Part shown: positions 1-64,000 of the stretch, one piece after another
Layout of the letters: the number at the start of each line of letters is the position of its first letter
Position numbering within the stretch: position 1 is the stretch's first letter
Sequence record: KP869102
Strand: one strand, 5' to 3'
DNA from: Escherichia coli O157 typing phage 4
DNA: 64,000 bases
Position numbers and translations under genes: made by a program
The notes under the pieces: generated by a model
Databases searched by the model: none
What the model was told of the DNA's origin: nothing
What the model saw: the letters and a program-made list of their open reading frames with translations, nothing else

Positions 1-499
1 TGGTTATTTCAGCCTTAATTCCCTGAAGATCCTCAAAAGCCCCAATGTCTGTTTCAACAAACCTTACGTTAAATGTCAGCATCACAGTGGCTCTATTTTC
101 ATACGTCTGCTTATTCAACGGCACTCTTTGAGGTGAGATTGTTGAATTGTTAGAGTAGGCAAAGCACGATCCCAGAGGGAAATACTTGTCATAAAACATT
201 GGAAGGTTTATTGCTTGCAATACTCTGCTAAGTGCAGCATATGCCCTGCCACGATAAGCTGTTAACAGATAAGTAACAGTGTAACTGTGGGTGACGTAAG
301 CATTACCCTCCGCATCTTGAAACTCATTATCTTCCCAAGTGGTGGGATTGATCGCCAAGGTTTGTAAAAGTACAAACTCACCTTCCGGCTTCGGTATGGT
401 AGAGCTTTCTGCCAGAACTACAGTTCTTCCTGTGGCAACCTTGACGAGCTTAGCAATGGTTGTTTCAAGATCAGAAAAAACTTTTTCGAAAGCTTCCAT
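1..499 (-). CDS. virion structural protein, partial (3-prime end lies beyond window start)
   Basis: Stop-free minus-strand frame from ATG at 499 to window edge; start overlaps upstream stop (TGATG); downstream of head genes. Confidence 0.45.
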   Translation of the reverse strand, partial: MEAFEKVFSDLETTIAKLVKVATGRTVVLAESSTIPKPEGEFVLLQTLAINPTTWEDNEFQDAEGNAYVTHSYTVTYLLTAYRGRAYAALSRVLQAINLPMFYDKYFPLGSCFAYSNNSTISPQRVPLNKQTYENRATVMLTFNVRFVETDIGAFEDLQGIKAEIT

Positions 500-924
500 C
501 AGTTTTCTCCTTCAGGCTCTTCTACCACAAAAAATCTATATCTCCCACCACCAGAGGTAACATATGCATCGCATTTTAAAACAGTAAACCATTTCAAGTC
601 ACCACGGATGTCAGGCAGCTGAATTTGGTCAGCCATTGCATATGTTCCTTCGTCCGGACTATACAACTTGGTTGAGGAGTAAACTGTAAAAGCCTCGTAC
701 TGTCTGTCACCTTCAGGGTTTATTTGAGAGGAGTAATCTTTAGCTGCCCTTCCTGTCAACGGCTGCACAACACAATCTAAGACATCAAACTCTTCATACT
801 CAAGTTCTAACCCCTCGTTGGCAAAAGGGCCACCAACTGTTTTGTTATACACTCTGTGGCGACCTTTGAATGTTTTACGAGGTATTAGTCTGTTCTTTCC
901 TATCAGCTTATAACCTGCTGCCAC
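499..924 (-). CDS. hypothetical virion/head-tail joining protein
   Basis: 141-aa ORF co-oriented with and downstream of capsid genes. Confidence 0.45.
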   Translation of the reverse strand: MAAGYKLIGKNRLIPRKTFKGRHRVYNKTVGGPFANEGLELEYEEFDVLDCVVQPLTGRAAKDYSSQINPEGDRQYEAFTVYSSTKLYSPDEGTYAMADQIQLPDIRGDLKWFTVLKCDAYVTSGGGRYRFFVVEEPEGEN

Positions 925-940
925 TCAACCCCCTTATTTT

Positions 941-1411
941 TTACTGTCCGATTTTAAAGGTTGCAGATTCAAGCAGCACATCGTAATGCCGCATAGCCTC
1001 GTTGAAGCCTTTCTCTTGTGCCCACTGCTCGCTAACAGTAGGATTACTAAACTGCCCAGCCTCAATAACAAACTGGATAGCTTTGGCCCCTGTGTCCCCC
1101 ATCTGCTTAAGAATAGCCTCTGCACTTGATCCCCTAGCCATAGCTCTCAACAATTTTTCTGTCAAGGTCTGTAGTTGAGTGCTGTGAAATGCAAAAGCTG
1201 TCTCCATGAAATTGCGAACAGGCAGCCCGTTCCAACCGAAGTTGTGAATGGCTGCCAATGTTGCCATATTTAAGCCTGACGGGTGAGGTTCGTCATAAAA
1301 GCCGTAGGTTATTGTTTTACTTTCAAGTCTCACAAGTTCTTTGTAGAAGCGATCTAAACGCTTTAGGTTGAAACTTGTTTGACATTTAACCTTTAGCATT
1401 ATATTCCTCAC
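941..1411 (-). CDS. hypothetical virion protein
   Basis: 156-aa ORF in structural gene string. Confidence 0.45.
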   Translation of the reverse strand: MRNIMLKVKCQTSFNLKRLDRFYKELVRLESKTITYGFYDEPHPSGLNMATLAAIHNFGWNGLPVRNFMETAFAFHSTQLQTLTEKLLRAMARGSSAEAILKQMGDTGAKAIQFVIEAGQFSNPTVSEQWAQEKGFNEAMRHYDVLLESATFKIGQ

Positions 1412-1452
1412 TAATGTATTTTACCACAAAGATACATCAAAAGCAACAATTT

Positions 1453-2073
1453 TTAAAAACTGCGTTTGCGTCTTGGGTGGCGAGGAGGTTGATTATTTAG
1501 ACCACTGATAGGTGTAATCCCCTGAACATCGAACGGTCCGTTACTGTTTTCATTAAATTTAACCCGAATTCCTTCGTCTACACGAACACCACCAATGATA
1601 ATCATTCTGCTATAAGCATCTAGCTCAGAGTCTACATAATCTGGGTGTGCCAGCAGCCAATCAAGAAAATCTTTCCACTGAGCGTAGGAAGATCCACCAC
1701 GAATCTCTATGGTCTCATCACCTATTTTTTCCAGACGAGAAGTTATACTTGCATTACCACTGGAAACTTCCTGCATCATCAGCCACCGCACAAGCTGCAC
1801 AAGCACATTGTACTTAAGCAGGGGTAGCTTATCAGGGTCTGCCGGATAATTTAGTTTCAGCTTCTCCATGTCAAGGAATGTTTTAATTACCCCATCAGGG
1901 AGTGTTTCCTCATCAACATTTCCAAGCAATAACCTCATAATATCAATAAGAGGTTGGTCTGGATCAGGTTCTGGGGGCACAGGATCTTCTTTTGGTGGTT
2001 CTTCTGGGGTATCGACTACACCATCATGGTTAGGCGGTGACGGGATAATCTCTTCATCTTCATACCATGCCAT
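1453..2073 (-). CDS. hypothetical virion protein (Pro/Glu-rich N-terminus)
   Basis: ORF trimmed to internal ATG (MAWYEDEE) with GAGG RBS; track ORF 1453..2130. Confidence 0.4.
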   Translation of the reverse strand: MAWYEDEEIIPSPPNHDGVVDTPEEPPKEDPVPPEPDPDQPLIDIMRLLLGNVDEETLPDGVIKTFLDMEKLKLNYPADPDKLPLLKYNVLVQLVRWLMMQEVSSGNASITSRLEKIGDETIEIRGGSSYAQWKDFLDWLLAHPDYVDSELDAYSRMIIIGGVRVDEGIRVKFNENSNGPFDVQGITPISGLNNQPPRHPRRKRSF

Positions 2074-2132
2074 TTGAAAATACCTCGTAAAAATAAAGCC
2101 CCATTCCTGATTTGGAAGGGGCCTTAACAAAA

Positions 2133-2987
2133 TTATGCCAGTGCAGCCTCAAAATCTTTCATCATATTTTGGAAAGTTTTTGCCTTACTTAAGGTAACAC
2201 CGTGCTCTTTAGCGAAGGTTTGGAGTGCATCTTTCGAACCACTTTTGTCATCTTCGTTGTTAAGAGCTGAGGCTTGCTGTAGTATGGCATCAATATCATT
2301 ACCGGAAGATCTTGATTCTTGTGCCTGTTCAGGATCCTGCTTAGTTCCTTCCGTACCATCCGGTGCGGTAGGGCCTGGTGATTCCTCACTGCCACCACCA
2401 GGTTCAGTAGGACCTACAGGTGGCTCCGGCTCTGGTTCAGGTTCTGGGGCTACTGTAGAAGTCAGCCCAAGATTTACAACCTGAGAACGTTTCTTAGGCC
2501 ACTCAATGGTGAAAGTCTGGGTATCTTCTGCATAAGCAACATCGCATTGCTCATCGTTTATGGTCACTTTTTTGGGCATCCCTTCAGGGTCCCACAGATG
2601 ACCTTCTGCTACGGAAACCTTGAAAGCAGCATCTACCTCTTTAAACACCGAAGGAGTGAGTGTAATATTGACATCACCGCTTTGAAGTGTTAAAGTGCTT
2701 TCATCAAGATTTTCTGTGAAGAACAGAAGAATAACACCCATACGGATGGTTGAAATGCCTGTATCAATTGGCAGGCCTGTGTGTTTTGCAATCTTCTCGA
2801 AGAAGTCTACAATCGTTCTGCATGGATAGTGAACACTTCCAATAACGAACTCTGTTGGTGGAAGCAGGGCTGATAAACCAACATTGATTTCTGGATTGTA
2901 TTGTGCTAAAAATTGATAAAAACTTAACTGATTGTTGAAAACTCTTAATAGAGGATCATACTCGACTGGATATACGGCTCTCTTCAC
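2133..2987 (-). CDS. virion structural protein with PEPEPEPEP linker
   Basis: 284-aa ORF directly downstream of major capsid gene; two domains joined by Pro-Glu repeat. Confidence 0.5.
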   Translation of the reverse strand: MKRAVYPVEYDPLLRVFNNQLSFYQFLAQYNPEINVGLSALLPPTEFVIGSVHYPCRTIVDFFEKIAKHTGLPIDTGISTIRMGVILLFFTENLDESTLTLQSGDVNITLTPSVFKEVDAAFKVSVAEGHLWDPEGMPKKVTINDEQCDVAYAEDTQTFTIEWPKKRSQVVNLGLTSTVAPEPEPEPEPPVGPTEPGGGSEESPGPTAPDGTEGTKQDPEQAQESRSSGNDIDAILQQASALNNEDDKSGSKDALQTFAKEHGVTLSKAKTFQNMMKDFEAALA

Positions 2988-3068
2988 GGGACACTCCTGT
3001 TAAACCCTAATAAATAAAAAAGGGGAGGGGAGAACCCCCTCCCCATATGGGATGAATCACATTAGTGA

Positions 3069-4091
3069 TTATTCACTTTTCAGAGTTACTTTAACAACCA
3101 GCTCTGGGCGGGTGTTAACTGCCAGCATGGAAGTTTCAGATTCGATTTTCTGTTCTCTCAGGTAGGCAGAGTGTTTATACCACATATACAGCTCTTGAGC
3201 TGGGGTATTTGCATCTTCCAGAGTGTCAGCCGGAGCAAAGTGCAGCTGGAACATCTGATCGATACCCATAGGCATCAGACGAGCCTCACCGTCCGGAATG
3301 TTGCCAGAGATGTCTTCGATGAAGGTCATACCCTTGTGTTCAAACACACGGTAAATGCTCTGTTCACCACCTGCACCCAGACGACGACGCAGCGGTTCCT
3401 GAGAAGAGCTGTAGTAGGTGTAAGCCAGCTCTACCAGCGGGTGATGAACCAGTGCTGAGAAGAATTTCGGAGAGCACAGCGCGATGATGTTATAAGCACC
3501 AGCGTTGTCACCAGCCTGCAGAGCAATGTGCAGACGTGCATCTTCGATTACTTCCATCGGGTCCTGTGCTGCATTTTTAGGATCGATTTCGATAGATTTC
3601 TGGGAAACGCCCCACAGTTTGTAATAGTCATACTGACAGGTGGTGTCGCCAGGGGCATATGATTTACCCAGAACTGCAGCAAACAGCGCTTTTTCACGCA
3701 GAGTTTCGTGGGTCAGACGGATACGACGAACCACACGGGTAACTACGTCCTGAACAGTTTTCGGTGCATCAGGGGTGAAGTAGCGACGGAAGTTCTGAAC
3801 ATCCGCAGCGGTGATGCCTTTATCCAGCGGGAAGAACGGGATGTTCAGGTTTTTGATCTGAGCACGTTCGCTACCAACGTAGTTACGTTCACCACCACGG
3901 CGACGTGCAGCAATATCACCAACCACTTCATCTACACGTTCAATCTGTGCGATTGTTGAGGTGCCTAGATGAGTTTCAAACAGATCCATACCAGTGATCA
4001 GTCGGAATTGGCGCGGAACCAGTTCAAGAGTAGCACCTAAATCAACAATACCAAAATCATCTTTACGGGTGTTAGCCATTATTTTCTCCAA
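3069..4091 (-). CDS. major capsid protein
   Basis: 340-aa ORF at the lambda gpE position (portal-scaffold-decoration-capsid order); GC-richer codon usage than surroundings. Confidence 0.75.
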   Translation of the reverse strand: MEKIMANTRKDDFGIVDLGATLELVPRQFRLITGMDLFETHLGTSTIAQIERVDEVVGDIAARRRGGERNYVGSERAQIKNLNIPFFPLDKGITAADVQNFRRYFTPDAPKTVQDVVTRVVRRIRLTHETLREKALFAAVLGKSYAPGDTTCQYDYYKLWGVSQKSIEIDPKNAAQDPMEVIEDARLHIALQAGDNAGAYNIIALCSPKFFSALVHHPLVELAYTYYSSSQEPLRRRLGAGGEQSIYRVFEHKGMTFIEDISGNIPDGEARLMPMGIDQMFQLHFAPADTLEDANTPAQELYMWYKHSAYLREQKIESETSMLAVNTRPELVVKVTLKSE

Positions 4092-4125
4092 ATAACTTTA
4101 AAATTTATTTCCCAAAGATCTAGGA

Positions 4126-4500
4126 TTATTCCTGAACTTTGTTGCCTTTGGCTTCAAGCGCTGCCAGAACTGCTTCAGCTGCCGCTGTGCCGCCAGCAAC
4201 TTTCAAATGAGCTTTAGCGAAGGTTACACCGCGAACAGCAACAACCAGCTTGTACTTCTCGCCAACTTTCAGCGGTTCTGCAAGATTTACACGACCAGCA
4301 GAGTCGGGCAGAAGCGCACGGTCAACCAGCACACCAAAGGTGTCTGAACCATCTTGATTAGCCAGAGTACCGGTTTTGGTAACTACTGCGCCAGCAACGT
4401 GATCAGCAGTGAGAGTGATTTCAATTTCTTTAAAGTTGAAACCTGCATCGCTAGAATCAACTTTGCCGAGCACGATATCAGAATATTGAGTGGTGATCAT
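4126..4500 (-). CDS. putative head decoration protein
   Basis: 124-aa ORF between scaffold and capsid genes (lambda gpD position); sequence itself not clearly gpD-like. Confidence 0.45.
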   Translation of the reverse strand: MITTQYSDIVLGKVDSSDAGFNFKEIEITLTADHVAGAVVTKTGTLANQDGSDTFGVLVDRALLPDSAGRVNLAEPLKVGEKYKLVVAVRGVTFAKAHLKVAGGTAAAEAVLAALEAKGNKVQE

Positions 4501-4521
4501 TATTTTCCCCTATTAAACAAA

Positions 4522-5502
4522 TTATTTATTGGATTCTTTACGTGCGCGAGCCAGAGCTTTAGCGACGTTTTCAGCAATAATGTCTTCAGCAGATTTAGCA
4601 ATGTCGTCCACCACGACATCACCATCTTTACCTTGCTCTGTGGTTGCGAACTCTTCTTTAGCTTTTTCAACTTTAGCTTCCAGTTCAGCAATACGAGCTT
4701 GAGCTTTTTCCAGCAATTCAACAACAGGGGCGTTAGCTTTATCCAGCATGAATTCGACCAGAGGTGCGTGGTCTTCTTCAGTGGTGAAGCTTAACGCCTG
4801 AGCTTTTTCCAGCATTTTAGCTTTTTCAACTTCTACCTGAGCCTTGATGATTTCTTCAGCTTTTTCATTGGTAGCTTTCAGTTCTTCGAACTGTTTCAGC
4901 AGGTCCAGGTACTCTTGAGACTTGGTTACGTCTTCCACCGGATTCTCCTCGGTATTTGCGGATTTATCAACATTGTCCACAGCGTCTGTAACAACTTCTT
5001 CTGTGGTTTCCTGTGCCGCTTTAATAAGTTTCCCTTCTTCATCGAAGAGATCAGCGGTCATCTGCTCAAAAACTTGTTGGGTTTTCAACAGAGTGTATTG
5101 GTCAACAATACTTAAATCTTTACCTTCTTTAGCAGCTTTGTGAATGGTTACGTTATCACAACGTTCTTCTAACCACTGCACACAAGCCTCTGCATCAGCC
5201 TGTGCCCACTCCCAATCTGGGTGTTCTTTTGCCCAAGCTTCTTCCTCAATCTCGAACCCAAGCAGGTGAGCCAGTGCCTTAGCATCGTCATACCACATAT
5301 CGAAAAAACGACGCAGGTATTCTTCAAAGCTAAGTTCAACAGTAACTTGGCGAAGAGCCTTAACGATATCCTCTGTTAACTGCTCGGGCTTAAGATCGCT
5401 CTTCATTAAAAGAGATACAGGCCTATTGTTAGCGCTATAGCCTTGCGCCTTGTGGCACAGGGCAATCCCTTTCTCTTTAATAGTGATTGTTTTTTCAGAC
5501 AT
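4522..5502 (-). CDS. putative capsid scaffolding protein
   Basis: 326-aa acidic, coiled-coil-rich protein (AELEAKVEKAKEE) upstream of capsid gene. Confidence 0.5.
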   Translation of the reverse strand: MSEKTITIKEKGIALCHKAQGYSANNRPVSLLMKSDLKPEQLTEDIVKALRQVTVELSFEEYLRRFFDMWYDDAKALAHLLGFEIEEEAWAKEHPDWEWAQADAEACVQWLEERCDNVTIHKAAKEGKDLSIVDQYTLLKTQQVFEQMTADLFDEEGKLIKAAQETTEEVVTDAVDNVDKSANTEENPVEDVTKSQEYLDLLKQFEELKATNEKAEEIIKAQVEVEKAKMLEKAQALSFTTEEDHAPLVEFMLDKANAPVVELLEKAQARIAELEAKVEKAKEEFATTEQGKDGDVVVDDIAKSAEDIIAENVAKALARARKESNK

Positions 5503-5933
5503 TACTCATTGCCCTCTTCTACAACACTGATCCCGAAGTTTACGTTGGTGATCTCGCCAGTTTCTTCATCAACATTGCCAGTTGCCTGAATGCTTAGTCC
5601 ACCAACAATGCCAGCCTTCTTAGCTTCCCATAATTCAGGATTGTTGTATTTAACTTTAGCAACCCAAGAGCCAGCCTTGATGACCTGCTCAGTACCAATT
5701 ACCACAACATCAAACTCTTCTTGAATCCACGTCTTTTCAATAGTGAATGCATCTGTGGAGGTCAAGTGGAAAAGGTTTTCAGAAACTAGGCCTGCGGCGT
5801 ATGCTGCGTCCCAATTATCTTTAGCCTTTTTGATGGTGTCTTTACTCATCCACTCACCGTGAGCGTCTTTAGTGTCCGGTTCGTAGATGATTTCGTAGGA
5901 AATCATTTCTTCCTGTGGCATCTTATTCCCCAT
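5502..5933 (-). CDS. hypothetical head morphogenesis protein (protease position)
   Basis: ORF between portal and scaffold; trimmed to internal ATG to avoid portal overlap. Confidence 0.3.
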   Translation of the reverse strand: MGNKMPQEEMISYEIIYEPDTKDAHGEWMSKDTIKKAKDNWDAAYAAGLVSENLFHLTSTDAFTIEKTWIQEEFDVVVIGTEQVIKAGSWVAKVKYNNPELWEAKKAGIVGGLSIQATGNVDEETGEITNVNFGISVVEEGNE

Positions 5934-5988
5934 GTGGATTATTTTATCACGCCAAAGGAGGTTTTGCAACCCCCTGTGTTGATAATTT

Positions 5989-7545
5989 TTAATTTTCCAT
6001 GTTGGATATGGAATTATCTCTGGTTGATGACATCTTAGAAGTGCCGTTGCCAGTGGATCCTGCAGCCATACCATCACCAGCCCTGCTGATATCCTGGCCC
6101 AAGAGCTTCATCAGCTCTTCTTGATCCATGTCTTCGTCAAATCTTTCATCAAACCCGCCTACTTCAAGAATCTTATTAATTACTGCAGGAGTTTTTGGCA
6201 AGTAACCTACAGCACCGATCCTCTGGACAAACTTGGAGAAGCTCTCCATGTCCACTTCTTCAATCAGACCAGGTTTCAGTTTAGGCATATCATCATCTTC
6301 AAGGATGATACCATTCAATGCCAGAAGCTGTGGAATAAGATCCTTATTGAAGGCTTCAGTGATAATATCTATATCACGCTGAACAAAATGACCATGGATA
6401 GACTGTTTTGACTCAGACAGAGAGAAGGATCCAACGTTATCGTTACCGAGGTTAATAAAGCCAGCACCGAAACGGTCAAGAATCGCCTTCTTACGGGCAT
6501 CGATCAAATCTTTAGTGGAATATTGCTTACCCATACCGTCAACCCCCTTCAGGGTCATGGAGTAAAGCTCTTTACCAGACTTATCTCTATCAGACGGAAG
6601 TATAAAGAAACTTTGCTCACCACTATGGGCGTTTGCTGCGTCAAGCATAAGGTCTGCAACCATTCTCCCTTCCATTGAATTCGGGTCAATACTGGCCTTG
6701 TTCAAAATATTGGAAGGAATTTTCAGCTCAAGCACCCCACCAAGGTCTTTGGAACAGCCAACAACCTCAAGGTTTTCAATCAGAACTTTCTCACGGAAAG
6801 ATCTGTAGCAACCTATCATCGGTGACACACCTGCAGGGTTAGATTCTGTTCCTGACAGGGTCATGAGCATAAGCTTTTTAGCAGGGATGAAAATTTCAGG
6901 CTCATTAAAGCCTTTTGAAGGCATTGCAGCAAGAGGTCCAGCCCAGCGTGCATTCTGAGTGTTTAGAAATGCATTAGGTGACTGATAAATACCTGTCAGT
7001 GTTCTACTATTCTTGTCAAAGACAAACGGCTCTGATCTGGACAAACTGGCCTGAGGTCGGAATGCAATTTTATCAATAAGAAGCATCCCGGCATATTTAC
7101 CTTCTTTCTCTCTGCGGTATACTTTCTCAAACAGTGAAAAACCATACTCGTTAAAGGTAGCTGCGCTTCTTGCAATATCCCGAAGGGTTTGTTGGTTTGC
7201 CAAATTACGCAAAGAATACTCTATAAGCTCGGCAGCTTTCTTAGAGTCTTCACTTTTAACATTATAAAGGATCTTAAAATCATTGAATGCTTTCGTGATG
7301 AAAACATATTTTGTATCTAAGGCAGTAGCAACTGTGGAATCACATTTCATAGTCTCCACTGTGGCAATCAGCTGAGGCCAACGCAATTCCTCAACCATCA
7401 TAGATTGCGATTCTGCCATAATTTGGGAAAGTGCGCCAGAACCGATCTCACTCATACGAACATTATGAGTTGGTGCGCCTGCGTTCCCAGATTTATTCAC
7501 AGTTTTGGCTGTGGCGTTGTGTTTCCTGCGGTTCTTTTTGGACAC
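5989..7545 (-). CDS. portal protein
   Basis: 518-aa ORF immediately downstream of terminase large subunit; size and synteny. Confidence 0.65.
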   Translation of the reverse strand: MSKKNRRKHNATAKTVNKSGNAGAPTHNVRMSEIGSGALSQIMAESQSMMVEELRWPQLIATVETMKCDSTVATALDTKYVFITKAFNDFKILYNVKSEDSKKAAELIEYSLRNLANQQTLRDIARSAATFNEYGFSLFEKVYRREKEGKYAGMLLIDKIAFRPQASLSRSEPFVFDKNSRTLTGIYQSPNAFLNTQNARWAGPLAAMPSKGFNEPEIFIPAKKLMLMTLSGTESNPAGVSPMIGCYRSFREKVLIENLEVVGCSKDLGGVLELKIPSNILNKASIDPNSMEGRMVADLMLDAANAHSGEQSFFILPSDRDKSGKELYSMTLKGVDGMGKQYSTKDLIDARKKAILDRFGAGFINLGNDNVGSFSLSESKQSIHGHFVQRDIDIITEAFNKDLIPQLLALNGIILEDDDMPKLKPGLIEEVDMESFSKFVQRIGAVGYLPKTPAVINKILEVGGFDERFDEDMDQEELMKLLGQDISRAGDGMAAGSTGNGTSKMSSTRDNSISNMEN

Positions 7546-7647
7546 AAGCTTTACCCCTCAAAACAGTATAACAAAATAGCCCTCGTGTTAGAGGGCTAGT
7601 ATCTCCGATTACTCTATTCTACCACATCTAATTAAGATTGGCAACAC

Positions 7648-8736
7648 TTAGATAAAACGCTTGAACATAGAAGGTGATGAGATTGATGGAATCACACAAG
7701 GAAGTGCTACCTCCTCTTTCTCCAGGAAATTAATCGCAGAAGCTACACAGTCGGCCCAGTCGTCTTTCCTGTTAAATGTTGATCTTTCCCCGTTGAATTT
7801 TTCAAGTTCAGTCAGAAATGCTTCCAGAGTATCAGGATGGAAACTGGATTTTACAATCCTAACCATTCCTTGTTGGGCAAGATTGGCAAAAGGTGAGAAC
7901 CTTGTCAGTTTAGATTTGTTGGAAGGCATTGGGTCTTCTTCAACCCTAAACCCTTCGGCGAGCAAGGATCTGGAGGATGTTAAGAACTCACTCTTACCTG
8001 CCTGACCGGGGTCCACAGAGAATACGATTATACAATCATCACCATCAAACTGCGCCTGTTTCCTGATGATCACATCTCGTTCACCAGCCTTTTTACAGAA
8101 CTTGCCTTCCAGACCTGTGGAATACCTCCCGTCATCCACGTTCTCAGGACAATAATCACCGGACAGGTAATAAAAGCCGTCGCTATCTTTACTTACCTTA
8201 ACACTGGCGGTAAAGTCAGGAAATTTATTACCGGAAGTTCTCTCGGTTCCTGCCTTATCCCATGCCCTGCAAGATACTGATCCAAGGGGTACTCTATCGG
8301 CATCACGAAGGAAAGATCTTTGAAAATAGTTTGCACCCTCAGGCTTTGCAAACCAGTTGCCATGAAGAAGCTGGGCTTTTTCAAGCTCGGGCAGACCTTC
8401 AAGAAAAGCAAGGTATTCTGGGTTGTCTCTCAAGCAGACAGGATTATCGAAGATTGTTGCGCCTATAAACGAGAATGACAACGGTCTTGGCTTGATCTCT
8501 ACACCAAGTCCGTTAACCGTGGTGTATTTCTCTATCAACTCTTCCTTAGAGTCTCCCCAAATAAATTCACCGTCGCGTCGGATAAAATATCTTTTCTTAC
8601 CGCATTTCTCCGGATCTGGATACCCTTCATCGTCCAACCACCATCTAACCAGTTTGGCAAGCATGTGTTCTGAATCTGGGTTACAGCTGATAACCATTCT
8701 TGATGGATACTTTGACTGAGATCGCAGACGAGACAT
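7648..8736 (-). CDS. terL: terminase large subunit, C-terminal nuclease part (exon 2 or separately translated half)
   Basis: 362 aa with terminase-like VISCNP segment; continues the Walker A/B-containing ORF at 9650..10078. Confidence 0.75.
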   Translation of the reverse strand: MSRLRSQSKYPSRMVISCNPDSEHMLAKLVRWWLDDEGYPDPEKCGKKRYFIRRDGEFIWGDSKEELIEKYTTVNGLGVEIKPRPLSFSFIGATIFDNPVCLRDNPEYLAFLEGLPELEKAQLLHGNWFAKPEGANYFQRSFLRDADRVPLGSVSCRAWDKAGTERTSGNKFPDFTASVKVSKDSDGFYYLSGDYCPENVDDGRYSTGLEGKFCKKAGERDVIIRKQAQFDGDDCIIVFSVDPGQAGKSEFLTSSRSLLAEGFRVEEDPMPSNKSKLTRFSPFANLAQQGMVRIVKSSFHPDTLEAFLTELEKFNGERSTFNRKDDWADCVASAINFLEKEEVALPCVIPSISSPSMFKRFI

Positions 8737-9649
8737 CAGGTAGTCTATCTGTTCCCATTCGAATTGTGTCGTTTATGTTCAGGCAAGGTCGCTAGTCTTG
8801 CCCCGCCATTTTCAGGCAGCTGCATGTCTCCATGCAGACCAGACTATATCTTATGAATGTGTAAATACTCTGCCGCTCTAAGAATAGTTTCCTCATCTTC
8901 TTGGAAGAAACCTAAAGCTCTGTTGCATTTATCACAAAGCAACCCTCTTACAGCACCAGTTTTATGGTCATGATCAACACAAAAGAAATCTCTGTACCCT
9001 TGCGTCCTATACTCATCGAGAGATATTCTACAAATGGCACACTTATGATCTTGATCTGAGAGTAGACGATAGTATTCATCTTTTGTTATGTGAAATTTCT
9101 TCTCAATCTGATAAAACTTTTCACACATCTTACACCTGTTCGTAACCAGATATACTTTACCATAGTCACGTTTTGTGTAAAAACTATCAGCGAGCATACT
9201 TTCATGACAAGATTTGCATTCAAAAAGTTCACCTTTCTTCAGCAAGTCTTGAATAAATAATGCTGCGTCATCTCTCTTAACCATATTTTTGTTTTTACGA
9301 GATCCACCCTTCCTGTAGTACATATAGCATTCCTTGCATGTACCTGAGTATCCATCCTTGCTCTTAGATGATAAAAAGAAATCATCAATAGGTAGAACTC
9401 TTTGGCAATCCATACATTTTTTAGTATTACACATTCACCCTCCCGTTTCGAATCGCTTGATTCTACGTCTTTCGACTAGTCGTTGAACGTTCATCCTCTC
9501 GGATGCTTCGCTGCGGATTATCTAAACTAACACACTGTTACCATACCTTCGATCTCTCTTCGAAGCCTCTATCATGTTACCATGACAGGTTGGTGGTGTC
9601 AATAATAAAGATTTCCCCGCAATTAGGGAGGTTTTACGAGAGCTACAAA
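8737..9649 (-). mobile_element. intervening sequence in terL: candidate group I intron (or free-standing HEG insertion)
   Basis: ~910 bp between the two terL halves; contains endonuclease ORF flanked by 215-nt and ~107-nt non-coding segments. Confidence 0.6.
8844..9434 (-). CDS. homing endonuclease, endonuclease VII/HNH family
   Basis: Cys-rich N-terminus plus CVDHDHKTGAVRGLLCDKCN motif (Endo VII-type HNH). Confidence 0.75.
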   Translation of the reverse strand: MCNTKKCMDCQRVLPIDDFFLSSKSKDGYSGTCKECYMYYRKGGSRKNKNMVKRDDAALFIQDLLKKGELFECKSCHESMLADSFYTKRDYGKVYLVTNRCKMCEKFYQIEKKFHITKDEYYRLLSDQDHKCAICRISLDEYRTQGYRDFFCVDHDHKTGAVRGLLCDKCNRALGFFQEDEETILRAAEYLHIHKI

Positions 9650-10078
9650 TTAACCCTCATCGAAGCAAACCATGGTGTACTCAAGCCCTTGATGGTTAAG
9701 CTTATCTTGTACATACTCCATGTGGCAGTATTTTACAACAGCTCCCTTTTTGCTTCTATCCCACTTGCCAGTGTTCGGATCAAACCGTGGAAAAATGAAC
9801 TTATGATCCTTCTCTCTGAACTTTGGCTTAATGTTTTCAGGCAGATCGCTATAAATAGCTACTGCTTTAGGCCATAGTCCACCCTCACCTTCCAACTGTG
9901 GGGTTGTTCTTCGGAACATAACCACAGAGCTGTGGGGGTCATCAATAATTTTAAGTGGCATCAACTGCAAGAGAAACGACTTGCCAGACCCTGCGGCACC
10001 GCCGATTACCAAAATATCTGCATCGTTTTCGAGGATCATCTTCTGCTTTTCAGAACACGGTCCGTAAATCTTAGACAT
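9650..10078 (-). CDS. terL: terminase large subunit, N-terminal ATPase part (exon 1)
   Basis: Walker A GGAAGSGKS and Walker B VCFDE; ORF ends at a stop right after Walker B. Confidence 0.8.
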   Translation of the reverse strand: MSKIYGPCSEKQKMILENDADILVIGGAAGSGKSFLLQLMPLKIIDDPHSSVVMFRRTTPQLEGEGGLWPKAVAIYSDLPENIKPKFREKDHKFIFPRFDPNTGKWDRSKKGAVVKYCHMEYVQDKLNHQGLEYTMVCFDEG

Positions 10079-10365
10079 TAACCTCTCTCCTTTGGAAACA
10101 GTGTTCTAATATAGTCTTGCAAAATGATCAATTTAGCTCTATCATTGCTACAAGACAAATTATTATCCCTCATAATGCCAGAATTTACTGCATCTGGAGC
10201 ACCTTTCTTCAAAGGCATAGCTTTAGCAGGTGGTTTCATGGCACCTTCCGGGGGTTTAACAATCAACCTTCCTACATCTGGAGGGTCAATCTTGTATTCT
10301 CTCTCAACGCTGGTTGCACACCCACATAATAAAAAGCACACAATAAACAGTGCAGCAACTCTCAT
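10078..10365 (-). CDS. o-spanin (Rz1-like outer membrane lipoprotein)
   Basis: Signal peptide with lipobox LLCGC, Pro-rich body; 4-bp overlap with upstream i-spanin. Confidence 0.55.
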   Translation of the reverse strand: MRVAALFIVCFLLCGCATSVEREYKIDPPDVGRLIVKPPEGAMKPPAKAMPLKKGAPDAVNSGIMRDNNLSCSNDRAKLIILQDYIRTLFPKERG

Positions 10366-10760
10366 CGATCCTCCTGATTGATACTCTCATTATAAATATC
10401 TATAAGCTGATCAGGGAGTGTTGACTTCTTACCTTCAGGTGATTGGAGGTAGATAATCTGCTTTTCTCTACCTGCCCTCTCAGCTATATTTAATTTATCC
10501 TGCAGATCAGAAAGAGATTTTTCAAGGTTTTTAACCTCCTCTGCGTGGCCCATTTTAATCTTGTCGGCCTGCTTTTGTTGCTGATCAAGGATCCGTTCCC
10601 ACTTTAACTCTGTTGCTGACACACCCTCCTGGTAGGCATCATTAAGCTTGGAGTTAAACCAATACACGGCCCCAAGATAAGCTGTACCTATCGCAGCTGC
10701 AAAAACTAAACCTTTTATGATCCCTTTATACCTACTCAGCCATGTTAAAACTGAAATCAT
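10362..10760 (-). CDS. i-spanin (Rz-like)
   Basis: N-terminal TM helix followed by coiled-coil periplasmic domain; paired with lipoprotein gene. Confidence 0.55.
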   Translation of the reverse strand: MISVLTWLSRYKGIIKGLVFAAAIGTAYLGAVYWFNSKLNDAYQEGVSATELKWERILDQQQKQADKIKMGHAEEVKNLEKSLSDLQDKLNIAERAGREKQIIYLQSPEGKKSTLPDQLIDIYNESINQEDR

Positions 10761-10769
10761 TTTAAGGCT

Positions 10770-10806
10770 CCAGAAACGAAAAAACCCCGCAGCTATGCAG
10801 CTAACG
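10770..10806 (-). terminator. rho-independent terminator
   Basis: On minus strand: CCCCG stem / 15-nt loop / CGGGG followed by TTTTTT. Confidence 0.5.
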
Positions 10807-10865
10807 GGGCGGGTTAAAATTGAGTAACCTAAATAGATCGAAACTAACTAAAAGGAGACTAATAC

Positions 10866-11135
10866 TTATCGAGGCACTCGGTGGATGATTCTAACAGTAA
10901 CTGCATTTTCATTCATCAAGTATGCATCTACATCTCTGTAAATATAAAACTTCTGCTCACTATCAACAACACAAGCTACTGCCCCTTCAGAGTTGTCTTC
11001 AAAAAAGACCACCACTGCATCGCAGCTGAGTTCATGATATGACTCTCGAAGATTTACAGCCAGAGGATTGAAATCGTCACGAAAATCTACGGTATGGGTT
11101 GGATTTACACGCTCTACAATTTTAAGTGTATACAT
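10866..11135 (-). CDS. hypothetical protein
   Basis: ORF trimmed to ATG at 11135 (AAAGGA RBS) so it does not overlap tRNA-Pro. Confidence 0.4.
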   Translation of the reverse strand: MYTLKIVERVNPTHTVDFRDDFNPLAVNLRESYHELSCDAVVVFFEDNSEGAVACVVDSEQKFYIYRDVDAYLMNENAVTVRIIHRVPR

Positions 11136-11181
11136 TTTAAAGGTTCCTTTTGTTTGTATATGTTTAAAGTATAACTGAAAG

Positions 11182-11258
11182 TGGTCTCCACGGAGTGATT
11201 CGAACACTCGACCTCCTGATCCCAAATCAGGCGCTCTACCAAGCTGAGCTACGCGGAG
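11182..11258 (-). tRNA. tRNA-Pro (anticodon TGG)
   Basis: Cloverleaf folded by hand: C1-G72 acceptor, T-arm GAGTG-TTCGAAT-CACTC, anticodon loop TTTGGGA, CCA encoded. Confidence 0.75.
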
Positions 11259-11269
11259 TATTCATTATT

Positions 11270-11344
11270 TGGTGGCCCTGGGTGGAATTGAACCACCGTC
11301 TGGCGATTATGAGTCGCTTGCTTGAACCTTCCAGCTACAGGGCC
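11270..11344 (-). tRNA. tRNA-Met/Ile2 (anticodon CAT)
   Basis: Acceptor GGCCCTG/CAGGGCC, T-arm GGTGG-TTCAATT-CCACC, anticodon loop CTCATAA, CCA encoded. Confidence 0.7.
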
Positions 11345-11345
11345 A

Positions 11346-11421
11346 TGGTGCTGATGGCAGGACTTGAACCTGCAACCTATTGATTACAAATCAATTGCAC
11401 TACCAATTGTGCTACATCAGC
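11346..11421 (-). tRNA. tRNA-Thr (anticodon TGT)
   Basis: Perfect acceptor GCTGATG/CATCAGC, T-loop TTCAAGT, anticodon loop TTTGTAA, CCA encoded. Confidence 0.75.
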
Positions 11422-11426
11422 AAAAA

Positions 11427-11517
11427 GGTGCTAGGTGATGGAGTCGAACCACCCGAATCGCAATGATAACAGATTTACAGTCTGCCCCGCTACCCCTACG
11501 GAATTAACTCACCTAAA
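11427..11517 (-). tRNA. tRNA-Tyr-like (anticodon GTA), long variable arm; possibly aberrant
   Basis: Anticodon arm GCAGA-CTGTAAA-TCTGT, T-arm GGTGG-TTCGACT-CCATC, variable hairpin; acceptor stem pairs imperfectly. Confidence 0.45.
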
Positions 11518-11643
11518 TACTAATATTTAAATTCTTTTTAAAATAGCTAGTGTTCTCACCACTAACTATGAGGTATCGGTAAAGTGGTTACCGCCACTTG
11601 CCGAAGATTTACTCTGCTAAAGTAAGCTACATTAAAAAGAACT

Positions 11644-11718
11644 TGGCACCCCGTACTGGACTCGAACCAGTGTCAACGGCTTAGAAGGCCGCTGCTTTAT
11701 CCACTAAGCTAACAGGGC
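11644..11718 (-). tRNA. tRNA-Arg (anticodon TCT)
   Basis: Acceptor with two G-U pairs, T-arm ACTGG-TTCGAGT-CCAGT, anticodon loop CTTCTAA, CCA encoded. Confidence 0.7.
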
Positions 11719-11814
11719 ACTGGGTGGCTTTCTTTTACACCTTAGCCGCCAGAAAAGGTGGGAGACCATGTTTACAATATTACACTGTTAAGCAAAGTTT
11801 GTCAAGAAAATATT

Positions 11815-12153
11815 TTAGCTATTGCTAACAGGCTGTATTTCTGTGGTAAACGGCATAAAAGGTGCTGGTTTTTCAGCCTCTTCTACTACCACCTCTTCCT
11901 CTTCACCAAACATCTCATCATATTCTTCCTGCATTCGGTCTGCCTTATCAAGAACATACTCTGCAATGCTTTGACGAATATTTTGTTTGGTTTTCGGGTC
12001 CAACATCAGCTCTCTTAAAACTTTGTGAGCTTCTGGAACCATCGCTATAAAAGATTCCTTCATATCAAGGATGTTCTTCTCTAGCTGAATGGCGTTGGAC
12101 TCCTCTTTCAGAGGTCTGCCTCTACGGCGACGCTTTTTAGTTGTATCCGCCAT
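11815..12153 (-). CDS. putative terminase small subunit / DNA-binding packaging protein
   Basis: 112 aa from ATG at 12153 (GGAGGA RBS); basic N-terminus KKRRRRGRP, acidic C-terminus; upstream of terL. Confidence 0.4.
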   Translation of the reverse strand: MADTTKKRRRRGRPLKEESNAIQLEKNILDMKESFIAMVPEAHKVLRELMLDPKTKQNIRQSIAEYVLDKADRMQEEYDEMFGEEEEVVVEEAEKPAPFMPFTTEIQPVSNS

Positions 12154-12501
12154 GTTTCCTCCATTATCACGTGATAGGTGGATTTTATCACAGCAAATAC
12201 TGATTGTCAAGTTCGCCGCAGGGTGGTGTTCCCTGCGACTTGTCCAGCGTCCTGGACCAGCAAGACCCAACAAGTGGGTTTTCCAGCTATACCCATTACC
12301 GCGCTCAGGCTCGACCTTATTACAGGTTGGCTGGGGTCACATCGTCATGTGCTGGCTGCCCCTACCATTTTAAGTGTGGTGCACTATCAAGCCCTCTAAG
12401 GGGAACTCAGTCTTCTCCGAACCCTGTTTCAAAGCATCCGGAGATAAAGCCATCAAATTCATCTTTAAATTGGATATTCATCATGATACACGAAAACAAC
12501 C

Positions 12502-12744
12502 TCATTGTAAAGCGCAAATAAATAAAACATACTTAATTTGTTTGTTATCAGGCTCAGGGTAGAAGTAGAAGATCTTGCTATCACCGATCTGAACACCACC
12601 ATCCCAACAGCATAGCCCATAACCTGTATTCATACAAGCTAAGTCGTTGGCAAAATCTATTGCATCATCCAGTGCACGAAATTCACCTTCATCTTCTAAA
12701 TAATCCTCATTCATGGAACGAAAAACGAGCTTAACCTTAAACAT
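12502..12744 (-). CDS. hypothetical protein
   Basis: 80-aa minus-strand ORF. Confidence 0.35.
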   Translation of the reverse strand: MFKVKLVFRSMNEDYLEDEGEFRALDDAIDFANDLACMNTGYGLCCWDGGVQIGDSKIFYFYPEPDNKQIKYVLFICALQ

Positions 12745-12820
12745 AGCATTACCTGTAGACCTCGTAAGTTAAAATTGTAGCACATCATATTGCAGATCTT
12801 ATCAGGTAACACTGTTTTTG

Positions 12821-13030
12821 TCAACAGATTCCGGCCTTATCTCGCCTGTCTGCGTATTCTTTAATCGCAACCTCATCTGCATTAGTGACCAGGTCTTCAA
12901 AGTAACTCTCAAGCTCCTCGTCAATGTCAGGAGACCAGCTCTTTTTCCTGTCAGTGTGAATTGCAGACTTGTTGAACTTATTACAGTTCTTTGCTACCGG
13001 GTTATTCATTAAGCGCTCCTCAGCGTTCAT
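12821..13030 (-). CDS. hypothetical protein
   Basis: 69-aa acidic ORF, short overlap with upstream gene. Confidence 0.3.
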   Translation of the reverse strand: MNAEERLMNNPVAKNCNKFNKSAIHTDRKKSWSPDIDEELESYFEDLVTNADEVAIKEYADRRDKAGIC

Positions 13031-13598
13031 AGTAAATTTTATTTAACATTACCTCATCCTTTGCAGAAAGAATACCGAGATATGCATCACCGAATCTACC
13101 TGCAACAACCTCTGCATGATACATTACTTCGTTAATATCGTCAAGAGTGATAACTGGATGACCGTATCTCTCTGAGTATTGTCTCAGAGTGCGATGTAGA
13201 GAGTCATCATCATAGGCAGACTTTTTAATATCACAAACACGACGAATAGCCTTGATGTCGAAAAACCCTGTACGATACCAACCAAGAAAAAGGTTTCGTG
13301 CAGTGTCAACATCTACATCAATACCATCAAGAACCTTATCTACAAGATAGCTATCATCCTTTGGACTCGCTTCCTTAGTGCGGATATAGTTGCCATCTTT
13401 TCCAGGTGACAGCTCCTTCTCATCACCAGCCTTCATGTCATCATTTGGCGGGGTTAGCCACTTATCCGGATGCTTACGATCACGAGCGTTAGAATGATTA
13501 CGCTGGAAACCTGGCTGCCACTTGAAAGTTTTCTCCATCTGTTCTTCATTCTGATAACGTTTTGCAATCTTTTCACGGTCATCTTTGCGTGAACTCAT
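13020..13598 (-). CDS. hypothetical protein
   Basis: 192-aa ORF. Confidence 0.5.
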   Translation of the reverse strand: MSSRKDDREKIAKRYQNEEQMEKTFKWQPGFQRNHSNARDRKHPDKWLTPPNDDMKAGDEKELSPGKDGNYIRTKEASPKDDSYLVDKVLDGIDVDVDTARNLFLGWYRTGFFDIKAIRRVCDIKKSAYDDDSLHRTLRQYSERYGHPVITLDDINEVMYHAEVVAGRFGDAYLGILSAKDEVMLNKIYYER

Positions 13599-14102
13599 AG
13601 CTGCCTCCTCTTCAAGTTATAGAAAAACTCACTGTATCGCTTTGTAACGAGCTTTTCTATCAAACTGGTGCGATTGCATTACTTGGTATGGTTTATATAG
13701 CTGTGGAGCGATTTAGGGTCCTTCTTGTCCGTTTCCACACATAAACTTTATCCAAACTCGCGCGGGAGGCTCTCAACCGACTCCTTACGGCGCTGGCAAG
13801 CTTTCGTCGGTGGCCCACATTAGTGCTCGGCCTTTGGCCTGCGCTATCGCTTCGCTCCCACACATGTTAACAGACCTGCATGTATGCACTTCTGTTATTG
13901 TGTGCACTATGGAGGCCCGGCATCTCGCCCCTCGTAGGCGAGTGCCAATGAAGGGCCGACACTACCCATAGTAAGTAATAAATTTAAAACATGGTACTTA
14001 GGATCTAATATATTCTACATAAGTTAAGTATATGTACTTTAGTACCATAAGTACTAGATCTTTTATTTTTTATTATTCAGTTATTTTAGTTATATTCTTT
14101 AT

Positions 14103-14170
14103 GTGTCCGTATCACGGACAGTTAGTGTCCGTATTACGGGCAGTAGTGTCCGTATCACGGACAGTTAGTG
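14103..14170. repeat. three tandem palindromes TGTCCGT-N3-ACGGACA (candidate operator or origin sites)
   Basis: 18-bp inverted repeat present three times at ~21-23 bp spacing; middle copy degenerate. Confidence 0.6.
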
Positions 14171-14238
14171 GACTCTGTTCCAGAGCGAACATAAAACATA
14201 CGAATCCTTATAGTACAGATATTTAAGTTTTTACTGGT

Positions 14239-14589
14239 CTAACCAGTTGTTGACATCCGAATAACCTCTTCTGGTGGCAAAACTTTGGAAAATGTGCATC
14301 TTTTACCTCTCCCTTGTGTGGATGTTTCAACCACCCCCGCACACTCTAAAGTTTTAACGCACGCTGCTGCTTTTGTTTTCTTTATCCCAACATCTGCTGC
14401 AATTTTCCTTGTGCTTGGTGTGAAGCGTGAATTTCCTCCAAGCTTATACCAGTTGTGCAGGTAGCAGTATACAATCTTGTCATACAAGTCAAGAACAACA
14501 ACCTCTCCAGTTGTGTCATTCAAAACTTTTGACATAGACAGTATTTCAAGGGGGACTTTAAGATATAGCAGCTTATCCCCATCTTTCAT
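14239..14589 (-). CDS. putative HTH DNA-binding protein
   Basis: 116 aa with helix-turn-helix-like segment TRKIAADVGIKKTKAAACVKTLECAGVV. Confidence 0.45.
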   Translation of the reverse strand: MKDGDKLLYLKVPLEILSMSKVLNDTTGEVVVLDLYDKIVYCYLHNWYKLGGNSRFTPSTRKIAADVGIKKTKAAACVKTLECAGVVETSTQGRGKRCTFSKVLPPEEVIRMSTTG

Positions 14590-14636
14590 ATCTCCTGATT
14601 CTCCTTGTGTGGCAATTTTCTTTAAAATAGCAGGGA

Positions 14637-15191
14637 TTACTCCCCGCTGTCAATAGCAAAACTCATTGCAATACGGTATGCTTCTTCTAATGGTAAGAGT
14701 CTCCCCCACACATCCCAACCGACATCAAGCTGCCTGCCAAACAACTGTTGTGTGGTTCCGTGAGCATGACCGAACAGTTGGACTGATCCATGAGGCTTTC
14801 TGTTCCACTTTGCAAACTGGTAATGGCTCATACAGATCAAATTCTTGTTGTGGCGAAGCTCGTAATAATCTACAACCTCGTGATAGAACTCTTTCATAAT
14901 TCTGACAGTCGTCCTTGTGTCATGGTTGCCACGAACAAGAATAATATGTCCGTTCAACATATTTAGAATATCCGGGAGTAAGTTGTTGATATTCTTATCA
15001 TTAGTGCACGCAATATCTCCCAAGTGGAACACAGTGTCTGCAGGTGACACAACAGAGTTCCACTCGGCGATGATTCCTGCATTCATACTGTCAAGATTGT
15101 GATCATACTGAGATCTGTGTTTTTGACATGAATCAAACTCCATGACCCGCTGGTGGAGAAAGTGTGTGTCGCTTGTTACAAAGTATTTCAT
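14637..15191 (-). CDS. calcineurin-like metallophosphoesterase
   Basis: Motifs DTHF, GDIAC, GNHD; start trimmed to ATG at 15191 with GAGGA RBS. Confidence 0.7.
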   Translation of the reverse strand: MKYFVTSDTHFLHQRVMEFDSCQKHRSQYDHNLDSMNAGIIAEWNSVVSPADTVFHLGDIACTNDKNINNLLPDILNMLNGHIILVRGNHDTRTTVRIMKEFYHEVVDYYELRHNKNLICMSHYQFAKWNRKPHGSVQLFGHAHGTTQQLFGRQLDVGWDVWGRLLPLEEAYRIAMSFAIDSGE

Positions 15192-15198
15192 ACATTCC

Positions 15199-15609
15199 TC
15201 ATTTAAGTTTAATGCAGTTTTTAAGCTGGCGTTCCATACGATCCACAACCCTGTCTGGAACATCATGAATGCTTTTATTACCGTGGCGGTTTTCAACCAC
15301 GATCACGGTATAACTATACCCATGACTGATTGCCATGTCAACATATTCCTGCACATGTTTTTCTTTTGTAAACGTATTACTTACCACGATACGGTCGTAT
15401 CCCATACGCATCATATCTTCTACGTTATCTTTGCACCATTTTGCTGCGAGTGTTACTTTACTTGCATCCCAGTTGTAATTGCCGTCATCGTCATACCAGA
15501 ACATGTCGTTCTCAAAATGTGGATACAGACCTTCTAAAGATAGCGCATTTGCCAGTGTTGATTTGCCAGACCCTGGCAGACCACGCACGATATATAGCAT
15601 TTTAGACAT
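15199..15609 (-). CDS. P-loop kinase (polynucleotide kinase-like)
   Basis: Walker A GLPGSGKST near N-terminus; start at ATG 15609 with GGAGGA RBS. Confidence 0.6.
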   Translation of the reverse strand: MSKMLYIVRGLPGSGKSTLANALSLEGLYPHFENDMFWYDDDGNYNWDASKVTLAAKWCKDNVEDMMRMGYDRIVVSNTFTKEKHVQEYVDMAISHGYSYTVIVVENRHGNKSIHDVPDRVVDRMERQLKNCIKLK

Positions 15610-15709
15610 AGCAATCCTCCGTTTTAATTTTAATGATAGTATACCTAACTGTTTTGTTAATTTCAAGTGTTGACACTAGGTTATTTGTGTGGCAGGATAG
15701 ACTGACAAA

Positions 15710-16645
15710 ATGACAAATGAGGAACGTATGATGAAGTATTTTAATGCAGACGATCTAGTTGACAAAGGTCTTGTAACCAGCAGATATTACCCAGATCTTG
15801 GATTAAAGATTTATAAATATGCCAGAAAAGTATTTTACAACAATTTATGGCATTTGTCCCCTCGTTTGCTGGAGTGCCGAGGCATTGTTGTCGGTAATGA
15901 AGGAAATGTTGTGGCATGGCCCTTCACAAAAGTGTTTAACTTGGGAGAAAATCACACCAACCTGCCTGACAATAAGCTTGTGACGGCGGTAGAGAAAAAG
16001 AACGGATTCCTCGGTGTGGTGTCATCTCATAAAGGTGAACTATTGTTCTCAACAACCGGATCTCTTGATTCCCCATATTGTAACCTCGCAAAGGAAACCA
16101 TCCGGGAGCAATGTGGTAATTTAGATCTTATCAAGAAGGTTATGGGCAATGAAAACATGACATTCATGTTTGAAATTTGTCACCCTTCAGATCCGCATAT
16201 TGTTCAGGAAGATCATGGCGCATATTTGATAGGTTGCAGATATAATGATTCTGGAATAATGCTACCAGAAGCAGCTTTAGATGGGATTGCCAAATACCTT
16301 GGCGCAAAACGTCCTCACACTGTGCGTGAAATTCCGTTCAGCTATGCAAAAGAATTGGCTGCAGAAACAAGAGGTGAAGGGTATATGATTCGTAAGCCTT
16401 ACTACCCTTATGATCTGCAGCTGAAGATCAAGTCTCCATACTATCTGGCACGGAAGGCCGTAATGAGGGGTAAAGCTTGGAAGATTTGGGATGATGATAT
16501 CTTTAAACGTGTTGACGAAGAGTTTTACGGCATGGTAAACTTCATTCGTAGCAATTACACAGAAGATGTGTGGAACTGCCTACTGGAGCAGGAACGCAGG
16601 GAGATACTCGACCACTATTTCCACAACGAGGACTATATGCAATGA
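15710..16645 (+). CDS. putative RNA ligase (nucleotidyltransferase superfamily)
   Basis: Lysine motif VEKKNGF (KxNG) in 311-aa protein; divergent from flanking kinase/phosphoesterase. Confidence 0.5.
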   Translation: MTNEERMMKYFNADDLVDKGLVTSRYYPDLGLKIYKYARKVFYNNLWHLSPRLLECRGIVVGNEGNVVAWPFTKVFNLGENHTNLPDNKLVTAVEKKNGFLGVVSSHKGELLFSTTGSLDSPYCNLAKETIREQCGNLDLIKKVMGNENMTFMFEICHPSDPHIVQEDHGAYLIGCRYNDSGIMLPEAALDGIAKYLGAKRPHTVREIPFSYAKELAAETRGEGYMIRKPYYPYDLQLKIKSPYYLARKAVMRGKAWKIWDDDIFKRVDEEFYGMVNFIRSNYTEDVWNCLLEQERREILDHYFHNEDYMQ

Positions 16646-16992
16646 AGAAGTTGATTGTGTGGCTGGATGATTTGAGAGATCCGTCAAATTATGGACTCCC
16701 AGACGCTGTTTGGCTGAAGAATTCCTCCGAGTTTATGGATTTTATTAACGATAAGGGAAAGCTCTACAGACGCGTTTCTGAGTGGCATATGGACAACGAC
16801 CTAGGAGAAGTATTCGAAGGATATGATTGCCTATCCATGTTGGAGGAAAAATTTGTATTCGGTAAGCCTCCCGTGGTTGACAACGTGAAGATTTTCGTAC
16901 ATACTTCTAATCCATCAGCGGCTCGTAAATTCATGCTTGCAGCTGACTCGTTTAAAAAGTTTGGAATAGAGATTAAACAAAACATCTACTGA
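16642..16992 (+). CDS. hypothetical protein
   Basis: ATGA overlap with ligase stop; 116 aa. Confidence 0.4.
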   Translation: MKKLIVWLDDLRDPSNYGLPDAVWLKNSSEFMDFINDKGKLYRRVSEWHMDNDLGEVFEGYDCLSMLEEKFVFGKPPVVDNVKIFVHTSNPSAARKFMLAADSFKKFGIEIKQNIY

Positions 16993-17000
16993 GGACACTT

Positions 17001-17762
17001 ATGCGACGACTGATTATTATCTCCGGTGCTGGTTTGAGCGCTGAATCTGGTATTCCCACTTTCCGATCTGGTAGCACTGCAATGTGGGAGAATTTCAGCA
17101 TCGATGAGGTGTGCAACATCCACACCTTTGCCAAGAACTACTATAAGGTGCATGACTTTTACAATGCACGTCGCGTAGCTCTGGGCAGTGTTGATCCTAA
17201 CCTTGCACATCTTCGGATCGCTGAGTGGTATTCCCGCTGGTCTGGTCGTGTGATCAACCTTACCACCAATGTAGATGATTTGCTGGAGCGTGCTGGTGTA
17301 AAACATGAAGATATTTTACATGTCCACGGGTATTTGCCTGAAATCACCTACGAAGATGCTGAAGGTAATGATGTAATTAAAAATATCGGATACACGGAGG
17401 TAGATACAGGCAAGTATACCTGGGTTAAGCCCAATGTAGTGTTCTTCGGTGAGGTTGCTCCTAAGTATACAGACATGTATGACCTGTTGACATCTCTCAC
17501 AAGCAATGATATGGTGATCCTGGTAGGTTGTTCTAACACAGTTATTAATTTTAACTGGGAATTGTTTCCTGCTACTTGTAAAGGCACAAAACTGCTGATT
17601 GTAAACAAGTATGATTCGCAGAGTGCAGATGGAAGTGGCATTTCACGTAGCGACCTTTATCAATATGAGGATCGCGGGATCCCTGTATGGTTTAACGGTG
17701 CTGTTGACGCTTTCTCTGATAAAGTATTTATTGAAACTGTAGAAAACTTTATGGAACTTTAA
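17001..17762 (+). CDS. Sir2-family NAD-dependent deacetylase / ADP-ribosyltransferase
   Basis: Sirtuin motifs GAGLSAESGIPTFR, NxDxL-like TTNVDDL and HG. Confidence 0.7.
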   Translation: MRRLIIISGAGLSAESGIPTFRSGSTAMWENFSIDEVCNIHTFAKNYYKVHDFYNARRVALGSVDPNLAHLRIAEWYSRWSGRVINLTTNVDDLLERAGVKHEDILHVHGYLPEITYEDAEGNDVIKNIGYTEVDTGKYTWVKPNVVFFGEVAPKYTDMYDLLTSLTSNDMVILVGCSNTVINFNWELFPATCKGTKLLIVNKYDSQSADGSGISRSDLYQYEDRGIPVWFNGAVDAFSDKVFIETVENFMEL

Positions 17763-17775
17763 AAGGAGACCTTTA

Positions 17776-18489
17776 ATGCTGAATACTAAACTGATCGACA
17801 ACCTGGAAAAACTGTCTCAGCCTGAAAACTACCTTTGGTCTGCCAACTGGGTGGAAAACTGGAACCGTGTGGCAGCTAAGGTGAAAAAATCATACACACC
17901 ATTCGAATTACAGCTTAGCTTCATTGAGGAAGAGTTCAATGAAGTTTTGGAAGAGCTGGAGAAAGGTGATGGTGGAGATCACTTGCTAAAAGAGGCCTGC
18001 GATCTTCATGTTGTCACAAGTTATGCCGCTTATCTTGTTAATGACAATCACGAAAAGTGGTCAAACCTGTTTGATAATCCACGAGGTATTAAGTTCAAGA
18101 TTGGTGAGTTCTATGATACACTGATCGCTGCGAAAAACACCTCTAAGCAAAGAGCGTCTGCTTACCGCTTAGCAGAGTTGTCAACAGCTTTGCTGTTCCA
18201 GCTTCGCGGCGATGTGTGCGGGATGATGCGTAAGGTTCTCAAATCGAATGACAGCAAGTTTGCACGGGTCAACCATCTACGGTATTCACACGGTGCCAGT
18301 GCAGATATGCCTGCTGAACAACTCATCGAGTTGGAGATTAAAGATCTTGAGCGACGCTTTGATGGTCGATATGAAGGTTTTGTTGCTAAGGAAGAATTCT
18401 ACAACGGTAATAAAGTTATCATATTCCTTGACAGTAAAGGTAAGATCATGAAGCCTTCAAGCTTCAAGGATGTAACAGAGTATATTTAA
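17776..18489 (+). CDS. putative MazG-like nucleotide pyrophosphohydrolase
   Basis: EEEFNEVLEELE...EACDL resembles the MazG EExxE motif; weak. Confidence 0.35.
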   Translation: MLNTKLIDNLEKLSQPENYLWSANWVENWNRVAAKVKKSYTPFELQLSFIEEEFNEVLEELEKGDGGDHLLKEACDLHVVTSYAAYLVNDNHEKWSNLFDNPRGIKFKIGEFYDTLIAAKNTSKQRASAYRLAELSTALLFQLRGDVCGMMRKVLKSNDSKFARVNHLRYSHGASADMPAEQLIELEIKDLERRFDGRYEGFVAKEEFYNGNKVIIFLDSKGKIMKPSSFKDVTEYI

Positions 18490-18522
18490 CAACATAGCCG
18501 GGATCACCCGGCTTTACTTGTT

Positions 18523-18861
18523 GTGGAAAGTATGCAAGTGAGGCAGATAGTTATGTACAAGCACTCTAGAGATCTTGAAAACGATGCTGTGTTTGGGGAT
18601 CAGATGAAAGAGTTGGTTAAACTCATAGGCAGGATAGAGGATAAGTTTGACACTAAGATCTACATCGACAGCAAAGTATTCAACCACAAAATATGGACAA
18701 ATCTGTGTGTTGGACTACATGGAGATAAAGATGTTGTAAATTTAGTTGTAATTAGGTTCATAGTGTGGCAGAATAAAACTATAAATTATTACGATCCACA
18801 CCTGCTTGTTTACCCGATAAAAGACCTATTAGATAAGGAGGACTGCAATGCCGTTATTTAA
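18523..18861 (+). CDS. hypothetical protein
   Basis: 112-aa ORF. Confidence 0.4.
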   Translation: MESMQVRQIVMYKHSRDLENDAVFGDQMKELVKLIGRIEDKFDTKIYIDSKVFNHKIWTNLCVGLHGDKDVVNLVVIRFIVWQNKTINYYDPHLLVYPIKDLLDKEDCNAVI

Positions 18862-19117
18862 TCTTGCTAAACCTGTAGAAGCACACCAGTTTGACGGAAG
18901 CTCTTCATCAGTATCTGATCTGCAACGGTGGATTGATACAGGTGTGTTTACATCGTCACCTGTTCGGACCAGAGATCTTCGTCGTATGTGTGAGCTTGTA
19001 GAGCCGTTTGGTAACCTAGTCTTGTACCAGGGTGATTGGCTTGTTGATTTTATGGGGGACTGGTTGGTAATGAGTAAAGAAGAGATGTTTAAAATTTTTA
19101 AGGAAGAGGTAGAGTAA
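18848..19117 (+). CDS. hypothetical protein
   Basis: 89-aa ORF overlapping neighbours by a few nt. Confidence 0.4.
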   Translation: MPLFNLAKPVEAHQFDGSSSSVSDLQRWIDTGVFTSSPVRTRDLRRMCELVEPFGNLVLYQGDWLVDFMGDWLVMSKEEMFKIFKEEVE

Positions 19118-20400
19118 TGCATCAAATCAAAACAACACTGTACGCACTGAACAAAGATGGCAGCTACCAACAGTGGAAAGTATTCACGGATGGTGATAAG
19201 GTTATCGTAGAGTTTGGCAAGCTTGATGGTAAACTGCAATACAAAGAGACGATCTGCACACCTAAGAACGTAGGTCGTGCCAACGAGACTACAGCTGAGC
19301 AACAGGCCGAGCTTGAGGCTATCAGTAAGTGGGAAAAACAAGTCCGTCTGGGGTATGTTGAAAACATGGAAGATTGCGAGCAGGGTGTTGACCTTTTACC
19401 CATGCTGGTGCATGACTATCTGAAGCGTGGCAAGGCACTTAAATTACCTTGCTGGATCTTGCGTAAGTTAGATGGCCTTCGTCTGCTTGTTGTTTTCCAA
19501 AATGGTGAGCCTAAATTTATTTCCCGTGGTAATAAGTCCTACCCTATTCAAGGAAAGCTTTTAGAGCAACTTCGTTCTTTCCATTCTACCACTGGGATTA
19601 AACAACTTGATGGGGAACTATACATTCATGGTCTTCCTTTGCAGAAAATAGTGTCTCTTGCTAAACGGTGGCGCACACAGGAAGAGATTCAGGCCGAGAT
19701 CGATAAAGACTATGAGGCAGATAAAAAACGCCGTCATGCCGCAATTAAGGCAGGCTTATCAACATACAAAAACTTCAACAAGGTAGATATTCCTGTCGAT
19801 GTTGATCCTGTTCGTGATGATTTGCGTTACGGTGGGTACTGTAGCTACGATCTGGAGTATCACATTTTTGATATTCCTAGCGACAAGGTGTGGTGGGATC
19901 CAGAAACAGAGTCTGGACGCTGCAAGGATCTTATGGATGCAGAGGATACCGTTACCACTCTGATGCTTGACCATATCAAGGTTGTTGACGCAGAGCTTGC
20001 GTACACAGTTGATCATTGCGAAGAATCTGTTGGTATATTCATGTCCGAAGGATATGAAGGTACCATTATGCGTAACTTCTGTGGTAAATATGAGTACGGT
20101 CAGCGAACATCTGAAGCATTGAAATGGAAAAAGTTCAACGACGCAGAGGTGAAAGTTATTGACGTTGAGAAAGATAAGAATGATGAAGGTGTTCTTATCT
20201 GTGTTGACAAGGAAGGTATTGTTGTTAAAATGAAGATGAAAGGTACGCACGAGGAGCGTAGCTATGACAGAATGCAGGAAATGATCGGCAAGTTTGTCAC
20301 CTTCAAATATCAAGCAAGGACAGAAGACAACAACTACCAATTCCCTGTCGGTATCTGCGTCCGAAATGTTAACCCAGACACTTGGGAGGTGCTGGAATAA
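19117..20400 (+). CDS. ATP-dependent DNA ligase
   Basis: Adenylation motif I RKLDGLR (KxDG) and EGTIMR motif; 427 aa. Confidence 0.75.
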   Translation: MHQIKTTLYALNKDGSYQQWKVFTDGDKVIVEFGKLDGKLQYKETICTPKNVGRANETTAEQQAELEAISKWEKQVRLGYVENMEDCEQGVDLLPMLVHDYLKRGKALKLPCWILRKLDGLRLLVVFQNGEPKFISRGNKSYPIQGKLLEQLRSFHSTTGIKQLDGELYIHGLPLQKIVSLAKRWRTQEEIQAEIDKDYEADKKRRHAAIKAGLSTYKNFNKVDIPVDVDPVRDDLRYGGYCSYDLEYHIFDIPSDKVWWDPETESGRCKDLMDAEDTVTTLMLDHIKVVDAELAYTVDHCEESVGIFMSEGYEGTIMRNFCGKYEYGQRTSEALKWKKFNDAEVKVIDVEKDKNDEGVLICVDKEGIVVKMKMKGTHEERSYDRMQEMIGKFVTFKYQARTEDNNYQFPVGICVRNVNPDTWEVLE

Positions 20401-20542
20401 TTTAGGTATGTTTAGTAGCCAATTGAATAAGTGTTTTCAATTTGCACCTACATATGCCCTGATGTATGAACTGTGCAACCTAGCCACACCACACAGTGGT
20501 GCTGATCGGGGCTCGTTATGAGTGAACTGGAGAGTATGAAAA

Positions 20543-21013
20543 ATGAAACTTGATAAAAATGTTCAACGAAAGGCTTTCTTGGATATGATCGCATATTCGG
20601 AAGGCACAGATAATGGTAGACAACCTACCAAGGATCGGGGATACGATGTCATAGTCGGAGGCAAGCTGTTCAGCGATTACAGCAAGCATCCCGGTGTTTA
20701 CGTTAAGCTAAATGCTAAACTTACCTCCTCCGCTGCTGGGCGTTACCAGGTTTTGGAGAAGTTTGCTAAACACTACATGGAACAGTTAGGATTGCCAGAT
20801 TTTGGCCCTGCCAGTCAGGACAAGATTGCGTTGCAACTGATCCGTGAGTGCAAGGCTCTCGCCGACATTGACGAAGGGCGTATCCACGAGGCTATCCATA
20901 AATGCCGTTCCCGCTGGGCTTCGTTACCTGGTGCTGGATATGGTCAGCATGAACAGAAGATCGAGAAGTTGATCGAGGTGTTTAAAAAGGCAGGCGGTGT
21001 TGTCCTTGATTGA
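20543..21013 (+). CDS. endolysin, lambda R-type lytic transglycosylase
   Basis: Near-colinear similarity to lambda R recalled from memory (QRKAFLDMIAYSEGTDNGRQ, GRYQ, WASLPGAGYGQHE, FKKAGG). Confidence 0.85.
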   Translation: MKLDKNVQRKAFLDMIAYSEGTDNGRQPTKDRGYDVIVGGKLFSDYSKHPGVYVKLNAKLTSSAAGRYQVLEKFAKHYMEQLGLPDFGPASQDKIALQLIRECKALADIDEGRIHEAIHKCRSRWASLPGAGYGQHEQKIEKLIEVFKKAGGVVLD

Positions 21014-21076
21014 TCATTGACATAACCACACGGACGTGGTATTGTTACCTCATAAAATGTTTAGGAGGGTTTAACC

Positions 21077-21283
21077 ATGAAAGATTTTCTGTTGGCAATT
21101 TTGTTCATGGCCGCATGTCTGGCCTGTGGTGTCGTGTTTGCAGGTGAAACAGCGTATCTTGTCGATGTATACCGGGACAATGGTAAACGTATTTGCCTTT
21201 ATGAGACAAGCCAAGGTGAGCTCTACGAGCTTGTGAAACAAGGTGAGGCAGGTTCCTGCCCTCGCACCCATTTCTTTGAATGA
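21077..21283 (+). CDS. small secreted or membrane-anchored protein
   Basis: N-terminal hydrophobic segment LLAILFMAACLACG; 68 aa. Confidence 0.35.
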   Translation: MKDFLLAILFMAACLACGVVFAGETAYLVDVYRDNGKRICLYETSQGELYELVKQGEAGSCPRTHFFE

Positions 21284-21311
21284 GGGAGAACACGTGGAAG
21301 ACGGACGTTTA

Positions 21312-21758
21312 ATGAAGTCTGAACGCAGGCTTATTGTGCAACTGATCCCAGAAACAGCTTGGTATAATAACCTCCGAAACGCTGTGAAGAAGGGTGAGTG
21401 GGATAAGATCCGCAAGAAGTGCTATAGAGAAGCCAACTACACCTGTGAGGTGTGCGGCGGTAAAGGCAGCAAACACCCAGTGGAGTGTCATGAACTTTAC
21501 ACTTTCGAAGAGGGAGTGATCCGGCTTGTCGGACTGATAGCGTTGTGCCCAGATTGTCACACATCGGTGCATCCTGGGTTAGCAAATATCCGTGGAAAGT
21601 ATGCTCAGGCAGTTAATCAGTTGGCTAAGGTGAATAAGATCACCAAAGGTATGGCAGAGGCGTATTACCGAGACTGCTTTGCAGAGTGGCGTGAGCTTAG
21701 TAAAGTTCCAGAATGGAAGACTGACTTTTCGTGGATAGAGGGTTACCTTGATGGCTAA
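21312..21758 (+). CDS. putative HNH-type nuclease
   Basis: CEVCG...ECHELY...CPDCH zinc/HNH-like arrangement; start trimmed to ATG 21312. Confidence 0.45.
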   Translation: MKSERRLIVQLIPETAWYNNLRNAVKKGEWDKIRKKCYREANYTCEVCGGKGSKHPVECHELYTFEEGVIRLVGLIALCPDCHTSVHPGLANIRGKYAQAVNQLAKVNKITKGMAEAYYRDCFAEWRELSKVPEWKTDFSWIEGYLDG

Positions 21759-22041
21759 GAGACCTGTAAAAGAGAAATTTGATAAGACAGCTTTTGTATT
21801 CGATACACCTTTGGACGATATCATCAGAGGTATGCAAGCTTTGTATCGGAAGGCTGAATCGGAGCAGCTGTCAGAATCAGAGCTTTACTGGTTGGGTTGG
21901 TGGGAGCTTAATCTACCTAAAGCTGAAAGATCTGATCTAAAAACCGTTAAAACGTGTGCCCAAGAAAATGCTGCACTTGGAATTTACCACAAAAGAAAAA
22001 GATCAACAAAAAGCTCTCCAAGAAAGACTAAAAAGTCTTGA
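21748..22041 (+). CDS. hypothetical protein
   Basis: 97-aa ORF with basic C-terminus. Confidence 0.35.
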   Translation: MMAKRPVKEKFDKTAFVFDTPLDDIIRGMQALYRKAESEQLSESELYWLGWWELNLPKAERSDLKTVKTCAQENAALGIYHKRKRSTKSSPRKTKKS

Positions 22042-22067
22042 CAAATGAGTCTCTGATCTGATATTAT
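22038..22067 (+). promoter_or_regulatory. sigma70-like promoter
   Basis: TTGACA - 18 nt - TATTAT upstream of gene at 22101. Confidence 0.5.
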
Positions 22068-22100
22068 CAGTTAACTATTTATTAACTAGGAGAACTAGGT

Positions 22101-22409
22101 ATGCTTAAAATTTTCATTGTTGAAGATAAAGATATCGTCCAGTTGTATGCAAATGAGAATCACAAAGGTATGATTCTGAAGAAGGCAAAAAACCTTCATG
22201 AAAACACAATTCAACCGGGCGATGTAATTAAGATCTGTGGTTATATGATACCAGACTCCTTGATGAAAATAACCTACCACTGGGGGTCTAATCCGTTCCT
22301 TTTTGAAAAGTATTGGGATGTTGAGTCACTTATTGCAGAGAGTGATGATGCATTCCATTACAGCATCCAACCATCTTGCAGAATAACTAACAGGAGGGTC
22401 TTTGAGTAG
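22101..22409 (+). CDS. hypothetical protein
   Basis: 102-aa ORF with AGGAG RBS. Confidence 0.4.
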   Translation: MLKIFIVEDKDIVQLYANENHKGMILKKAKNLHENTIQPGDVIKICGYMIPDSLMKITYHWGSNPFLFEKYWDVESLIAESDDAFHYSIQPSCRITNRRVFE

Positions 22410-23541
22410 AGAATATCCACTTATTGAGTCCATAGATTGTCTGGCTGATCTTCTTGAACCTGACGCTATAGTTTATTATGACTTCGATCAGGTTGCATAT
22501 CAAGCTGCAGCAAGTTGTGAAAAAAGGACAATTGAGGTAACACACAAAGCCTCCGGACGTAAGAAGATGTTTAAAACACGAACAGAGTTCTGGGGGCGGC
22601 AGAAGAACACCGTTGGTGGTTGGTTAAAAGCTGAGAATACCAACCGTGAAGCTGCATGTAAAAAGGCTGGCAAGGAGTTTATTCCGTGGACACGGGAAGA
22701 TTTCGATGTCTTGGATATCCAAACCCCTGATCCTGTAGAGAACTGCTTGCACACAATTAAGTGTAAAGCTAATGCAGTCCTTAATTATCTCGGTATTCCG
22801 GAAGATCGGTGCGTGGGGGTACTTGGAGGCACAGGTAATTTCAGACTAGATCTTCCCATGCCGGAAAGATATAAAGCCAACCGTAACAATACTCTTCGAC
22901 CACTGCTGCTTGGAGATGCAAGACAGTATCTCCAAAAGCAGTATAATGCTCAAGTGATCAACGGTATCGAGGCTGATGACTGGTTAGCTATCCAGCAATT
23001 TGAAGGTTGGAACCACTACCAAAAAACAGGTAAGTTCAACAAGTTTATTATCTCTATTGATAAGGACCAAAGAACACTACCGGGGCTTGTGTTCGATCCC
23101 ATGCGAAACGATAAGGGAGATTTTGTAAGGGAAACCCCTATGCTGATCGATAACGGTATGGGTAACATCTTCATGAAGCCTAATGGAGAGGTTGGTGGTT
23201 ACGGAATGCTGTTCTTCGGATACCAAATGCTGTGTGGTGACTCTGCTGACAACATCAAGCCGTATCAAGGACTTATCGGTAAGGGTAAGTTCGGGGATGC
23301 CTCAGCATTCTACCTGCTGTCTCAGTGCAGCACTCCAAAGGAGATGTGGGTGGCTATTATTGATCAGTACAAGAAGTGGTTCCCGAAAGGTGTTGTTAAG
23401 TATACTGATTTCAATGGTATTGATCGTAGAATTTCCGTAGGTCAGTGGATGAGTATAATTTTTGACTGTTTGTATATGAAGCGAACATTCAATGATCAAA
23501 CAAAACTTGTTAACGTTCTTAGAAATGTTGGAGCAATTTGA
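22402..23541 (+). CDS. 5-prime-3-prime exonuclease / flap endonuclease
   Basis: GIEADDWLA motif typical of FEN/Pol I 5-prime nuclease family; 379 aa. Confidence 0.55.
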   Translation: MSREYPLIESIDCLADLLEPDAIVYYDFDQVAYQAAASCEKRTIEVTHKASGRKKMFKTRTEFWGRQKNTVGGWLKAENTNREAACKKAGKEFIPWTREDFDVLDIQTPDPVENCLHTIKCKANAVLNYLGIPEDRCVGVLGGTGNFRLDLPMPERYKANRNNTLRPLLLGDARQYLQKQYNAQVINGIEADDWLAIQQFEGWNHYQKTGKFNKFIISIDKDQRTLPGLVFDPMRNDKGDFVRETPMLIDNGMGNIFMKPNGEVGGYGMLFFGYQMLCGDSADNIKPYQGLIGKGKFGDASAFYLLSQCSTPKEMWVAIIDQYKKWFPKGVVKYTDFNGIDRRISVGQWMSIIFDCLYMKRTFNDQTKLVNVLRNVGAI

Positions 23542-23873
23542 TGACTAAAAACTCTGTAGATAGTGCAATTATGGAAGCTGTTTTTGAGGATGATCATACA
23601 ACAGGGGCCCTTAAAACAAAAAATACATTCGTTGTTGCCACAGGTATGTGGCGGTTGTATGAAGATGACACCATTTCATACATCCTGTACACAGATGATT
23701 ACGCAGATGACCGTGTATGGTCTGCTGTTTTAAAAGAGGATTGTGAGTTGATTGAGGGCGAGCGGTTATGCATGTTCACCAGTGTGGAAACAGATGTTAA
23801 GCTTTGCTCTCTCGTCTTGTTCAAAGATAAGGCTTATGCTCCTGATGAAGGAGAGGAGGATGAGGAAGCATGA
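23538..23873 (+). CDS. hypothetical acidic protein
   Basis: 111-aa ORF, ATGA overlap with upstream gene. Confidence 0.4.
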   Translation: MMTKNSVDSAIMEAVFEDDHTTGALKTKNTFVVATGMWRLYEDDTISYILYTDDYADDRVWSAVLKEDCELIEGERLCMFTSVETDVKLCSLVLFKDKAYAPDEGEEDEEA

Positions 23874-24499
23874 GAGAGCGTCTATTATCCATAGACCAGT
23901 CGTTGACACACACAGCTTGCGTTGTATGGGACGATGGAAAGCCTGTTCACAAGGTTGTGTTACGAACTCAAAGCTCATCTGCAAAAGAGAAGAAACCAGG
24001 GACGGTTTCTTTTGCAACAGCTGCTGAGCGTATTGACTGGATCTGCAAACAGGTCAGATATTATATCCACACGCACGGCGTTGACACCGTGGTTATGGAA
24101 GGGCTTTCCTTTGGATCACGCGGGGATGCCACACGTGAACTGGCTGGGTTGTTTTACGGTCTTGAAGTTATGCTTTGGGATGCTTTGGCTGATTGTGAAA
24201 ATGACGGCCTGTTTAAGGTCCACACAGTGACACCAACAACTGCCAAAAAGTTTGCTCGTAGTCATCTTCCTGAGGAACTTGCTTTTGAGGAGAAGAAAAA
24301 GCTTGACAAAAAGACAGGTAAAGAGCATACTGTGAAGAAACCTGTTACGATGGATAAAAAGTTGATGGTTAAGGCCTGCGAAGTATCTGAACCTGGGTTC
24401 CTAGACGGGATCAATTTGGTACAAGGTAAGGCCGATCTCGCAGATGCTTATTGGATAGGCAGGGCGCATCTGGAGGGATTATCGCAAAGCGTAAAATAA
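23870..24499 (+). CDS. RuvC-like Holliday junction resolvase
   Basis: LSIDQSLTHTACVVW (catalytic Asp) and MEGLSFGSRGDA segments resemble RuvC fold motifs. Confidence 0.5.
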   Translation: MRERLLSIDQSLTHTACVVWDDGKPVHKVVLRTQSSSAKEKKPGTVSFATAAERIDWICKQVRYYIHTHGVDTVVMEGLSFGSRGDATRELAGLFYGLEVMLWDALADCENDGLFKVHTVTPTTAKKFARSHLPEELAFEEKKKLDKKTGKEHTVKKPVTMDKKLMVKACEVSEPGFLDGINLVQGKADLADAYWIGRAHLEGLSQSVK

Positions 24500-25056
24500 G
24501 AAAGAAAGCTGTCAAAGCACCCGTTCATAACGGGTGGCTAAAAGATTCTAAGGACATAGCCAACTTTCGAAAAGAATTGTCAGAGGAGCAGGATGGTCTT
24601 GATCCGATCTTGTGCGAGCCACTTCGTAAGCCTTGTTTAGATCATGATCATCTGACTGGTCGTTGCAGGGGTGTTTTGTCTCAGTGCACTAATACCTTTG
24701 AGGGGTATGTGCTTAAATACTGGATGAAATACTGTAACGAGTATACAGATTGCAGTTTATCAGAGGCGTTGCGCCGGATGGCTGACTATTTGGAGAAAGA
24801 CTACAGCGACTTCCCGCTCCACAAAAACTACAGAGATGATATGACAAAGTTCTTGAGGAGATGCTCTAAAGCTACGATCATTGCACGAGCAGAATCAGAT
24901 CTCAATCTTGTCATTAATCCAGAGTGCACCAAGCATGAGGCTATTGAGCTCTACATGCAGGAGTTTATAAAGAAAACTGAGGAGAGAGATTTCTATGGGG
25001 ATGAAAAAGGTATTCAATCCTTGCGACTCAGTCCTGATCAGGATGAAATACCGTAA
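24451..25056 (+). CDS. endonuclease VII-family protein
   Basis: CLDHDHLTGRCRGVLSQCTN motif; 49-nt overlap with upstream gene suggests a later non-ATG start. Confidence 0.5.
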   Translation: MDRQGASGGIIAKRKIRKKAVKAPVHNGWLKDSKDIANFRKELSEEQDGLDPILCEPLRKPCLDHDHLTGRCRGVLSQCTNTFEGYVLKYWMKYCNEYTDCSLSEALRRMADYLEKDYSDFPLHKNYRDDMTKFLRRCSKATIIARAESDLNLVINPECTKHEAIELYMQEFIKKTEERDFYGDEKGIQSLRLSPDQDEIP

Positions 25057-25216
25057 CTGGAAAGGTGTTGTTGCAGATCGCTGCGTTACTGAGCCCAATT
25101 TATGGTTTGGCTCTACAGAGTATCATAAAGAAGAGCAGTGGTTGATGCGTGCCTTCGATGTAGACAAGGGCGAATATCGTGACTTCGCTTTAAAAGACAT
25201 TCTTCAGTTTTACTAA
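25043..25216 (+). CDS. hypothetical protein
   Basis: Short ORF from internal ATG of track ORF 24995..25216. Confidence 0.3.
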   Translation: MKYRNWKGVVADRCVTEPNLWFGSTEYHKEEQWLMRAFDVDKGEYRDFALKDILQFY

Positions 25217-25228
25217 GGAATCTTAACG

Positions 25229-26212
25229 ATGATGACAAAGTTAACTCTTGAGCAAATTTTAACACTAAAGCAACAAGGATACACTAATAGACAAATTGCT
25301 CGTGAATTTTTAGGCCGTGAGTCACGTGAGAGCTGGATCCGACTACAGCTTAAACGTGCACAAGAGAATATGTCAGAGATTGTAGGAGAAGCAACGGAGC
25401 GCTTCCTTGAAGAGCACAAAGGTGCTAAAGTTTGGGTGTATGATACAGAGACATCCCCAACAAACGGCTGGTTCTTTGGGCACTATAAGACCAACATTCA
25501 AACCTGTGGTATTGAAGTTATGCCCTATATGCTAACTTTCGCAGGTAAGTGGTTAGACAGCCCTAGTGTGGTTGACTGCGCTCTTCCAGATTACAAAATG
25601 TGGGATGAGGATATTCACAATGATCTCGAATTGATTCAGGATTTGTGGTATTATCTGGATAAATGCGATGTCGCAGTAGCCCACAATTCAGGTTTTGACT
25701 GCGGGTGGGCCAACCAACGATTTGCATTTCACGGGTTGCCTCCAACAAGCCCCTACAAAGATGTTGACACCCTTAAAATGATCAAAAAGGCATTCCGTTT
25801 GAATGCAAACACTTTGGAGTATGCATGCAAATACTTCCAACTGGCCCGACAGAAACTTATTGATCACACATTTGAAATGTGGATCAAGTGTGTCCATGGT
25901 GATCTTGAGGCATTTAAACAGATGCGGGAGTATAATGTTGGTGATATCCTGTCTCTGGAAGGACTGTATTTGCTGGCTCGCCCGTTTGCTAAGCAGCACC
26001 CAAACATGTCATTGTACTACCAGGACGAGGAGCCAAAGGTTCGTTGCCCACGCTGTGGTGGAGAACACCTTCACGAGGAAGAAGCTTTGGCATATACTCA
26101 GCTGAGTGCATTTAAAACATACCGCTGTGAAGGTTGTGGATCTGTTGTTCGTGATCGTAACAACATCCGTACCCGAGAAGAGATGAAAAACACCCTGATT
26201 CAGATAATCTAA
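25229..26212 (+). CDS. DnaQ-like 3-prime-5-prime exonuclease with N-terminal HTH
   Basis: Exo I VYDTETS and Exo II HNSGFD motifs; C-terminal zinc ribbon CPRCG...CEGCG. Confidence 0.65.
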   Translation: MMTKLTLEQILTLKQQGYTNRQIAREFLGRESRESWIRLQLKRAQENMSEIVGEATERFLEEHKGAKVWVYDTETSPTNGWFFGHYKTNIQTCGIEVMPYMLTFAGKWLDSPSVVDCALPDYKMWDEDIHNDLELIQDLWYYLDKCDVAVAHNSGFDCGWANQRFAFHGLPPTSPYKDVDTLKMIKKAFRLNANTLEYACKYFQLARQKLIDHTFEMWIKCVHGDLEAFKQMREYNVGDILSLEGLYLLARPFAKQHPNMSLYYQDEEPKVRCPRCGGEHLHEEEALAYTQLSAFKTYRCEGCGSVVRDRNNIRTREEMKNTLIQII

Positions 26213-26220
26213 CAAGTATA

Positions 26221-26245
26221 GGGAGGCGCAAGCCTCCCTTTTCCT
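26221..26245 (+). terminator. rho-independent terminator
   Basis: GGAGGC-GCAA-GCCTCC hairpin followed by T-rich run. Confidence 0.7.
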
Positions 26246-26257
26246 TTTGGAGGCACT

Positions 26258-27076
26258 TTGAGTAAGAAAGAGTCCAACGACAAATATTACACAAACCCTG
26301 AGTATGCAGAATATCTTGTTGGTAAAGTAAAAGATAAGTATGGGAATTGTGCATACGTTGAGCCTTCTGCTGGAAGAGGTTCTTTTTCAAAACTATTTTC
26401 AGAGATACTGTCGTACGATTTAGTACCAGATCCTGAATTTGAAGGACCAACACCGTGCATTCAGGCAAACTTCTTGGAGGTGCACCCCAAGGCAGATGTC
26501 TTCATAGGTAACCCACCGTTTGGTAAGAATTCATCTTTAGCTTGCAAATTCTTTAACCATTGTGCATCATTGCTAGAGCTTGGCGGGGCTATAGCCTTCA
26601 TCTTGCCACGGACATTTGAAAAAATATTTTTTTCAAACAAACTGGACATGTCTATGCACCTTGTCTACAGCGAAAGGTGCCCTAAGAACTCGTTTTTACT
26701 TAATGGCAAACCTTATGACGTGCCATGTGTTTTCCAAATTTGGGAGAAAAAGGCGTGCAATAGGGATCCTGTAGATATTGGAGAGAATAAGTTATTTTCT
26801 TTTAGCACACCGGATGACTACGACTTCTGTGTAAGACGTGTTGGGTATAACGCTGGAAAAGTATTGGGTGATGATGATCCAAAATCTGAAGAATCTACAT
26901 ATTTCATAAAATCTTTAGTTGACGGTGTTGACAGAGTGTTTGCTGAATGCTATTCTTCTTTTCAAGAAGAAGCAGGTAAGACTGCTGGAATGAAGAGTAT
27001 AGGCAAGAAAGAACTACAATACATTTTGGAGACCCGGTATGATCAAAAGCATAGACTTGACCAAAGAACTTACTGA
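26258..27076 (+). CDS. DNA N6-adenine methyltransferase
   Basis: Motif I EPSAGRGSF and motif IV IGNPPFG; apparent TTG start. Confidence 0.7.
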   Translation: MSKKESNDKYYTNPEYAEYLVGKVKDKYGNCAYVEPSAGRGSFSKLFSEILSYDLVPDPEFEGPTPCIQANFLEVHPKADVFIGNPPFGKNSSLACKFFNHCASLLELGGAIAFILPRTFEKIFFSNKLDMSMHLVYSERCPKNSFLLNGKPYDVPCVFQIWEKKACNRDPVDIGENKLFSFSTPDDYDFCVRRVGYNAGKVLGDDDPKSEESTYFIKSLVDGVDRVFAECYSSFQEEAGKTAGMKSIGKKELQYILETRYDQKHRLDQRTY

Positions 27077-27497
27077 TGCAAAAGCTTTTGGTGAGACAGC
27101 GGTACAAAGAGGCCAGGCTATGGGACTGGCACTACCTTTCGTCTTAAAAGAGCACTTTACAGATTTTCAACTTATCAAGGGTGATAAGGGAATTCTTATC
27201 CTGGAGCATAAGTTGAGTAAGAAACGCTATAAAGTTGTTTTTAATTCTAAAGCTCCAACAAAACTGGGATTCAGAACTTACAATCTTAACCCATCCTACA
27301 CTAAGGGTGTAGGAAGAGTAGAACAACAGCATTTCAGTGCTAGAGCTTCTTTAGCTCCCTTGATGCTAAATTTTTCAGGGGTGGCTTTAGGATACCTTGA
27401 CAAGAAAAGAGTTCTTCATGTCCGTTTCACAGACTTTGTAACGCTTTTAGCTAACAATGAGGTAGATGAAAAGGGACGTGTAAAAACAAACTTCTAA
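27039..27497 (+). CDS. hypothetical protein
   Basis: 152-aa ORF. Confidence 0.4.
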   Translation: MIKSIDLTKELTDAKAFGETAVQRGQAMGLALPFVLKEHFTDFQLIKGDKGILILEHKLSKKRYKVVFNSKAPTKLGFRTYNLNPSYTKGVGRVEQQHFSARASLAPLMLNFSGVALGYLDKKRVLHVRFTDFVTLLANNEVDEKGRVKTNF

Positions 27498-27512
27498 TAA
27501 CGCATAGTATGA

Positions 27513-27716
27513 TTGGAGACCGCAATGACACTAAAGTTAACAGTTCCAGACAGCTTTTCAGAAAACTTTATCCCAGAAATGATGGATAAGATGCGATCAT
27601 TGCTTGATCAGATTGAAGAGGCTGTTTGGGAAGACGATGCTGTAGTGGCTAACGAGCTGGTAGATAAGTGTAAAAGTATTATTGATGCAGTTGAAGAATA
27701 CCACGGAGGTTTTTGA
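27513..27716 (+). CDS. hypothetical acidic protein
   Basis: 67-aa ORF. Confidence 0.4.
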   Translation: METAMTLKLTVPDSFSENFIPEMMDKMRSLLDQIEEAVWEDDAVVANELVDKCKSIIDAVEEYHGGF

Positions 27717-28330
27717 TGGATATTATTGTTCTTAACGCCCCACCTAGTAGTGGTAAGGATCACATTGCAGATCTCTTGTTGGAAGCTATTCCTAACTCAC
27801 ACCATCGTGAGGTTAAGGAGATGCTCTTCAGCGTGGCAATTAAGGCAGCTGGTGTAACTCCTCAACTCTGGAATGCACTTTATGACCGCCACTACAAAGA
27901 AGAGCCTTGCCCTTTCTTAATGATAGACGGTAAGCATGTTTCTCCGCGAGAGTGGATGATCCATTGTAGTGAAAATCTGATTAAACCTATCTTTGGTGAA
28001 GATGCTTTCGGTAAGGCCGCAGTCACATCCTTGAAGAAAGATTTCCCTAAAGGTAAAGGGGTTGTTGTTTACTCCGATGGTGGATTCAAAGAGGAGCTGG
28101 CATGCCTTAGTGAGTACGCATACAGCACAGGTGGAGATCTGTTGTTGTTCCGTATTCACCGTGTTGGATATGACTGGGGAAATGATTCCAGAACCTATCT
28201 AAGTCTGGAAAAGAACGGAATAAAAGGGATTGAGTTCGATGTTGTAAATCCTGAAGGTGCACCTTGGGAATGTGCATCGGAGATTGTGTGCAAGTATATT
28301 GATGCTAAAGAGGCCCAAGAAGAATGTTAA
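27713..28330 (+). CDS. putative deoxynucleoside monophosphate kinase
   Basis: N-terminal P-loop NAPPSSGKD; 205 aa. Confidence 0.5.
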   Translation: MMDIIVLNAPPSSGKDHIADLLLEAIPNSHHREVKEMLFSVAIKAAGVTPQLWNALYDRHYKEEPCPFLMIDGKHVSPREWMIHCSENLIKPIFGEDAFGKAAVTSLKKDFPKGKGVVVYSDGGFKEELACLSEYAYSTGGDLLLFRIHRVGYDWGNDSRTYLSLEKNGIKGIEFDVVNPEGAPWECASEIVCKYIDAKEAQEEC

Positions 28331-28918
28331 TCGGAATTGATGTAGATTTGACACTGGTAGATTCAGGAACAGCATGGTGGGAGTGGTTGGAGCGTTTGTA
28401 TGGTCCAGCCAGTAAGACAGTCGTTAAACCTTCTAATGGGCTGATGTATTACGATCTGTCAAAGTATTGGCCTGATCGCCCCAAAGAAAACATCATAGGA
28501 CCTTTTGATTTCTGGAGTGATCCGTTCCTCTACGACTTTCTTAAGCCTGAAGAGGGGGGCTATTGAGGTTATGAAAGATTTGGTGGCTCGCGGTCACAAG
28601 CTCGCATTTATCTCGGTATGCAAGAAAGGTCACCTTGCATCTAAATCAAGGTTCTTAAAGCGTTGGACCAGTGATTTTATGGATCTGGATGATCACACCC
28701 AGGGTCACGGCTTCTACGCCACACATTTTAAAGGAAATGTGGCTGTAGATGTTATAATTGACGACAGGCATGAATACCTGAACCAATTCGCTTCACGACC
28801 TGAAGTTATTAAAATCCTAAAAGATACGCCTTATGAGCAATTTGAGGAGTTAAAGGTCAGTGTTGACTATACCGCTGATAGCTGGTATAAAATAGGAAAG
28901 TTTTTAGAAGGTATTTGA
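28324..28918 (+). pseudogene. HAD-family hydrolase interrupted by a frameshift at a G-homopolymer
   Basis: Motif I IDVDLTLVDS in frame A stops at 28566; continuation (GAIEVMKDL...VIIDD) in another frame; GGGGGG run at ~28552-28557. Confidence 0.55.
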
Positions 28919-28919
28919 A

Positions 28920-29120
28920 ATGGGCAGATGTTCTAAAGGTGGCGATCCTGTAGTCAGATACGGTGACTGGCTAGAGGTGTATGATCTGGGAGGTAAGCTA
29001 GTGTATGCCTCCAGGATCACCCAAGATATGTGCTCTGACATGTTTAACAGATACCTTGCATTTAAGGCCAACATAAACCCAGACGAAATTTCCAAAATTA
29101 AAACAAGGAGAGCTAAATAA
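28920..29120 (+). CDS. hypothetical protein
   Basis: 66-aa ORF. Confidence 0.4.
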   Translation: MGRCSKGGDPVVRYGDWLEVYDLGGKLVYASRITQDMCSDMFNRYLAFKANINPDEISKIKTRRAK

Positions 29121-30103
29121 TGCTAAAACTGTGCACTGCAAAGATTATTGCTGACAGCATTTCCGAGAAAGGTAAGCGTATCACCACTTTTGAACTAGAG
29201 TATCCTCGAATTATTCACTCAGAGCTTATGACGCACCGAGTGTTCAGCCGAAACGCCATGTCTTCCCGTGCAGTGCCTGTCGGCAAGATGCTGCAACAGA
29301 TTGTGGAGAATCCGGCAATGCCAGTTCGCTTCGGTGTAAATAAGCGAGGGATGGAAGATGGTGGGGAACACGATCAAAAGATCCGTGTAGAGTACACTGA
29401 CATGGAGTTAACTCCTGAAGAGTTTTGGAAAGAAGCTGCAAAAAACGCCGCTTGGCATGCAGAGAAGTTCGCCCTTGCTGGTTACCATAAGCAAGTATGT
29501 AACCGTTTAGTGGAGCCGTTTCAGCGCATGAAAACAGTTGTAACAAGCACAGAGTGGAATAATTTCTTCCATCTCCGTTGCTGGCACGATGCTGACCCTA
29601 CTATTCAGATGTTAGCGAATTGCATGTGGGAGGCTCTTATGAATAGCACTCCTGAAATCCTTAAACCTGGTCAATGGCACACACCATATGTAGAGCACGT
29701 TTATTTGGACGGCGAGTTTAACTATGCTGTACGTGACACAGAAGGAAAGCTTTGCATTCTCGATACTGGAGAAGCTCTGTCTATTAGTGCTAGTTGCTGT
29801 GCACAAGTATCTTATCGAAATATTGACAGCACGTTTGAAAAGGCAGACAGTGTGGCTAAAAAACTAATTGGTGGGGATCGTATTCATGCAAGCCCTTACG
29901 AGCACCAGGCAACACCTATGGATCATGATAACGCAATGGAACGTTTAAACTACTACCTGTCTTCATGTGAAATCACACAAGACATTAGTACTTGGCAGGA
30001 AGGTGTAACCCATCAAGACCGTGATGGTAAATTCTGGTCTGCCAACTTTTGTGGGTGGGTTCAGCACAGACAGCTGCTTAATAACCACTTCGTGAAAGGT
30101 TAA
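29120..30103 (+). CDS. thyX: flavin-dependent thymidylate synthase
   Basis: ThyX-like MTHRVFSRNAMSSR segment and TEWNNFFHLR segment; 327 aa. Confidence 0.7.
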   Translation: MLKLCTAKIIADSISEKGKRITTFELEYPRIIHSELMTHRVFSRNAMSSRAVPVGKMLQQIVENPAMPVRFGVNKRGMEDGGEHDQKIRVEYTDMELTPEEFWKEAAKNAAWHAEKFALAGYHKQVCNRLVEPFQRMKTVVTSTEWNNFFHLRCWHDADPTIQMLANCMWEALMNSTPEILKPGQWHTPYVEHVYLDGEFNYAVRDTEGKLCILDTGEALSISASCCAQVSYRNIDSTFEKADSVAKKLIGGDRIHASPYEHQATPMDHDNAMERLNYYLSSCEITQDISTWQEGVTHQDRDGKFWSANFCGWVQHRQLLNNHFVKG

Positions 30104-30132
30104 TCCTATCACAGCGATAGGTAACTTTTGTG

Positions 30133-30161
30133 TTGACTAATAGTATCAGATAATCTATAAT
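30133..30161 (+). promoter_or_regulatory. sigma70-like promoter
   Basis: TTGACT - 17 nt - TATAAT immediately upstream of gene at 30163. Confidence 0.6.
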
Positions 30162-30162
30162 A

Positions 30163-30663
30163 ATGGCTCACTTTGTTAGTGAGCCAGAAATGGAGACAGA
30201 TATGAGTAATGTTATGATTCCTAAAAAGACATTTATTTCAGTTACTTTGGATTTCCTATCTACCGTTCCCGGGTTTAACGTTCGCACACGAAACGGTCTC
30301 CGAGCTGCACTCTTTGCCGTAGGGTTTGATTTAAAAAGTATTGATGTTCTTCGTGGAAAAAACGTTCGATGCAAAAATAAGCCAACACATTATCGAAAGG
30401 CAGATGTATTTGCTGGTGTCATGCGTGCAGACTTTAGATACCCGCAAATGTATAACGGTGTAGATATTTTAGATGTAGATAAAGCACCCGGTGAGGCAAT
30501 GCTTGTTCAAGATCTTCCGTATGATATCCCTGTGGAGGATCGTGTTAATGTAAGAAAGTATACAAAACAATCTGAAAAGGCTGAAGATATTCATATTGTT
30601 GATGAACCTTTCAATTTTGAAGATCTGCATCGCCTGGAAAAATTATTCGGTATTGAAAGCTAA
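30163..30663 (+). CDS. hypothetical protein
   Basis: 166-aa ORF. Confidence 0.45.
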   Translation: MAHFVSEPEMETDMSNVMIPKKTFISVTLDFLSTVPGFNVRTRNGLRAALFAVGFDLKSIDVLRGKNVRCKNKPTHYRKADVFAGVMRADFRYPQMYNGVDILDVDKAPGEAMLVQDLPYDIPVEDRVNVRKYTKQSEKAEDIHIVDEPFNFEDLHRLEKLFGIES

Positions 30664-30673
30664 GGTGGTGAAG

Positions 30674-30904
30674 ATGAGTCATAACTCCAAGTGGAAGGAT
30701 CTTGGTTTTGCAAGTCGGGCAGAGTATGTTGGTTGGCTTTGGTTCAATGGCCTGACAAACGATATTAAAATGTATGATGATGTCTATTATGACGAGTATA
30801 CAGGTAAAATTATAAATATCTCTGTAGAAGAGGATACTTTTATCCAGCAAGATACTGATACCTGCCTTGATAAATACGTTAGTGAAGTGGAGGAAGCAAA
30901 TTGA
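30674..30904 (+). CDS. hypothetical protein
   Basis: ATG at 30674 with AAGGTGG RBS; 76 aa. Confidence 0.4.
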   Translation: MSHNSKWKDLGFASRAEYVGWLWFNGLTNDIKMYDDVYYDEYTGKIINISVEEDTFIQQDTDTCLDKYVSEVEEAN

Positions 30905-33216
30905 TCACCAAGGTAATTAAAAGCAACGGATGTGAAGTGGCATTCGATCCAGAACGTTTAAATAAGGCAGCTATTTTCGGTGACGACGGTAACGGCAATT
31001 GGTCACACATTGCACTGGATGCATACAAACGACTGTATGATGGATGTACAACCAAAGAAGTTAACCAAGCTATCATAGACTCCTGTGTTAGCCGTAAAGA
31101 CGAAGCACATTCCCGTATGGCTGGTCGTGTTCTTATTGGTCAGATTTATAAAGAGGCTTTTGGAGGGTTTACAAAGATCCCTTCCTTACCATCATTTTAC
31201 AATACCATGGTTGAGAAAGGGTATTGGGAGGATATGGGATATAGCTTTACCGAGCTAAACACTTTAGACGCTGTTATTGACCACAGTAAAGATCTCGGTT
31301 ATGGCTATGCAGTCCTTAAACAGTTTCGCGACAAATACGGGATCAAGGATACTCTTAAAGACACCTTGTTTGAATCTCCCCAGATGATGTTTATGGGGAT
31401 AGCAATGGCTGTCATGAAGAATATGCCGAAAGAACGTCGTATCAACGATGTTGTAAAATTATACACTTATCTGTCCGACTTAAAGATCAATGCCCCAACA
31501 CCGTACTTAAACGGGCTGCGCACAGGTAAGACAGGGTATGCATCTTGTTGTGTAATAAAAGCTGACGATACAGCAAAATCTATTGGTGTGGCACGTGAAG
31601 TTGCGTACACAATGACGGTTAACCAAGCAGGTATCGGCTACTATTTATCATCAAGATCTGCAGGCGATGGTGTTCGTGGTAACACTATTAAACACATGGG
31701 TAAGATTCCATATTATCGAGGTATTGATGCTGGGGTTAAGGAGAACAGACAACAATCACGTGGCGGTTCTGCAACAGTATCATTCCTTGCACTAGACCCA
31801 CAGATTGATGAGCTAATCCGTTTGAGAAACCCTATGACTGTTGCTTCAAAAAGAATCAACACCATGGACTACTCTATAGGTATTAACAGGTCGTTTATCA
31901 ACCGTGTGGCTAAGAATTTAGATTGGATGCTTGTTTCTTATAAGCACGCGCCTCAACTGCATGAAGGTATCTTCACCATGTCTATGGAGGAGTTTGATGC
32001 AGAGGTTGATCGTATCGCTAAAGATGACAGTATTCCTAAAACATGGATCCGAGCTAGAGATCTTGCTGTTGAGCTGATCACGCAGCGTACCGAAGTGGGA
32101 AGGCTGTACGTATACTGGACAGATGAGATGAATAGACATACACCTTTTAAAGATGTGATCTATTCAAGTAACCTGTGTGCAGAAATAGCCCTCCCGACAA
32201 AAGGCTATTCAGATATGCGTAATATCTTCAAGTACGATGTTGATGATGGTGAGGTTGCATTGTGCTTCCTGTCATCTCTTGTAGCTGGAAGGGTTACCCC
32301 AGAGGAGTATGAGGATGTTGCATACTATACGGTGCTTATGATTGACAATGTTATGGAAATCATGACATATCCATATGAAAATATGGAGAGCACTGTTAAA
32401 AAACGCAGATCCATCGGGGTTGGCCTTACCAATGTTGCACATTTTATTGCCAGCCACAAGGTTACTTACGGATCTCCTGAAAGTAAACAGCTTGTTCACG
32501 ATCTTGCAGAACTTCACAGCTACAGCTTGCATAAGGCAAGTTTACGGTTGGCAAAAGAGCGTGGTGTCTGCGAGTGGATGCATAAAACAAAATATCCAGA
32601 AGGTTGGTTACCAATCGACACCTATAACAAAGAGGTAGATAGCGTGGTGAAAGATCCTTCTCTTAAACAGGATTGGGAAGGGTTACGTAAAGAAATCATT
32701 GAAAATGGTGGGCTACGTAATAGCGTTCTTGAAGCATATATGCCTAATGAAAGCTCTTCGCTGGCAACAAACACCACTAATGGGGTTTATCCTGTCCGTG
32801 AGCACATCATCTTTAAAAAATCGCCACAAGGGCAGGTGCTGTTTATCGTTCCTGACTATGATGAGTTGAAAGAGTATTACACCTCGGCTTGGGACGTTGA
32901 TACTAACGACATGATCGATATGTATGCTGTGATTCAAAAATTCACAGGTCAGGCAATCAGCGCGGATTTATACATAGACTACACCAAGTTGAAAGATGGT
33001 AAAATTTCAATGAAGGAGCAGCTAGGGTACCTTATCCGTGCCACTAAATTTGGGATGAAGACATGGTATTATTTAAACTCTAGGGTTGGTGCTGGTGACT
33101 CCTTGGCAGAGGAACTTCATGCCAAGAAACAGGCTGAAGATGAAACCAGAAAGAACTACCCTTTGATTGCAGATAGTTCAGTTGAAGATCCGTATTGCGA
33201 AAGCTGTGCACTATAA
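30901..33216 (+). CDS. nrdA: ribonucleotide reductase class Ia large subunit
   Basis: 771 aa, N-terminal ATP cone, active-site NLCAEIALPT; apparent TTG start. Confidence 0.85.
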   Translation: MITKVIKSNGCEVAFDPERLNKAAIFGDDGNGNWSHIALDAYKRLYDGCTTKEVNQAIIDSCVSRKDEAHSRMAGRVLIGQIYKEAFGGFTKIPSLPSFYNTMVEKGYWEDMGYSFTELNTLDAVIDHSKDLGYGYAVLKQFRDKYGIKDTLKDTLFESPQMMFMGIAMAVMKNMPKERRINDVVKLYTYLSDLKINAPTPYLNGLRTGKTGYASCCVIKADDTAKSIGVAREVAYTMTVNQAGIGYYLSSRSAGDGVRGNTIKHMGKIPYYRGIDAGVKENRQQSRGGSATVSFLALDPQIDELIRLRNPMTVASKRINTMDYSIGINRSFINRVAKNLDWMLVSYKHAPQLHEGIFTMSMEEFDAEVDRIAKDDSIPKTWIRARDLAVELITQRTEVGRLYVYWTDEMNRHTPFKDVIYSSNLCAEIALPTKGYSDMRNIFKYDVDDGEVALCFLSSLVAGRVTPEEYEDVAYYTVLMIDNVMEIMTYPYENMESTVKKRRSIGVGLTNVAHFIASHKVTYGSPESKQLVHDLAELHSYSLHKASLRLAKERGVCEWMHKTKYPEGWLPIDTYNKEVDSVVKDPSLKQDWEGLRKEIIENGGLRNSVLEAYMPNESSSLATNTTNGVYPVREHIIFKKSPQGQVLFIVPDYDELKEYYTSAWDVDTNDMIDMYAVIQKFTGQAISADLYIDYTKLKDGKISMKEQLGYLIRATKFGMKTWYYLNSRVGAGDSLAEELHAKKQAEDETRKNYPLIADSSVEDPYCESCAL

Positions 33217-33223
33217 TTTTAAA

Positions 33224-33242
33224 GGGGCTTCGGCCCCATTTT
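33224..33242 (+). terminator. rho-independent terminator
   Basis: GGGGC-TTCG-GCCCC hairpin followed by ATTTT. Confidence 0.6.
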
Positions 33243-33254
33243 AGAGGTAGAATA

Positions 33255-34343
33255 ATGGCTGTATTTAATGCTGAGAACACCGCTCATAAAACTGGTGACT
33301 ATCCGCTGTTTCTGGGACAGCAAATGGGTATGTACGACTCTATCAACAAAAAATATCCACAACTGTTCGAACTGTACAAAAAACAAAAAGAACAAGACTG
33401 GGCAGAGGATGAAGTGGATTTGTCGCAATCTATTTCAGATTTTGTAACATGCTCCAAGTCAACTTATGATGTGATGGTGCAGACCTTGATGTGGCAATGG
33501 GAGGCTGATAGCGTTGCGGCAAGATCGATCATCTGCCTCTTTTCACCATTCATCACTAATAGTGAGCTTTTCACTCTATTGATGAAACAGTCAGAGATTG
33601 AAGTTCTTCACGCACTAACTTACTCAGAGATTGTTAGACAATGCCTCCCCAATGCCCGTGAGATTATAGAAGAGATTCAGGAAAACCAAAACGTTCTGAG
33701 CAGATCTGGCGTTATTGTCAAATACATGCAAGAGCTTGAGGTTATTGGTGCAAAATACCGACTGGATCCTTCTAGTGTTGAAGAAGATATTGTGCGGAAA
33801 TGCATTCTTAGAGCGCTTTTTGCACTTTTAGCCCTGGAAAGTATTGAGTTTATTGCAAGTTTTGCATGCACTTTCGCAGTAGCTGAACAGGGTATTTTTG
33901 TTCAGGTGGCGCAGCTTGTTCAAAAAATCATGCTTGACGAAATGCTACATTCGAAAGGTGATTTTGCCATCATTGATATCCTGCTTAATGATCCGGCATG
34001 GGAGAAAAGCTTCCTTGAGATAAAAGGGGAGTTAAAAGAGATTCTTGATGAAGTACGAACCAAAGAGTACGGTTGGAGTGACTATATTTTCAGCGAAGGA
34101 AGAGCGATTATAGGTCTTAACTCACCGTTGCTTAAAGAATGGGTTGACTATAACTGCTCACCGATTTATGATTACTACGGCATCGACAAAGACTTTGTGC
34201 CGCCAACAAAGGACCCTCTACCGTTTATGCAGGTGTGGATGAAACCTTCATTGCAACAGACGGCGAACCAAGAAATGTCGAACACTGACTACCGCGTCAA
34301 CACAACTGTTAATGACGCTGAAGAAGAAATTTGGGAGTTTTAA
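33255..34343 (+). CDS. nrdB: ribonucleotide reductase class Ia small subunit
   Basis: Follows nrdA; ATG at 33255 with GAGG RBS; ferritin-like di-iron protein length. Confidence 0.8.
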   Translation: MAVFNAENTAHKTGDYPLFLGQQMGMYDSINKKYPQLFELYKKQKEQDWAEDEVDLSQSISDFVTCSKSTYDVMVQTLMWQWEADSVAARSIICLFSPFITNSELFTLLMKQSEIEVLHALTYSEIVRQCLPNAREIIEEIQENQNVLSRSGVIVKYMQELEVIGAKYRLDPSSVEEDIVRKCILRALFALLALESIEFIASFACTFAVAEQGIFVQVAQLVQKIMLDEMLHSKGDFAIIDILLNDPAWEKSFLEIKGELKEILDEVRTKEYGWSDYIFSEGRAIIGLNSPLLKEWVDYNCSPIYDYYGIDKDFVPPTKDPLPFMQVWMKPSLQQTANQEMSNTDYRVNTTVNDAEEEIWEF

Positions 34344-34346
34344 TAC

Positions 34347-34625
34347 ATGAGCTGTGAAAAATCTTTTTTCTTTATTATTTACGGTAAAGATAACTGCCCA
34401 CATTGTGTAAGAGCAAAAGAATTTGCAGTCAGTAAAGGTCTGCCTTTTGTATATAAGACACTTGGCGAGGGTTACACAAAAGAAGAGCTTATCGAGAAGT
34501 GCAGTCCAATCGTACCCAGAACGTTGCCGCAGATCTTCTTAGAAAGCAATCTTGAAAGTGTCCATATAGGCGGTGCCGACGATTTCATCTCTTTTGTTAA
34601 GAATGGTTTTGGAGAGAAAAAGTGA
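34347..34625 (+). CDS. glutaredoxin / NrdH-like redoxin
   Basis: CPHC active-site motif in 92-aa protein between RNR genes. Confidence 0.65.
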   Translation: MSCEKSFFFIIYGKDNCPHCVRAKEFAVSKGLPFVYKTLGEGYTKEELIEKCSPIVPRTLPQIFLESNLESVHIGGADDFISFVKNGFGEKK

Positions 34626-36745
34626 AAGTTGTAAAACGGGACGGTAGAGAAGAGGTCTATAACGGAATTAAGGTGATCAAGGCGGCAGAGTCCGCCTTAC
34701 TTGAGTCTGGACATACTGAAGAAGAAGCTTACCGGATCGCCTGCGCGGTTAATGAAGTTGTTGCTAACAATCTACCAACCGACCAGTGCACGATCTCTGT
34801 AAAAAATATCCATATCCTTGTTGAAGACGCTCTTATGGATATGGGTTTAAAATGTGCAGCCAGAGAATACATCCAGTATAGGCAGACAAGAGATAATAAC
34901 AGAGAGGCAGGTGGAAAACTGCTTGCAGATATTAGTGGCTTCTTGGATCGCACTTGTGATGAATTTACAAAAGAAAACGCAAATAAGCCTACCAATCATG
35001 TACACACTCATCGTGACCTGCTTGCAGGCATCCTTAGCAAACACCTTGCATCAACACAGATCCTGCCAGACCGTGTCTCAGAAGAGCACAATAAAGGCTT
35101 CATCCATGTGCATGATCTTGACTACTTGATCAGTCCGTTAACAAACTGTTGTTTGGTAAATTATCCAGATATGTTGGAAAACGGATTCAACATTGGCAAC
35201 GCCCATGTCAGTAAGCCGAAGTCAATAGGGGTTGCAACAACAATCCTTAGCCAAATCTCTAGTGCAGTAGCTAGTGCTCAATATGGAGGTCAGACTATGA
35301 GCCATATTGATCATTATCTGGCACAGTATGCTGAGGCGACCTATGAGAAGAATCTTAAATTTTGCCAGGAACACTGGTTGCCAGATGCTGAGACTGTTGC
35401 AATGCAAATGACAGATAAAGACGTATTTGACAGCATGCAGACTTTGCTCTATCAAATCAATACGTTAACCTCTGTCAACGGGCAAACTCCATTCATCACA
35501 TTAAGTTTAGGACTGGATACCTCGGTCTTTGGTAGAATGATTACCAAAAACTACTTGAAAGTCCACAAAATGGGTCTTGGTGAAGAACGTATCACACCTG
35601 TGTTCCCTAAAGTGCTGTTCTTCCTAGAAGAGGGTGTCAACATGAGCCCTGGAGATCCCAACTATGATTTGAAACGATTAGCTCTGGAATGCTCTGCAGA
35701 GCGGATTTATCCTGACTTTGTTTCTGTTCCACTAAATCGTAAAGTGACAGGCTCGACAGATGGCAAAGTAACGAGCATGGGTTGCCGGAGTTTTCTTAGC
35801 AAATACAATGACTTGGAAACAGGCGAGGAGAAATACCTTGGTAGATTTAACTTAGGCGTTGTTAGCCTTAACCTGCCAATGATTGCGGCAAAAGCTAAAA
35901 CGGAAGGTGTTGATTTCTTTGCAGTTCTTGACGAATACCTGGATCTTGCATACGAGGCTCACCTTGTAAGGGTTAACCGTCTAAAAGGAACAAAGGCAGG
36001 GCAGAACCCTATCATGTGGTGTGAAGGCGCTCTTGCTCGCCTGGATCCTGAAGAGAGTATTGATAAACTCTTCTATGACGGGTACGCTTCCATCAGTATT
36101 GGGTATATTGGTGTGTATGAAACCTGTCAGATTTTGGGCAGGGAGGGTGACAAGGCTTTAGCTCTTGGAATACTCCAGCACATGAGAGATGCTTGTGAGC
36201 GATACAAGAAGGAAAGTAGACTAGCGTTTAGCTTGTACGGCACCCCTTCTGAGAGTCTATGCTATAAAGCTGCAACCTGTCTGGATCGTGAATATCCTGA
36301 AGTGTTGAAGCATGAGCATGAATACCTCACCAACAGTTTCCATCAGCCAGTATGGATAAATAGCTCTCCTTTTGATAAGTGGGAATACGAGGAAGGTTTT
36401 GCTATGATCTCCTCTGGTGGCAACATCGGATACGTAGAGACACCAAATCTGAAAAACAACTTAGATGCTTTAGAGGCTCTTGTTGACTTCGGGTATAAAC
36501 ACATTATGTATTTTGGTATCAACCAGCCTGTGGATAAATGTCTTAAGTGTGGTTTCTCTGGTGAGTTCAGTGCAACAGCTAAGGGATTCGTATGCCCGGA
36601 GTGTGGAAACCATGAAGAGGGAACGATCAGTGTGATCAGACGTGTATCCGGGTACCTGTCTAGTCCAAACTCCCGTCCTTACAATAAAGGTAAGCAAGCG
36701 GAAGTTATAGAACGGGTTAAGCACTACGGAAGTTGTGGTTGCTGA
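34622..36745 (+). CDS. nrdD: anaerobic ribonucleoside-triphosphate reductase
   Basis: 707 aa, C-terminal glycyl-radical-like RRVSGYLSS and Cys cluster; followed by activase gene. Confidence 0.8.
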   Translation: MKVVKRDGREEVYNGIKVIKAAESALLESGHTEEEAYRIACAVNEVVANNLPTDQCTISVKNIHILVEDALMDMGLKCAAREYIQYRQTRDNNREAGGKLLADISGFLDRTCDEFTKENANKPTNHVHTHRDLLAGILSKHLASTQILPDRVSEEHNKGFIHVHDLDYLISPLTNCCLVNYPDMLENGFNIGNAHVSKPKSIGVATTILSQISSAVASAQYGGQTMSHIDHYLAQYAEATYEKNLKFCQEHWLPDAETVAMQMTDKDVFDSMQTLLYQINTLTSVNGQTPFITLSLGLDTSVFGRMITKNYLKVHKMGLGEERITPVFPKVLFFLEEGVNMSPGDPNYDLKRLALECSAERIYPDFVSVPLNRKVTGSTDGKVTSMGCRSFLSKYNDLETGEEKYLGRFNLGVVSLNLPMIAAKAKTEGVDFFAVLDEYLDLAYEAHLVRVNRLKGTKAGQNPIMWCEGALARLDPEESIDKLFYDGYASISIGYIGVYETCQILGREGDKALALGILQHMRDACERYKKESRLAFSLYGTPSESLCYKAATCLDREYPEVLKHEHEYLTNSFHQPVWINSSPFDKWEYEEGFAMISSGGNIGYVETPNLKNNLDALEALVDFGYKHIMYFGINQPVDKCLKCGFSGEFSATAKGFVCPECGNHEEGTISVIRRVSGYLSSPNSRPYNKGKQAEVIERVKHYGSCGC

Positions 36746-36748
36746 TAC

Positions 36749-36780
36749 TTGACAAAAGCCACAAGGATGTGGCATATTAT
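36749..36780 (+). promoter_or_regulatory. sigma70-like promoter with embedded palindrome GCCACAAGGATGTGGC
   Basis: TTGACA then inverted repeat then ATATTAT; near-identical element at 43.7 kb. Confidence 0.5.
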
Positions 36781-36808
36781 TGACACACAGTGAGCTAGGA
36801 GGTACAGT

Positions 36809-36925
36809 ATGTCTACAGGTATTTATAAAATTTGCAAGTGTGGTTGTCGTTGCAATCTTCGTTGGTGCAAGGCACTGGACGATTTTATTTGGCATTGCCC
36901 TAAATGTGATGCGGAGTATCTATGA
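36809..36925 (+). CDS. small zinc-ribbon protein (38 aa)
   Basis: AGGAGG RBS 7 nt upstream; CKCGCRC...CPKC; ATGA overlap with nrdG start; too short for the ORF track. Confidence 0.4.
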   Translation: MSTGIYKICKCGCRCNLRWCKALDDFIWHCPKCDAEYL

Positions 36926-37395
36926 ATATTGCCGGATACACAGAAATATCTTACACCGAAGGGCCAGGTATTAGAACTGCCTTATGGGTATCTGGGTGCC
37001 CACACGCTTGCCCTGGTTGCTTTAATCAGGCATTTTGGTCAAAAGATAAGGGGAGAGAGTTTACTGAAGAAGACTTGCAAAAAATCTTGTCAGATTTAGA
37101 TAACCCGTCTGTGTGCGGTATCTCTCTGCTGGGTGGAGAACCCTTAGCATACTATAATGAGCCAGATATTATTAGCCTGATGGAGAAAATTAAGGAAAAA
37201 TTTGGTGACAAGAAAACTATTCTTGTATATACTGGGTTCACATTTGACCATATCTCTAGTGATGTTCTTAAACTGGCTGATATCATCATTGACGGTAAGT
37301 ATGTAAAAGATTTACCAACCAAGAAACCGTTCCGAGGCAGTGATAACCAAAGAATGTTTAAAAAAGTATCAGGCGGTTGGGTCCAGGTAGACTAG
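36922..37395 (+). CDS. nrdG: anaerobic ribonucleotide reductase activating protein (radical SAM)
   Basis: CPHACPGC radical-SAM cysteine motif; downstream of nrdD. Confidence 0.8.
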   Translation: MNIAGYTEISYTEGPGIRTALWVSGCPHACPGCFNQAFWSKDKGREFTEEDLQKILSDLDNPSVCGISLLGGEPLAYYNEPDIISLMEKIKEKFGDKKTILVYTGFTFDHISSDVLKLADIIIDGKYVKDLPTKKPFRGSDNQRMFKKVSGGWVQVD

Positions 37396-37398
37396 CTG

Positions 37399-37429
37399 TT
37401 GACAAAGCTTTGTTTAGATAGGTATAATT
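37399..37429 (+). promoter_or_regulatory. sigma70-like promoter
   Basis: TTGACA - 19 nt - TATAAT. Confidence 0.5.
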
Positions 37430-37459
37430 ATCGTAAAATGAAAGCAGAGGAGGTGCCAA

Positions 37460-37573
37460 ATGGCTAAAAAAGCCTTGAAGAAGGCGTACAAAAAAGAAAT
37501 TGCGCTTGAGCTCAAGAAAAAACACAAGCGTGAAAAGAAACATCATGAGGATGAAGAGGGGGTGCAACAGTGA
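37460..37573 (+). CDS. small basic protein (37 aa)
   Basis: GAGGAGG RBS; Lys-rich peptide; GTGA overlap with next gene. Confidence 0.3.
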   Translation: MAKKALKKAYKKEIALELKKKHKREKKHHEDEEGVQQ

Positions 37574-37920
37574 CACAAGAACGTATCGATTTGGCTAATA
37601 AGTTTGTAGATCTCATTTTGCCACGGTTAGTTACTCAACATGCAGACGCTATTTCTACTAATCTTGATGGCTTACGCCTAATGCTGAATCGCACAGATGA
37701 CCCTCGTATTCGGGCTGATTTAGAAGCCTCTGCCAACAAACTGGAAAAGTTCTTGCAAGTAGACACGCAAGAAGCCTTACACAAGATTATGGTGGAAGGT
37801 TTCTCTAAAGAATTTACCATTAAAGAGCTTAAGGAGCTGATCCACCAAGAAGAGATGAATATCCGAGTTCAGGCTGTTGCAAGCAGCATGGAAGCGGCTA
37901 TTGAAAAACTGTTGCAGTAA
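37570..37920 (+). CDS. hypothetical protein
   Basis: 116-aa ORF, apparent GTG start. Confidence 0.45.
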   Translation: MTQERIDLANKFVDLILPRLVTQHADAISTNLDGLRLMLNRTDDPRIRADLEASANKLEKFLQVDTQEALHKIMVEGFSKEFTIKELKELIHQEEMNIRVQAVASSMEAAIEKLLQ

Positions 37921-37958
37921 AAGTACTTGGCACATCTCAATCTGAAAGGAGTCCCAAC

Positions 37959-38747
37959 ATGGGTCGAGCTAAAGAAACAAAACGCATGCGTGATGAAGCT
38001 AGAGAGGCTCGCAAATCTGATCGCCTGCGTAAGGCTGCTGAGAAATTTGCTGACGAAAGAGAGCACACCGCTCCAGCTCTCCGACCAATGAATAAGAAGC
38101 AGCAAAAGTATCTTGATTATCTAGGGTCACGTAAGATTATCATTGTAAACGGTGTGTTTGGATCTGGTAAGACATTCATGGCATCTGCCTATGCAGGTGA
38201 TCTTCTGCGTAAGAACGAGATTGATAAGATCATTGTTGCACGTCCTTACGTTCAGACAGGAAAGACTTCAGGATTTAAACCTGGAAATGCAATGCAGAAA
38301 CTGTGGCCCTATCTTCGAAGCATGATGGACACGATTTGTCGTCGTGTTGGCAAAGGTGCTTTTGCCGCAATGCTGGGAGACGGTCAGAACAGCCGTATCG
38401 AGATTTGTGAGGTTGAAAGCATTCGTGGTCGTAGTTTCGATGAGCGATGCTTTGTCCTGATTGACGAGGCACAGCAAACTAACCCTGAAGAAATGTTGTC
38501 AATTATCACAAGGATCTCTGATCAGGCCACCCTTGTAATTATGGGCGATAATAGCCAACGTGACATCCCTGGTAAATCTGGCCTTGCATGGGTGACGGAT
38601 TTCTTTACTCGTCATCCAGATCCTGAGGTTGGAATGATCAGCTTTGATAGTCCAGACGATGTTGTTCGTTCCGGGTTGGGTCGTCAGATTGCACTCAATC
38701 TTATTGAGGATCGTGCAAATCATATTTGGACCCCTGTTTCCGAGTAA
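37959..38747 (+). CDS. phoH: PhoH-like ATPase
   Basis: Walker A GVFGSGKTF and Walker B VLIDEAQ in 262-aa protein. Confidence 0.8.
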   Translation: MGRAKETKRMRDEAREARKSDRLRKAAEKFADEREHTAPALRPMNKKQQKYLDYLGSRKIIIVNGVFGSGKTFMASAYAGDLLRKNEIDKIIVARPYVQTGKTSGFKPGNAMQKLWPYLRSMMDTICRRVGKGAFAAMLGDGQNSRIEICEVESIRGRSFDERCFVLIDEAQQTNPEEMLSIITRISDQATLVIMGDNSQRDIPGKSGLAWVTDFFTRHPDPEVGMISFDSPDDVVRSGLGRQIALNLIEDRANHIWTPVSE

Positions 38748-38791
38748 TACAGAAGGGTGGTTATTCCACCCTTAGATATCTAAAACAGTTG

Positions 38792-38820
38792 TTGACAAAC
38801 AGGTAAGATTTAGATATTAT
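38792..38820 (+). promoter_or_regulatory. sigma70-like promoter
   Basis: TTGACA - 17 nt - TATTAT upstream of gene at 38851. Confidence 0.55.
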
Positions 38821-38850
38821 TACCGGACAAGACAAGGAGAAGGAGATAGT

Positions 38851-39162
38851 ATGGCTACAATACAAGAGAGACTGAATAAAATATACTGCCTGTTTGTCTA
38901 TAACGGCGAGACAATTTTGGCAAATAAAGGATCCAAGAATGTGTGGATCAAGGACAGGGGTGGTAATATAATCAACTTAGCGTTGCTACGTGAGCGCCGA
39001 CACAGATTCTTTATCGAGTCTCGGATTATTGAAAGCAGCACCTGCTACAGAACAGGCGATAAAGTAATTGTTGACAATGATACGTGGTATGTGGTAGACT
39101 GGCAATCATTGAGCTGTGATGCTTCTGACAATCGTAAGTATTCCCTAGTGATTGCTAAATAA
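38851..39162 (+). CDS. hypothetical protein
   Basis: 103-aa ORF with GGAGAAGGAG RBS. Confidence 0.45.
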   Translation: MATIQERLNKIYCLFVYNGETILANKGSKNVWIKDRGGNIINLALLRERRHRFFIESRIIESSTCYRTGDKVIVDNDTWYVVDWQSLSCDASDNRKYSLVIAK

Positions 39163-39222
39163 AGGTAAATGTGAATCAGGTTTAAATAAATAGCTTTCAA
39201 CTTCCAATATTAAGGATTTCTC

Positions 39223-40272
39223 ATGAATTTAACACCTCGCAGCACCATGGTACACGGCATGAAAGAAAAACAGAACGGTTTCGAACCTATGAGTAATAAA
39301 ATGTTTGGTATGCCGGGTGGTATTATGGAAACATACAGCTACCCAACACCTGTTGTTGACCACGTTCTTTATATCGACGATTTGGAAGACTTACAAGATC
39401 ATATGTCTCGTCTGCAGACGATCCGTATGGCTCAGCCGGAAGAAAGCATTCGGGTGATCATCAATAGCCCTGGGGGTTGCGTGCACATTGCAATGGCTTA
39501 TCTGCAGGCATTCCGCGAGTCTCAGGCAAGCGTTGTTGCACATGCTGAAGGGATGTGCTGCTCTGCTGGAACAATCTTATGGCTTGGTTGTAAAGAACGT
39601 ACTGTGGCTCCGGACACAGAGTTTATGTTCCACTACTATCAAGGTGGCACTTATGGTAACGGTGTGAACATGAATACTCAGGTCAGCTACTGGAAAAAAC
39701 GTTTTGAACGCCTGATCGAAAAATACTACGGTGGGGTGCTGACAGAAGATGAGATCGCATCCATCACAGCTGGTGGCGAAGTGTGGTTGGACGGAGAAGA
39801 GCTGGCAGCACGCACTGGAGCTATTATTCTGGATGAAGGCAACATACAACGCATCCAGAACGGACAAAAACCGAAAAAGCTTCTGGCAAAAGGTGATGAA
39901 GAAGGCGTGTTAGGTGAAGCAGGTCTTCCGGAGATTCACCAGTGCACATCTTTAGATGAGTTAGTTCATGCTGTTGAATCTGCAAAAGCGGGTGGTTCGA
40001 AAGGTGATGTTCACACTGTGTTCCTGAATCTGCAGATGGAAAGTGGCGAGACCGTCAGAATTGCCCTGGGTGAGATTACTTCAGAAGATCTGCAGAGATT
40101 CTCTGTCGTTGAACTTCAGGATATTCTGTCTCAATTGAAGACTACTCTGAACGGCGGTGAAGAGGTTAAGGTGAAAGATAAGACGCGCAAGCGTCTGGTG
40201 GACAATATTATTAAAACAGCAAAAGAGCTCAATGAAAAAATCCTGGGTGCAGGAATTGTCGAAGAAGCTTAA
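39223..40272 (+). CDS. ClpP-like serine protease with C-terminal extension
   Basis: INSPGG and CCSAGT motifs (ClpP/S14-like) in N-terminal ~200 aa; ~150-aa acidic C-terminal extension. Confidence 0.6.
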   Translation: MNLTPRSTMVHGMKEKQNGFEPMSNKMFGMPGGIMETYSYPTPVVDHVLYIDDLEDLQDHMSRLQTIRMAQPEESIRVIINSPGGCVHIAMAYLQAFRESQASVVAHAEGMCCSAGTILWLGCKERTVAPDTEFMFHYYQGGTYGNGVNMNTQVSYWKKRFERLIEKYYGGVLTEDEIASITAGGEVWLDGEELAARTGAIILDEGNIQRIQNGQKPKKLLAKGDEEGVLGEAGLPEIHQCTSLDELVHAVESAKAGGSKGDVHTVFLNLQMESGETVRIALGEITSEDLQRFSVVELQDILSQLKTTLNGGEEVKVKDKTRKRLVDNIIKTAKELNEKILGAGIVEEA

Positions 40273-40284
40273 ACATTAATTCTA

Positions 40285-40307
40285 AAGCCCTCTTCGGAGG
40301 GCTTTTA
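40285..40307 (+). terminator. rho-independent terminator
   Basis: AAGCCCTC-TTCG-GAGGGCTT hairpin followed by TTT. Confidence 0.7.
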
Positions 40308-40323
40308 TGATCTGGAGATTTGC

Positions 40324-40857
40324 ATGACTTGTGCTAGAAAACCTGATGAACAACGTAACGCCTACGATGAGTATGTGACACCGGAGTGGTGTGCAGAAGG
40401 GCTGTATGACCTTATTCCGTTCCCAGAAGACTGGACCTACTTAGAGCCTTGCAGGAATAGTGCCTCAGGTGTGTTCTACTCCCGTATGCCGTTAGGATCT
40501 GCATGGGGAGAAATCCAAGAAGGTGTTGACTATCTGAATACAGAATACAACCATGTTGACTGTATTATCACCAACCCGCCGTACAGCCTGGCTCGTGAGT
40601 TTGTGGACAAGGCGTTGAAAGATGCCGACGTAGTTATTATGCTTTTGCGTCTTAATTTTCTGGAAAGCAAGGCCAGATTTGAATGGTGGCTTGATAATGC
40701 ACCTACCACTGTGATCACAATATCTAAGCGCCCGTCATTCCAATCCAATGGTAGAACGGATGGGCAGGCATATGCATATTTTGTATGGGACAAGAAAAAC
40801 CGTCTAGACTTGCCGCCATTTATGTGGTTGGCACCACCAGAGGCAGATTTGAAATGA
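40324..40857 (+). CDS. DNA methyltransferase (NPPY-type, N6-adenine or N4-cytosine)
   Basis: IITNPPY motif; 177 aa. Confidence 0.6.
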   Translation: MTCARKPDEQRNAYDEYVTPEWCAEGLYDLIPFPEDWTYLEPCRNSASGVFYSRMPLGSAWGEIQEGVDYLNTEYNHVDCIITNPPYSLAREFVDKALKDADVVIMLLRLNFLESKARFEWWLDNAPTTVITISKRPSFQSNGRTDGQAYAYFVWDKKNRLDLPPFMWLAPPEADLK

Positions 40858-41138
40858 AAATGAGTGCTAAGGACAAGTTGCACCAGTTAGCGCTAAAACG
40901 TCCTGTAACGCTCCCTGACGAGCTTAACTCCATTTATGATGCGATTGTAGGGGAGATACAAAATAAAGCGTTAGCAGGCTTTCTGGGATGCGGATTTTCG
41001 ATAAATCTACCCTCACATCTCTCAGATTACTTCCCGCATATTGTTGGGGATTTGAGGGCAGGAGGTCTGCAGGTAGATGTTGTTGGCATCTCTCCAGAGA
41101 AAAATAACACGGTTGCCTACTTGACAGTAACCTGGTAG
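40854..41138 (+). CDS. hypothetical protein
   Basis: ATGA overlap with methyltransferase stop. Confidence 0.4.
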   Translation: MKMSAKDKLHQLALKRPVTLPDELNSIYDAIVGEIQNKALAGFLGCGFSINLPSHLSDYFPHIVGDLRAGGLQVDVVGISPEKNNTVAYLTVTW

Positions 41139-41140
41139 TT

Positions 41141-41413
41141 ATGTATTGTTGTTCTCAACAAGGGGGGTCATTTATGTACAAGTCATTTTCAATTTACTCA
41201 AGACAGGCGAAACACTACACAGAGATCCTGATTACTCAGAAAAAATCTGTAGAAGGTGAGTGGGAATATCACCATAAAATGTTGCGTCCAGATTGGGTTT
41301 TTGATAGACTTATTGCTATGATCCCTCTTGGAGAAGTATACCCTCTGACAGGTCATAGGGATGCTTGGGATTTAATTGATTACATAGATTCATTTAAGGA
41401 GCCCAGTGTATGA
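41141..41413 (+). CDS. hypothetical protein
   Basis: 90-aa ORF. Confidence 0.4.
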   Translation: MYCCSQQGGSFMYKSFSIYSRQAKHYTEILITQKKSVEGEWEYHHKMLRPDWVFDRLIAMIPLGEVYPLTGHRDAWDLIDYIDSFKEPSV

Positions 41414-41808
41414 AGATTGAGATCACTAAAGAAGGTAAGAAAGTGTCTGGAGACTATGCAACAGTAATTCGAGATTTAATGTTTGAAACCACCAAGTTCG
41501 GCACATCTAAAGTTGGTCAAACGGTGAGTGTGCAAGGTAATATCACCTCAGGAGAGAAGATAATCATCGTGATCAAAGGACAAGATCCTGTGGAAGGAAC
41601 AGTGGGCCGAGGAGGCTACCTGTGCATTTCTGAAGAACCGCGCATGCTGGTTGCTGATGACTCCACAGGTAAAAAGCGGGTATGTAACACTGACGAGGTG
41701 ATGATTATCTATCCAGTCAACCCAGATGATCCTGCAACATGGATTGTGGGGAATGAAATCTTCTCTTTAGAAGAGTTATCATTCCCAGCTCCGCGCTCTG
41801 TTCAGTAA
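41410..41808 (+). CDS. hypothetical protein (MKIEIT N-terminus)
   Basis: 132-aa ORF; N-terminus resembles other small proteins in this region. Confidence 0.45.
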   Translation: MKIEITKEGKKVSGDYATVIRDLMFETTKFGTSKVGQTVSVQGNITSGEKIIIVIKGQDPVEGTVGRGGYLCISEEPRMLVADDSTGKKRVCNTDEVMIIYPVNPDDPATWIVGNEIFSLEELSFPAPRSVQ

Positions 41809-41847
41809 TAATTTATCTTACCAGGGACGGTAGAAGTAGGAGGTAGC

Positions 41848-42081
41848 ATGAAAGTTAAATTTCTTACAGATTTAGGGTACCCTTCCTTGGTTGACTGCGT
41901 TGGTAAAATTGTGGAAGCAAAACGACTATCTGCAAACGATAATGTTGTCATGGTTAAGGGAAAAGATTTACTATCTGCAGGTGCAGAGTCTGGCAGGATC
42001 TCTCCTGACTATACGTATTACCTGTCTTTAAGTAATCTACCAGAACGAGGCGGCAAAGGCCTTGAAGTTGTGGAGGAGTGA
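41848..42081 (+). CDS. small acidic protein, KGxDLxxAGA paralog family
   Basis: MKVKFL start, VKGKDLLSAGA motif, acidic C-terminus VVEE. Confidence 0.45.
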   Translation: MKVKFLTDLGYPSLVDCVGKIVEAKRLSANDNVVMVKGKDLLSAGAESGRISPDYTYYLSLSNLPERGGKGLEVVEE

Positions 42082-42605
42082 CAGGTATGCTACTGGTTGA
42101 TTGGAAAGATTTTTATGGCGATAAAGACCCGAAAGCATTTATATATAAGCCTTGGAGATACTCAGAGAGTCAAATTGCTGCAATAAACCTTACAGCAAAG
42201 CGCCGAAAAATTATTGAAAGTAAATATAGATACGCCCAGCTAGTGGCTGGTGTTTCTCCACAGGTAGAGGGTTTTGTACTTAAACTGTACGAAAAGTTTA
42301 TGAATTACGATTTGTCATTCGTGAAGGTGGGCGAGGATTTATCCCCTGGTAACAACGTAACTCGTTGGAAAGTTTCGTGTGACAAAAAACTCCCGATCAG
42401 TATTGAGGTGTGTCGATACTGGGGGTATCATGATTGTGGATTGTATGACTACCATGATGTGGAAATAAAGCCACGCAATCATCTAAGCGACACAGAAAAA
42501 GATTACTTGAAGCATGTGATTCTTTCCATGTTTGGAGGGTATATCACAGAGAAAAATAGCGAAGACAGAGTATCCTTTCTTAACAGTTTGAACCAGGAGA
42601 TGTAA
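42078..42605 (+). CDS. hypothetical protein
   Basis: 175-aa ORF. Confidence 0.45.
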   Translation: MTGMLLVDWKDFYGDKDPKAFIYKPWRYSESQIAAINLTAKRRKIIESKYRYAQLVAGVSPQVEGFVLKLYEKFMNYDLSFVKVGEDLSPGNNVTRWKVSCDKKLPISIEVCRYWGYHDCGLYDYHDVEIKPRNHLSDTEKDYLKHVILSMFGGYITEKNSEDRVSFLNSLNQEM

Positions 42606-42606
42606 T

Positions 42607-42843
42607 ATGGCCATAGATACTGTGTTGGTTTGGTATTGCGCATTGACCTTTCTGACAATGGTTGTTTTAGCAACTCTTTGCATCATATCTTGTAGAAAAA
42701 TTAAGTTTGACGACTTTATAACTATAATCACTGCCGCACCTTTTTGGCCTGTCGTTCTCTTCATTGTTGTTATGTGCTTGGTAGATCACTGTAAAACCGT
42801 CAGAAAAATGAAGGAGGCAGATAAGAATGGTAACAGTGACTGA
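42607..42843 (+). CDS. small membrane protein (two predicted TM helices)
   Basis: Two hydrophobic stretches in 78 aa. Confidence 0.45.
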   Translation: MAIDTVLVWYCALTFLTMVVLATLCIISCRKIKFDDFITIITAAPFWPVVLFIVVMCLVDHCKTVRKMKEADKNGNSD

Positions 42844-42957
42844 AACTGTTTATACTGTTCTTAGGGAGATTGCATTCTATACAGACCTTAGTTCAGTATC
42901 TTCATGGGAAAAGAGTGTGTATTTAAAATGGTGCGTGAAATTAGAGGGGACCTTCTA

Positions 42958-43077
42958 ATGTTTCAAGCCATGTTTATTGAAATGCTCTCCGGAGTATTAC
43001 TGCTGGTAGCCATTTTGGGTGGTGCGGCACTAATGTATAATTATCTTGAAAAAGGAGACAGCAATGGTAAAAAATAA
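42958..43077 (+). CDS. small membrane peptide (39 aa)
   Basis: Hydrophobic core SGVLLLVAILGGAALM; AGAGGGGA RBS; overlaps the next call, so one of the two may be wrong. Confidence 0.3.
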   Translation: MFQAMFIEMLSGVLLLVAILGGAALMYNYLEKGDSNGKK

Positions 43078-43249
43078 ATCTTTAGAGCAGGCTGAAAACC
43101 TTCTCCACGAGCTGGTAAAGGAGTGGAAAGTTGAATACTCAGATTTTAATGCACGAGAGGGTGAAGATTATTGGCCTACGGAGCGCTCAGAGGGTGAATG
43201 GTATCAAGATTTTATAGAGTGGTTATATCAGACGTGCGATGAGGGGTGA
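43064..43249 (+). CDS. hypothetical protein
   Basis: ATG at 43064 with AAGGAG RBS (track ORF 43046..43249). Confidence 0.4.
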   Translation: MVKNKSLEQAENLLHELVKEWKVEYSDFNAREGEDYWPTERSEGEWYQDFIEWLYQTCDEG

Positions 43250-43707
43250 CGATGTTTGTTAAATATGTAAAAACGTGCCTCAACAGCCTTGGCAGAGAGC
43301 ATTGGTACACCTTGCTTGAAAAAGGAGAGATTTTAACAAAATCTGGAAAGATAACTTTGATACCTCTTGACAGTAAAGACCCGTCACTACTTGTTATAGA
43401 TGATTACGTTACAGGTGTGACGTTCGAGGTCTCTGTGGAGAGGTTAATACGCAGAGCTGGCGGCCCTTGTGATCAAAGAGAGTATGTTTTCGATTCCGTT
43501 ACAGAGAGGGATCATCCGTCTTTAATGTTCAGGATGGTAATCAGAGATATGAGGTCATCTATAGATAGGATCGTAAAGGACATTAAGGAACCTTTTAGAG
43601 TAAAAGTTAAGAAGTTTTTTGATTCTAAGATTAACATACTTGCCGTTGTGCTAGGCGTAATTCAACTTCTGTTAATTTTGCACTATTTTGAACTGTTGTC
43701 TAAGTAG
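43246..43707 (+). CDS. hypothetical protein with C-terminal TM helix
   Basis: 153 aa, C-terminal ILAVVLGVIQLLLILHYF. Confidence 0.45.
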   Translation: MTMFVKYVKTCLNSLGREHWYTLLEKGEILTKSGKITLIPLDSKDPSLLVIDDYVTGVTFEVSVERLIRRAGGPCDQREYVFDSVTERDHPSLMFRMVIRDMRSSIDRIVKDIKEPFRVKVKKFFDSKINILAVVLGVIQLLLILHYFELLSK

Positions 43708-43767
43708 TGTGCAACAAGGCACAAAGGATGTGCCATAATTAAACAAATTAAGAAAGAGGTAGAGAGA

Positions 43768-44115
43768 ATGTCAAAGATTAAATCGATATTAATGTGGGTA
43801 GCTGTTGTGGCTTTTATAGGGTACTGGGTTTGGGAAACTGAATTAAAAGATATCGGATATACCAGTCTTGAGAGCAAGGCGTGCATTGGCATAACCGATG
43901 CGTTCAGGCAAAACGCTATGGATCACGAATGTGTTGATGCAGATATAGATGAGAAACTGTCTAAGGACAAAGATTTTTACCATGGGCATGCTTTGCTTGA
44001 TAGTGGTGACACTGTAGAGTTCTGGTCGTGGTTCCGTGAAGATGGAACAATAAAAACAGCAGTAAAGATCTCTAACAAAGAGTTAATGCTGTTGCAGCAG
44101 AAGGAGGCTCAATGA
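43768..44115 (+). CDS. hypothetical protein with N-terminal TM helix
   Basis: 115 aa, AGAGG RBS. Confidence 0.45.
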   Translation: MSKIKSILMWVAVVAFIGYWVWETELKDIGYTSLESKACIGITDAFRQNAMDHECVDADIDEKLSKDKDFYHGHALLDSGDTVEFWSWFREDGTIKTAVKISNKELMLLQQKEAQ

Positions 44116-44399
44116 TCTGGATATCCTATACTGATGGCACCATGCTGTATACTGCAGGTACCCGATATGAGGTTCAGGAGGACGATAAAAAATTTATCGT
44201 AAAAACATTTGACAAGGACGACAACCTTTTGCTAGAATTGACTTACAAGGTTGGAGAGGTATCCGATATCCAATTGGATTGTGGTCATAAAGATAATCCA
44301 CTCAAAAAACCTGGAATAGGCAAGGCTTCAGAAGAACGTTTGTCTCGTATTGCAGAAAGCGTTTCTCCCCAAAAATCTAAGAAGAGGAGTAGAAAATGA
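44112..44399 (+). CDS. hypothetical protein
   Basis: 95 aa, ATGA overlap. Confidence 0.45.
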   Translation: MIWISYTDGTMLYTAGTRYEVQEDDKKFIVKTFDKDDNLLLELTYKVGEVSDIQLDCGHKDNPLKKPGIGKASEERLSRIAESVSPQKSKKRSRK

Positions 44400-44596
44400 G
44401 TGACAAAATTCTTAAATTTAATACCTACTATGAGAATGATTTGAACGATCTGTATTATATAGTGCGTAGCGAAAACCCGAATGTAGTACTGTTTTGCCGA
44501 GAACCTTTCAAAGGAGAGGAGATTGAATCTACCATGAATGTGGATCAGATTTCACACCTGCTGCTCCTTGGATCATTAAAAGAGGCTGTATTCTAA
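44396..44596 (+). CDS. hypothetical protein
   Basis: 66 aa, ATGA overlap. Confidence 0.4.
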   Translation: MSDKILKFNTYYENDLNDLYYIVRSENPNVVLFCREPFKGEEIESTMNVDQISHLLLLGSLKEAVF

Positions 44597-44615
44597 ACCA
44601 GGGTGGAGGGTTTTT

Positions 44616-44801
44616 ATGAAGCACTATTGTCTGTCTGGTAGAATGGGTGCAGATTGTGATTGGGTTTTCTTAAAACTTGTCAGTATTCGAGAGTTCATTC
44701 CAGAGGAAGAGCAAGAAAGTGAGCTGATGTCATGGATCAACCATTACGGTAACACTTTTCGGCATGTTAAGGTGGAAGAGTTGCCAAGCGAGGCTGATTG
44801 A
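44616..44801 (+). CDS. hypothetical protein
   Basis: 61 aa. Confidence 0.4.
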   Translation: MKHYCLSGRMGADCDWVFLKLVSIREFIPEEEQESELMSWINHYGNTFRHVKVEELPSEAD

Positions 44802-44803
44802 CT

Positions 44804-44893
44804 ATGATTGCATCAATATTAACGTTTATGGGTGGCGTGGCATTCGGATTCATTGTTTGCCTGTTTATAGTGATTATGTCTATGCGAGGCTGA
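44804..44893 (+). CDS. small membrane peptide (29 aa)
   Basis: Fully hydrophobic peptide filling the gap between neighbouring genes. Confidence 0.3.
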   Translation: MIASILTFMGGVAFGFIVCLFIVIMSMRG

Positions 44894-44896
44894 ATT

Positions 44897-45190
44897 ATGA
44901 AACTTTTTGAGTGGTTTAAAAAGTTTAAATATAAAGCTGTAGCCATCGTGCCGTGGTCCATTCAGTGGGTGGACGATGAGGGATTACCAATTCCAGGTGA
45001 TAAAGACACGGGATACTGGATCATGCTTGAGAACGGGTTCGGTAAACGGAAATATTCCTGCACGGATACCTCAGGAGCATCTTTTAGGAGAATTCCTGGG
45101 TATAAATGTATGATTGTGTGGAAGATGTCTGGTGTACCTCCGGCCAATGCACAATATCTTACTACCAATCCAACCACAGAAGAGGACTAA
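44897..45190 (+). CDS. hypothetical protein
   Basis: 97 aa. Confidence 0.4.
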   Translation: MKLFEWFKKFKYKAVAIVPWSIQWVDDEGLPIPGDKDTGYWIMLENGFGKRKYSCTDTSGASFRRIPGYKCMIVWKMSGVPPANAQYLTTNPTTEED

Positions 45191-45193
45191 GTA

Positions 45194-45475
45194 ATGAAAA
45201 AGATTTGCGATACAGATGTGGAGTTCAAGGTGTGTAGTAAGGAGACCTATTGGGAAGTGAGACAAAAGGTATATTTGTTTGGACTTATCCCATATTGGTC
45301 TAAATTCTACTGGGGAGCAGATGAATTAGGGAGATATGCCACCAAAGCTATGGCGCTTATAGGTATAGCTGAATATATTGCTGCTAGGGACAGGGCTGGA
45401 AAAACCTGCTACTACACTGCTGACGAGATTCGTAACAGTGTTTACGTCCCCCAACCACCTGAAGGAGACCGTTGA
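45194..45475 (+). CDS. hypothetical protein
   Basis: 93 aa. Confidence 0.4.
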   Translation: MKKICDTDVEFKVCSKETYWEVRQKVYLFGLIPYWSKFYWGADELGRYATKAMALIGIAEYIAARDRAGKTCYYTADEIRNSVYVPQPPEGDR

Positions 45476-45699
45476 TGAAAGTTAAAGTTTTAGATTCAAG
45501 CTTCTATATTGGTCAGGAGCCTTTAGTGGGTAAAGTGTTTACCGCTGTCCCTAACGAAGATTATCCTGATCTTTTAAAAATAAAGGGCGCAGATCTTATT
45601 GCCGCTGGTGCATCTCAGGACTGCTTTGACAGCCAGTGGACCTACAACTTTGCCCTAGGTGAGGATGTAGAGATAGTGGAGGATGATCATGAAGGTTAA
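45472..45699 (+). CDS. small acidic protein, KGxDLxxAGA paralog family
   Basis: MKVKVLD start, IKGADLIAAGA motif, acidic tail. Confidence 0.45.
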   Translation: MMKVKVLDSSFYIGQEPLVGKVFTAVPNEDYPDLLKIKGADLIAAGASQDCFDSQWTYNFALGEDVEIVEDDHEG

Positions 45700-45943
45700 A
45701 ATTCTTGACTCTAACGTCTACTTGGGGCAATCCTTCCTGAAAGGAAAGGTCATCCCTGCGGTATACTTTGAAGGGTTGCCGTGGGATGATCCTGTGCGGC
45801 AACATCACAGTTATGTAGGCCACAACGTGGTGTTTATCTTAGGATCAGACCTGATCACCGCTGGTGCACCTGAATATTATTTCGGGGAAGAGTCCTATTA
45901 TGCCTTTGGGGTAGGGTCAGATGCAGATATTGTAGAGCTGTGA
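45689..45943 (+). CDS. small acidic protein, KGxDLxxAGA paralog family
   Basis: MKVKILD start, GSDLITAGA motif; start chosen at ATG 45689 after GGAGGA RBS. Confidence 0.45.
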   Translation: MKVKILDSNVYLGQSFLKGKVIPAVYFEGLPWDDPVRQHHSYVGHNVVFILGSDLITAGAPEYYFGEESYYAFGVGSDADIVEL

Positions 45944-45955
45944 TGGGTAACCGTT

Positions 45956-46354
45956 GTGAAAAATAAACTGTTCAAAGTTACAATGAAAATTCGCGGAGCT
46001 TGGAGCGTAAAGCAAGGGCGTATCCCAGAATTTGAGAAAGATTTCTACGTAGTCTCCACCTCGGAGGAGGCTGCATGCTGGCAGGCTGGCTATGCCTATG
46101 CAAGAACCTGGTACGAAGGATACCAGACTGGGGGCTATGACGGAGAAATTATCAGCAAGGGTGTAGAAGAAATTAATGTGTTGACAAGTGAAAAAGTTTT
46201 TGTTATAGTGCATCCAGATTCCAGAGTGAAGCATTACTGGAATGCCAGAACAAAAACTTGGACACCGTTTGCAGATTCTGCTACGCCACTTTTAAACCAG
46301 AAAGCTCTTGACTCTGCCCCAAGTTATGGGGTTGTTGAAGAAAAGCTAAACTGA
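45956..46354 (+). CDS. hypothetical protein (paralog of 48165..48560)
   Basis: Shares HPxS...YW...WTP segment with 48165 gene; apparent GTG start. Confidence 0.45.
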   Translation: MKNKLFKVTMKIRGAWSVKQGRIPEFEKDFYVVSTSEEAACWQAGYAYARTWYEGYQTGGYDGEIISKGVEEINVLTSEKVFVIVHPDSRVKHYWNARTKTWTPFADSATPLLNQKALDSAPSYGVVEEKLN

Positions 46355-46371
46355 AACAGTGAGGTGTCACC

Positions 46372-46662
46372 ATGATGGATTTAATTCTAAATATTGATAA
46401 CGCAGAAGAATTTAAAGACGATGGTGTAACAAGCATGGGCAAACCATGCTCTGCTAAGGTTGACTCAAAATGGACCTACAAGTTTGACGGAGAGATCTTC
46501 GCAAATGATGAGAAGGTTGTAGATGCTGCAGCCATTTTAAACGCTCTAGGGTACGACCCTGTGAATTCTTTGATCAAGGATCCTGTTGAGTTTGCAGAGT
46601 ATGTTCGAAAAATGGCAGATCTTGCTGTGGATATTTTAAAAACTATCGACAACAAGCTGTAA
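46372..46662 (+). CDS. hypothetical protein
   Basis: 96 aa. Confidence 0.45.
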   Translation: MMDLILNIDNAEEFKDDGVTSMGKPCSAKVDSKWTYKFDGEIFANDEKVVDAAAILNALGYDPVNSLIKDPVEFAEYVRKMADLAVDILKTIDNKL

Positions 46663-46668
46663 AAACTG

Positions 46669-46697
46669 TTGACACAACGCTTCAGATTTAGTATCAT
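46669..46697 (+). promoter_or_regulatory. sigma70-like promoter
   Basis: TTGACA - 17 nt - TATCAT upstream of hpf-like gene. Confidence 0.55.
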
Positions 46698-46744
46698 TGT
46701 TTTCAAAGAGGGTTTGGTTCCCTCTTCTTTAAAAGGAACATGTT

Positions 46745-47062
46745 GTGCAAATTGAAATCACTGGCAACGTAGAGATCACTGAAGGTATGGTGTCTTTCAT
46801 TTCCCACAAAATGTCTAAGCTGGAGCGTTTGCACCCCTCTGCCAACTATGCACGTGTGAGTGTAAAAGTTGAAAATGATCACCAGGAAGTCATGGCGTTC
46901 ATTTTTGACACTTCCGGAAAAGAAGTTATTGCCAAAGCTAAAGGCAGTAACGCTTACGAGGCAACTGACCGTATGGTAGATGTTGCAGCACGTCAGTTGG
47001 CTAAATGCGGTGGAAAGAAAGGTAAAGGGAAAGGCAAAGTAAAGATTGACTTTGGAGAATGA
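46745..47062 (+). CDS. hpf: ribosome hibernation promoting factor homolog (HPF/RaiA/YfiA family)
   Basis: N-terminal MQIEITGNVEITEGM and overall pattern match the HPF fold family; Lys/Gly-rich C-terminus; GTG start. Confidence 0.6.
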   Translation: MQIEITGNVEITEGMVSFISHKMSKLERLHPSANYARVSVKVENDHQEVMAFIFDTSGKEVIAKAKGSNAYEATDRMVDVAARQLAKCGGKKGKGKGKVKIDFGE

Positions 47063-47071
47063 GGTGCTACA

Positions 47072-47173
47072 ATGGGCGTGATTAAGAAATTAGTCCCAAA
47101 TGTAGAGATTGCATGCTTTGAAATTATGTTTGCAATCGCAGTTGTAGTTAATGTGTTAGGTTACGGCTATTAA
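47072..47173 (+). CDS. small membrane peptide (33 aa)
   Basis: GAGGTG RBS, hydrophobic core FEIMFAIAVVVNVLG. Confidence 0.3.
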   Translation: MGVIKKLVPNVEIACFEIMFAIAVVVNVLGYGY

Positions 47174-47199
47174 TATCAAATAATTGAGGAGACCTCTAA

Positions 47200-47469
47200 A
47201 TGAAAATTAAATTATTCAAAACTGAGCTGGCAGACAAAAACTGTGGACTGGTTGAAGGCATGATCGTTGAAGCACAACCAGTGGACTACATGAAGGTAGT
47301 TCGTGATGCCTTGGGTGAAGGCTTTGATCTGATGGAGCCAGCTCTGCGAGAAGATGTTATCGAGATGGCTAAAAAGCACACACCTGAAGGCTTGGTGGTG
47401 TTTGTTGCACCGGGTAACGGAGAAGAGTTGATTGTAACTCCTGATGTGTATGAGATTGTAGAAGAGTAA
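47200..47469 (+). CDS. small acidic protein (MKIKLF N-terminus)
   Basis: 89 aa, acidic tail IVEE. Confidence 0.45.
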   Translation: MKIKLFKTELADKNCGLVEGMIVEAQPVDYMKVVRDALGEGFDLMEPALREDVIEMAKKHTPEGLVVFVAPGNGEELIVTPDVYEIVEE

Positions 47470-47564
47470 TCCTGCTCGGATTAGCATACTTCTCTCAATA
47501 AAAAGAAAAGTTTGTAATTATTTGTGGGAAAGGAATCCCCATCTCTTGCCAGAGGTGATACTAT

Positions 47565-47828
47565 ATGATTGTTTATTTTAAAACTTCAGGTGGATACCCT
47601 GATTCTCAAAGCTTGATCGGAAAAACGTGCACAGCATACTCACCTCTTGATGAGGAGGTAAGCGATATTCTACGAGATATGTATCGGATTGATCCCCAAA
47701 AAGCTTTTGATCAAAACCTTGTATTTGTCAAGGGCTCAGACATGAAGTCTTTGGGAGCATTCCCTGAAGCAGATGATGATGCCGTTTATTCGTTCATGAC
47801 TCCTTTTGAAGCTATGGTTGTTGGGTGA
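47565..47828 (+). CDS. small acidic protein, KGxDLxxAGA-related
   Basis: VKGSDMKSLGA motif; 87 aa. Confidence 0.45.
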   Translation: MIVYFKTSGGYPDSQSLIGKTCTAYSPLDEEVSDILRDMYRIDPQKAFDQNLVFVKGSDMKSLGAFPEADDDAVYSFMTPFEAMVVG

Positions 47829-47832
47829 GAAT

Positions 47833-48165
47833 ATGAAAGTACGATTTATTGGTGAAACAATTCCTGTGCATCTCCGGTCGCCTGAAGATTCTGCAGATCT
47901 TGCATCTCAGAAGGCGAGAGGTTATGATAAGAAAGTAATCTCAAACGCTGTAGAACTTGAGGCTACTAGTTTACCTGACCCTGCCGCATTCTTTAATCAT
48001 TATGGATACTATTTCAGCAATCTGATGAATATCGGTGAGCTTGTGTTTATTAGTGGTGGAGAAATTGTTAGCAAGCTTGGCGGCGATCCGGATGTCTTTC
48101 ATGAAACCTGTCCTTTTGCATTTGTGGTAGGTTCAGATGTGGAAGTTATTGAGGAGGTGCGGTAA
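47833..48165 (+). CDS. small acidic protein (MKVRFIG N-terminus)
   Basis: Start at ATG 47833; acidic tail VEVIEEVR. Confidence 0.45.
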   Translation: MKVRFIGETIPVHLRSPEDSADLASQKARGYDKKVISNAVELEATSLPDPAAFFNHYGYYFSNLMNIGELVFISGGEIVSKLGGDPDVFHETCPFAFVVGSDVEVIEEVR

Positions 48166-48560
48166 TGGTAAGACTATACCGTGTTGAGTATAGCTCAGAT
48201 ACTGTATACAACGTAAGAAGCAAAGATCGCAGCGACAGAGTGCAAGAAATGTATGTTCTTGCCGACAGTCCGTTATCTGCAGCGTTCAAGGCAGGGTCTC
48301 TTGCATCTCGTTGGAAATTTGAAGGTGGATCTTTCTATGAAGAAACCCTTGAAGATTCTGTTGTTATTTCTTCTGCAGAGGTTTCAGATGACTACGAAGG
48401 GAAAAAGTTCGTAATGCGGCACCCACACAGCAACATTGCGTACTACTGGGATGTTCTGAACAACGAGTGGACCCCAGATCTTCAGAAGGCCACTGTGCTA
48501 ACACCGTTTTTGGCAGATAAGTTTCCACCAGAAGGTAATTTATCCGCACTGTTTCAGTAA
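48165..48560 (+). CDS. hypothetical protein (paralog of 45956..46354)
   Basis: Shared motif RHPHSNIAYYW...EWTP. Confidence 0.45.
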   Translation: MVRLYRVEYSSDTVYNVRSKDRSDRVQEMYVLADSPLSAAFKAGSLASRWKFEGGSFYEETLEDSVVISSAEVSDDYEGKKFVMRHPHSNIAYYWDVLNNEWTPDLQKATVLTPFLADKFPPEGNLSALFQ

Positions 48561-48578
48561 TTTTCTTGCACACAGGTG

Positions 48579-48608
48579 TTGACAACGCCAACCCTGTGTG
48601 AAATAATA
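48579..48608 (+). promoter_or_regulatory. sigma70-like promoter flanked by inverted repeat CACAGG/CCTGTG
   Basis: TTGACA with -10-like AATAAT; palindrome arms bracket the -35. Confidence 0.45.
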
Positions 48609-48636
48609 CCTTCATCTTAACAAGACAGGAGACCGA

Positions 48637-48897
48637 TTGATGAAGATTAAATTGAAAAACCTTGAAACGGCAGAGATTCAGGACGGTGTGGATTTCCGTT
48701 CTAAAGATGGTGACATCTTAGAGGTAAATATTCCAACCTACGAGCTGATCAAAGGTTTTGGCAACGTCCCCGAGGAAGGTATCGCAGACGTTCTTATAAT
48801 GTTAATCGTTAGTGGGACAGTGTTCTTGGGGGAAGGTGAGAACGCTATTGCAATCCCAAGCCATTTTTATGAAGTAGTTGACGAAGAGGCGCTGTAA
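48637..48897 (+). CDS. small acidic protein (MKIKL N-terminus)
   Basis: 86 aa, acidic tail VVDEEAL. Confidence 0.45.
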   Translation: MMKIKLKNLETAEIQDGVDFRSKDGDILEVNIPTYELIKGFGNVPEEGIADVLIMLIVSGTVFLGEGENAIAIPSHFYEVVDEEAL

Positions 48898-49248
48898 ATG
48901 AAAGTAGAAATTACTGGTTTTGATGTGAATGTGGTTCCGGAAGATATTTTAGCTAAACTCCCGGAAGGTTTTGGTAACGGTGTTGTGGTGGATGCTGTTC
49001 CTCCTACCAAAGACATTCTGCTGCAGTATGGTGTAGCAGAGGAAGATGTTGATAAAGTTCTTACAATGATGGCAATCGATCGTGTTGTCGTTGTTAAAGG
49101 TCTCGATAATTTTGAGAGTGATCCTCTGATTATTCGTGGAGATGACTACAAAATCATCGATAATGAAGGCCAAGAGTTCTATGAGCCTTGTGCAGAAGAT
49201 ATTCTTAACTTATTACTGGAAGCAGGCACCGAAGAGGAGGACGAATAA
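48898..49248 (+). CDS. small acidic protein (MKVEITG N-terminus)
   Basis: 116 aa, acidic tail TEEEDE. Confidence 0.45.
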   Translation: MKVEITGFDVNVVPEDILAKLPEGFGNGVVVDAVPPTKDILLQYGVAEEDVDKVLTMMAIDRVVVVKGLDNFESDPLIIRGDDYKIIDNEGQEFYEPCAEDILNLLLEAGTEEEDE

Positions 49249-49577
49249 TGAAGATTGACCCGTTACTGAAGGCTCGTGCAGAAAAAGCGTACACCATTAA
49301 GCTGACCAACCTGGTTCCTACTTGTCATCCAGATGTAGGTTGGCCCGAAGGTTTGGTGGAGGGAACTGTAACAGCTGCATACCTTCCTAACATCAAATAC
49401 CTCATGGAGATCTTAGAGATGGATGAGGAAACTGCAGAACAGTTCCAGTTGGATATGAAACAGAGTGGGACTCTGGTTATTCACGGGTGGTATAATACTA
49501 AAGATGCAGAAGACCCTCTGGTAACTTCTAATCTGGCATATGAAATCTTAGGGCCTTTGAACCTGGAGGAAGACTAA
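49248..49577 (+). CDS. hypothetical protein
   Basis: 109 aa, overlapping start/stop. Confidence 0.45.
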   Translation: MKIDPLLKARAEKAYTIKLTNLVPTCHPDVGWPEGLVEGTVTAAYLPNIKYLMEILEMDEETAEQFQLDMKQSGTLVIHGWYNTKDAEDPLVTSNLAYEILGPLNLEED

Positions 49578-49864
49578 TGAAAGATCTGGTTAAGATTAAG
49601 ATTAAAGATACCAATGGGGAGCTCAGCCATTTTGGAATTAATGATGGTGACGAGCTGATCGCACACCTGCCTACCAAGGAGGTTGTAAGCAAAGCAGTTG
49701 CCGGAGAAGAAGCTGCAATGCAGGCTGCAGGTGTGGATGAAAACTATGTAGCTATGTGCATGTGCCGAGATCAGGTTGTTCTGTATAAAGCGTATCGACC
49801 AAACGGAGCCACGGAGTGGCTTGTATTCCGACCCGAAGGATATGAAATCTTAGAGGCACTATGA
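49577..49864 (+). CDS. hypothetical protein
   Basis: 95 aa. Confidence 0.45.
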   Translation: MKDLVKIKIKDTNGELSHFGINDGDELIAHLPTKEVVSKAVAGEEAAMQAAGVDENYVAMCMCRDQVVLYKAYRPNGATEWLVFRPEGYEILEAL

Positions 49865-49953
49865 TAAATCTTGCCAAGGTTGCAACGGCACTGTTAATTA
49901 TTTGCTGGTCAGTAACCTTAACACTGTGTCTTGTATTTCAGTGAGGTGCTTGT

Positions 49954-50217
49954 ATGAACATCCTGATGTGGGTTATAGCAGTGGCGTTTGTTGCATGTTT
50001 TTGCTGCTGGGTTGCGGTGAGGATTTCTGTAGCTACCCTTCGGAAGTTGGGGTTCTCAGAATGGGATATTAATATCCTTTCTTTTCGCAATGAGACAATA
50101 TCAGCCGCCCTGCTTTGTAAGAAATTCAAGTGGGAACCTTGTGAGGTCATGAACTATCTAAGAACGGGAGATATCCCTGAAAGATTTAAAAAAGTTCTTG
50201 ACGGTAAGGATAAATGA
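49954..50217 (+). CDS. small membrane protein
   Basis: N-terminal TM helix; 87 aa. Confidence 0.4.
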   Translation: MNILMWVIAVAFVACFCCWVAVRISVATLRKLGFSEWDINILSFRNETISAALLCKKFKWEPCEVMNYLRTGDIPERFKKVLDGKDK

Positions 50218-50245
50218 TAGTATAGTGACTAACAAGAGGTGAGGA

Positions 50246-50386
50246 ATGACAGATTTTACTGAAGCTTTAATGATGGCCTTGTCTGTTTTAGCGCTATCGG
50301 TGTGTTTTGGGGCGTTATTCACATCTCTGGTTAAAGTTTTACATACAGTATTATTACCCAAGGAGCGCAGTAATGACGAAGATTGA
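50246..50386 (+). CDS. small membrane peptide (46 aa)
   Basis: GAGGTGAGGA RBS; hydrophobic core; overlaps next gene start. Confidence 0.3.
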   Translation: MTDFTEALMMALSVLALSVCFGALFTSLVKVLHTVLLPKERSNDED

Positions 50387-50624
50387 CTTGAATGCTGGCG
50401 ACCATGTTGTTGTCAAATGCATCGGAGATTATCTTGGATTCACAATCGGCAATACTTACGAGGCGGTAGTGGCGAAGGTTTATCATGATAAAGTCCTCAG
50501 TCTTGTATTTGACTGCGATGATGATGGGGATGACCGATACGTCTGTGAGGTGCTGGCACGAGACGATAGTGAAGACCAGAAATTCCTGGTTATTGAACTG
50601 AACGGTATTTTTGTAGAACGTTAA
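50373..50624 (+). CDS. hypothetical acidic protein
   Basis: ATG at 50373 with AAGGAG RBS. Confidence 0.4.
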   Translation: MTKIDLNAGDHVVVKCIGDYLGFTIGNTYEAVVAKVYHDKVLSLVFDCDDDGDDRYVCEVLARDDSEDQKFLVIELNGIFVER

Positions 50625-50652
50625 TTTAAAACAACATAAGGAGACTCTTACT

Positions 50653-50958
50653 ATGGCTAAATCTAAAGTTGAACTGTTCACCTCTCTTCCTTCTGACACT
50701 GCAGAGCGTGATCGCCTTCGCAAAACAATCGAAGAACTGGTGGAACTCCAACTTCAGATTAAAGATCTGAAAGATGCCATCAAGGATATCATTCTTGTTG
50801 AGAAGCAGGATCATCTGTATTCTCCTAAATTCATCAAATCTCTGGTGGCTACCGAGTTCGATATTCGATATGAGGCTGAAAAACGTCGAGCTAAAATCGA
50901 AGAAGAGGTTGAGCACATGTCCGAGGCAGACATTCTGTTCAAACGCTCTGTAGAATAA
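50653..50958 (+). CDS. hypothetical coiled-coil protein
   Basis: 101 aa, AAGGAG RBS. Confidence 0.45.
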   Translation: MAKSKVELFTSLPSDTAERDRLRKTIEELVELQLQIKDLKDAIKDIILVEKQDHLYSPKFIKSLVATEFDIRYEAEKRRAKIEEEVEHMSEADILFKRSVE

Positions 50959-50964
50959 TGACAA

Positions 50965-50990
50965 AGAGAGGGGCTTGGGCCCCTCTTTTT
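50965..50990 (+). terminator. rho-independent terminator
   Basis: GAGAGGGGC-TTG-GGCCCCTCT hairpin followed by TTTT. Confidence 0.7.
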
Positions 50991-51013
50991 ACTATCTATG
51001 AAGGAGATTTGAG

Positions 51014-51340
51014 ATGGGTATACCGATCACTGTAAAAGAATTGAATGAACGTGATGCAGGTGGTCTATGGCCTGCACGAAAAATACGCTGCGTCTACATG
51101 AAAGAGAACCTTGAACATCTTGATCAACAGATCAAGGTCGGTGATATTTTCGAGGTCTTCTATTCCAATCGTCGCAACTGGGAAACCATTCAGCCTTCTG
51201 GTTTTGTTCTTGCCAAACTTGACACTGGAGAAGTGATTATCCCAGGGTTGGATATTGTCTTCGAAATTATCCAGGAGTGGGATCCGGATAAGATTAGATA
51301 TGAAGAGTTATTCGGTGAAGGTATTATCAAACCTGTGTGA
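51014..51340 (+). CDS. hypothetical protein
   Basis: 108 aa, AAGGAG RBS. Confidence 0.45.
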   Translation: MGIPITVKELNERDAGGLWPARKIRCVYMKENLEHLDQQIKVGDIFEVFYSNRRNWETIQPSGFVLAKLDTGEVIIPGLDIVFEIIQEWDPDKIRYEELFGEGIIKPV

Positions 51341-51648
51341 GGTGGATTATGTCTACAAAGACGGCTAAATACTCCTACATGCCATCAACCTCTGCAGAGG
51401 TAGATTTTAGTTTCGATGTGTTTCCACTGTTTGAGGTGGTTCTGGCATACCCAACAATACTATCTACTCCGGAATCACTTGTGCCTGTTAAGTTGCAGAA
51501 CGCCATGCATTCTATGCACTACAACAATAAATGCAGGCACAGATGGTGTCAGGACGAGGAAAAAGATCTGGATAGTTTGAGAGATTTTGACAGTCACCTT
51601 TTGACACCTTTCAGCTACTCCAACCTTGATAAGCCATCATGGGTATAG
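51337..51648 (+). CDS. hypothetical protein
   Basis: 103 aa, ATGA overlap. Confidence 0.4.
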   Translation: MRWIMSTKTAKYSYMPSTSAEVDFSFDVFPLFEVVLAYPTILSTPESLVPVKLQNAMHSMHYNNKCRHRWCQDEEKDLDSLRDFDSHLLTPFSYSNLDKPSWV

Positions 51649-51861
51649 CAAAATATCAAATTTAAGACACCTAGGACGCTCTGTGGCGTCCTTTTCTTTA
51701 TCTGGTGCACGATTGCATACCTTGGACAGATAATCTCCTTACAGAGCGTTTAAGAGCTTCCTACAAACAACTCTCTTTTTCGAGCGTAGCGAGAACGCAC
51801 GTCCGTTTTGACCAAAATCACCATACGCTCGGATTTTAACCAAACCCTCGCGGCGTTTCTG

Positions 51862-51891
51862 TTGACACATTGCCGCTCCAGTGATAATATC
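51862..51891 (+). promoter_or_regulatory. sigma70-like promoter
   Basis: TTGACA - 18 nt - TAATAT. Confidence 0.5.
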
Positions 51892-51910
51892 CACACATCA
51901 TTTGGAGAAT

Positions 51911-52012
51911 ATGGAATACACAATGAAAACATTGTCCGAAGTTTTAGTGGTGATCCTGATGATCATTACGTCCATAGCGGCTGTTGCCGGAATACTCACG
52001 GGTGGAACATGA
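51911..52012 (+). CDS. small membrane peptide (33 aa)
   Basis: GGAG RBS; hydrophobic LVVILMIITSIAAVAGIL; ATGA overlap with next gene. Confidence 0.3.
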   Translation: MEYTMKTLSEVLVVILMIITSIAAVAGILTGGT

Positions 52013-52221
52013 TCAACACACATGCATCTGAAGAGACATCAAAAGGAGTGACTATATGTCCCTTGGCTGAGCCAGTGAAAGAGGAAAACTTCGATTCTGA
52101 AGATTCTCCATCTTCGCTCCAGGTAGACCCTGAGGCTGATGACCTAACGTGGGAAGACATCGTAGATATCTGGTTCTCTGTTATGCCTGAGCACGAAGAG
52201 TTCAGGGGTGGTAGACTATGA
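52009..52221 (+). CDS. hypothetical acidic protein
   Basis: Internal ATG of track ORF 51808..52221; the upstream part of that ORF would run through the promoter. Confidence 0.35.
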   Translation: MINTHASEETSKGVTICPLAEPVKEENFDSEDSPSSLQVDPEADDLTWEDIVDIWFSVMPEHEEFRGGRL

Positions 52222-52342
52222 AGCACCGAGCCCACACAAGTTCCTCATGCTAAAGCATGGCCTGAAGAGGCAAACGTGCATAATTCCTGTGCATCGGAAC
52301 GTATGAAACCTTGTTCACACTCTCATTTCCAGAGGAGATTTT

Positions 52343-52558
52343 ATGAAGATAGAAATATTTGGTGGAGCTGACAACACTCGTGGCCTGATTTACCTTGAAT
52401 TCGATGAATCATACCTACCAGAGGTGTTAAATATAGACTCTGTTGCGGAGGCTTTGGGAGTAAACCCTAAAGAACTCCACTCTTGTGCTGAGATCGATGG
52501 TTGGGAAGAGACCATGAACATTGATTTCAGTGAAGTAGAGGATGAACCGCTGGACTGA
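52343..52558 (+). CDS. small acidic protein (MKIEIFG N-terminus)
   Basis: 71 aa, GGAG RBS, acidic tail. Confidence 0.4.
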   Translation: MKIEIFGGADNTRGLIYLEFDESYLPEVLNIDSVAEALGVNPKELHSCAEIDGWEETMNIDFSEVEDEPLD

Positions 52559-52793
52559 CACACAATTAGCTGCCCGGCTAAAGTGCTGGAAGCACCTATA
52601 ACACATCTTTCAACTAAATTTCCCACCACAACAATCACTTACCTCCCATACATGACTGTTTGCTTGTTTAGTGAGCAGTCATGCCTTGACATTCTTGCCT
52701 ATCCTGATAAAATTAAGTTCTTCTCTTTTCTTTTACCGAGTAATTCGGGTTTTCTGTTCTCTTCGGTTTGAAGGGGTATGGAGATACACCTGA

Positions 52794-52893
52794 NNNNNNN
52801 NNNNNNNNNNNNNNNNNNNNNNNNNNNNNNNNNNNNNNNNNNNNNNNNNNNNNNNNNNNNNNNNNNNNNNNNNNNNNNNNNNNNNNNNNNNNN
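52794..52893. other. assembly gap (run of N)
   Basis: 100 consecutive N. Confidence 0.99.
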
Positions 52894-52944
52894 TTAGTGG
52901 CGGGAAGTTTTCCCGCCTGTGTTTTTAATTATACTTATTGAGAT

Positions 52945-53205
52945 TTACTTGTCAACACTATTTTTTAAATTATTGTGGCGCAAAATGTTTAAAATCTCTT
53001 CAACGTCATCAACACGGCGGCAATTTTTAAACGCTACCAATTGCCCCATGATTTTAATCACTGGGCGGCCTTGCCAGTGCCCCTGGAGAAAGCGCGCCTT
53101 GACTTTATCAGTGGAACTATCACGCCACCAAACGGCCTTGTTATTGCAGTAGTAAAAATTATTCAGGACAATATCAACTTTATCAAAATTTTTTAATTTA
53201 CGCAT
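52945..53205 (-). CDS. hypothetical protein
   Basis: 86-aa minus-strand ORF. Confidence 0.4.
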   Translation of the reverse strand: MRKLKNFDKVDIVLNNFYYCNNKAVWWRDSSTDKVKARFLQGHWQGRPVIKIMGQLVAFKNCRRVDDVEEILNILRHNNLKNSVDK

Positions 53206-53413
53206 AGTGTTTACTCCTTCCTTCTTGCTTTGATGTGGTTAGTATATCCGGACTATTCCAAGGTGTCAAGCTTTAAATAAAATCACTGTCAATGATATTT
53301 TTAACACCATAAAACGGCCCTGGGTGATGTTTTCAGGCTAAGAAAGGGGATTGCATAGGTAGGGGCTTTTGTGGCGTTTGTGGGGCCAACCAGGGGCGCT
53401 ATTCGTAGGATAG

Positions 53414-53442
53414 AAATAAAAAGCCCCGCACAATGGCGGGGC
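53414..53442 (-). terminator. rho-independent terminator
   Basis: On minus strand GCCCCGC-CATTGT-GCGGGGC followed by TTTTTATTT. Confidence 0.55.
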
Positions 53443-53531
53443 GTTGGTTGTTATTTGTCTTTATGGCGGTATCGTTCCGCTTGTCGTTCACGTTCCAAAA
53501 GTAGGCCCGGCAATTTACGATCATAATGATT

Positions 53532-53633
53532 CCNNNNNNNNNNNNNNNNNNNNNNNNNNNNNNNNNNNNNNNNNNNNNNNNNNNNNNNNNNNNNNNNNNN
53601 NNNNNNNNNNNNNNNNNNNNNNNNNNNNNNNNN
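53532..53633. other. assembly gap (run of N)
   Basis: About 100 consecutive N. Confidence 0.99.
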
Positions 53634-53949
53634 TGGCCTGAATCGCCCGGATACGGCGTTTTATAACCTCCTGATCCGTGCAATCGTATCCCCAAAAGTC
53701 TACAATTTTCGCGCCGCCAGCTTTTAAGCGGTATAATGTTTCTTGCATTTTGTAAGCTGGGATCGGTCGCGGTGTTACCTGGTCGCCTTTTTCATCCTTG
53801 TACTTGATTATGTAGTCCTCGTTGTCGTTGAATACCCAAAAAGGGTACTCTGTAAGGGCGTTGCTTTCTTTTTCGTTTTTAGATTGGATCTTGTTTACAA
53901 TTAAAGCCGTAGCAATAGCGCCAATAATAAAACTAGCCCCGCTGATCAT
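53634..53949 (-). CDS. hypothetical protein with N-terminal TM helix, partial (runs into gap)
   Basis: Minus ORF from ATG ~53949; 3-prime end lost in N run. Confidence 0.35.
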
Positions 53950-54024
53950 GTTACTTTCTCCTTTCATTGTGTTGATAAACTATCTTTATAGATGGCCCTG
54001 TTACCAGGACCACCGAAAAAATAA

Positions 54025-54270
54025 CTATTTCACAATGCCTACAAAACAGATCCCGCCTTCACCTATATAGGCAATATCGGTAATTTTATAATTTGTCAAG
54101 ATCCGCGTGTTCAGATCATTAATAAAATCGGTCATCGCGTTGGTGTAGTTGTCTTCCGTGTCTAAGGCATAATCCCAGGTGTAAACCTTTTTACGTCCGA
54201 AGCCTTTTACCATGATACGGGCGCTTTTGGTGTTGGTAGGGGCATAATATTTGGTGATTAGTGCTGCCAT
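54025..54270 (-). CDS. hypothetical protein
   Basis: 81 aa, AGGAG RBS. Confidence 0.4.
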   Translation of the reverse strand: MAALITKYYAPTNTKSARIMVKGFGRKKVYTWDYALDTEDNYTNAMTDFINDLNTRILTNYKITDIAYIGEGGICFVGIVK

Positions 54271-54359
54271 GGTTTTAACTCCTCTGAATTAGTTCAGTGT
54301 TAACAGTATAAAGTTTACTTTATTGATGGCCCTGAAGTCAAGGCCATCTAAAAATAAAC

Positions 54360-54701
54360 TTACTCGTTTTCTTCCAGCTCCGCAAGCTCTTCTTTTGCTT
54401 CTTCTAACTCTGTCTGTAGTTCCTGGTATTCTTCATCGTCCTCAATATCCAGGCTGTCGATGTAGTCGCTAAATCCGCAGCGGTAAGCGATAGGATCTAG
54501 CTCCTTGAGGATACGCGACGGAAGAAAAGAAATGTTTCCGATCATAATTTCGCCGTAGATCTCGTCTAACCATTCATCATAGTTTTCGTCGTACTTGTCC
54601 TCGTCGATTTCAAAGTTATCGATCTTGTTCTCAAGGTCTGCGATCTGTTTTTTCAGCGCGGCGATCTGCATAGCTTTTTCTGCGGCGGTCATAGTAGTCA
54701 T
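54360..54701 (-). CDS. hypothetical acidic coiled-coil protein
   Basis: 113 aa, AAGGAG RBS. Confidence 0.45.
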   Translation of the reverse strand: MTTMTAAEKAMQIAALKKQIADLENKIDNFEIDEDKYDENYDEWLDEIYGEIMIGNISFLPSRILKELDPIAYRCGFSDYIDSLDIEDDEEYQELQTELEEAKEELAELEENE

Positions 54702-54980
54702 GGTGTTTTCTCCTTTTGTGTGCTCTGGGAAGTTTTCCCGTTTACGTGTTTAAGTATAGCGATCTAAGTTAGTTTGTCAATTAAAAATTTAAGAAAAATT
54801 TTGCAAAACTGTTAGCGCTACTCATTAACATTTGCGCCAGGATGTAACCAATGATGCAAACGATAATAGTTACCTTTGTGTGCTGGCGTGTAGTACTCAT
54901 CTTTAAGCCCCCCTTTCCGCTCAACTGTGGTTAGTTTACTTTATTGATGGCCCTGGAGTCAAGGCCATCTAAAAATAAAC

Positions 54981-55376
54981 TCAGTACGTTTTCAGTACTT
55001 TCCCGTCCAACCTGTCTAACTGAATCTCAATAGCTGCAGAAAACCTATTGTAAACCACATCGCCCAAGGAGTCCAGCCAATCTATAACGTTATACACCTG
55101 CTCTTTATTCTTGCAAGTCCGGATCCGTTTCATTACGTAAGACGGATCAATATTAGTACTCCCGTTGTTGTGGTCATGCGCCTGGCCTGCTGCACTGGTT
55201 ATAGATTTTACAACCACCTGAAAGGGCTTTAAGGTGCCTTTTGCGTTCATCTCACGCGCTTTTGCGGCGCGGTTGTTATATGTTACACAACGGCGGCAAA
55301 TGTTGAATAAATGCATGTCAATAATTTTTTCATCGTTTGCCAGTTCGTTCATGATGCGGCGTACGTTCTTATTCAT
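54981..55376 (-). CDS. hypothetical protein
   Basis: 131 aa, AGAGGA RBS. Confidence 0.45.
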   Translation of the reverse strand: MNKNVRRIMNELANDEKIIDMHLFNICRRCVTYNNRAAKAREMNAKGTLKPFQVVVKSITSAAGQAHDHNNGSTNIDPSYVMKRIRTCKNKEQVYNVIDWLDSLGDVVYNRFSAAIEIQLDRLDGKVLKTY

Positions 55377-55460
55377 AGCTTTTCCTCTGTGTTGGCGGGA
55401 TGTTTCCCGCCTTTTGTGTCTAGTTTACTTGAATTTTGCAGCGTGTCAATAATTTTTTTT

Positions 55461-55859
55461 TTATTCGTGGGCACATGTTACAATGTGCTTTTTATAGCCC
55501 AGGTGGGCAGCAAGTGCCGCCAAAAACTCATCTTCATAGATCCAGCCGTTGGCAGTGATCCCCATAGCATTTAATGCGCTCTCAAGTGCTGCGTTAGCTT
55601 TATCATAACCGTGACCGCTCGCCTTGCCGCCAGTATAACCGTACTTATTGTTCTTGTTGTCGTGTATCCAAAAAACGCAGTAGTTAGTGTTACCGCTGGC
55701 GGCGGCATAGTACCGGATCTCCGCTACTTCGTGCAAATTATTATCATCGTCCAGGCCAACCAGATTATAAGCCTTGTAAAATCCACGATCACGGCGGCAG
55801 TTCTTGACATCAGAAAAAGAGAAGTCGGCATTGTCAAAATTAAAGGTTGTGGTTTTCAT
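55461..55859 (-). CDS. hypothetical protein
   Basis: 132-aa ORF. Confidence 0.45.
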   Translation of the reverse strand: MKTTTFNFDNADFSFSDVKNCRRDRGFYKAYNLVGLDDDNNLHEVAEIRYYAAASGNTNYCVFWIHDNKNNKYGYTGGKASGHGYDKANAALESALNAMGITANGWIYEDEFLAALAAHLGYKKHIVTCAHE

Positions 55860-55923
55860 GATTTTATCCTCTTAGTGTCTTTTGTGATTTCAGTATATTT
55901 TGTGTCGGGGCGTATGTCAATAC

Positions 55924-56121
55924 TTATTTTTTATTAAACCAGTGATTGATCTGACCTTTTGTCAGGGCGCAACGATTAAGCTGTTGCAGGGTATAGCTAT
56001 GACCGCGACGAAATTTATAAAGGCCTTGCCCGTTGTTGATGGTTACATCCACCAGGCAAACCACTTGATCGGTGACCACCTGGCGAGTGTTGCGACGTAC
56101 TTTGATTCCGTATGCGTTCAT
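55924..56121 (-). CDS. hypothetical basic protein
   Basis: 65-aa ORF. Confidence 0.35.
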   Translation of the reverse strand: MNAYGIKVRRNTRQVVTDQVVCLVDVTINNGQGLYKFRRGHSYTLQQLNRCALTKGQINHWFNKK

Positions 56122-56209
56122 GATTTTTTATCCTCTCTGTTAATTAGTGTGGTGTTGTTCACCTTGCGAGGATAAGAATAACAAGAACTGTCCGAGCTGT
56201 CAACCATTA

Positions 56210-56362
56210 GTTAAAATTATTTTTGCCCCTGCCAGGTTAACCATCATTTTTTCGTACTCTTCTTTATGTTCCAACGCTCCCGCCATAGCCTTTTCAACCA
56301 GGGCGATAGCCTCAGCGTCATTAATAGCTACATTTTCCAGGGGGATCATATTACCTTTCATT
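56210..56362 (-). CDS. small hypothetical protein (~50 aa)
   Basis: Minus ORF MKGNMIPLENVAINDAEAIALVEK... with AAGGGGAGG RBS; below ORF-track length cutoff. Confidence 0.3.
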
Positions 56363-56544
56363 TTTGTACCTCCCCTTCAATTGTTACCTATCCTATAGCA
56401 TAGGCCCACCAGGTTTACAAGCCTTCATTCTCTCCTGCCTGGTCAGTTAGGTCCTGCCAGGCTGGCCCCGCCAGGTTGCAGCGGTTAGCGCATCAGGTTA
56501 GAAAAATTTTTTGAAAAGTGTTGACAGCGGCCCCGCCAGGTGGC
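56231..56544. repeat. iteron-like array of CYGCCAGGT motifs (about 7 copies)
   Basis: cctgccaggtt, cccaccaggtt, cctgcctggtc, cctgccaggct, ccccgccaggtt, catcaggtt, ccccgccaggtg read directly. Confidence 0.55.
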
Positions 56545-56894
56545 ACAATATACCTATCGAAAGGACGGCAGGCACCGGTGACGGGGGAGGCAACCACCGG
56601 GGATGGACGCTGCATAAAATGAGAACGGTTATCATTATCATTTAAAAATTTATGCAAAAAATCCTTGCTTTCTTTGTCCTGTGTGATACTATAATAACAA
56701 GCCGGGGCAACAGGGGCCGGGAGACAATCACCGGGCCTGCCCGTTATTCTGCAAACGAGAATGATTATCATTCAAAATTCTAAATGAGAACTCCTCGCAT
56801 TTAATAAATTTAATTAGCATGCTAATTACCCTCCGTAACAATTTCCTATAAAACAGTATCCCATAAAATATTTCCATATAGAAATTTTAAAAAT

Positions 56895-57069
56895 CCATTT
56901 CTGAAAACGAAAAATCGATTTCGTCCCCAAAAATTTCAGGTCGAGATCCGGAACGATTTCCAGAAAATCCGATTTAGAAAACGAAAAACAGATCGAGTAC
57001 TGAGAAATTTATCGAGAAAAATTTTCAGAAAATTCAATCTTTGAAACGAAAAACAGATCGAGTACCTGG
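56895..57069. repeat. AT-rich direct repeats (unit ending GAAAACGAAAAACAGATCGAGTAC), two full copies and one partial
   Basis: Near-identical ~44-bp copies at ~56957-57000 and ~57023-57066, partial copy ~56895-56925. Confidence 0.6.
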
Positions 57070-57377
57070 AAAGCTGCACTGCAACTTCAAGATAGTGGTT
57101 AGATTATTACCATAAAAGGTCAAGGGTAAGTGGAGGAAGTTCTAGTAGAAGGATGTGAGCATGTGTGGGAAATCTATAATGGTGGCCTGGAATATGGTGC
57201 AAACGATAGGATGAGTTATTCAGCTTGTCGCGCCTACTCTGAAAAATCCATTTTAGTTTTCGATCCATTTTCTGATTTTCTAAGAATTTTAAAATATCCA
57301 GCCCGGTGAAATATCAAAAGGAGGAAATCCATTTTAGAAATCCCCCTTATACTTGATATGCCAGGAATTTTCAAGTA

Positions 57378-57707
57378 TCAGTTGTCTTTGTTTTTAGGTT
57401 TGTACATGCGCAGAGGTATGGTCTTTGTAACATTCCATTTCCTCAACCCTTCCCAGCTCCAGTTGTGGGCGTGGTATCCGGTTATGCATGCACTACTGGA
57501 GTGATCGTAAGCATAAGAGAACGCTAAGCGCACCAGGTGGGGCCAGTCCTTCCATGGTTGTGGACCGTAAGCTTTTCTCCAACACCGACACAAACTAAAT
57601 GTCTCAAGGATAGGAAGGATAACAAACCCATACACTGTCACCAAAATAGTCAGTGCAATGATTGTCAGGAACACATACCCTGCAGTTGAAATGATGATCT
57701 CTGTCAT
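57378..57707 (-). CDS. membrane protein
   Basis: N-terminal TM helices; 109 aa. Confidence 0.4.
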   Translation of the reverse strand: MTEIIISTAGYVFLTIIALTILVTVYGFVILPILETFSLCRCWRKAYGPQPWKDWPHLVRLAFSYAYDHSSSACITGYHAHNWSWEGLRKWNVTKTIPLRMYKPKNKDN

Positions 57708-57907
57708 TTGTCGTCCCCTTTCTTACGGATATAGATGTGAGAACCTGCCTGTATATAAATTTCTCGACCATCTTCTGCGAAGATGTGGAATACACGGTCA
57801 CCTTCGTACTCAATACGAGATATCTTCATAATGGTCTTTCCACCTGGGATACGGATCTCGTCCCCCACAGCGATGTTCCATGCAGATTTAAGCTTAAACA
57901 TCTGCAC
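57704..57907 (-). CDS. hypothetical protein
   Basis: 67 aa, overlapping stop/start. Confidence 0.4.
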   Translation of the reverse strand: MQMFKLKSAWNIAVGDEIRIPGGKTIMKISRIEYEGDRVFHIFAEDGREIYIQAGSHIYIRKKGDDK

Positions 57908-58139
57908 CCTCCTTTGGGAACTTGAACTCTGGCATAGCCATATACGCTACAACAGGGTTGTGATCAAAGTAGAACTGACCGTTAATTATCCCGGTTTTAC
58001 TCACATAGTTACCAGATCCTGCAAGAACAACCTCGCAAGCTCCGAAATCTACATTGCCATCCTCATCAGCCATGGCTACGATATACTTTCCTAGAGGCAT
58101 GTTTTTAACGCCGTCTACAAATGTCCACCCTTTGTTCAT
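57894..58139 (-). CDS. hypothetical protein
   Basis: 81 aa. Confidence 0.4.
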   Translation of the reverse strand: MNKGWTFVDGVKNMPLGKYIVAMADEDGNVDFGACEVVLAGSGNYVSKTGIINGQFYFDHNPVVAYMAMPEFKFPKEGADV

Positions 58140-58159
58140 ACTTTATCTCCTGCACTTTC

Positions 58160-58492
58160 TTAAGGTAACCAGTAAACAATCTCGCCTTTCAGCTTCATGT
58201 CGTTTCCAACATAAATTTCCCAGCCATCCATCTTAGCAACTGTAGGCCCAAAGTCATCCGCACCCCTTACCTCTTTCCAGGCTCCGTAGTCAGGTTGCCA
58301 GATATAGAATCCACCTTCTTTGTCCCATGCTCCGTACACTACGTTTAACAGGTTTCCCATTGCAACAATGGTGGGCCGTGGGAATAATACATCTACAGAT
58401 GCGCCACAATTTCGGGTATCTTTTAAGTTGCAATCCCAAAAGATGTCTGCCAGTGTGGCGGCGATAGCTTTACGTCTTTCCAATGTTACCAT
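58160..58492 (-). CDS. hypothetical protein
   Basis: 110 aa. Confidence 0.4.
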   Translation of the reverse strand: MVTLERRKAIAATLADIFWDCNLKDTRNCGASVDVLFPRPTIVAMGNLLNVVYGAWDKEGGFYIWQPDYGAWKEVRGADDFGPTVAKMDGWEIYVGNDMKLKGEIVYWLP

Positions 58493-58502
58493 GGCACGAT
58501 AC

Positions 58503-58694
58503 TCACTTGTTGTTAATAAGTTCTAAAACTTTCTGTCTTACTTTGTCAAGGTCTGTTGATTCAAAAACTGTGCGATATCCCCAACTTTGCCCATAGGAGT
58601 GACTGCAATCTCCGTAGCACCATTGCTCAATTTGATAGTATTCAAGGAAGGGGTGCTGTCTAACTATGATGCCATCCCGGTTAAAAATTACCAT
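58503..58694 (-). CDS. hypothetical protein
   Basis: 63 aa. Confidence 0.35.
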   Translation of the reverse strand: MVIFNRDGIIVRQHPFLEYYQIEQWCYGDCSHSYGQSWGYRTVFESTDLDKVRQKVLELINNK

Positions 58695-58757
58695 AATACG
58701 TCGCTCTCTGTTAGTCTGTGCGTATATTATACACTGTAGTTTTCAGATGTCAATCTT

Positions 58758-59009
58758 TTACAGGTTACTCCAGTATACTCGGCATTTACATTTCGGGCAA
58801 TGAGGCTCTTTTATGTAATAACCATCAGTCTTTGGAACACTTTTTGGTGCAGTTTTAAGATTGTACCGAGTAAAACACCGGAAGCAGGTTACCTCTCCAA
58901 CCTGTTGATCGTTTATCCACTCGCCAGAGTAAAGCTCTCTCTTGTTTCTCATAATTCTCTCCCAAATCCTCTGCAATCTTATACCAAAATCTCCAGCCAG
59001 AAAGCACAC
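58758..59009 (-). CDS. zinc-ribbon protein
   Basis: CFRCFTRYNL...HCPKCKC Cys pairs. Confidence 0.4.
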   Translation of the reverse strand: MCFLAGDFGIRLQRIWERIMRNKRELYSGEWINDQQVGEVTCFRCFTRYNLKTAPKSVPKTDGYYIKEPHCPKCKCRVYWSNL

Positions 59010-59202
59010 GGGAACACTTTGATGATTGAATCTTTACCTGGTTCAGCAGTTCTTTTTCCGTAGGGTAGGTAGAAATACCCTCCTGCAGATTCGAACACAG
59101 CCCCTTCGGTTGTATCTATCACAGCCAGAATTAAGATTTTAGTCTCCATAGTGCTCCCTCTCTCAATCGTTGTGGTGACTATACCATCTCAAAAACCCGC
59201 TG

Positions 59203-59760
59203 TCAACACTTTTTGTACTCCACCACGATAATATTCATATCAAAAGTGGCAAGGTTAATAACGTCCTCTACGTGCTCCCACTTCAAACCGCCTATGCCGC
59301 ACCCGATCTTAGGGATGTAGAATGGTAAAGTCGATCCACTGAATACCTCATTGACTAGCTCAAAGCCTTTCAGGATTGAGAAATATTCAGCATTAGGTCC
59401 TGGGTAGAACTGAGTATACAGATTGATTCCGTAGACAATACCTCTCGGAGATAAGTGCTCCCATCGGGAGAACGCACCCAGTTTACTTAGGCAACCGTGT
59501 CTGGTCTCTTTGTCAGCTGCCAATGCTTGAGGGAACTCACGGGCAATCTGTTTTGCTATCCCCTTGCCCATTGTGTGGAAGCAGTTACAACCGTGGATCA
59601 GGTGACCAGCACCGCTCTTAAAAAGGGAGATTAAATCTCCCTCTACAGTATCAATAATCACGGTATGCCAGCTCCTCTTCCGCAATTTCAAAAAACTCAT
59701 CCCAACCTTGTGGCATATTTGAGTTGCCGAAGTGGCTTTCATAGTAAAGGTTCTCACCAC
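59203..59760 (-). CDS. macro-domain protein (ADP-ribose binding/processing)
   Basis: HLIHGCNCFHTMGKGIAKQIAREFP resembles the macro-domain core; true start probably an internal ATG. Confidence 0.55.
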   Translation of the reverse strand: MVRTFTMKATSATQICHKVGMSFLKLRKRSWHTVIIDTVEGDLISLFKSGAGHLIHGCNCFHTMGKGIAKQIAREFPQALAADKETRHGCLSKLGAFSRWEHLSPRGIVYGINLYTQFYPGPNAEYFSILKGFELVNEVFSGSTLPFYIPKIGCGIGGLKWEHVEDVINLATFDMNIIVVEYKKC

Positions 59761-60076
59761 TTGGGAGATAGAAATCTGTTACCTCGTAGAATCCACAATC
59801 GTCGCACTCGCCTTCTTCAAACTTGGCCTCAACCTTAATACCGAGGAAGGTGAAAAGTTTATGAATATCTTCAGTTTCGAACTCCCAGTGAATGTTGTTT
59901 TCCGCATCGGTGTAGAACTGGATCAGCAGACCATTGTCCAGTTTACCAAAATACTCTGTGAAGTAACTTCCTTCCCAGAAATCTCTATGACAAATAATAT
60001 CCATGCGTTTGCCCATAATAATGGTGTGAGCGTTTTGGGCATCGTCGCGAATCAGTTTTGGCATTTCATAGATCAT
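59651..60076 (-). CDS. hypothetical acidic protein
   Basis: 141-aa ORF; 3-prime end overlaps macro-domain ORF. Confidence 0.4.
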   Translation of the reverse strand: MIYEMPKLIRDDAQNAHTIIMGKRMDIICHRDFWEGSYFTEYFGKLDNGLLIQFYTDAENNIHWEFETEDIHKLFTFLGIKVEAKFEEGECDDCGFYEVTDFYLPSGENLYYESHFGNSNMPQGWDEFFEIAEEELAYRDY

Positions 60077-60144
60077 CTTAGTTCTCCGGGTTCAACAGGT
60101 GGTGGTGCTACAGGAAGATCATAAAACATAGCTATCACAGTCTC

Positions 60145-60342
60145 TTACACAGGAATTGCTTCAAACAGGCCGTTATCTATACCGTCCTTCAGATAGAGAT
60201 TATATTCTATATCGGTATCTGTATAAAGGGCAGCATCCAGCATTCTATCTGTGAGTCCATCCATTGGGTGGAGAAACCACCACCCACGCCAGTCAAAGTA
60301 ACAGCCTGGTGCATCTTCTCTTACACGGATTCGATAAATCAT
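60145..60342 (-). CDS. hypothetical protein (gene A; second copy starts at 61334)
   Basis: 65 aa; identical N-terminus seen again at 61285-61334. Confidence 0.4.
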   Translation of the reverse strand: MIYRIRVREDAPGCYFDWRGWWFLHPMDGLTDRMLDAALYTDTDIEYNLYLKDGIDNGLFEAIPV

Positions 60343-60438
60343 GGGCAGTGGCCTCCTGTTAGTTATACATCCCAGTTTTCTTCGTTCATCGCGTCCTCCC
60401 GTTATATGAAGTTATAATTGCACACCTTTCAACCTGTG

Positions 60439-60855
60439 TCAACAGAAAACTTCAACAAATTCTTCCACAGTTTTAATGTCGTGGGAAAAAGGTTTACGGC
60501 TATAACGGGCAATAGCACTATCAACCACCGCCCGGTACTCCAAATCTTCAGAATATTTCATGAAGCATTGCAGCGTCTCTGGGCAGATAGCTAAATAGCT
60601 CCACCACCCTTCTTCAGATTGGTAGTCGAATCCCATACTCTCCAACCATGAAGCATATACTCCTGCACCCTCAAGCCAGTGAGTATTTTCATCCAGAAAC
60701 TTGTTAATAGACATGTGAGCTTCTAAGCATTTATCTAGCTCTTTTCCGTTAACCAGCCACGCACTGACCGTGGCGCATCCAAGGTCTACAGATTGAGTTG
60801 ACAGGTTGTATTGGTCATAGTTCTCAGGTTTAACAATGATATCTTCTAATGTCAT
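60439..60855 (-). CDS. hypothetical protein (gene B, copy 1)
   Basis: 138 aa; ~98 percent identical to 61431..61847. Confidence 0.45.
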   Translation of the reverse strand: MTLEDIIVKPENYDQYNLSTQSVDLGCATVSAWLVNGKELDKCLEAHMSINKFLDENTHWLEGAGVYASWLESMGFDYQSEEGWWSYLAICPETLQCFMKYSEDLEYRAVVDSAIARYSRKPFSHDIKTVEEFVEVFC

Positions 60856-60874
60856 TTTTCAGATCTCCTTATAC

Positions 60875-60903
60875 AAAAATGCCCCACCCTTTCGGGCAGG
60901 GCT
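60875..60903 (-). terminator. rho-independent terminator (second copy at ~61867-61895)
   Basis: On minus strand GCCCTGCCC-GAAA-GGGTGGGGC followed by ATTTTT. Confidence 0.65.
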
Positions 60904-60917
60904 ATGTTAACTAATTG

Positions 60918-61184
60918 TTAAAAAGGGATGTCATCATCAAAGGAGTACTGTGCTGGATTCTGATCCATTGGGTCATCTTCCTCATCATTTACAGGAGGAG
61001 CGTCTACAGTGTTTTGCTGTGGAGCTGCTTCCTGTTTGGTAGCCTGAGGTTCTTGATGGTCAGTTGACCCAGCACCGTTCTTGATCCAATCGTACAACGG
61101 CTCAGCCAGATTAGTCAAGACATCTTTTGCTTCTGCAGTAATTGCCGCTGCAAAATCATCAACTTTCGTTTTCTTGTCAATACG
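60918..61184 (-). CDS. SSB-like protein, C-terminal fragment ending DDDIPF (5-prime part lost in gap)
   Basis: Gly/Pro/Gln-rich linker then acidic tip ...PAQYSFDDDIPF-stop. Confidence 0.4.
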   Translation of the reverse strand, partial: RIDKKTKVDDFAAAITAEAKDVLTNLAEPLYDWIKNGAGSTDHQEPQATKQEAAPQQNTVDAPPVNDEEDDPMDQNPAQYSFDDDIPF

Positions 61185-61284
61185 NNNNNNNNNNNNNNNN
61201 NNNNNNNNNNNNNNNNNNNNNNNNNNNNNNNNNNNNNNNNNNNNNNNNNNNNNNNNNNNNNNNNNNNNNNNNNNNNNNNNNNNN
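61185..61284. other. assembly gap (run of N)
   Basis: 100 consecutive N. Confidence 0.99.
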
Positions 61285-61430
61285 TCAAAGTAACAGCCTG
61301 GTGCATCTTCTCTTACACGGATTCGATAAATCATGGGCAGTGGCCTCCTGTTAGTTATACATCCCAGTTTTCTTCGTTCATCGCGTCCTCCCGTTCTATG
61401 AAGTTATAATTGCACACCTTTCCACCTGTG

Positions 61431-61847
61431 TCAACAGAAAACTTCAACAAACTCTTCCACAGCTTTAATGTCGTGGGAAAAAGGTTTACGGCTATAACGG
61501 GCAATAGCACTATCAACCACCGCCCGGTACTCCAAATCTTCAGAATATTTCATGAAGCATTGCAGCGTCTCTGGGCAGATAGCTAAATAGCTCCACCACC
61601 CCTCTTCAGATTGGTAGTCGAATCCCATACTCTCCAACCATGAAGCATATACTCCTGCACCCTCTAGCCAGTGGGTATTTTCATCAAGAAATTTATTCAC
61701 CGACATGTGTGCTTCCAGGCACTCGTCAAGCTCTTTTCCGTTAACCAGCCATGCACTGACTGTGGCGCATCCGAGGTCTACAGATTGAGTTGACAGGTTG
61801 TATTGGTCATAGTTCTCAGGTTTAACAATGATATCTTCTAATGTCAT
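61431..61847 (-). CDS. hypothetical protein (gene B, copy 2)
   Basis: 138 aa; differs from copy 1 at a few residues. Confidence 0.45.
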   Translation of the reverse strand: MTLEDIIVKPENYDQYNLSTQSVDLGCATVSAWLVNGKELDECLEAHMSVNKFLDENTHWLEGAGVYASWLESMGFDYQSEEGWWSYLAICPETLQCFMKYSEDLEYRAVVDSAIARYSRKPFSHDIKAVEEFVEVFC

Positions 61848-61909
61848 TTTTCAGATCTCCTTATACAAAAATGCCCCACCCTTTCGGGCAGGGCTATGTC
61901 AGTTAGGTG

Positions 61910-62533
61910 CTAAAAGTATTCATAGAGGTATCCATCGGGAGCTGGAATTTTTTCATGAATGTAGTAATCAACACATATTCCGGTTTCTCTTCTACAAGAA
62001 TTGTGGGATACCCATTCTTTAAGAACGTTGCCATTCATGTCCAGCCTCCTTACATTTTTACACCGTCTACCGCTGGTGCTTCTATGCAACAGAATATCCT
62101 CCGTCTGCTTGTCTTTATTTTCTCCCCAGGTCGTTAAACGGATATTATCAAAAGAGTACCCTTTGAAATCATCTATCCTGTCACAAGAAGGCTTTTTCCT
62201 TTTGTCGTATCCGCTGGCTACCCACTGGTCATACAACTCTTTGTAACCGTTCAGGTATAGCCACTCCTTAAACTCTTTTTTGGTGTAAGTCGGAGGAGGG
62301 TGACCTCTTTGCTTGCTGTTGCACTTTTGAGCCTTGTACAACACGCGTATTACACCTTTTTCTGAAGAGTCGTGGGAAAACTGGTCAGCCTCCCTACTGG
62401 CCTTCTTACAACACTCTTTGCACTTATTAAGATGACCGTCAGACATCTTTGGGTGTTTGTAGAACTCGGAGAGGTTTTTCACCTCTCCGCACTTGATGCA
62501 TCTCTTACAATGCGTAGATTCTACTTTTGCCAT
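61910..62533 (-). CDS. putative HNH-type homing endonuclease
   Basis: N-terminal Cys cluster [13 protein letters not shown]...CKEC, SFDNIRL...GEN segment; present only in copy 2 of the duplicated locus. Confidence 0.5.
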
Positions 62534-63027
62534 ATTGCAGACCTACCGGAGCGAAAGGAATGTCATCACAGAAGTCATACTGTGCTGGATTCTGATCCAT
62601 CGGGTCATCTTCCTCATCATTTACAGGAGGAGCGTCTACAGTGTTTTGCTGTGGAGCTGTTTCCTGTTTGGCAGCCTGAGGTTCTTGATGGTCAGTTGAC
62701 CCAGCACCGTTCTTGATCCAATCGTACAACGGCTCAGCCAGATTAGTCAAGACATCTTTTGCTTCTGCAGTAATTGCCGCTGCAAAATCATCAACTTTCG
62801 TTTTCTTGTCAATACGGCGACAAGCGTTCAACACCGCATTACCGACACTGGCACCTACTTCATCTTCAGTTCGGTTGGTGGCCTGAGCATACTCTTTCTT
62901 AAGCTCAATGGTGACTACGTGCAGTGTTTTAGCCACGCCCAGTGGGTCGTCTACCTTAAACCCGCGATCCAGGATGATCTGCAACGCATTGATGCTATGC
63001 CCCGTTTCCACACCGATAGGGTCGTAA
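62505..63027 (-). CDS. SSB-like protein (copy 2), partial, with C-terminal extension past DDIPF
   Basis: Same linker and acidic tail as 60918 copy but frame continues ...[23 protein letters not shown]; N-terminus lost at gap. Confidence 0.4.
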
Positions 63028-63127
63028 NNNNNNNNNNNNNNNNNNNNNNNNNNNNNNNNNNNNNNNNNNNNNNNNNNNNNNNNNNNNNNNNNNNNNNNNN
63101 NNNNNNNNNNNNNNNNNNNNNNNNNNN
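63028..63127. other. assembly gap (run of N)
   Basis: 100 consecutive N. Confidence 0.99.
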
Positions 63128-63416
63128 TTACGACCCTATCGGTGTGGAAACGGGGCATAGCATCAATGCGTTGCAGATCATCCTGGATCGCGGGTTTAAG
63201 GTAGACGACCCACTGGGCGTGGCTAAAACACTGCACGTAGTCACCATTGAGCTTAAGAAAGAGTATGCTCAAGCCACCAACCGAACTGAAGATGAAGTAG
63301 GTGCCAGTGTCGGTAATGCGGTGTTGAACGCTTGTCGCCGTATTGACAAGAAAACGAAAGTTGATGATTTTGCAGCGGCAATTACTGCAGAAGCAAAAGA
63401 TGTCTTGACTAATCTG
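63128..63416. repeat. inverted duplicate of 62738..63027 (probable assembly artefact)
   Basis: Reverse complement of 63128-63416 matches 62738-63027 with one mismatch; arms flank an N gap. Confidence 0.7.
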
Positions 63417-63516
63417 NNNNNNNNNNNNNNNNNNNNNNNNNNNNNNNNNNNNNNNNNNNNNNNNNNNNNNNNNNNNNNNNNNNNNNNNNNNNNNNNNNNN
63501 NNNNNNNNNNNNNNNN
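63417..63516. other. assembly gap (run of N)
   Basis: 100 consecutive N. Confidence 0.99.
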
Positions 63517-63585
63517 GAAATGGGCAAAAAAGATGCAGAGGACAGCTCAATTCGGGAGTCATATCTACTACAAGGAGCGCAATAA

Positions 63586-64000
63586 ATGATTGTAAACAGT
63601 AATGAAACTAAAGCAGTACTAACCGGAAATATGGAGGTCACCAGGGGCTCAATTTCTCTGAACAAAGAGACTTTTGGGCTAATCATTAAAGGGATTTACG
63701 AAGATAAGGTGCTGGCAAGCTGCCGTGAACCAATCTTCAATGCTGTGGACTCCCATGTTGAGTCTGGACGGGGTGATGTACCGATCATCATTCACTCTCC
63801 TACAGACCTTGAACCATACTTCTTTGTGCAGGACGTTGGATTGGGCATGTCGGAAGAGATGGTCCGCAACACTTTCATGAACCTCGGGGAGTCAACCAAG
63901 CGCAACAGCAACGCTCTGGTAGGTAATAAAGGTGTAGGTTCAAAGGCCCCGTTCAGCATGGTGGACACTTTCGATGTGATCAGTGTGCACAACGGTGTTG
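63586..64000 (+). CDS. GHKL-type ATPase (Hsp90/MutL/GyrB-like ATP-binding fold), partial at window end
   Basis: AAGGAG RBS; N-box EPIFNAVDSH, G1 box QDVGLGM, G2 box GNKGVGSKAPF; no stop before window end. Confidence 0.5.
   Translation, partial: MIVNSNETKAVLTGNMEVTRGSISLNKETFGLIIKGIYEDKVLASCREPIFNAVDSHVESGRGDVPIIIHSPTDLEPYFFVQDVGLGMSEEMVRNTFMNLGESTKRNSNALVGNKGVGSKAPFSMVDTFDVISVHNGV

Follow-up and report, generated by a model that had tools for sequence, protein, structure and literature searches.

An extra G in a homopolymer splits an NT5C-like HAD nucleotidase gene in one lineage of rV5-like phages

When the two halves of a phage gene are found in different reading frames that meet at a homopolymer, has the sequence been read wrongly, has the gene been lost, or does its expression depend on slippage? 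We address this question at positions 28324 to 28918 (plus strand) of a 64-kb stretch of phage DNA (64,000 nucleotides, hereinafter the window), which is 100% identical to the genome record of the rV5-like Vequintavirus JES2013 (NC_022323/KC690136; 28200 in the window is 78344 in the record). A previous inspection of the letters of this DNA, without database searches (hereinafter the sequence-only reading), had proposed that a frameshift in a poly-G tract breaks a HAD-family hydrolase gene here and had left the above three explanations standing side by side.

The disrupted gene is the equivalent of rV5 gp100, which is intact at 594 nt (197 aa). Its N-terminal part is an 80-aa open reading frame (ORF) at 28324 to 28566 of the plus strand, whose product begins with MLIGIDVDLTLVD and ends with KPEEGGY. 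This ORF encodes strand 1 with HAD motif I and the cap region; the frame is shifted after residue 78, and two frameshifted residues (G-Y) then precede a premature TGA stop, read directly from the sequence at 28564 to 28566. The DxDxT signature, DVDLT (D6-V-D8-L-T10; 28339 to 28353, plus strand), supplies the nucleophile Asp and the general acid/base Asp of motif I. The rest of the gene lies on the same strand in the +1 frame relative to the first ORF. Its longest ORF starts at a TTG at 28505 and runs to 28918 (KRGAIEVMKDL...VIIDDR...LEGI), and the segment from the ATG at 28571 to 28918 encodes 115 aa; this frame also reads KRGAIEVMKDLVARGHKLAFISV...VIIDDR...LEGI up to 28918. The two frames meet at a run of six G (28554 to 28559, plus strand) within aagaGGGGGGct, and deletion of one G yields a single ORF of 594 nt and 197 codons, a feature that is deterministic rather than statistical. 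The GenBank annotation of JES2013 (NC_022323) lists the two parts as separate hypothetical proteins, ORF98 (the 80-aa product) and ORF99 (the 115-aa product). Reading of the ORFs, the family and fold of the product, and alignment to relatives (see below) all bear out the proposed break in a HAD-family gene; the coordinates it gave, with the stop of the DxDxT frame at 28566, are exact and agree with ORF98 (28324 to 28566) and ORF99 (28571 to 28918), and the expected continuation, GAIEVMKDL...VIIDD, is indeed in another frame, with the switch at the six G. Runs of six G occur at just two places in the window, 28554 and 41162; the second (41162 to 41167) lies just 5' of an ATG (CAAGGGGGGTCATTTATG) and resembles a Shine-Dalgarno (SD) element.

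The family of the product was examined by using the repaired protein, i.e., the translation of the gene with one G removed. It matches the Pfam NT5C model (PF06941) with 27.7 bits, above the gathering cutoff of 24.8, while the C-terminal fragment alone reaches a sub-cutoff 16.9 bits and the N-terminal fragment has no match; precomputed PF06941 matches are also found on several homologs (P0001 and P0004 to P0008). The phrog_420 profile covers residues 3 to 195 of the repaired protein (E = 1e-46), and its orthologs in that family carry differing annotations (HAD-like hydrolase, 5' nucleotidase, or putative 5'(3')-deoxyribonucleotidase). In NCBIfam, the only match, to the BT0820 HAD phosphatase model, was below threshold. 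A search of the PDB with the single sequence returned noise only. With a profile of seven homologs, 47 to 95% identical to the query, the top 10 matches were all mdN/cdN or, in one case, a design on that scaffold, the alignments being collinear and weak (E ~1.5e-3). An AlphaFold model of an intact, 95%-identical homolog (P0001; pLDDT 85.3, pTM 0.81) was compared with the PDB by Foldseek; the top 50 listed matches are HAD-fold proteins, 15 of them at E <= 1e-3, and the best match of the model is Staphylococcus epidermidis 3BWV (TM 0.58/0.68). The repaired protein is thereby predicted to be a phosphatase of the HAD superfamily, with a Rossmannoid core fold and a cap insertion. It resembles the NT5C proteins (human mdN, 1MH9, and cdN, 2I7D; S. 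epidermidis 3BWV) in Pfam score, HAD motifs I to IV, and fold, but is very distant from them in sequence (~16% identity, E ~1e-3), and the assignment of a substrate is putative here.

The placement of the conserved residues shows what the frameshift separates. Motif I is invariant among 17 homologs down to 47% identity and, in the model, lies at the end of strand 2-6. The other motifs all lie in the C-terminal remainder on the plus strand, namely, S97 for motif II (28613 to 28615), at the end of strand 92-97; K136 for motif III (28730 to 28732); and D146-D147 for motif IV (28760 to 28765), at the end of strand 143-146. All of these are invariant across the homologs aligned, and the repaired protein retains every invariant residue; the choice of K136 over K107 for motif III is a tentative one made by position. 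In the model, the break comes after strand 73-75 and before helix 79-88, in a loop at the boundary of cap and core. Motif I and the cap are thus on the 80-aa ORF and motifs II to IV in the +1 frame, so that no single polypeptide carries the full set, and we accordingly treat the locus as a disrupted rather than a functional HAD member.

The gene is embedded in a nucleotide-metabolism operon in the order dNMP kinase, HAD gene, small ORF, thyX, and ribonucleotide reductase genes. The upstream gene (ORF97; 27716 to 28330, plus strand) is a deoxynucleoside monophosphate kinase (phrog_139, E = 2.6e-44) that overlaps the start of the HAD gene by 7 nt. Downstream, ORF100 (28920 to 29120, plus strand) and thyX (29120 to 30103, plus strand; PF02511, Thy1), which are close-packed or overlapping, belong to the same operon, and the ribonucleotide reductase genes come next. 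The operon is flanked at 26220 to 26239 and 30105 to 30161 by sites that resemble terminators and promoters, and scans for promoters and terminators near the break gave results at chance level. The adjacent dNMP kinase, ThyX, and ribonucleotide reductase genes suggest a role for the nucleotidase as a dNMP phosphatase.

Two other genes of this phage group are interrupted in some relatives. nrdD (34622 to 36745) is intact in the window (707 aa) and is split by an insertion in phiWec193 (a 534-nt hypothetical CDS) and FFH2 (annotated as an HNH endonuclease), and in one further contig (L019) nrdD and nrdG are separated by a DUF723/T5orf172 gene of 310 aa; the segment from nrdD to ~37300 is a hotspot of mobile endonucleases. 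The gene for the terminase large subunit (region 8453 to 11451) is annotated in rV5 as three joined pieces that enclose an HNH endonuclease, in LL12 as containing an intron, and in FFH2 and Murica as a single 1,548-nt CDS.

Comparison with intact homologs in related phages, which the sequence-only reading had suggested as a check, recovered relatives in which the gene is a single ORF with five G or GGGAG at the tract. A single 594-nt CDS is annotated in rV5, phiWec193, 241Ecol014PP, LL12, FFH2, and Murica, and in direct alignment rV5, 241Ecol014PP, and phiWec193 are each exactly one G short of the window. Searches matched 119 to 123 phage records; among those listed (the 40 top-ranked, a spread of 60, and, with an 81-nt probe, the 60 top-ranked, together about 100 relatives), all are one base shorter than the query except vB_Eco_Alma. 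A variable-gap pattern scan of IMG/VR and a metagenome collection added three independent contigs, all with five G, and the gene is intact in two further contigs (AAQXAW010000011.1 and SRR24556928), in the latter of which a synonymous G-to-A change interrupts the tract (GGGAG). rV5 gp100 and its Vequintavirus orthologs thus share with the window the locus, the neighboring genes, and 95 to 100% protein identity once one G is removed, and those examined are intact at 197 aa, bar that of vB_Eco_Alma, whereas the gene of JES2013 and O157 typing phage 4 (TP4) is interrupted after codon 78. As judged from these comparisons, the frameshift is not conserved in the family.

Some of the records used in this comparison have peculiarities of their own. 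vB_Eco_Alma (OV101294), considered as a second case of the same frameshift, was rejected as such; it has five G, and its extra base lies 53 nt 5' of the run. In the segment from 1501 to 3281, both its HAD gene and its thyX are split, the extra base in the HAD gene being outside homopolymers, and the record looks like an error-prone assembly. In rV5 (NC_011041), a private 1-nt insertion at ~3153 splits gp058/gp059 (equivalent to ~2.4 to 3.3 kb of the window), a locus that is one CDS elsewhere (846 nt in FFH2 and Murica, 825 nt in LL12, and 828 nt in phiWec193). Such a split gene is like the present one in being a lineage-private single-base indel in a gene that is intact elsewhere, but the lesion of JES2013 and TP4 differs in being cross-validated by independent sequencing and in having its exact ancestral allele at hand (see below). 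Finally, 19 "Campylobacter phage" records within GenBank MG065635 to MG065690, 17 of them with Campylobacter jejuni as the host, are 97 to 98% identical to the E. coli Vequintavirus region; their host label looks doubtful and may reflect contamination or mislabeling.

A tract that is longer by one in a single lineage could be an artefact, with five G in the true genome and the sixth an over-call in the deposited record. The change is a +1 homopolymer change, an error typical of 454 and Ion Torrent sequencing, the lesion is restricted to one lineage, and we found no primary paper that gives the platform of the 2013 JES2013 record. Against this, the six G recur in other data. The exact 80-aa ORF is present on five contigs, those of JES2013 and TP4 and the Logan assemblies SRR1391165, SRR8399272, and SRR1391163; the TP4 genome encodes the identical protein (AKE45448.1) and also a 137-aa product of the +1 frame that includes the out-of-frame leader (AKE45449.1). 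TP4 was sequenced on the Illumina MiSeq platform with 150-bp paired-end reads, assembled de novo with Velvet, and annotated with Prokka (Cowley et al. 2015; PMC4429339), and the typing phages had been propagated in laboratories from the late 1980s (PMC4429339). Over 20,243, 13,214, and 7,094 nt, respectively, the Logan contigs of SRR1391165, SRR8399272, and SRR1391163 show 100.000% identity to the window, and all three have six G; this support comes from assembled sequences, and all three read-set assemblies are continuous through the site. Two of the read sets, SRR1391165 and SRR1391163, probably belong to the typing-phage project. The sequence of rV5 gp100 (YP_002003602.1) is shared with AKE45666.1, a protein filed under the species Vequintavirus V5 that we take to be from typing phage 5 (TP5); if so, a phage from the same pooled run as TP4 yielded an intact gene with five G, like rV5. 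A different G count in high-quality reads had been named as the observation that would overturn the frameshift; in the assembled sequences, the Illumina-derived TP4 genome and the three read-set assemblies all keep six G.

The quality of the JES2013 record points in the same direction. Of the 112 ORFs that both phiWec193 and rV5 have in conserved and intact form, no other genuine gene is split by a frameshift in the window. JES2013 has three private indels in clean context in ~48 kb, compared with zero to five in the five relatives given the same treatment, and the idea that the record is riddled with homopolymer errors was rejected on these counts; among the 298 homopolymer runs of five or more bases in the window, just two have a length private to JES2013. 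The three private indels are all +1 changes in homopolymers (A6 at 3016, G3 at 21284, and G6 at 28554), and only that at 28554 is in a gene. The other two, at 3016 to 3021 (A5 to A6) and 21284 to 21286 (G2 to G3), are intergenic, the latter lying in the 9-nt spacer/ribosome-binding site before an HNH endonuclease gene. It is the one other private indel that an independent contig (L016) covers, and it is reproduced there. A random consensus error is very unlikely on these comparisons, and a systematic one is unlikely, as the same mistake would need to arise again in Illumina data over six bases; overall, we regard an artefact as quite improbable. Given the 100% identity to the typing phage 4 data, JES2013 may be of the same lineage as a phage of the Canadian O157 typing set rather than an independent isolate. 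All of the sources with six G are 100% identical and hence one clone, in which a single mutational event was sequenced repeatedly rather than a set of independent mutations.

The age of the lesion is suggested by contig AAQXAW010000011.1, whose gene matches that of the window base for base over the 594 nt that they share, the absence of the extra G being the one difference; in the 20 kb around it, identity to the window is just 97.1%. This gene is, by its sequence, the exact ancestral allele, and the repaired protein is likewise present intact elsewhere (P0022). Because the ancestral allele is otherwise identical and the invariant residues are all retained, the extra G is the sole lesion and a recent one. 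What the analysis shows is the sequence as it stands, a state that is unique among the relatives and recurs in independent data, together with the family and the fold; in our view the locus is, with good probability, the product of a recent insertion of one G (G5 to G6) that became fixed in the laboratory-propagated JES2013/TP4 lineage and inactivated the nucleotidase gene. Slipped-strand mispairing during replication would have turned five G into six; with six, the frame is lost after codon 78, and the shift creates the TGA at 28564 to 28566. Neither fragment could by itself form the active site, which makes loss of the enzyme the most likely outcome. Of the three explanations offered by the sequence-only reading, the genuine pseudogene is the one that we favor, the sequencing error is disfavored by the reproduced six G, and an evolved dependence on slippage is disfavored by the relatives being in frame.

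Several routes by which activity might survive the insertion were weighed; taken together, they are unlikely. Full-length enzyme could be made from the G6 allele by a +1 slip of the ribosome or by RNA polymerase dropping a G. In the ribosomal route, the P-site tRNA-Gly would move from GGG to the overlapping GGG, read GCU next, and restore PEEGAIEV, and any slip before the UGA at 28564 would serve as well. The site allows perfect +1 re-pairing on GGG-G, the stop is two codons farther on, and the tract GAGGGGGG is SD-like, which gives it a loose likeness to the +1 site of prfB (AGGGGG-UAU-CUU-UGA), where a G-rich SD-like tract likewise closely precedes an in-frame UGA and the productive frame is +1. 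Unlike the prfB site, however, that of JES2013 and TP4 is conserved in no homolog, and both its spacing and its slip codon are different: the distance from SD to stop does not match, and re-pairing from UAU to AUU would be poor. The resemblance is an imperfect one and an accident of mutation. Apart from the error-prone vB_Eco_Alma assembly, the other relatives that were examined keep one frame, with five G or an interrupted tract, and hence the site is not an evolved recoding element; with conservation failing in this way, it is not a programmed frameshift. In addition, GGC, the codon in the A site, is frequently used here (113 times), no significant stimulatory RNA structure lies downstream (z = -1.2), and there is no match in Rfam. 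Slippage of E. coli RNA polymerase is documented mainly on longer A/T runs, and a run of six G is an unlikely site for it. Expression through slippage is accordingly improbable. An enzyme split in two is still less probable. It would arise by re-initiation at the ATG at 28571, 5 nt past the stop at 28566 and preceded by the tract AGAGGGGGG, with noncovalent association of the fragments giving some activity. The predicted anti-SD pairing at this ATG is -11.6 kcal/mol at a spacing of 11 nt, stronger than at the neighboring genuine starts tested and among the strongest 6% of ATGs in the window, the break lies in a loop at the cap/core boundary, and both fragments are otherwise undamaged. Nevertheless, the enzyme would lack residues 79 to 82, with which helix 79-88 begins, strand 1 with its nucleophile would have to insert centrally into the core sheet, and the arrangement is seen in no relative; to our knowledge, a HAD phosphatase split naturally in this way is without precedent. 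A product of re-initiation would be a 115-aa fragment without the nucleophile, and its translation may also preserve the coupling to the downstream genes.

The tract might also be conceived as a hypermutable on/off switch, by which the nucleotidase would vary in phase within phage populations. Switching by poly-G tracts is known in some phages, such as those of Campylobacter, and the present lesion does lie in a homopolymeric G tract. However, the tract is short (five or six), it has five G in every relative checked (apart from the one GGGAG) and six in all five sequencings of the lineage, and the read-set assemblies are uninterrupted at the site, which would fit a predominance of the G6 allele in those data. 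Its constant length means that this is not a phase-variable tract, and we hold a contingency locus to be the least credible of the readings considered. There is a slight chance that the mutation has by accident made a working recoding or split-gene arrangement out of the SD-like GAGGGGGG, the GGG-G slip site, and the in-frame UGA. If this were true, the lineage would keep a reduced and possibly regulated activity, and a newborn recoding site would have been caught at its origin with its ancestral allele known.

The reading that we favor is the loss of the gene by a single inserted G. The locus represents, in disrupted form, the Vequintavirus gp100/phrog_420 family, within the NT5C branch of the HAD superfamily. 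What befell it is probably a recent gene inactivation of an ordinary sort, specific to one lineage, an instance of a well-known kind that involves no special mechanism of expression. The pair formed by ORF98 and ORF99 of JES2013, and its counterpart in TP4, are best annotated together as a single disrupted NT5C-like gene rather than as two hypothetical proteins. The case also illustrates that frameshifts in homopolymers should be checked against independent data before they are dismissed as errors. As the lineage is viable and has retained the lesion, the nucleotidase gene would seem to be dispensable for lytic growth on laboratory hosts. The lineage thus amounts to a natural knockout, which indicates that lytic growth on O157 hosts in the laboratory can probably proceed without this nucleotidase, conserved among the Vequintavirus phages, and which may be of use in studies of phage nucleotide metabolism and in the engineering of rV5-like therapeutic phages.

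Follow-up and report, generated by a model that had tools for sequence, protein, structure and literature searches.

The 64,000-nt window of the genome of Escherichia coli O157 typing phage 4 analyzed here (KP869102) contains two short palindromes, denoted copies 1 and 2, both located in intergenic regions (Table 1). The sequence was assigned to Escherichia phage JES2013, an rV5-like Vequintavirus. Copy 1 lies between the stop codon of nrdD (36745) and the ATG of ORF108 (36809), a gene for a Cys-rich protein of 38 aa that overlaps the start of the next gene, nrdG (36922). The hairpin predicted for copy 1 starts 12 nt past the nrdD stop codon, and its last base lies 35 nt ahead of the ORF108 ATG. 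Copy 2 is placed in much the same way between the stop codon of ORF125 (43707) and the ATG of ORF126 (43768), with the hairpin starting 10 nt past the former and ending 33 nt ahead of the latter.

Table 1. Coordinates and composition of the hairpins and adjoining features (numbering of the window)
Feature	Position	Strand	Sequence or composition	Basis or location
Copy 1 hairpin	36758..36773	+	GCCAC-AAGGAU-GUGGC; alternatively drawn as an AGGA loop on a 6-bp stem (GCCACA-AGGA-TGTGGC)	sequence, predicted fold
Sigma-70-like promoter around copy 1	36749..36778	+	-35 TTGACA (36749-36754), aaa, GCCACAAGGATGTGGC (36758-36773), -10 CATATT (36773-36778) with TGg ahead (TG at 36770-36771); 18-nt spacer	promoter scan 10/12, TG present
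Shine-Dalgarno AGGAGG and ORF108 ATG	36797..36811	+	AGGAGG (36797-36802), ATG (36809)	sequence
Copy 2 hairpin	43718..43734	+	GGCAC-AAAGGAU-GUGCC (GGCACA-AAGGA-TGTGCC), 7-nt loop	sequence, predicted fold
Copy 2 element	43718..43739		GGCACAAAGGATGTGCC (43718-43734), then CATAAT (43734-43739)	
Copy 3 hairpin	21025..21040	+	ACCAC-ACGGAC-GUGGU	sequence, predicted fold; upstream of ORF84
Promoter around copy 3	21017..21045		TTGACA (21017-21022)-N17-TATTGT (21040-21045)	10/12 plus TG
ORF119 family member	41818..41833	+	UUACC-AGGGAC-GGUAG	upstream of ORF119
ORF139 family member	47526..47539	+	GGGA-AAGGAA-UCCC	upstream of ORF139

The first-pass annotation had interpreted the two palindromes as near-identical elements embedded in two promoters and forming a shared operator for a phage-encoded regulator. 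Both palindromes are present as described there, and they have in common a 12/13-nt core with one indel, but the second stem pair is swapped (C-G versus G-C) and the flanks are unrelated. In isolation, copy 1 folds with a predicted energy of -9.3 kcal/mol (z -3.9) and copy 2 with -9.2 kcal/mol (z -4.1), and both hairpins are also the centroid structure of the respective whole leader. The assignment to a putative, sigma-70-like promoter holds for copy 1, where the -35 element, spacer and TG-preceded -10 element are all in place, the TTGACA is conserved among Vequintavirus relatives, and the corresponding site in the phage Gotham record is annotated as a PhagePromoter prediction. It does not hold for copy 2: the promoter scan reported no match on the plus strand, and there is no -35 element.

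The two copies differ in what is conserved around them. Copy 1 is unchanged in 9 Vequintavirus sequences, with 7 variable positions among the 17 nt immediately downstream. The ORF108 cassette is missing from the distant relatives PVP-SE1, phi92 and TH18, in which nrdD and nrdG overlap; because these phages accordingly have neither the intergenic region nor the small ORF, they yield no covariation for copy 1. At copy 2, a 19-nt block, GGCACAAAGGATGTGCCAT, is invariant in eight Vequintavirus variants, and the flanks diverge on both sides: the spacer and -35 flank are unconserved, and the CATAAT hexamer drifts to CATGAT, CATAGT or CATAAC, the last without the key final T. The copy 2 stem grows to 8-9 bp in Aya and EI-SP-GF, and in some relatives the hexamer itself joins the stem. 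Homologs of ORF126 were not found outside Vequintavirus, where they fall into just 4 clusters, none below 80% identity. Few relatives of this phage are present in IMG/VR.

The number of motif occurrences by itself is uninformative. When both strands of the 136,910-bp genome were searched, the exact core CACAA(A)GGATGTG, the motif highlighted in the first-pass annotation, was found only at these two sites, but looser matches occurred at chance level: allowing up to 2 mismatches in the core gave 3 matches where 3.5 were expected, and the pattern CACA-N3-7-TGTG gave 8 where 6.8 were expected. The other near-matches of the core and CACA-N-TGTG palindromes lie in coding sequence; this includes a third TGTGGCATATT, at 59709, which was rejected as it forms no hairpin and falls within the coding sequence of a minus-strand block. 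In ~11 kb of intergenic sequence, a 12-mer common to two sites is, by our own estimate, not rare per se. It is the combination of features that sets the two copies apart from chance, namely, a perfect hairpin that is placed in the same way between the stop and start codons, stays conserved where the flanks diverge, and belongs to an enriched family.

This family was delineated by searching the 99 same-strand intergenic gaps (11,330 nt) of the JES2013 genome for hairpins with at least 4 Watson-Crick pairs enclosing an A-N(1-2)-GGA-N loop. Seven such hairpins were detected, all in the mRNA orientation, whereas the antisense strand had none. In 500 dinucleotide shuffles, the mean was 0.51 and the maximum 3, so that the observed number is 14 times the expectation. 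Among the 64 possible loop trinucleotides, GGA ranks first (8 sense versus 0 antisense), and the hairpins are ~10 times as dense in the intergenic gaps as in sense coding sequence. Six of the seven members start 9-12 nt past the upstream stop codon, and all are located 15-58 nt upstream of start codons. The loop is a hexaloop in six members and 7 nt long in copy 2; GGA is placed in the loop by the predicted folds of copies 1, 2 and 3, and in all seven members by design of the search. Copies 1 and 2 are the most similar pair in the family. The enrichment is clear in three Vequintavirus genomes, and there is little of it in Phapecoctavirus 536P1, a related coliphage of the same host species (2 versus 0.41 expected).

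These counts bear on one alternative, namely, that the two copies resemble each other by chance or are weak intrinsic terminators following nrdD and ORF125. The chance-level counts of the loose motif fit this explanation, as does the terminator-like call that the scan made for copy 1 (a 6-bp stem plus the tail ATATTATT). However, copy 1, with the tail AUAUUAUU, was flagged only under loose rules, copy 2 lacks a T-run and was not flagged, and the bona fide terminators of this phage are G+C-rich stems followed by T-runs, leading us to reject intrinsic terminators. Nor can chance account for hairpins that stay conserved between diverging flanks, or for their 7:0 strand bias and 14-fold excess over shuffles. 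We consider the likelihood of this explanation to be close to negligible.

The remaining family members are heterogeneous in their surroundings. Copy 3, which starts 11 nt past the stop codon of ORF83 and fits the pattern (A/U)CANGGANG(U/A), sits, like copy 1, within a promoter spacer; it is kept in Aya and EI-SP-GF despite changed flanks, and the rV5 paper lists it as predicted promoter P090. Copy 4 and the ORF119 member are located in intercistronic gaps of 39-49 nt that contain no promoter. The gap of the ORF119 member is just 39 nt long; the hairpin starts 10 nt past the ORF118 stop codon and lies ~11 nt before the Shine-Dalgarno sequence AGGAGG. The ORF30|29 member resembles a terminator in that the stem is followed by U-rich sequence, and it is located upstream of a predicted late promoter. 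The ORF139 hairpin, which begins 56 nt past the upstream stop codon and ends 25 nt ahead of the ATG, is the weakest member of the family and has only the ANGGAN loop in common with the others.

Comparison across relatives reveals where changes are tolerated. The loop A and GGA are unchanged in all 16 member and variant rows, and among orthologs, loop variation is confined to the N positions: G, C or U and G or A in the copy 4 loop, AGGGAC to AUGGAC in the ORF119 member, AAGGAA to AAGGAG in the ORF139 member of Aya and C12, and C or U in the ORF30|29 member. The stem changes are compensatory or G.U substitutions, including a double G-C to A-U replacement in copy 4, an A to G change that yields G.U in the ORF119 member of Aya, and an A-U to G.U change in the ORF30|29 member, also in Aya. 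Overall, 96% of the cells are paired, compared to 46.5% in shuffles. Raw per-base conservation in two full genomes is only slightly higher for the hairpins (91.5%) than for other intergenic sequence (86.5%; p = 0.13); the conservation signal resides in the position of the changes, not in their number. The idea that copies 1 and 2 represent a shared, selected cis-regulatory motif is right in spirit; as detailed below, it is the DNA-operator mechanism attached to this idea that fares poorly.

Under that mechanism, a dimeric transcription regulator, encoded by the phage or possibly by the host, would bind the palindrome between the -35 and -10 elements and switch promoters off or on. Repression by a protein bound in the spacer is a classic arrangement, and copies 1 and 3 are indeed inverted repeats placed exactly within TTGACA-N17/18-(TG)-10 spacers, with a conserved TTGACA located 3 nt past a TGA stop codon. 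Nevertheless, copy 2 lacks the -35 element and has a -10 hexamer that drifts as far as CATAAC, and no promoter at all accompanies copy 4 or the ORF119 member. The spacing between the arms varies among 4, 5 and 6 nt, with 4 nt in copy 1 and 5 nt in copy 2, and the conserved GGA center is asymmetric and always on the mRNA strand. Furthermore, the A to G changes retain pairing only as G.U, that is, in sense-strand RNA, and the double change in copy 4 (G-C to A-T in DNA terms) would alter both operator half-sites. Taken together, these features make an operator very improbable. A more specific DNA-level candidate, the NrdR box, is a 16-bp palindrome near ACACWATATATWGTGT, usually in tandem, in nrd promoters. 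Copy 1, located upstream of nrdG, likewise is a palindrome adjoining nrd genes, but it is single rather than tandem, and copy 2 and the other members are away from nrd genes. Within the window, the consensus ACACWATATATWGTGT with up to 3 mismatches occurs only at 10338 and 55890, a chance level, with neither site near the nrd genes, so the NrdR box was rejected.

An alternative that involves no regulator holds that these sites are promoters only, with the 3' arm providing a TGTGn extended -10 element that offsets weak -10 hexamers, whereas the 5' arm, and the fact that the copies look alike, would be incidental or left over from duplication of a PeSL-like promoter cassette. This explanation draws on the TGn located directly ahead of a (C/T)ATWWT hexamer at copies 1-3, on the 11 extended -10 promoters and the late motif TggTAaAAtA, also starting with (G)TGG, that are reported in the rV5 paper, and on the absence of the ORF108 cassette from PVP-SE1, phi92 and TH18. 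It does not explain why the 5' arm and loop of copy 2 stay unchanged while the -10 hexamer drifts, nor does it account for the members without promoters, the compensatory stem changes, or the sense-only GGA loops; we regard it as improbable. In the PeSL (promoter-early stem-loop) cassettes of T4-type phages themselves, a stem-loop, a sigma-70 promoter close to consensus, a Shine-Dalgarno sequence and a start codon are packed into a compact intergenic segment, and the small ORFs that accompany the cassettes come and go among related phages, similar to the ORF108 cassette. However, the PeSL stem-loop is terminator-like and located upstream of the -35 element rather than in the spacer, with no conserved loop sequence reported, whereas the hairpins described here are in the spacer or have no promoter, and the loop is their most conserved part. 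Moreover, PeSL copies are repeated many times, compared to only 2-3 promoter-embedded hairpins in this phage, at which no evidence of recombination was found. The PeSL assignment was rejected on these anatomical grounds.

The placement and the pattern of change point to RNA as the functional form of the element, and the loop sequence suggests a candidate ligand. The CsrA SELEX consensus is RUACARGGAUGU, in which ACA and GGA are invariant and GU is near-invariant, AC pairs with GU, and GGA is exposed in a hairpin loop; in RsmE structures, the loop is an ANGGAN hexaloop. Within copy 1, ACAAGGAUGU is an exact match (10/10) to the 10-nt core of this consensus, with only the leading RU unmatched. 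Copy 2 reads ACAAAGGAUGU, with one extra A, copy 3 reads ACACGGACGU, and copy 4 reads ACAGGGAGGU, and all four keep ACA, GGA and GU. The three weaker members of the seven share the ANGGAN loop but lack the ACA..GU. The stems of the phage hairpins, at 5-6 bp, are longer than those of most SELEX ligands, which mostly have 4 bp or fewer. The possibility of CsrA binding occurred to us after copies 1-3 had been identified, so that only the four further members and the variation among orthologs provide independent tests. A tblastn search for a CsrA homolog in the phage produced none (best E = 2.8); hence the binder would be the host protein. We put the probability that the hairpins are post-transcriptional sites for host CsrA, acting as RNA and not as DNA, at about 0.5. 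The sequences, predicted folds, strand bias, enrichment and conservation pattern are the direct results of this work.

Among known systems, the closest are the CsrA/RsmA(E) sites in mRNA leaders and in sponge RNAs of the CsrB/RsmZ type, which have the same GGA in the ANGGAN loop of a short hairpin with AC/GU closing pairs, and the ACA, GGA and GU of the SELEX consensus that four phage members also carry. In the glgC leader of E. coli, a high-affinity hairpin is combined with a second site that overlaps the Shine-Dalgarno sequence; in some of the phage gaps, provided that the hairpin is transcribed, the layout would be similar, with a GGA-containing Shine-Dalgarno sequence following the hairpin at a distance within the range of 10-63 nt over which CsrA can bridge two sites. 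A GGA-containing Shine-Dalgarno sequence is located within this range in copies 1, 3 and 4 and in the ORF119 member, but not in copy 2 or the ORF139 member, neither of which has a Shine-Dalgarno sequence with GGA. For ORF108, the AGGAGG supplies the second GGA, 33 nt past the loop GGA of copy 1. Given its 7-nt loop and the lack of GGA in its Shine-Dalgarno sequence, copy 2 would be a single CsrA site. Unlike the known sites, the phage hairpins belong to a virulent phage genome, are intercistronic rather than in a 5'-terminal leader, start 9-12 nt past a stop codon, and in two cases reside in promoter spacers; their stems are 5-6 bp long, copy 2 departs from the known sites in loop size and in having no second GGA, and all are predictions from sequence and folding.

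If the hairpins are indeed CsrA sites, the following scenario can be envisaged. Long rightward polycistronic transcripts would cross from nrdD into ORF108-nrdG and from ORF125 into ORF126, with no terminator in between, and each element in the transcript is predicted to fold into a short hairpin with an A-N-GGA-N loop closed by AC/GU, presumably the structure that CsrA, a global regulator of the host, recognizes. A CsrA dimer bound to the hairpin could bridge to the GGA-containing Shine-Dalgarno sequence ~20-35 nt downstream, reducing translation of the next cistron, as it does on the glgC leader of E. coli; alternatively, CsrA might alter mRNA stability. Either way, ORF84, ORF108/nrdG, ORF119, ORF126, ORF139 and ORF209 would come under the influence of host CsrA. 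As six of the seven hairpins begin 9-12 nt past the stop codon, approximately the edge of one ribosome footprint, a terminating ribosome probably need not melt them. At copies 1 and 3, the hairpin appears to be packed into an otherwise free promoter spacer, with the 3' arm providing the extended -10 TG; transcripts started at these promoters would lack the hairpin and so might escape control. The exact placement of these two copies in spacers with a perfect, conserved TTGACA is accounted for by the RNA model solely as packing economy.

The same structural observations (hairpins confined to the sense strand, stems that change by compensatory or G.U substitutions, a loop in which A and GGA never vary) are compatible with an RNA hairpin family whose ligand or role is other than CsrA: the site of a Vequintavirus-specific phage RNA-binding protein or endoribonuclease, or an intercistronic stabilizer or processing signal just past stop codons. 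The regular distance of 9-12 nt from the stop codon suggests a tie to the 3' end of the upstream cistron. The enrichment, clear in Vequintavirus and weak in 536P1 despite the common host species, leaves room for a Vequintavirus-specific factor, and the DNA polymerase junction bears ordinary terminators instead of the hairpin in more distant relatives. A purely structural stabilizer, however, would have no need for an invariant loop sequence, and the match of ACA..GGA..GU to an independently defined hairpin motif would be a coincidence. There is also no candidate phage RNA-binding protein, with eight neighboring small proteins having no matches in Pfam. We judge an RNA function unrelated to CsrA to be unlikely, if far from negligible. 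An Rfam search of positions 20500-48500, with E-values up to 5, identified no family, only one chance match. A standby site similar to a Shine-Dalgarno sequence was rejected by reasoning, given that the ACGGAC and AUGGAC loops pair with the anti-Shine-Dalgarno over only 3 nt.

CsrA is a main post-transcriptional regulator of E. coli, with known targets among chromosomal and plasmid mRNAs and sponge RNAs. In our literature search, no description of CsrA-type sites in the own mRNAs of a lytic phage was found, and the exact site string returned only unrelated primer sequences; phage-encoded CsrA homologs are mentioned in the literature, with a putative role. We tentatively suggest, at somewhat less than even odds, that Vequintavirus, a group of virulent coliphages, evolved a small CsrA regulon consisting of four to seven high-affinity hairpins for the host protein, placed one ribosome footprint past stop codons, with two of them inside promoter spacers, such that mRNAs reading through and mRNAs initiated at the promoter would be treated differently. 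Such a regulon could couple translation of early and middle genes, including that of the anaerobic ribonucleotide reductase activase, to the metabolic state of the host; alternatively, abundant phage mRNA could titrate CsrA as a takeover device.

Should the CsrA reading be wrong, the family remains a conserved, strand-specific RNA motif. If the hairpins do bind CsrA, a virulent phage would read or perturb, through translation, the carbon and growth-state signal of its host, wiring some of its genes into a host regulatory circuit. This would account for the conservation of some "promoter palindromes" in phage genomes, and the four to seven 16-nt hairpins would provide a simple, mutable handle on the rV5-like phages that are widely used against E. 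coli O157.

Copies 1 and 2 of the hairpin element both lie within the long rightward early/middle gene block ORF76-154. By megablast, window 34600-38800 matches Escherichia phage JES2013 (NC_022323/KC690136; Vequintavirus, rV5-like) with 100% identity, and window positions equal JES2013 record positions minus 50144 up to window 52793. Beyond that point, the window is not colinear with NC_022323, and ~8.8 kb of the record is missing. Five runs of exactly 100 N (52794-52893, 53534-53633, 61185-61284, 63028-63127 and 63417-63516) and a ~992-nt segment present twice (60293-60592 and 61285-61584, 99% identical) were also found; the N runs and the skipped and doubled segments suggest that the window is a scaffolded draft from a JES2013-like phage. 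About 20 GenBank records MG0656xx named 'Campylobacter phage' (C12, A12a, C15 and others), several marked UNVERIFIED, show 94-99% identity to the present E. coli phage in the regions tested and are probably mislabelled Vequintavirus genomes.

Copy 1 (TGA-tac-TTGACA-aaa-GCCACAAGGATGTGGC-ATATTATT) is bounded by the nrdD stop codon (36745) and the ATG (36809) of ORF108, which encodes a Cys-rich protein of 38 aa and overlaps the nrdG start, and copy 2 (TAG-tgtgcaacaa-GGCACAAAGGATGTGCC-ATAATT) is located in the ORF125/ORF126 gap. The first-pass annotation described near-identical palindromes in two promoters, an observation that is partly confirmed. The palindromic element is real at both sites, and the genome-wide motif search suggested there, run on both strands, detected the exact core CACAA(A)GGATGTG only in these two copies; looser versions occur at chance level. 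The copies share this core, but 'near-identical' is overstated, as one stem pair is swapped (C-G vs G-C) and the loop lengths differ by one A.

The promoter claim holds for copy 1, where a consensus scan detected TTGACA-N18-CATATT with an upstream TG (10/12), but not for copy 2, where the scan of the + strand gave no match. Copy 3, a related hairpin upstream of ORF84, is embedded in TTGACA-taa-CCACACGGACGTGG-TATTGT (21017-21045), the predicted promoter P090 of the rV5 paper, in which copies 1 and 2 are both unlisted; in the phage Gotham record, copy 1 is annotated as a software-predicted promoter. At copy 1, the 30 nt from TTGACA through CATATT are invariant in nine Vequintavirus sequences, and the next 17 nt vary at 7 positions. 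At copy 2, GGCACAAAGGATGTGCCAT is unchanged in eight variants, the 8-10 nt upstream are nearly unrecognisable from genome to genome, 'CATAAT' becomes CATGAT, CATAGT or CATAAC, and in some relatives the flanks merely lengthen the stem to 8-9 bp. Because the hairpin is invariant while its surroundings drift or extend the stem, the alignments indicate that what is conserved at copy 2 is a hairpin rather than a promoter. Copies 1 and 3 probably do also carry a genuine sigma-70-like promoter; placing the hairpin within the promoter spacer would be packing economy in a 63-nt gap, and transcripts initiated there would be without the hairpin site. That these elements are promoters only, with the palindrome incidental, is unlikely. 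Another inverted repeat, CACACAGG...CCTGTGTG, occurs in the ORF141|142 gap on either side of a -35 TTGACA that belongs to P150, a predicted promoter of the rV5 paper; the repeat is kept in five genomes, and its geometry is unlike that of the GGA hairpins.

Read as RNA, copies 1 and 2 are GCC-ACA-A-GGA-UGU-GGC and GGC-ACA-AA-GGA-UGU-GCC, hairpins predicted to be stable and dominant in leader folds. For high-affinity CsrA binding, the published consensus reads RUACARGGAUGU, with ACA and GGA 100% conserved and GU nearly so. In CsrA ligands, GGA is displayed in the loop of a hairpin, most often a hexaloop, with AC and GU forming the closing pairs; RsmE structures contain an ANGGAN loop. Two sites separated by 10-63 nt can be bridged by one CsrA dimer, and in the typical case, exemplified by glgC, these are a hairpin and the Shine-Dalgarno sequence. 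Copy 1 matches the consensus core at 10/10 positions, and a second GGA lies 33 nt downstream, within the Shine-Dalgarno sequence AGGAGG.

The 99 same-strand intergenic gaps of JES2013 (11,330 nt, from 224 annotated genes) were searched for hairpins with at least four Watson-Crick pairs and an A-N(1-2)-GGA-N loop. Seven were detected on the mRNA strand (see the table) and none on the opposite strand, against 0.51 +/- 0.72 (maximum 3) in 500 dinucleotide-preserving shuffles. GGA is the most frequent of the 64 trinucleotides at that loop position, and six of the seven hairpins start 9-12 nt past the upstream stop codon. ACA, GGA and GU are all present in copies 1-4; the pattern ACA-N(1-2)-GGA-N-GT occurs eight times genome-wide on both strands, and only these four are both intergenic and in a hairpin. 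No terminator was found in the nrdD/ORF108 or the ORF125/ORF126 gap, and true terminators of this phage stand out clearly as G+C-rich stems followed by T-runs; that the hairpins are products of chance or weak terminators is very unlikely. Within coding sequence, the window holds a single match, a long hairpin in annotated ORF90 that lies ~120 nt from the start of the ORF; it shows an ANGGAN loop on a stem of 8 Watson-Crick pairs (10 if G.U is counted) and could be either another member of the family or an internal signal.

Hairpins of the JES2013 family and other repeats in the window (window coordinates unless marked as record)
Feature	Location	Position	Strand	Sequence
Copy 3	upstream of ORF84	21025-40		ACCAC-ACGGAC-GUGGU
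Copy 1	nrdD to ORF108	36758-73	+	GCCAC-AAGGAU-GUGGC
ORF119 member	upstream of ORF119	41818-33		UUACC-AGGGAC-GGUAG
Copy 2	ORF125 to ORF126	43718-34	+	GGCAC-AAAGGAU-GUGCC
ORF139 member	upstream of ORF139	47526-39		GGGA-AAGGAA-UCCC
Copy 4	DNA polymerase to ORF209, outside window	record 124909-26	minus	CAGCAC-AGGGAG-GUGCUG
ORF30|29 member	ORF30 to ORF29, outside window	record 22305-26	minus	AGAACGGA-AAGGAC-UCCGUUCU
Coding-region hairpin	inside ORF90	23988-24013	+	AGAAGAAACC-AGGGAC-GGUUUCUUUU
Inverted repeat	ORF141|142 gap	48561-48639		CACACAGG...CCTGTGTG
Tandem repeats	640-nt non-coding gap	14103-14170		GTGTCCGTATCACGGACAGTTAGTG
Repeated cassettes	small-ORF region	52900-57072	leftward	TTTATTGATGGCCCTGAAGTCAAGGCCATCTAAAAATAAACT; GGGAAGTTTTCCC...TTGTCAA
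62-nt AT-rich repeats		56872-57072		

Variants were compared using two further complete genomes that we assembled (Aya and EI-SP-GF) and several partial ones. Copy 4 occurs as CAGCAC-AGGGAG-GUGCUG, CAACAC-ACGGAA-GUGUUG and CAACAC-AUGGAA-GUGUUG, that is, with a compensatory double change from G-C to A-U in the stem, three bases at the first loop N and two at the second. In the ORF119 hairpin, the loop changes from AGGGAC to AUGGAC and a stem A to G, with pairing retained only as G.U; the ORF139 loop changes from AAGGAA to AAGGAG. The ORF30|29 hairpin has an A to G change (G.U) in Aya, and a closing A-U to U.G and a loop AAGGAC to AAGGAU change in EI-SP-GF. In an alignment of the members and their variants (16 rows), no column is invariant except those of the loop A, G, G and A. 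Stem cells are paired in 96.3% of cases vs 46.5% in shuffles; as the JES2013 rows entering this figure were chosen for pairing, it is the way the orthologous variants behave that counts as independent evidence. Raw base conservation is only slightly higher in the hairpins than in the intergenic background (91.5% vs 86.5%), and none of the 10 substitutions breaks a pair or hits the loop A or GGA; the information in these data resides in where the ten substitutions fall, not in the raw conservation level. An element that is asymmetric and strand-specific, maintains its structure and keeps a fixed A-N-GGA-N loop looks like an RNA-protein site. The proposal of a shared operator for a phage-encoded regulator survives only as a shared regulatory motif, but a DNA operator is quite unlikely, these same properties being unlike those of a dimer-bound DNA palindrome.

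With our own, crude gene calls, sense/antisense hairpin counts are 5/0 in JES2013, 6/0 in Aya and 4/0 in EI-SP-GF (expected ~0.4-0.5), compared to 2/0 (0.41 expected) in the unrelated coliphage Phapecoctavirus 536P1; enrichment is therefore marked within Vequintavirus and weak outside. The 536P1 hairpins (record 101960-102021 and 122212-122246; GACAG-AAGGAU-CUGUC and UGGC-AGGGAA-GCCA) have a layout like the JES2013 family, starting 5-6 nt past the called stop and ending 16-40 nt ahead of the next start, a hint that other coliphages may contain the motif at low frequency. The ORF108 cassette, including copy 1, is absent in PVP-SE1, phi92 and TH18, where nrdD and nrdG overlap, the 38-aa ORF (window 36809-36925) being Vequintavirus-specific; ORF126 was found solely within the genus, and the polymerase junction of distant relatives has ordinary terminators. 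Hence, the family looks like a Vequintavirus innovation. LL12 (L006 710-1214), APECc02, DrSchubert and MaxTheCat are ~390 bases longer between nrdD and nrdG and have two additional small ORFs there, and in other relatives nrdD is split by an HNH endonuclease.

No Rfam family matches were found. NrdR boxes were excluded: a window search with the 16-bp box consensus, allowing up to 3 mismatches, found none near the nrd genes. The PeSL cassettes of T4-type phages are likewise compact promoter and stem-loop modules, but their stem-loop is upstream of the promoter and their loop sequence is not reported as conserved. Elsewhere in the window, three tandem 21-22-nt repeats, each with an inverted repeat GTCCGT..ACGGAC, lie in a non-coding gap beside a gene with a replication initiation protein annotation; they look iteron-like and could mark an origin. 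The repeated intergenic cassettes (for example, TTTATTGATGGCCCTGAAGTCAAGGCCATCTAAAAATAAACT in three copies, GGGAAGTTTTCCC...TTGTCAA in two, and the 62-nt AT-rich repeats) are reminiscent of terminator and promoter modules present in multiple copies.

Among known systems, the CsrA/RsmA site is the nearest; the phage hairpins, as predicted sites, share its sequence and structure features, and its two-site layout of a hairpin and a Shine-Dalgarno GGA is present at four of six members. No CsrA homologue was found in the phage, and given this and the agreement of the hairpin sequence with the CsrA motif, host CsrA is favoured as the ligand. We put at about even odds (roughly 0.5) that the family represents CsrA-type hairpins, candidate host-CsrA sites in intercistronic read-through mRNA. 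A different RNA-binding factor, possibly phage-specific, or a stabiliser or processing role would fit the same RNA features and is possible but doubtful. If the ligand is host CsrA, read-through transcripts would carry the hairpins, and CsrA bound to them would bridge to the Shine-Dalgarno sequence and repress translation of the next cistron, or else alter mRNA stability. A virulent phage would be an unreported setting for a CsrA-type hairpin, with no prior description found in the literature searched, and the prediction is a precise one that could be checked at little cost.

Follow-up and report, generated by a model that had tools for sequence, protein, structure and literature searches.

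A ClpP-like protease gene of rV5-like phages, encoded away from the head module, probably specifies an intracellular enzyme of an accessory phage family

The best described relatives of the phage protein reported here are cellular ClpP (MEROPS S14; E. coli ClpP, PDB 1TYF) and the ClpP-related head maturation proteases of phages (NCBIfam model NF045542; protease-scaffold and protease-capsid fusions; lambda gpC-like S49 enzymes). Lambda uses a protease of the ClpP/S49 fold. In the head maturation proteases, the protease domain is followed by a C-terminal extension and the pocket that receives the Clp ATPases is missing, and both features recur in the protein described below. A different type of enzyme, the XkdF family (Pfam Peptidase_S78_2), is represented by gp125 of the Vibrio phage ICP1, which is a predicted maturation protease transcribed late together with the capsid cluster (PMC7567579). 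A comparison of jumbo phages has independently proposed XkdF-family peptidases as head-processing enzymes; the role of the family in heads is at present a prediction (PMC7567579, PMC7824862).

Phage-encoded ClpP has been discussed in the literature in generic terms, and its patchy distribution has been read as pointing to host-directed activity (PMC7824862). In rV5, the protein gp122 (349 aa) was listed in 2013 as a "ClpP (ATP-dependent) protease subunit", and its best outside match was the ClpP of ICP1 (PMC3606486, Table S3). Our literature searches found no characterised phage-encoded ClpP, no experimental study of the gene described here, and no experimental characterisation of any member of the accessory families to which it belongs (PHROG 5410 and 1827).

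The DNA analysed (hereafter, the window) is a stretch of 64,000 nucleotides from Escherichia coli O157 typing phage 4 (KP869102), whose position 1 corresponds to position 50145 of NC_022323.1. The ClpP-like gene (Table 1) is an ORF of 1050 nt that begins with ATG, preceded by AAGGA 8 nt 5' of the start, and is 100% identical to ORF114, annotated "ATP-dependent protease", of Escherichia phage JES2013 (NC_022323.1). JES2013 is a Vequintavirus, i.e. an rV5-like myovirus. The gene is present in 118 phage records at 80-100% DNA identity, and its product matches PHROG 5410 over the full length of the profile (E = 4.9e-155; residues 24-345 on profile positions 4-322 of 323) and PHROG 1827 with E = 2.6e-40. 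It is a real and previously annotated phage gene.

Table 1. Positions in the window of the ClpP-like locus, of the parts of its product and of the head module.
Feature	Position	Strand	Basis or context
Major capsid protein, Phage_cap_E type (lambda gpE type)	3069-4079	-	Pfam
Decoration protein	4126-4500	-	head module
Scaffold homologue, acidic coiled-coil protein, 326 aa	4522-5502	-	match to ICP1 gp124
XkdF-type (Peptidase_S78_2) putative prohead protease, 191 aa	5502-6077	-	Pfam; between portal and scaffold homologue
Portal	5989-7545	-	head module
Sigma70-type promoter-like site, TTGACA-17 nt-TATTAT (11/12)	38792-38820	+	consensus match, 5' of orf113
orf113, 103 aa (PHROG 5456)	38851-39162	+	conserved 5' of the protease gene; predicted co-transcription with it
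ClpP-like protease gene (JES2013 ORF114; rV5 gp122 homologue), 349 aa	39223-40272	+	Pfam, PHROG, nucleotide matches
N-terminal 44 residues	39223-39354	+	alignment and AF2 model
ClpP-fold catalytic domain, residues 45-215	39355-39867	+	AF2, Foldseek, profile search of PDB sequences
Ser114 codon, predicted nucleophile (in CCSAGT)	39562-39564	+	aligned to E. coli ClpP Ser97; no variation among the 18 sequences
His137 codon, predicted general base (in FMFH)	39631-39633	+	aligned to E. coli ClpP His122; no variation among the 18 sequences
Glu186 codon, third triad position (E. coli Asp171)	39778-39780	+	alignment
Variable low-confidence linker, residues 216-265, with Vequintavirus-specific insertion	39868-40017	+	alignment and AF2
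Family-specific C-terminal domain, residues 266-343	40018-40251	+	AF2: beta-hairpin and two long helices, confident
Intrinsic terminator-like hairpin, GCCCTC-TTCG-GAGGGC followed by TTTTAT	40287-40308	+	15 nt after the stop codon of the ClpP-like gene; read directly

The motifs INSPGG (residues 80-85, nt 39460-39477) and CCSAGT (residues 112-117, nt 39556-39573) had led the first-pass annotation to propose a ClpP/S14-type serine protease, and domain searches, predicted structure and alignment all agree with this assignment. The Pfam family CLP_protease (PF00574) matches residues 59-168 (E = 2e-12; 47.7 bits against a gathering score of 20.2; profile positions 32-143 of 182). The AF2 model has a mean pLDDT of 73, with values of 85-93 over most of residues 45-215, and when it was compared with the PDB by Foldseek all of the top 50 matches were ClpP (E about 1e-9; target TM-score 0.56-0.74). 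A profile made from 12 members of the family likewise ranked ClpP chains first among PDB sequences (E down to 6e-13), the catalytic Ser and His of which it paired with Ser114 and His137, respectively. The same correspondence emerged from a MAFFT alignment of 18 sequences that included E. coli ClpP, whose residue positions were checked. On this evidence, the protein is a ClpP-fold (S14-like) serine protease by alignment and model; the catalytic Ser and His, the absence of which would have spoken against a protease, are both in place.

No substitution of Ser114, of His137 or within the INSPGG oxyanion-loop motif is seen in the 12 aligned family sequences, whose identity to the protein of the window goes down to 40%, and this is the pattern expected from selection for catalysis. 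The third triad position is less constant: of the 11 family relatives in the alignment, two have Glu, as does the protein of the window, and the other nine have Gln; because Gln prevails, the catalytic efficiency is uncertain. At the N-terminus, residues 1-24 are variable and residues 25-44 contain a conserved motif (N25, Y40, P41), despite which the whole segment 1-44 is disordered in the AF2 monomer model. In the alignment, this segment stands in place of the axial loop and helix A region of cellular ClpP.

The long C-terminal extension noticed in the first reading of the sequence is also genuine: beyond the ClpP fold, which extends to about residue 215, come the variable linker and then a conserved domain of approximately 80 residues. 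Structure prediction, which had been proposed as a means to examine the extension, gave a confident model for this domain (Table 1). The domain is acidic (pI about 5) and conserved within the family, with F293, E297 and R322 invariant. It is an orphan outside its own family. An hmmsearch with its profile against 1.84 billion representative proteins retrieved family members or their fragments, plus two spurious repeat proteins; against PDB sequences the profile gave only sub-threshold SAP-like matches (E = 0.4-1.2), and a Foldseek search of BFVD gave one significant match, presumably a family member. No similarity was found between this domain and the scaffold homologue of the head module, and none was detectable between the C-terminal domain of the rV5/4MG/Hena1-like group and the extension of ICP1 gp211. 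A SAP/HeH-like, DNA-tethering role was considered and not adopted, given the weakness of the signals and the acidic character of the domain.

As to its genomic position, the gene had been described as lying among replication and nucleotide-metabolism genes, remote from the capsid genes, and this description stands. Some 35 kb separate it from the major capsid gene, which is on the other strand, and it is placed between PhoH on one side and a gene for a methyltransferase-like protein of 177 aa on the other, with ribonucleotide reductase nearby. The order PhoH, orf113, ClpP-like gene, methyltransferase-like gene is retained in related viral contigs whose protein identity falls as low as about 43%. 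In the most distant locus (37% identity), orf113, the protease gene and the methyltransferase-like gene are kept and PhoH was not detected. Certrevirus CB7 has the same set of genes, but PhoH is followed there by an insertion of anaerobic ribonucleotide reductase genes.

The small gene orf113 accompanies the protease gene closely. In an iterative search, its homologues were found 5' of the ClpP-like gene in all of the related viral contigs (17/17) and in CB7; in more distant genera, an additional ORF of about 160 aa separates the two. No relatives of orf113 were matched in Pfam, NCBIfam or the PDB, and neither orf113 nor the ClpP-like protease was matched by the PADLOC defence models. The promoter-like site ahead of orf113 is the "P121" predicted in rV5 (PMC3606486, Table S4), and the hairpin after the protease gene is identical to the terminator "t122" (-14.9 kcal/mol) predicted in the same phage. 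Judging from these pattern matches, promoter, orf113, protease gene and terminator would form a discrete two-gene unit. The rV5 late-promoter-like motif TGGTAAAATA is found in the window before head genes; its copy nearest to the ClpP-like gene contains one mismatch and lies about 250 bp upstream, within orf113.

Relatives of the protease are numerous in phages. A tblastn search with the protease domain hit 1183 phage records; those of the nearer relatives bear the annotation "ATP-dependent protease" and occur in non-structural regions. In the T4-like (KVP40-like) phage VH7D, gp227 lies between frd and uvsX, beside gp32 and gp59; in the Pakpunavirus Ab1, the "protease subunit" is found among small genes, tRNAs, dCMP deaminase and ligase; in the T5-like Priunavirus PSTCR5, the ClpP-like gene is near a Ser/Thr phosphatase gene and next to early-type genes; and the ClpP-like genes of metagenomic large myoviruses adjoin helicase and clamp-loader genes. 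In ICP1, gp211 (326 aa, with an extension) is found three genes after PhoH, close to nrdB and DNA ligase. The nucleotide-metabolism genes within the gp176-gp211 range of ICP1 reach their transcription peak at 12 min, versus 16 min for the late structural genes (PMC7567579). These accessory genes (rV5 gp122, ICP1 gp211, CB7 gp184, VH7D gp227 and the Pakpunavirus gene) thus have in common a ClpP-fold domain with Ser and His and a neighbourhood of replication, nucleotide-metabolism or early genes. Several carry C-terminal extensions, and many members are only about 180-240 aa long and do not have the rV5-type C-terminal domain.

In an all-against-all BLASTP comparison, the protein of the window and the accessory proteins of ICP1, CB7, VH7D, Priunavirus and Pakpunavirus were mutual best matches (66-105 bits), whereas the protease-scaffold and protease-capsid fusions scored 40-63 bits and E. 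coli ClpP 20-44 bits against them. The NCBIfam models gave a similar picture. The top model for the protein of the window was "head maturation protease, ClpP-related" (NF045542), with 60.4 bits against a cut-off of 120; the other accessory proteins scored 50-68 bits, and head fusions from viral contigs 93-182 bits. With the ClpP model TIGR00493 the score was 33 bits against a cut-off of 308.6, and with the ClpP subfamily models 38-39 bits against 228-249. Since NF045542 scores higher than the ClpP models, the sequence would resemble phage head proteases more closely than it does cellular ClpP, and since it remains below both sets of cut-offs, it would belong to neither curated family but to an accessory clade of its own (PHROG 5410, 1827). 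On these scores, the clade appears to be somewhat closer in evolution to phage head proteases than to cellular ClpP.

This kinship raises the question, already posed in the first-pass annotation, of whether the gene is a relocated prohead protease, and here the head module of the window is informative. The canonical protease slot had been thought to hold a mere ORF of 144 aa. Such an ORF does exist, starting at an internal ATG at 5933, but it is part of a longer gene (annotated at 5502-6074, minus strand) with a full XkdF domain, so that the slot is filled. The product of this gene covers 116 of the 126 profile positions of Peptidase_S78_2, "putative phage serine protease XkdF" (E = 1.1e-17; profile positions 8-123), and is 40% identical (E = 5e-18) to the "capsid protease" gp125 of ICP1, with which it shares His (in DAHGE) and Ser (in GLSI). 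RefSeq names it "DNA methyltransferase"; this is probably an error inherited from PHROG 1530, in whose profile the Peptidase_S78_2-type domain is confined to the C-terminal end. No sequence similarity was found between the XkdF protein and the ClpP-like protein.

The arrangement of the module supports the same identification. The genes for portal, XkdF protease, scaffold, decoration and coat follow one another as do their ICP1 homologues gp127/125/124/123/122, except that ICP1 has one additional gene, gp126, after the portal gene. The scaffold homologue is 26% identical to ICP1 gp124 over 299 aa and the major capsid protein 34% identical to the ICP1 coat gp122; ICP1 gp124 is a scaffold by experiment (PMC10945586). 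The head module would therefore be expected to carry its own protease, although for the XkdF-type protein this role is predicted from sequence.

Proteomic data available for rV5 are also relevant. The mass-spectrometry table of the rV5 virion is a shallow set of 19 proteins, among which neither gp122 (ClpP-like) nor gp63 (XkdF-like) appears; the scaffold homologue gp62 is represented by two spectra. Prohead proteases usually exit the head. For this reason, and because of the shallowness of the table, the absence of gp122 from virions, the proteomic check proposed for a relocated prohead protease, is weak evidence against that role. The corresponding check on the capsid N-terminus also gave it no support: the peptides of the rV5 major capsid protein begin at residue 6, indicating that there is no N-terminal trimming, so that the expected substrate of a head protease would be the scaffold.

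A true or second prohead protease encoded outside the head module, which its C-terminal domain would carry into the procapsid in order to degrade the scaffold, is the first alternative to consider. It would explain why the top NCBIfam match is a head maturation model and why PHROG head-maturation families are matched with E = 1e-14 to 1e-22; the architecture of protease domain plus C-terminal extension resembles that of the protease-scaffold fusions in viral contigs, the missing Clp-ATPase docking pocket (see below) is equally expected of a prohead protease, the coat is of the lambda gpE type, and the activity of the XkdF protein is itself a prediction. However, the score with NF045542 is half the cut-off and short of that of real fusions, and the C-terminal domain is unlike a scaffold. 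Unlike the head maturation proteases, moreover, the gene is distant from the capsid gene and has a host-type, sigma70-like promoter and a terminator of its own, and the nucleotide-metabolism genes in the block of its ICP1 homologue peak before the late genes. Its nearest relatives include genes of T4-like and T5-like phages. The prohead protease of T4-like phages is gp21 and that of T5-like phages is pb11, and because these phages possess such enzymes, their ClpP-like gene cannot be the head protease. Given a protease homologue within the head module itself, and the membership of the ClpP-like gene in a widespread accessory clade, the idea of a relocated prohead protease is not supported, and we regard it as improbable.

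The prevailing annotation suggests a second alternative, i.e. a genuine ClpP subunit. Its rings, made of the phage protein alone or together with host ClpP, would engage host ClpX or ClpA and divert ATP-dependent proteolysis in the course of infection. The protein does share with cellular ClpP the fold, the INSPGG-type loop, the positions of Ser and His and the handle strand and helix region, which is present in both model and alignment; the Pfam match exceeds the gathering score, ClpP accounts for all of the top structural matches, and many database records carry the name. On the other hand, identity to E. coli ClpP is only about 27% over 131 residues, every NCBIfam ClpP cut-off was failed by a wide margin, the third triad residue is Glu or Gln in place of Asp171, the N-terminal axial loop and helix A region, and with it the gate, is not conserved, and there is an extra domain of approximately 135 residues.

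The docking surface differs as well. The pocket of E. coli ClpP for the IGF/LGF loops of ClpX and ClpA and for ADEP consists of Y60, Y62, F82, I90, M92, F112, L114 and L189. When mapped by sequence alignment only, these residues are replaced in the ClpP-like family by R77, I or V, E99, H107, E109, T, A or S, and N, respectively. The replacements are invariant or nearly so across the family and are polar or smaller. With the hydrophobic pocket replaced by polar residues, the "ATP-dependent" label is doubtful. In addition, no ClpX-, ClpA- or ClpS-like gene was found in the annotation of the 137-kb genome or among the ATPases tested; those annotated comprise a DnaB-like helicase, a P-loop protein resembling kinases and a protein with a weak AAA_14 match, none of them of the Clp type. 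PhoH was considered as an unfoldase partner; it is linked to the protease gene in rV5-like phages, CB7 and ICP1, but as the linkage is absent in the Pakpunavirus, T4-like and T5-like contexts, such a partnership is not proposed. Cooperation with host ClpX or ClpA thus appears unlikely from the residues at the pocket, the standard name "ATP-dependent Clp protease proteolytic subunit" is probably misleading, and a genuine ClpP subunit seems to us quite improbable. A degenerate, catalytically weak ClpP-fold protein serving as chaperone, scaffold or binding protein, to which the Gln of most relatives and the non-protease members of the ClpP/crotonase fold might point, is very improbable in view of the invariance of Ser114, His137 and INSPGG.

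The explanation that we favour, and hold to be reasonably probable, is that the gene encodes an intracellular protease of the ClpP fold, independent of Clp ATPases, which acts on host or phage proteins outside head assembly. It would be a catalytically competent serine peptidase of the accessory phage clade and probably an early or middle enzyme rather than one of capsid maturation, orf113 and the protease gene probably being transcribed by host RNA polymerase as a two-gene unit. By analogy with ClpP, the protein may act as a ring-shaped assembly that cleaves proteins or peptides in the cytoplasm of the infected cell, and the polar pocket suggests that it could do so without Clp ATPases. Target recognition or gating might then be supplied by the C-terminal domain, by the orf113 product or by both. 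The apical face of ClpP is both the normal docking site of unfoldases and the side on which the C-terminus emerges; seven copies of the C-terminal domain could therefore surround the pore. The suggestion that the protease might be host-targeting is compatible with all this.

A more specific version can be put forward as a speculation, which we consider rather unlikely in its full form. The orf113/ClpP-like pair may be a self-contained, ATP-independent module in which the polar apical surface binds the protein's own C-terminal domain, or the orf113 product, as a gate or adaptor, either to destroy a specific host protein (for takeover or anti-defence) or to time the removal of a phage regulator. 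The relatives in ICP1, Pakpunaviruses, T4-like and T5-like phages would then be variants equipped with other targeting domains.

The apparent anomaly of a ClpP-like protease gene far from the head genes thus has an ordinary explanation, namely that an XkdF-type protease is present in the head module and that the gene in question is one of a widespread family of accessory genes. The rV5-like phages, ICP1 and the Pakpunaviruses are therapeutic or model phages, and all of them have the conserved ClpP-like protease; the identity of its substrate could expose a step of host takeover or of phage regulation that depends on proteolysis.

The gene directly downstream of the ClpP-like gene encodes a 177-aa protein annotated as a 'DNA methyltransferase', which covers positions 199-381 of the 458-position PHROG 799 profile and whose methyltransferase Pfam matches remain below threshold (19-20 bits vs cut-offs of 26-28). 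The two genes are linked in all the related loci, including the viral contig locus L015, where no PhoH homologue was found. A member of the orf113 family (PHROG 5456, function unknown) always precedes the ClpP-like gene, in the window as well as in the related loci L006-L018. In the more distant genera, the orf113 homologue is followed by another ORF, roughly 160 aa long, the C-terminal half of which weakly resembles orf113.

RefSeq gives the product name 'DNA methyltransferase' to the head-module gene with the XkdF / Peptidase_S78_2 protease domain. This gene aligns only to positions 219-373 of the 379-position PHROG 1530 profile, and PHROG 1530 therefore seems, from this partial coverage, to be a methyltransferase-XkdF fusion family; the label looks like a mistake inherited from it.

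In a megablast search, the ClpP-like gene matched 18 GenBank 'Campylobacter phage' records (MG0656xx), which are unannotated and give C. jejuni as host. Nine such records among the matches listed are 99.3-99.6% identical to the ClpP-like gene of an E. coli rV5-like phage, and we regard the host or the name given for the 18 records as suspect.

The large terminase gene (7648-10078, minus strand) is in pieces around an endonuclease VII / HNH-type gene, in agreement with the intron / homing-endonuclease arrangement reported for rV5.

Features located in the window

Feature	Position	Strand	Location
XkdF / Peptidase_S78_2 gene	5502-6077	-	head module
Large terminase piece	7648-8664	-	
Endonuclease VII / HNH-type gene	8844-9323		between terminase pieces
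Large terminase piece	9650-10078	-	
Sigma70 consensus promoter (perfect, 12/12)	37399-37428	+	precedes orf110-orf111-PhoH unit
Hairpin GGGTGG-TTATT-CCACCC	38755-38771		after PhoH stop codon
orf113	38851-39162	+	upstream of ClpP-like gene
177-aa 'DNA methyltransferase' gene	40324-40857	+	downstream of ClpP-like gene
ORF	53521-53967	-	within 52560-55150
ORF	54025-54270	-	within 52560-55150
ORF	54360-54701	-	within 52560-55150

The stretch 52560-55150 (about 2.6 kb) has nearly no RefSeq annotation and is shown as 'non-coding' in the rV5 paper (PMC3606486). Minus-strand ORFs of 81-148 aa lie in this stretch, along with three copies of a 49-nt element (at 53978, 54312 and 54933) that includes a terminator-like hairpin, GATGGCCCTG..CAAGGCCATC; both the direction of transcription and the cumulative GC skew turn here. 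Around PhoH, the genome seems to be organized in short transcription units, each with its own punctuation.

Follow-up and report, generated by a model that had tools for sequence, protein, structure and literature searches.

Paralogous families of small acidic proteins, two of them with a predicted SH3-like fold, in a dense gene block of an rV5-like Escherichia coli phage

The genome of Escherichia coli O157 typing phage 4 (sequence record KP869102) contains a long run of very small genes, which raises the question of whether these genes are related to each other and what they may be doing for the phage. Within the window—the whole stretch of 64,000 nucleotides analysed—the run occupies positions 41410-52558 of the plus strand and matches, at 100% identity, positions 91554-102702 of NC_022323 from the rV5-like phage JES2013 (Vequintavirus), in the numbering of which it covers ORF118-ORF154, i.e. 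37 small coding sequences according to the RefSeq annotation. The first-pass annotation, made from the letters alone, had described a dense block of about 40 small genes, and the packing is indeed tight, with a coding share of 90.8%, a median protein length of 89 amino acids and 18 of the 36 gene junctions either overlapping or leaving a gap of at most 5 nt. The acidity it had ascribed to the proteins is also borne out, the median pI of the 37 proteins being 4.87 and the value falling below 5 in 21 of them, compared with 18% of the 39 long ORFs found outside the block in the same window.

Since the genes of the block exhibit dN/dS ratios of 0.05-0.45 against a diverged relative, or else a saturated dS, their ORFs can be regarded as real genes; families A, B and C, as defined below, are all under purifying selection. 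Concerning their functions, the searches of Pfam, NCBIfam and PDB sequences with the ORFs across the block matched only the ribosome hibernation factor homologue ORF136 (Table 1), which passes the gathering score of the Pfam family Ribosomal_S30AE and is a member of none of the paralogous families. It should be noted that its N-terminus, MQIEITG, resembles the MKIEI-type starts of other proteins of the block, yet profile comparison has found it unrelated to families A and B. The Rfam search of positions 40000-57000 gave no match, and the direct DNA repeats detected in the block are just short leftovers of paralogy, none of them a repeated regulatory element.

Whereas a single expanded acidic family had been proposed originally, all-vs-all alignment and profile searches reveal two sequence families, A and B, each a lineage-specific expansion and both with the same predicted fold, together with family C, a pair unrelated to them; no well-characterised domain was matched. 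The statement that the proteins do not belong to a recognised family thus remains valid for all three, none of them having a match in Pfam, NCBIfam or PDB sequences. In PHROGs, full-length matches (E-values from 1e-32 to 1e-76) lead to phrog_5009 (gp119, gp132 and gp133), 13920 (gp139) and 13661 (gp140) for family A, to 11868, 12359, 12155, 12457 and 12794 for family B, and to 7379 for family C; families A and B, with five members each, are thereby split into eight groups, all of unknown function and with no statement on fold or paralogy.

Family A consists of gp119, gp132, gp133, gp139 and gp140. Its existence had been recognised from paralogs placed at 41848, 45472, 45689 and 47565, with gp140 being overlooked; the second of these proteins has its annotated start at 45475, and the one at 47565 (gp139), thought to possess an MKVK-type start, begins with MIVYFK and carries the core KGSDMKSLGA. 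In addition to the blastp pairs given in Table 1, gp119 matches gp132 (E = 6e-7) and gp139 (E = 6e-3). A hidden Markov model built from the five proteins recovers just those five among the 667 ORFs of the window, and the phrog_5009 profile, apart from gp119, recognises gp132 (E = 1.1e-38), gp133 (E = 7e-32) and, weakly, gp139 (E = 1.2e-4), gp140 being joined to the family by blastp, the model and hhalign. Among all the remaining proteins of the block, only gp138 and gp142 were matched by the family A profile, weakly and at the N-terminus. The protein gp135 was considered as a further member, but its hhalign match (P = 4.5e-4) extends over 8 columns, which is too short for a membership call.

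The second family, B, covers gp138, gp142, gp143, gp144 and gp145. Other acidic ORFs with MK(I/V)(K/E)I-type starts had also been suspected of being related, which turns out to be correct for these five proteins, joined by hhalign, whereas ORF136, gp118 and gp154 stay outside, the latter two having been rejected as members by profile comparison. The hhalign P-values range from 5.5e-6 to 1.1e-4, the Bonferroni limit being 1.4e-4, with orthologues from the diverged contig L008 added, and it was only once these orthologues had entered the profiles that the support for the family arose. With single sequences, the all-vs-all comparison of 595 pairs gave nothing above chance for an extended family, and the N-terminus of ORF136 against gp154 scored as well as any candidate pair. 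The L008 orthologue of gp143 matches gp144 also in blastp (E = 4e-4), and this relative, at 28-74% identity, has kept the full set of A and B paralogs, five of each, in the same order.

Family C comprises gp134 and gp141, a pair already noticed at 45956 and 48165; both the blastp match and the PHROG assignment (Table 1) confirm it, and the pattern HPxS..YW..WTP is common to both. The sequence space around gp141 is narrow, with just 6 clusters among 5.8 billion proteins.

Table 1 Features of the gene block (positions of the window)
Feature	Coordinates	Strand	Description	Evidence
gp119	41848..42081	+	Family A, 77 aa, minimal form of predicted SH3-like barrel	blastp; HMM; phrog_5009, E = 8.5e-36
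gp132	45475..45699	+	Family A, 74 aa, AlphaFold-modelled member	
gp133	45689..45943	+	Family A, 84 aa, insertion of ~14 residues in strand 2-3 loop	blastp to gp132, E = 5e-14; alignment
gp134	45956..46354	+	Family C, 132 aa; no orthologue in L008	blastp to gp141, E = 4e-10; phrog_7379
gp135	46372..46662	+	96 aa, short family-A-like segment DSKWTYKF	direct repeat D3, 78% nucleotide identity with gp132
Sigma-70-like sites in gaps (strong)	46669-46697; 47046-47073; 50198-50226; 51862-51890	+	Putative promoters	consensus scan
ORF136	46745..47062	+	HPF/RaiA ribosome hibernation factor homologue	Pfam PF02482, E = 7e-12, 46.4 bits against a cut-off of 23.7
gp138	47200..47469	+	Family B, 89 aa, predicted SH3-like barrel with three-helix insertion, AlphaFold-modelled member	
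gp139	47565..47828	+	Family A, 87 aa, longer insertion in strand 2-3 loop	HMM, 2.4e-31; phrog_13920 and weak phrog_5009
gp140	47833..48165	+	Family A, 110 aa, two insertions	blastp to gp133, E = 1e-4; HMM, 3.9e-28; hhalign, P = 1.3e-6
gp141	48165..48560	+	Family C, 131 aa, ends the gp139-gp140-gp141 run	phrog_7379
Sigma-70-like site	48579..48607	+	Putative promoter preceding the gp142-145 run, TG-extended, 11/12 match	consensus scan only
gp142	48640..48897	+	Family B, 85 aa	hhalign to gp143, P = 5.5e-6 over 84 columns; alignments
gp143	48898..49248	+	Family B, 116 aa, charge -21, additional acidic C-terminal helix	hhalign to gp142 and gp144, ~5.6e-6
gp144	49248..49577	+	Family B, 109 aa	hhalign; alignments; blastp from the L008 gp143 orthologue
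gp145	49577..49864	+	Family B, 95 aa	hhalign; alignments
ORF149	50653..50958	+	Putative transcriptional regulator	phrog_639, E = 1e-21; sub-threshold Pfam GapR-like match
ORF151	51349..51648	+	99 aa, orthologue of bas54_0140 (98% identity)	blastp; phrog_12072, unknown function

With regard to the fold, the AlphaFold models of gp132 (pLDDT 94.2) and gp138 (pLDDT 93.1), for which the L008 orthologues were left out of the input, each display a small SH3-like β-barrel, five-stranded and partly open, that superposes on SH3, KOW or PsaE structures, and both families are thus predicted to adopt this fold. The two families can be compared with the canonical SH3/KOW/PsaE small β-barrels as a structural class, but a sequence match to SH3 profiles is absent: no member of either family has a Pfam match at E ≤ 0.1, so that they do not qualify as canonical SH3 domains (SH3_1 and relatives). 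It is the strand 2-3 loop that houses the insertions of gp133, gp139 and gp140, as seen in the alignment, as well as the helical insertion of gp138, as seen in the model; the differences within the families consist mainly of insertions in this loop.

The models also bear on the idea that the acidic proteins are DNA mimics that would block, as Ocr, ArdA and Gp5.9 do, restriction enzymes or other defence proteins that bind DNA. The net charge is strongly negative (gp143, -21; gp142, -11; gp132 and gp138, -10 each; most members between -6 and -21) and the location in an accessory block would suit such a role, but charge alone is weak evidence for mimicry because 21 of the 37 proteins of the block are acidic, and the models, unlike Ocr or ArdA, show compact barrels of the SH3-like type with 74-89 residues rather than elongated helical mimics, with no DNA mimic among the structural matches. 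We therefore regard mimicry of DNA as highly improbable.

When the profiles of families A and B are compared with each other, only the first 10 residues align (P = 0.005) and the best cross-family pair reaches P = 0.012, neither being significant; a single superfamily defined by sequence is accordingly not supported, there being no significant profile similarity beyond the common fold. The common fold, the common insertion site and the similar termini are suggestive only. A bolder reading would have A and B as one ancient, fast-diverging scaffold family, with ten stand-alone SH3-like binders in one Vequintavirus, the variable strand 2-3 insertions of which would each be directed at a different immune protein of the host; this we find rather unlikely. 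If it were true, the array would be a modular, duplicable inhibitor library, and the single-copy relatives in Morganella and Proteus lambdoid prophages and in other phages would have the same function. The tblastn search with gp132 and gp143 against 50,697 phage records yielded matches confined to the genus Vequintavirus, at identities of at least 84%. In unrelated phages, the family A genes are surrounded by early or accessory genes: in Morganella prophages the gene lies between RecT/YqaJ and the integrase, adjoining NinX, and in other phages it is also placed in replication modules, no conserved partner gene having been found downstream of it.

As far as transcription is concerned, the block lies, according to the rV5 paper, within one long unit having E. 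coli-type promoters, and the host RNA polymerase would be expected to transcribe it. It is the consensus matches of the sigma-70-like sites (Table 1) that suggest an early timing of its expression. The gap upstream of gp139 contains no clear promoter or terminator.

Experimental information is available for the orthologous phage Bas54 (MaxBurger), subjected to transposon sequencing in the HIDEN-SEQ preprint of 2025 (doi 10.1101/2025.11.20.689424), the genes bas54_0167-0135 of which are the orthologues, 95-100% identical by blastp, of the block studied here. On K-12, every tested orthologue was non-essential or intermediate. The orthologue of ORF151, bas54_0140, has been validated by knockout as a counter-defence gene directed against DS-28, a predicted defence system, and its insertions reach a log2FC of -5.48 on the clinical uropathogenic strain CFE311. 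On that strain the supplement lists zero reads for insertions in bas54_0152 (= gp139; log2FC -7.16), bas54_0151 (= gp140; -6.17) and bas54_0150 (= gp141; -6.77), all with q = 0, and a depletion of -2.14 (q = 0) for bas54_0157 (= gp134), whereas bas54_0166 (= gp119) and bas54_0158 (= gp133; -0.30) are undepleted and bas54_0153 (= gp138) is weakly and non-significantly affected (doi 10.1101/2025.11.20.689424). Among the genes listed, the orthologues of gp119, gp132 and gp133 and of four of the five family B proteins show no depletion. The result for gp139-gp141 is present in the supplement but not discussed by the authors, and the depletion in this trio exceeds that of the validated bas54_0140. 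It should be pointed out that the sheet bearing the name CFE303 repeats the output for CFE311, so the conditional data represent transposon depletion in one strain from one preprint.

The three depleted genes are consecutive, with gp141 being the last, and polarity on gp141 could explain the signal of family A. It is therefore conceivable, albeit somewhat unlikely in our estimate, that family C alone matters on CFE311, with gp141 as the host-specific factor and gp134 having a weaker part; insertions in gp139 and gp140 would then be depleted through polarity on gp141, and families A and B would be left with no demonstrated role. The junctions of 4 and -1 nt, the lack of any promoter-like site between the three genes in the consensus scan, the depletion of both family C orthologues and the indifference of family A members encoded elsewhere would all agree with it. 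Yet insertions in bas54_0158, located just upstream of the depleted bas54_0157, are not depleted, bas54_0153, further upstream of the trio, is hardly affected, and the authors consider widespread polar effects unlikely, insertions upstream of essential genes being usually tolerated (doi 10.1101/2025.11.20.689424).

The same data speak to another possibility, namely that the small acidic proteins are general takeover factors, inhibiting or redirecting the transcription, translation, replication or nucleases of the host, and not inhibitors of dedicated defence systems. The presence of ORF136 and ORF149 in the same block is in line with it, as is the frequent binding of RNA polymerase, ribosome partners or nucleic acids by SH3-like, KOW and Tudor-type barrels in the structural match lists, and most members display no strain-specific phenotype. 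Dispensability of all of them on K-12 would, however, be unexpected for core takeover functions—even if redundancy among paralogs could mask these—and the phenotypes that do exist depend on the host strain, so that we consider general takeover quite unlikely.

In the published data, the genes of the block can be dispensed with on K-12, the ORF151 orthologue is required against DS-28, and the gp139-gp141 orthologues appear to be required on CFE311. The host-takeover or anti-defence region proposed in the first-pass annotation thus finds partial support, owing to the published HIDEN-SEQ results: it is backed at the level of the block by the ORF151 orthologue and by gp139-gp141 on CFE311, i.e. 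by published work and not by sequence alone, the signal within families A and B being limited to gp139 and gp140. Based on the above, the best explanation overall, which we hold to be slightly favoured over its being wrong, is a dispensable Vequintavirus accessory block, the small and for the most part acidic proteins of which serve as a toolbox for coping with particular hosts. The barrels of families A and B would serve as stand-alone protein-binding modules, each paralog binding and neutralising a different host protein—most probably a component of a defence system—by means of an acidic surface and of a loop or insertion that varies between paralogs, and gene duplication would have accumulated a repertoire of specificities.

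Accessory blocks in which small acidic early proteins have paralogs are, as a general phenomenon, already well known. T7 Ocr, T7 Gp5.9 and T4 Arn are small acidic early anti-restriction or anti-nuclease proteins of coliphages, dispensable on laboratory strains and encoded in early accessory blocks; their folds differ from those of families A and B, and they are single-copy genes, in contrast to a scaffold multiplied five-fold twice here. The nearest comparison within the block itself is bas54_0140, which, as the direct orthologue of ORF151, documents that a counter-defence function is carried there, but it has no similarity to families A, B and C in blastp or hhalign. The counter-defence protein Nip of the Bacillus phage Phi3T, directed against the TIR protein SpbK, binds the defence protein and has predicted SH3-like domains (PMC11984713), but with its 279 residues, two SH3-like domains and an HU-like dimerisation domain it resembles families A and B at the level of the fold only.

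Twelve of the 37 hypothetical proteins of the block have now been reduced to three families, two of them with a confidently predicted fold. Blocks of small unknown genes account for a large share of the genomes of large phages, and counter-defence functions keep emerging from them. The rV5-like phages are in use for the biocontrol and therapy of O157, and such host-range determinants are therefore of practical value.

The block of small genes ORF118-ORF154 (window 41410-52558; products gp118-gp154) is 100% identical to positions 91554-102702 of Escherichia phage JES2013 (NC_022323), an rV5-like Vequintavirus, and is present in more than 110 related genomes at 90-98% identity. Its genes—all labelled 'hypothetical' in RefSeq but a RaiA/HPF homologue, a 'virion structural protein' and a 'transcriptional regulator'—have a median product of 89 aa, fill 90.8% of the block and overlap or lie at most 5 nt apart at 18 of 36 junctions, in agreement with the dense arrangement described in the first-pass annotation. 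The products are acidic (median pI 4.87), the pI being below 5 in 21 of the 37 versus 18% of the long ORFs elsewhere in the window. The larger intergenic gaps exhibit strong sigma-70-like matches to the promoter consensus (46669, 47046, 48579, 50198 and 51862), and the rV5 genome paper, with no mention of paralogs, assigns the block to a single long transcription unit whose promoters are of E. coli type; both make early expression, judged from the consensus matches, plausible.

Three families of paralogs are distinguished here. The first, family A, had been described with at least four members, at 41848, 45472, 45689 and 47565; all-against-all blastp (E from 5e-14 to 6e-3) recovered these together with a fifth, gp140. 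The MKVK start ascribed to the member at 47565 does not hold, since gp139 starts otherwise, and the core motif is degenerate. An HMM built from the five members picks out those five alone among the 667 ORFs of the window. The family is small: a profile run against 1.84 billion representatives gave 24 matches, and a search of 5.8 billion proteins 68 clusters, 0 of them with a Pfam domain. Outside the Vequintavirus lineage it is usually single-copy, among early or accessory genes: in Morganella lambdoid prophages between RecT/YqaJ and the integrase, adjoining NinX, and in 27-46 kb phages within replication modules. It should be mentioned that gp135 (46372-46662) contains a segment, DSKWTYKF, with DNA 78% identical to the equivalent part of gp132, which suggests that it is left over from a family A gene or has recombined with one.

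Features located in the window
Feature	Coordinates	Strand	Basis
37 CDS, ORF118-ORF154	41410-52558	+	RefSeq annotation
gp119, family A	41848 (start)	+	all-against-all blastp and HMM
gp132, family A	45475 (start)	+	all-against-all blastp and HMM
gp133, family A	45689 (start)	+	all-against-all blastp and HMM
gp139, family A	47565 (start)	+	all-against-all blastp and HMM
gp140, family A	47833 (start)	+	all-against-all blastp and HMM
Sigma-70 consensus, perfect 12/12	52955-52928	-	
Bidirectional GC-rich hairpin	53423-53442		
Unannotated ORFs, 81-113 aa	54360-54701, 54025-54270, 52945-53205	-	
tRNA cluster, four genes (Pro-TGG, Met-CAT, Thr-TGT, Arg-TCT)	11182-11718	-	

Further proteins with an MK(I/V)(K/E)I N-terminus and an acidic tail had also been proposed to be related. 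Single-sequence comparison gave best P values of 0.006-0.007, the chance level for 595 comparisons, and the unrelated HPF homologue gp136 matched the N-terminus of gp154 as well as the candidate pairs do. The proposal stood for gp138 and gp142-gp145 (family B) when two-sequence profiles were compared (Bonferroni limit 1.4e-4), each including the orthologue from L008, a diverged Vequintavirus-like contig of 125.8 kb reached via a family A homologue and carrying a syntenic block at 28-97% protein identity. The pairs gp142-gp143 (P=5.5e-6, 84 columns), gp143-gp144 (P=5.6e-6) and gp138-gp145 (P=1.1e-4, 85 columns) are accompanied by weaker but consistent links within this set of five, and the 16-sequence alignment is coherent; gp118, gp154 and gp136 fall outside the family. 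The second paralog pair, gp134/gp141 (family C), was borne out (E=4e-10, both in phrog_7379). Families B (55 matches) and C (6 clusters) occur in Vequintavirus-like genomes alone. L008 keeps every A and B paralog, five of each, in unchanged order, so the duplications are old, with every copy maintained. That the ORFs are genuine genes is borne out by dN/dS against L008, 0.05-0.45 for those with measurable dS; for the rest, dS is saturated.

As the first reading had supposed, the proteins belong to no recognised family: neither the A, B and C members nor gp151 gave a Pfam, NCBIfam or PDB-sequence match, and PHROGs splits the A, B and C proteins into at least eight groups, all of 'unknown function'. 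The AlphaFold2 model of gp132 (21 family sequences; pLDDT 94.2, pTM 0.80) is a barrel of five strands plus a single short helix, for which a BFVD search returned uncharacterised small phage proteins alone (TM up to 0.86). The model of gp138 (pLDDT 93.1, pTM 0.74) has the same five strands and a three-helix insertion between strands 2 and 3—the same loop that holds the insertions setting gp133, gp139 and gp140 apart from gp132. Families A and B are both confidently predicted to be SH3-like barrels, varied by insertions into a single loop. They have the fold and the insertion site in common, and in both the first strand reads MK(I/V)K(L/I) and the last one runs from hydrophobic to acidic; their profiles align over ten N-terminal residues alone (P=0.005, not significant), and a common ancestry is at most suggested. 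That the acidic proteins are DNA mimics, for which net charge alone speaks (-21 in gp143), is highly improbable given the compact barrel predicted.

Functional evidence comes from a preprint on HIDEN-SEQ, transposon-insertion sequencing of the close relative Bas54 (MaxBurger, MZ501093; doi 10.1101/2025.11.20.689424), in which bas54_0167 to bas54_0135 are one-to-one counterparts of ORF118 to ORF154, most of them 95-100% identical. On K-12, each block gene was non-essential, intermediate or had too few TA sites to call. The knockout-validated bas54_0140, orthologous to ORF151 (51349-51648; 98% identity), is required to get past the predicted defence system DS-28 of the clinical strain CFE311 (log2FC -5.48 in resampling on that strain), so that one counter-defence gene of the block has been shown by others. 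On CFE311, insertions in the orthologues of gp139 (bas54_0152; log2FC -7.2), gp140 (bas54_0151; -6.2) and gp141 (bas54_0150; -6.8) fell to zero reads (q=0 for each); gp134 (bas54_0157) reached -2.14 (q=0), gp138 (bas54_0153) -2.78, not significant, and those of gp119, gp132, gp133 and gp142-gp145 were unaffected. The depletion of bas54_0150-0152, on which the main text is silent, stands in a supplementary table. By this published transposon depletion, the run gp139-gp141 is conditionally needed on one clinical strain. In Extended Data Table 8 (S6/S7), the sheet labelled CFE303 has the CFE311 command line and identical numbers in the rows compared, so one clinical strain alone is documented for Bas54. 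Outside the block, bas54_0106, 0123 and 0132-0134 likewise showed strong depletion on CFE311.

The orthologues of gp139, gp140 and gp141 lie side by side, gp141 being the last, so a polar effect on gp141, whereby family C alone would matter on CFE311, is conceivable, if rather unlikely: the gp134 orthologue is depleted, whereas the gene immediately before it, the gp133 orthologue, kept its insertions, which speaks against strong polarity, and the authors make a case against polar effects being widespread (10.1101/2025.11.20.689424). The block is best explained as an accessory region of the phage, dispensable and host-specific. The earlier host-takeover or anti-defence reading is partly supported by dispensability on K-12, by bas54_0140 and by the gp139-gp141 depletion, the mechanism of the A and B barrels being inferred; that the proteins act as general host-takeover factors seems improbable. 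The barrels would act on their own as binding modules and neutralise proteins of the host, probably components of its defence, with duplication supplying different specificities. Nip of phage Phi3T (PMC11984713), a counter-defence protein that binds the defence protein it targets and has two predicted SH3-like domains, is a precedent at the level of fold only.

ORF125-130 (43252-45190, six genes, including the 'virion structural protein' ORF125) are missing from MaxBurger and present in the more distant L008; gene content of the block therefore varies within the genus. ORF120-ORF122 (42087-42958) share 52-71% identity with their MaxBurger counterparts versus 95-100% for the flanking genes, which looks like local replacement or a diversification hot spot; the BASEL label 'putative glycosidase' for ORF120 finds no support in Pfam. 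Next to the block, 52559-55000 is the counterpart of the 'non-coding' region of rV5, roughly 2 kb long, and gave no Rfam match; in Bas54, the interval between bas54_0134 and bas54_0135 yielded zero insertions, and the authors suggested that the locus is important (10.1101/2025.11.20.689424). Five runs of exactly 100 N mask parts of the sequence (52794-52893, 53534-53633, 61185-61284, 63028-63127 and 63417-63516), two of them in this insertion-free region.

The genes are already in public records and PHROGs, the accessory and anti-defence character of the block is now backed by published experiments, and small acidic early genes grouped in blocks are a known kind; the finding is not surprising in principle. 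In the literature searched, neither the three-family grouping, including the hidden family B, nor the shared SH3-like fold with its common insertion site, nor the link of families A and C to the undiscussed CFE311 depletion was found.
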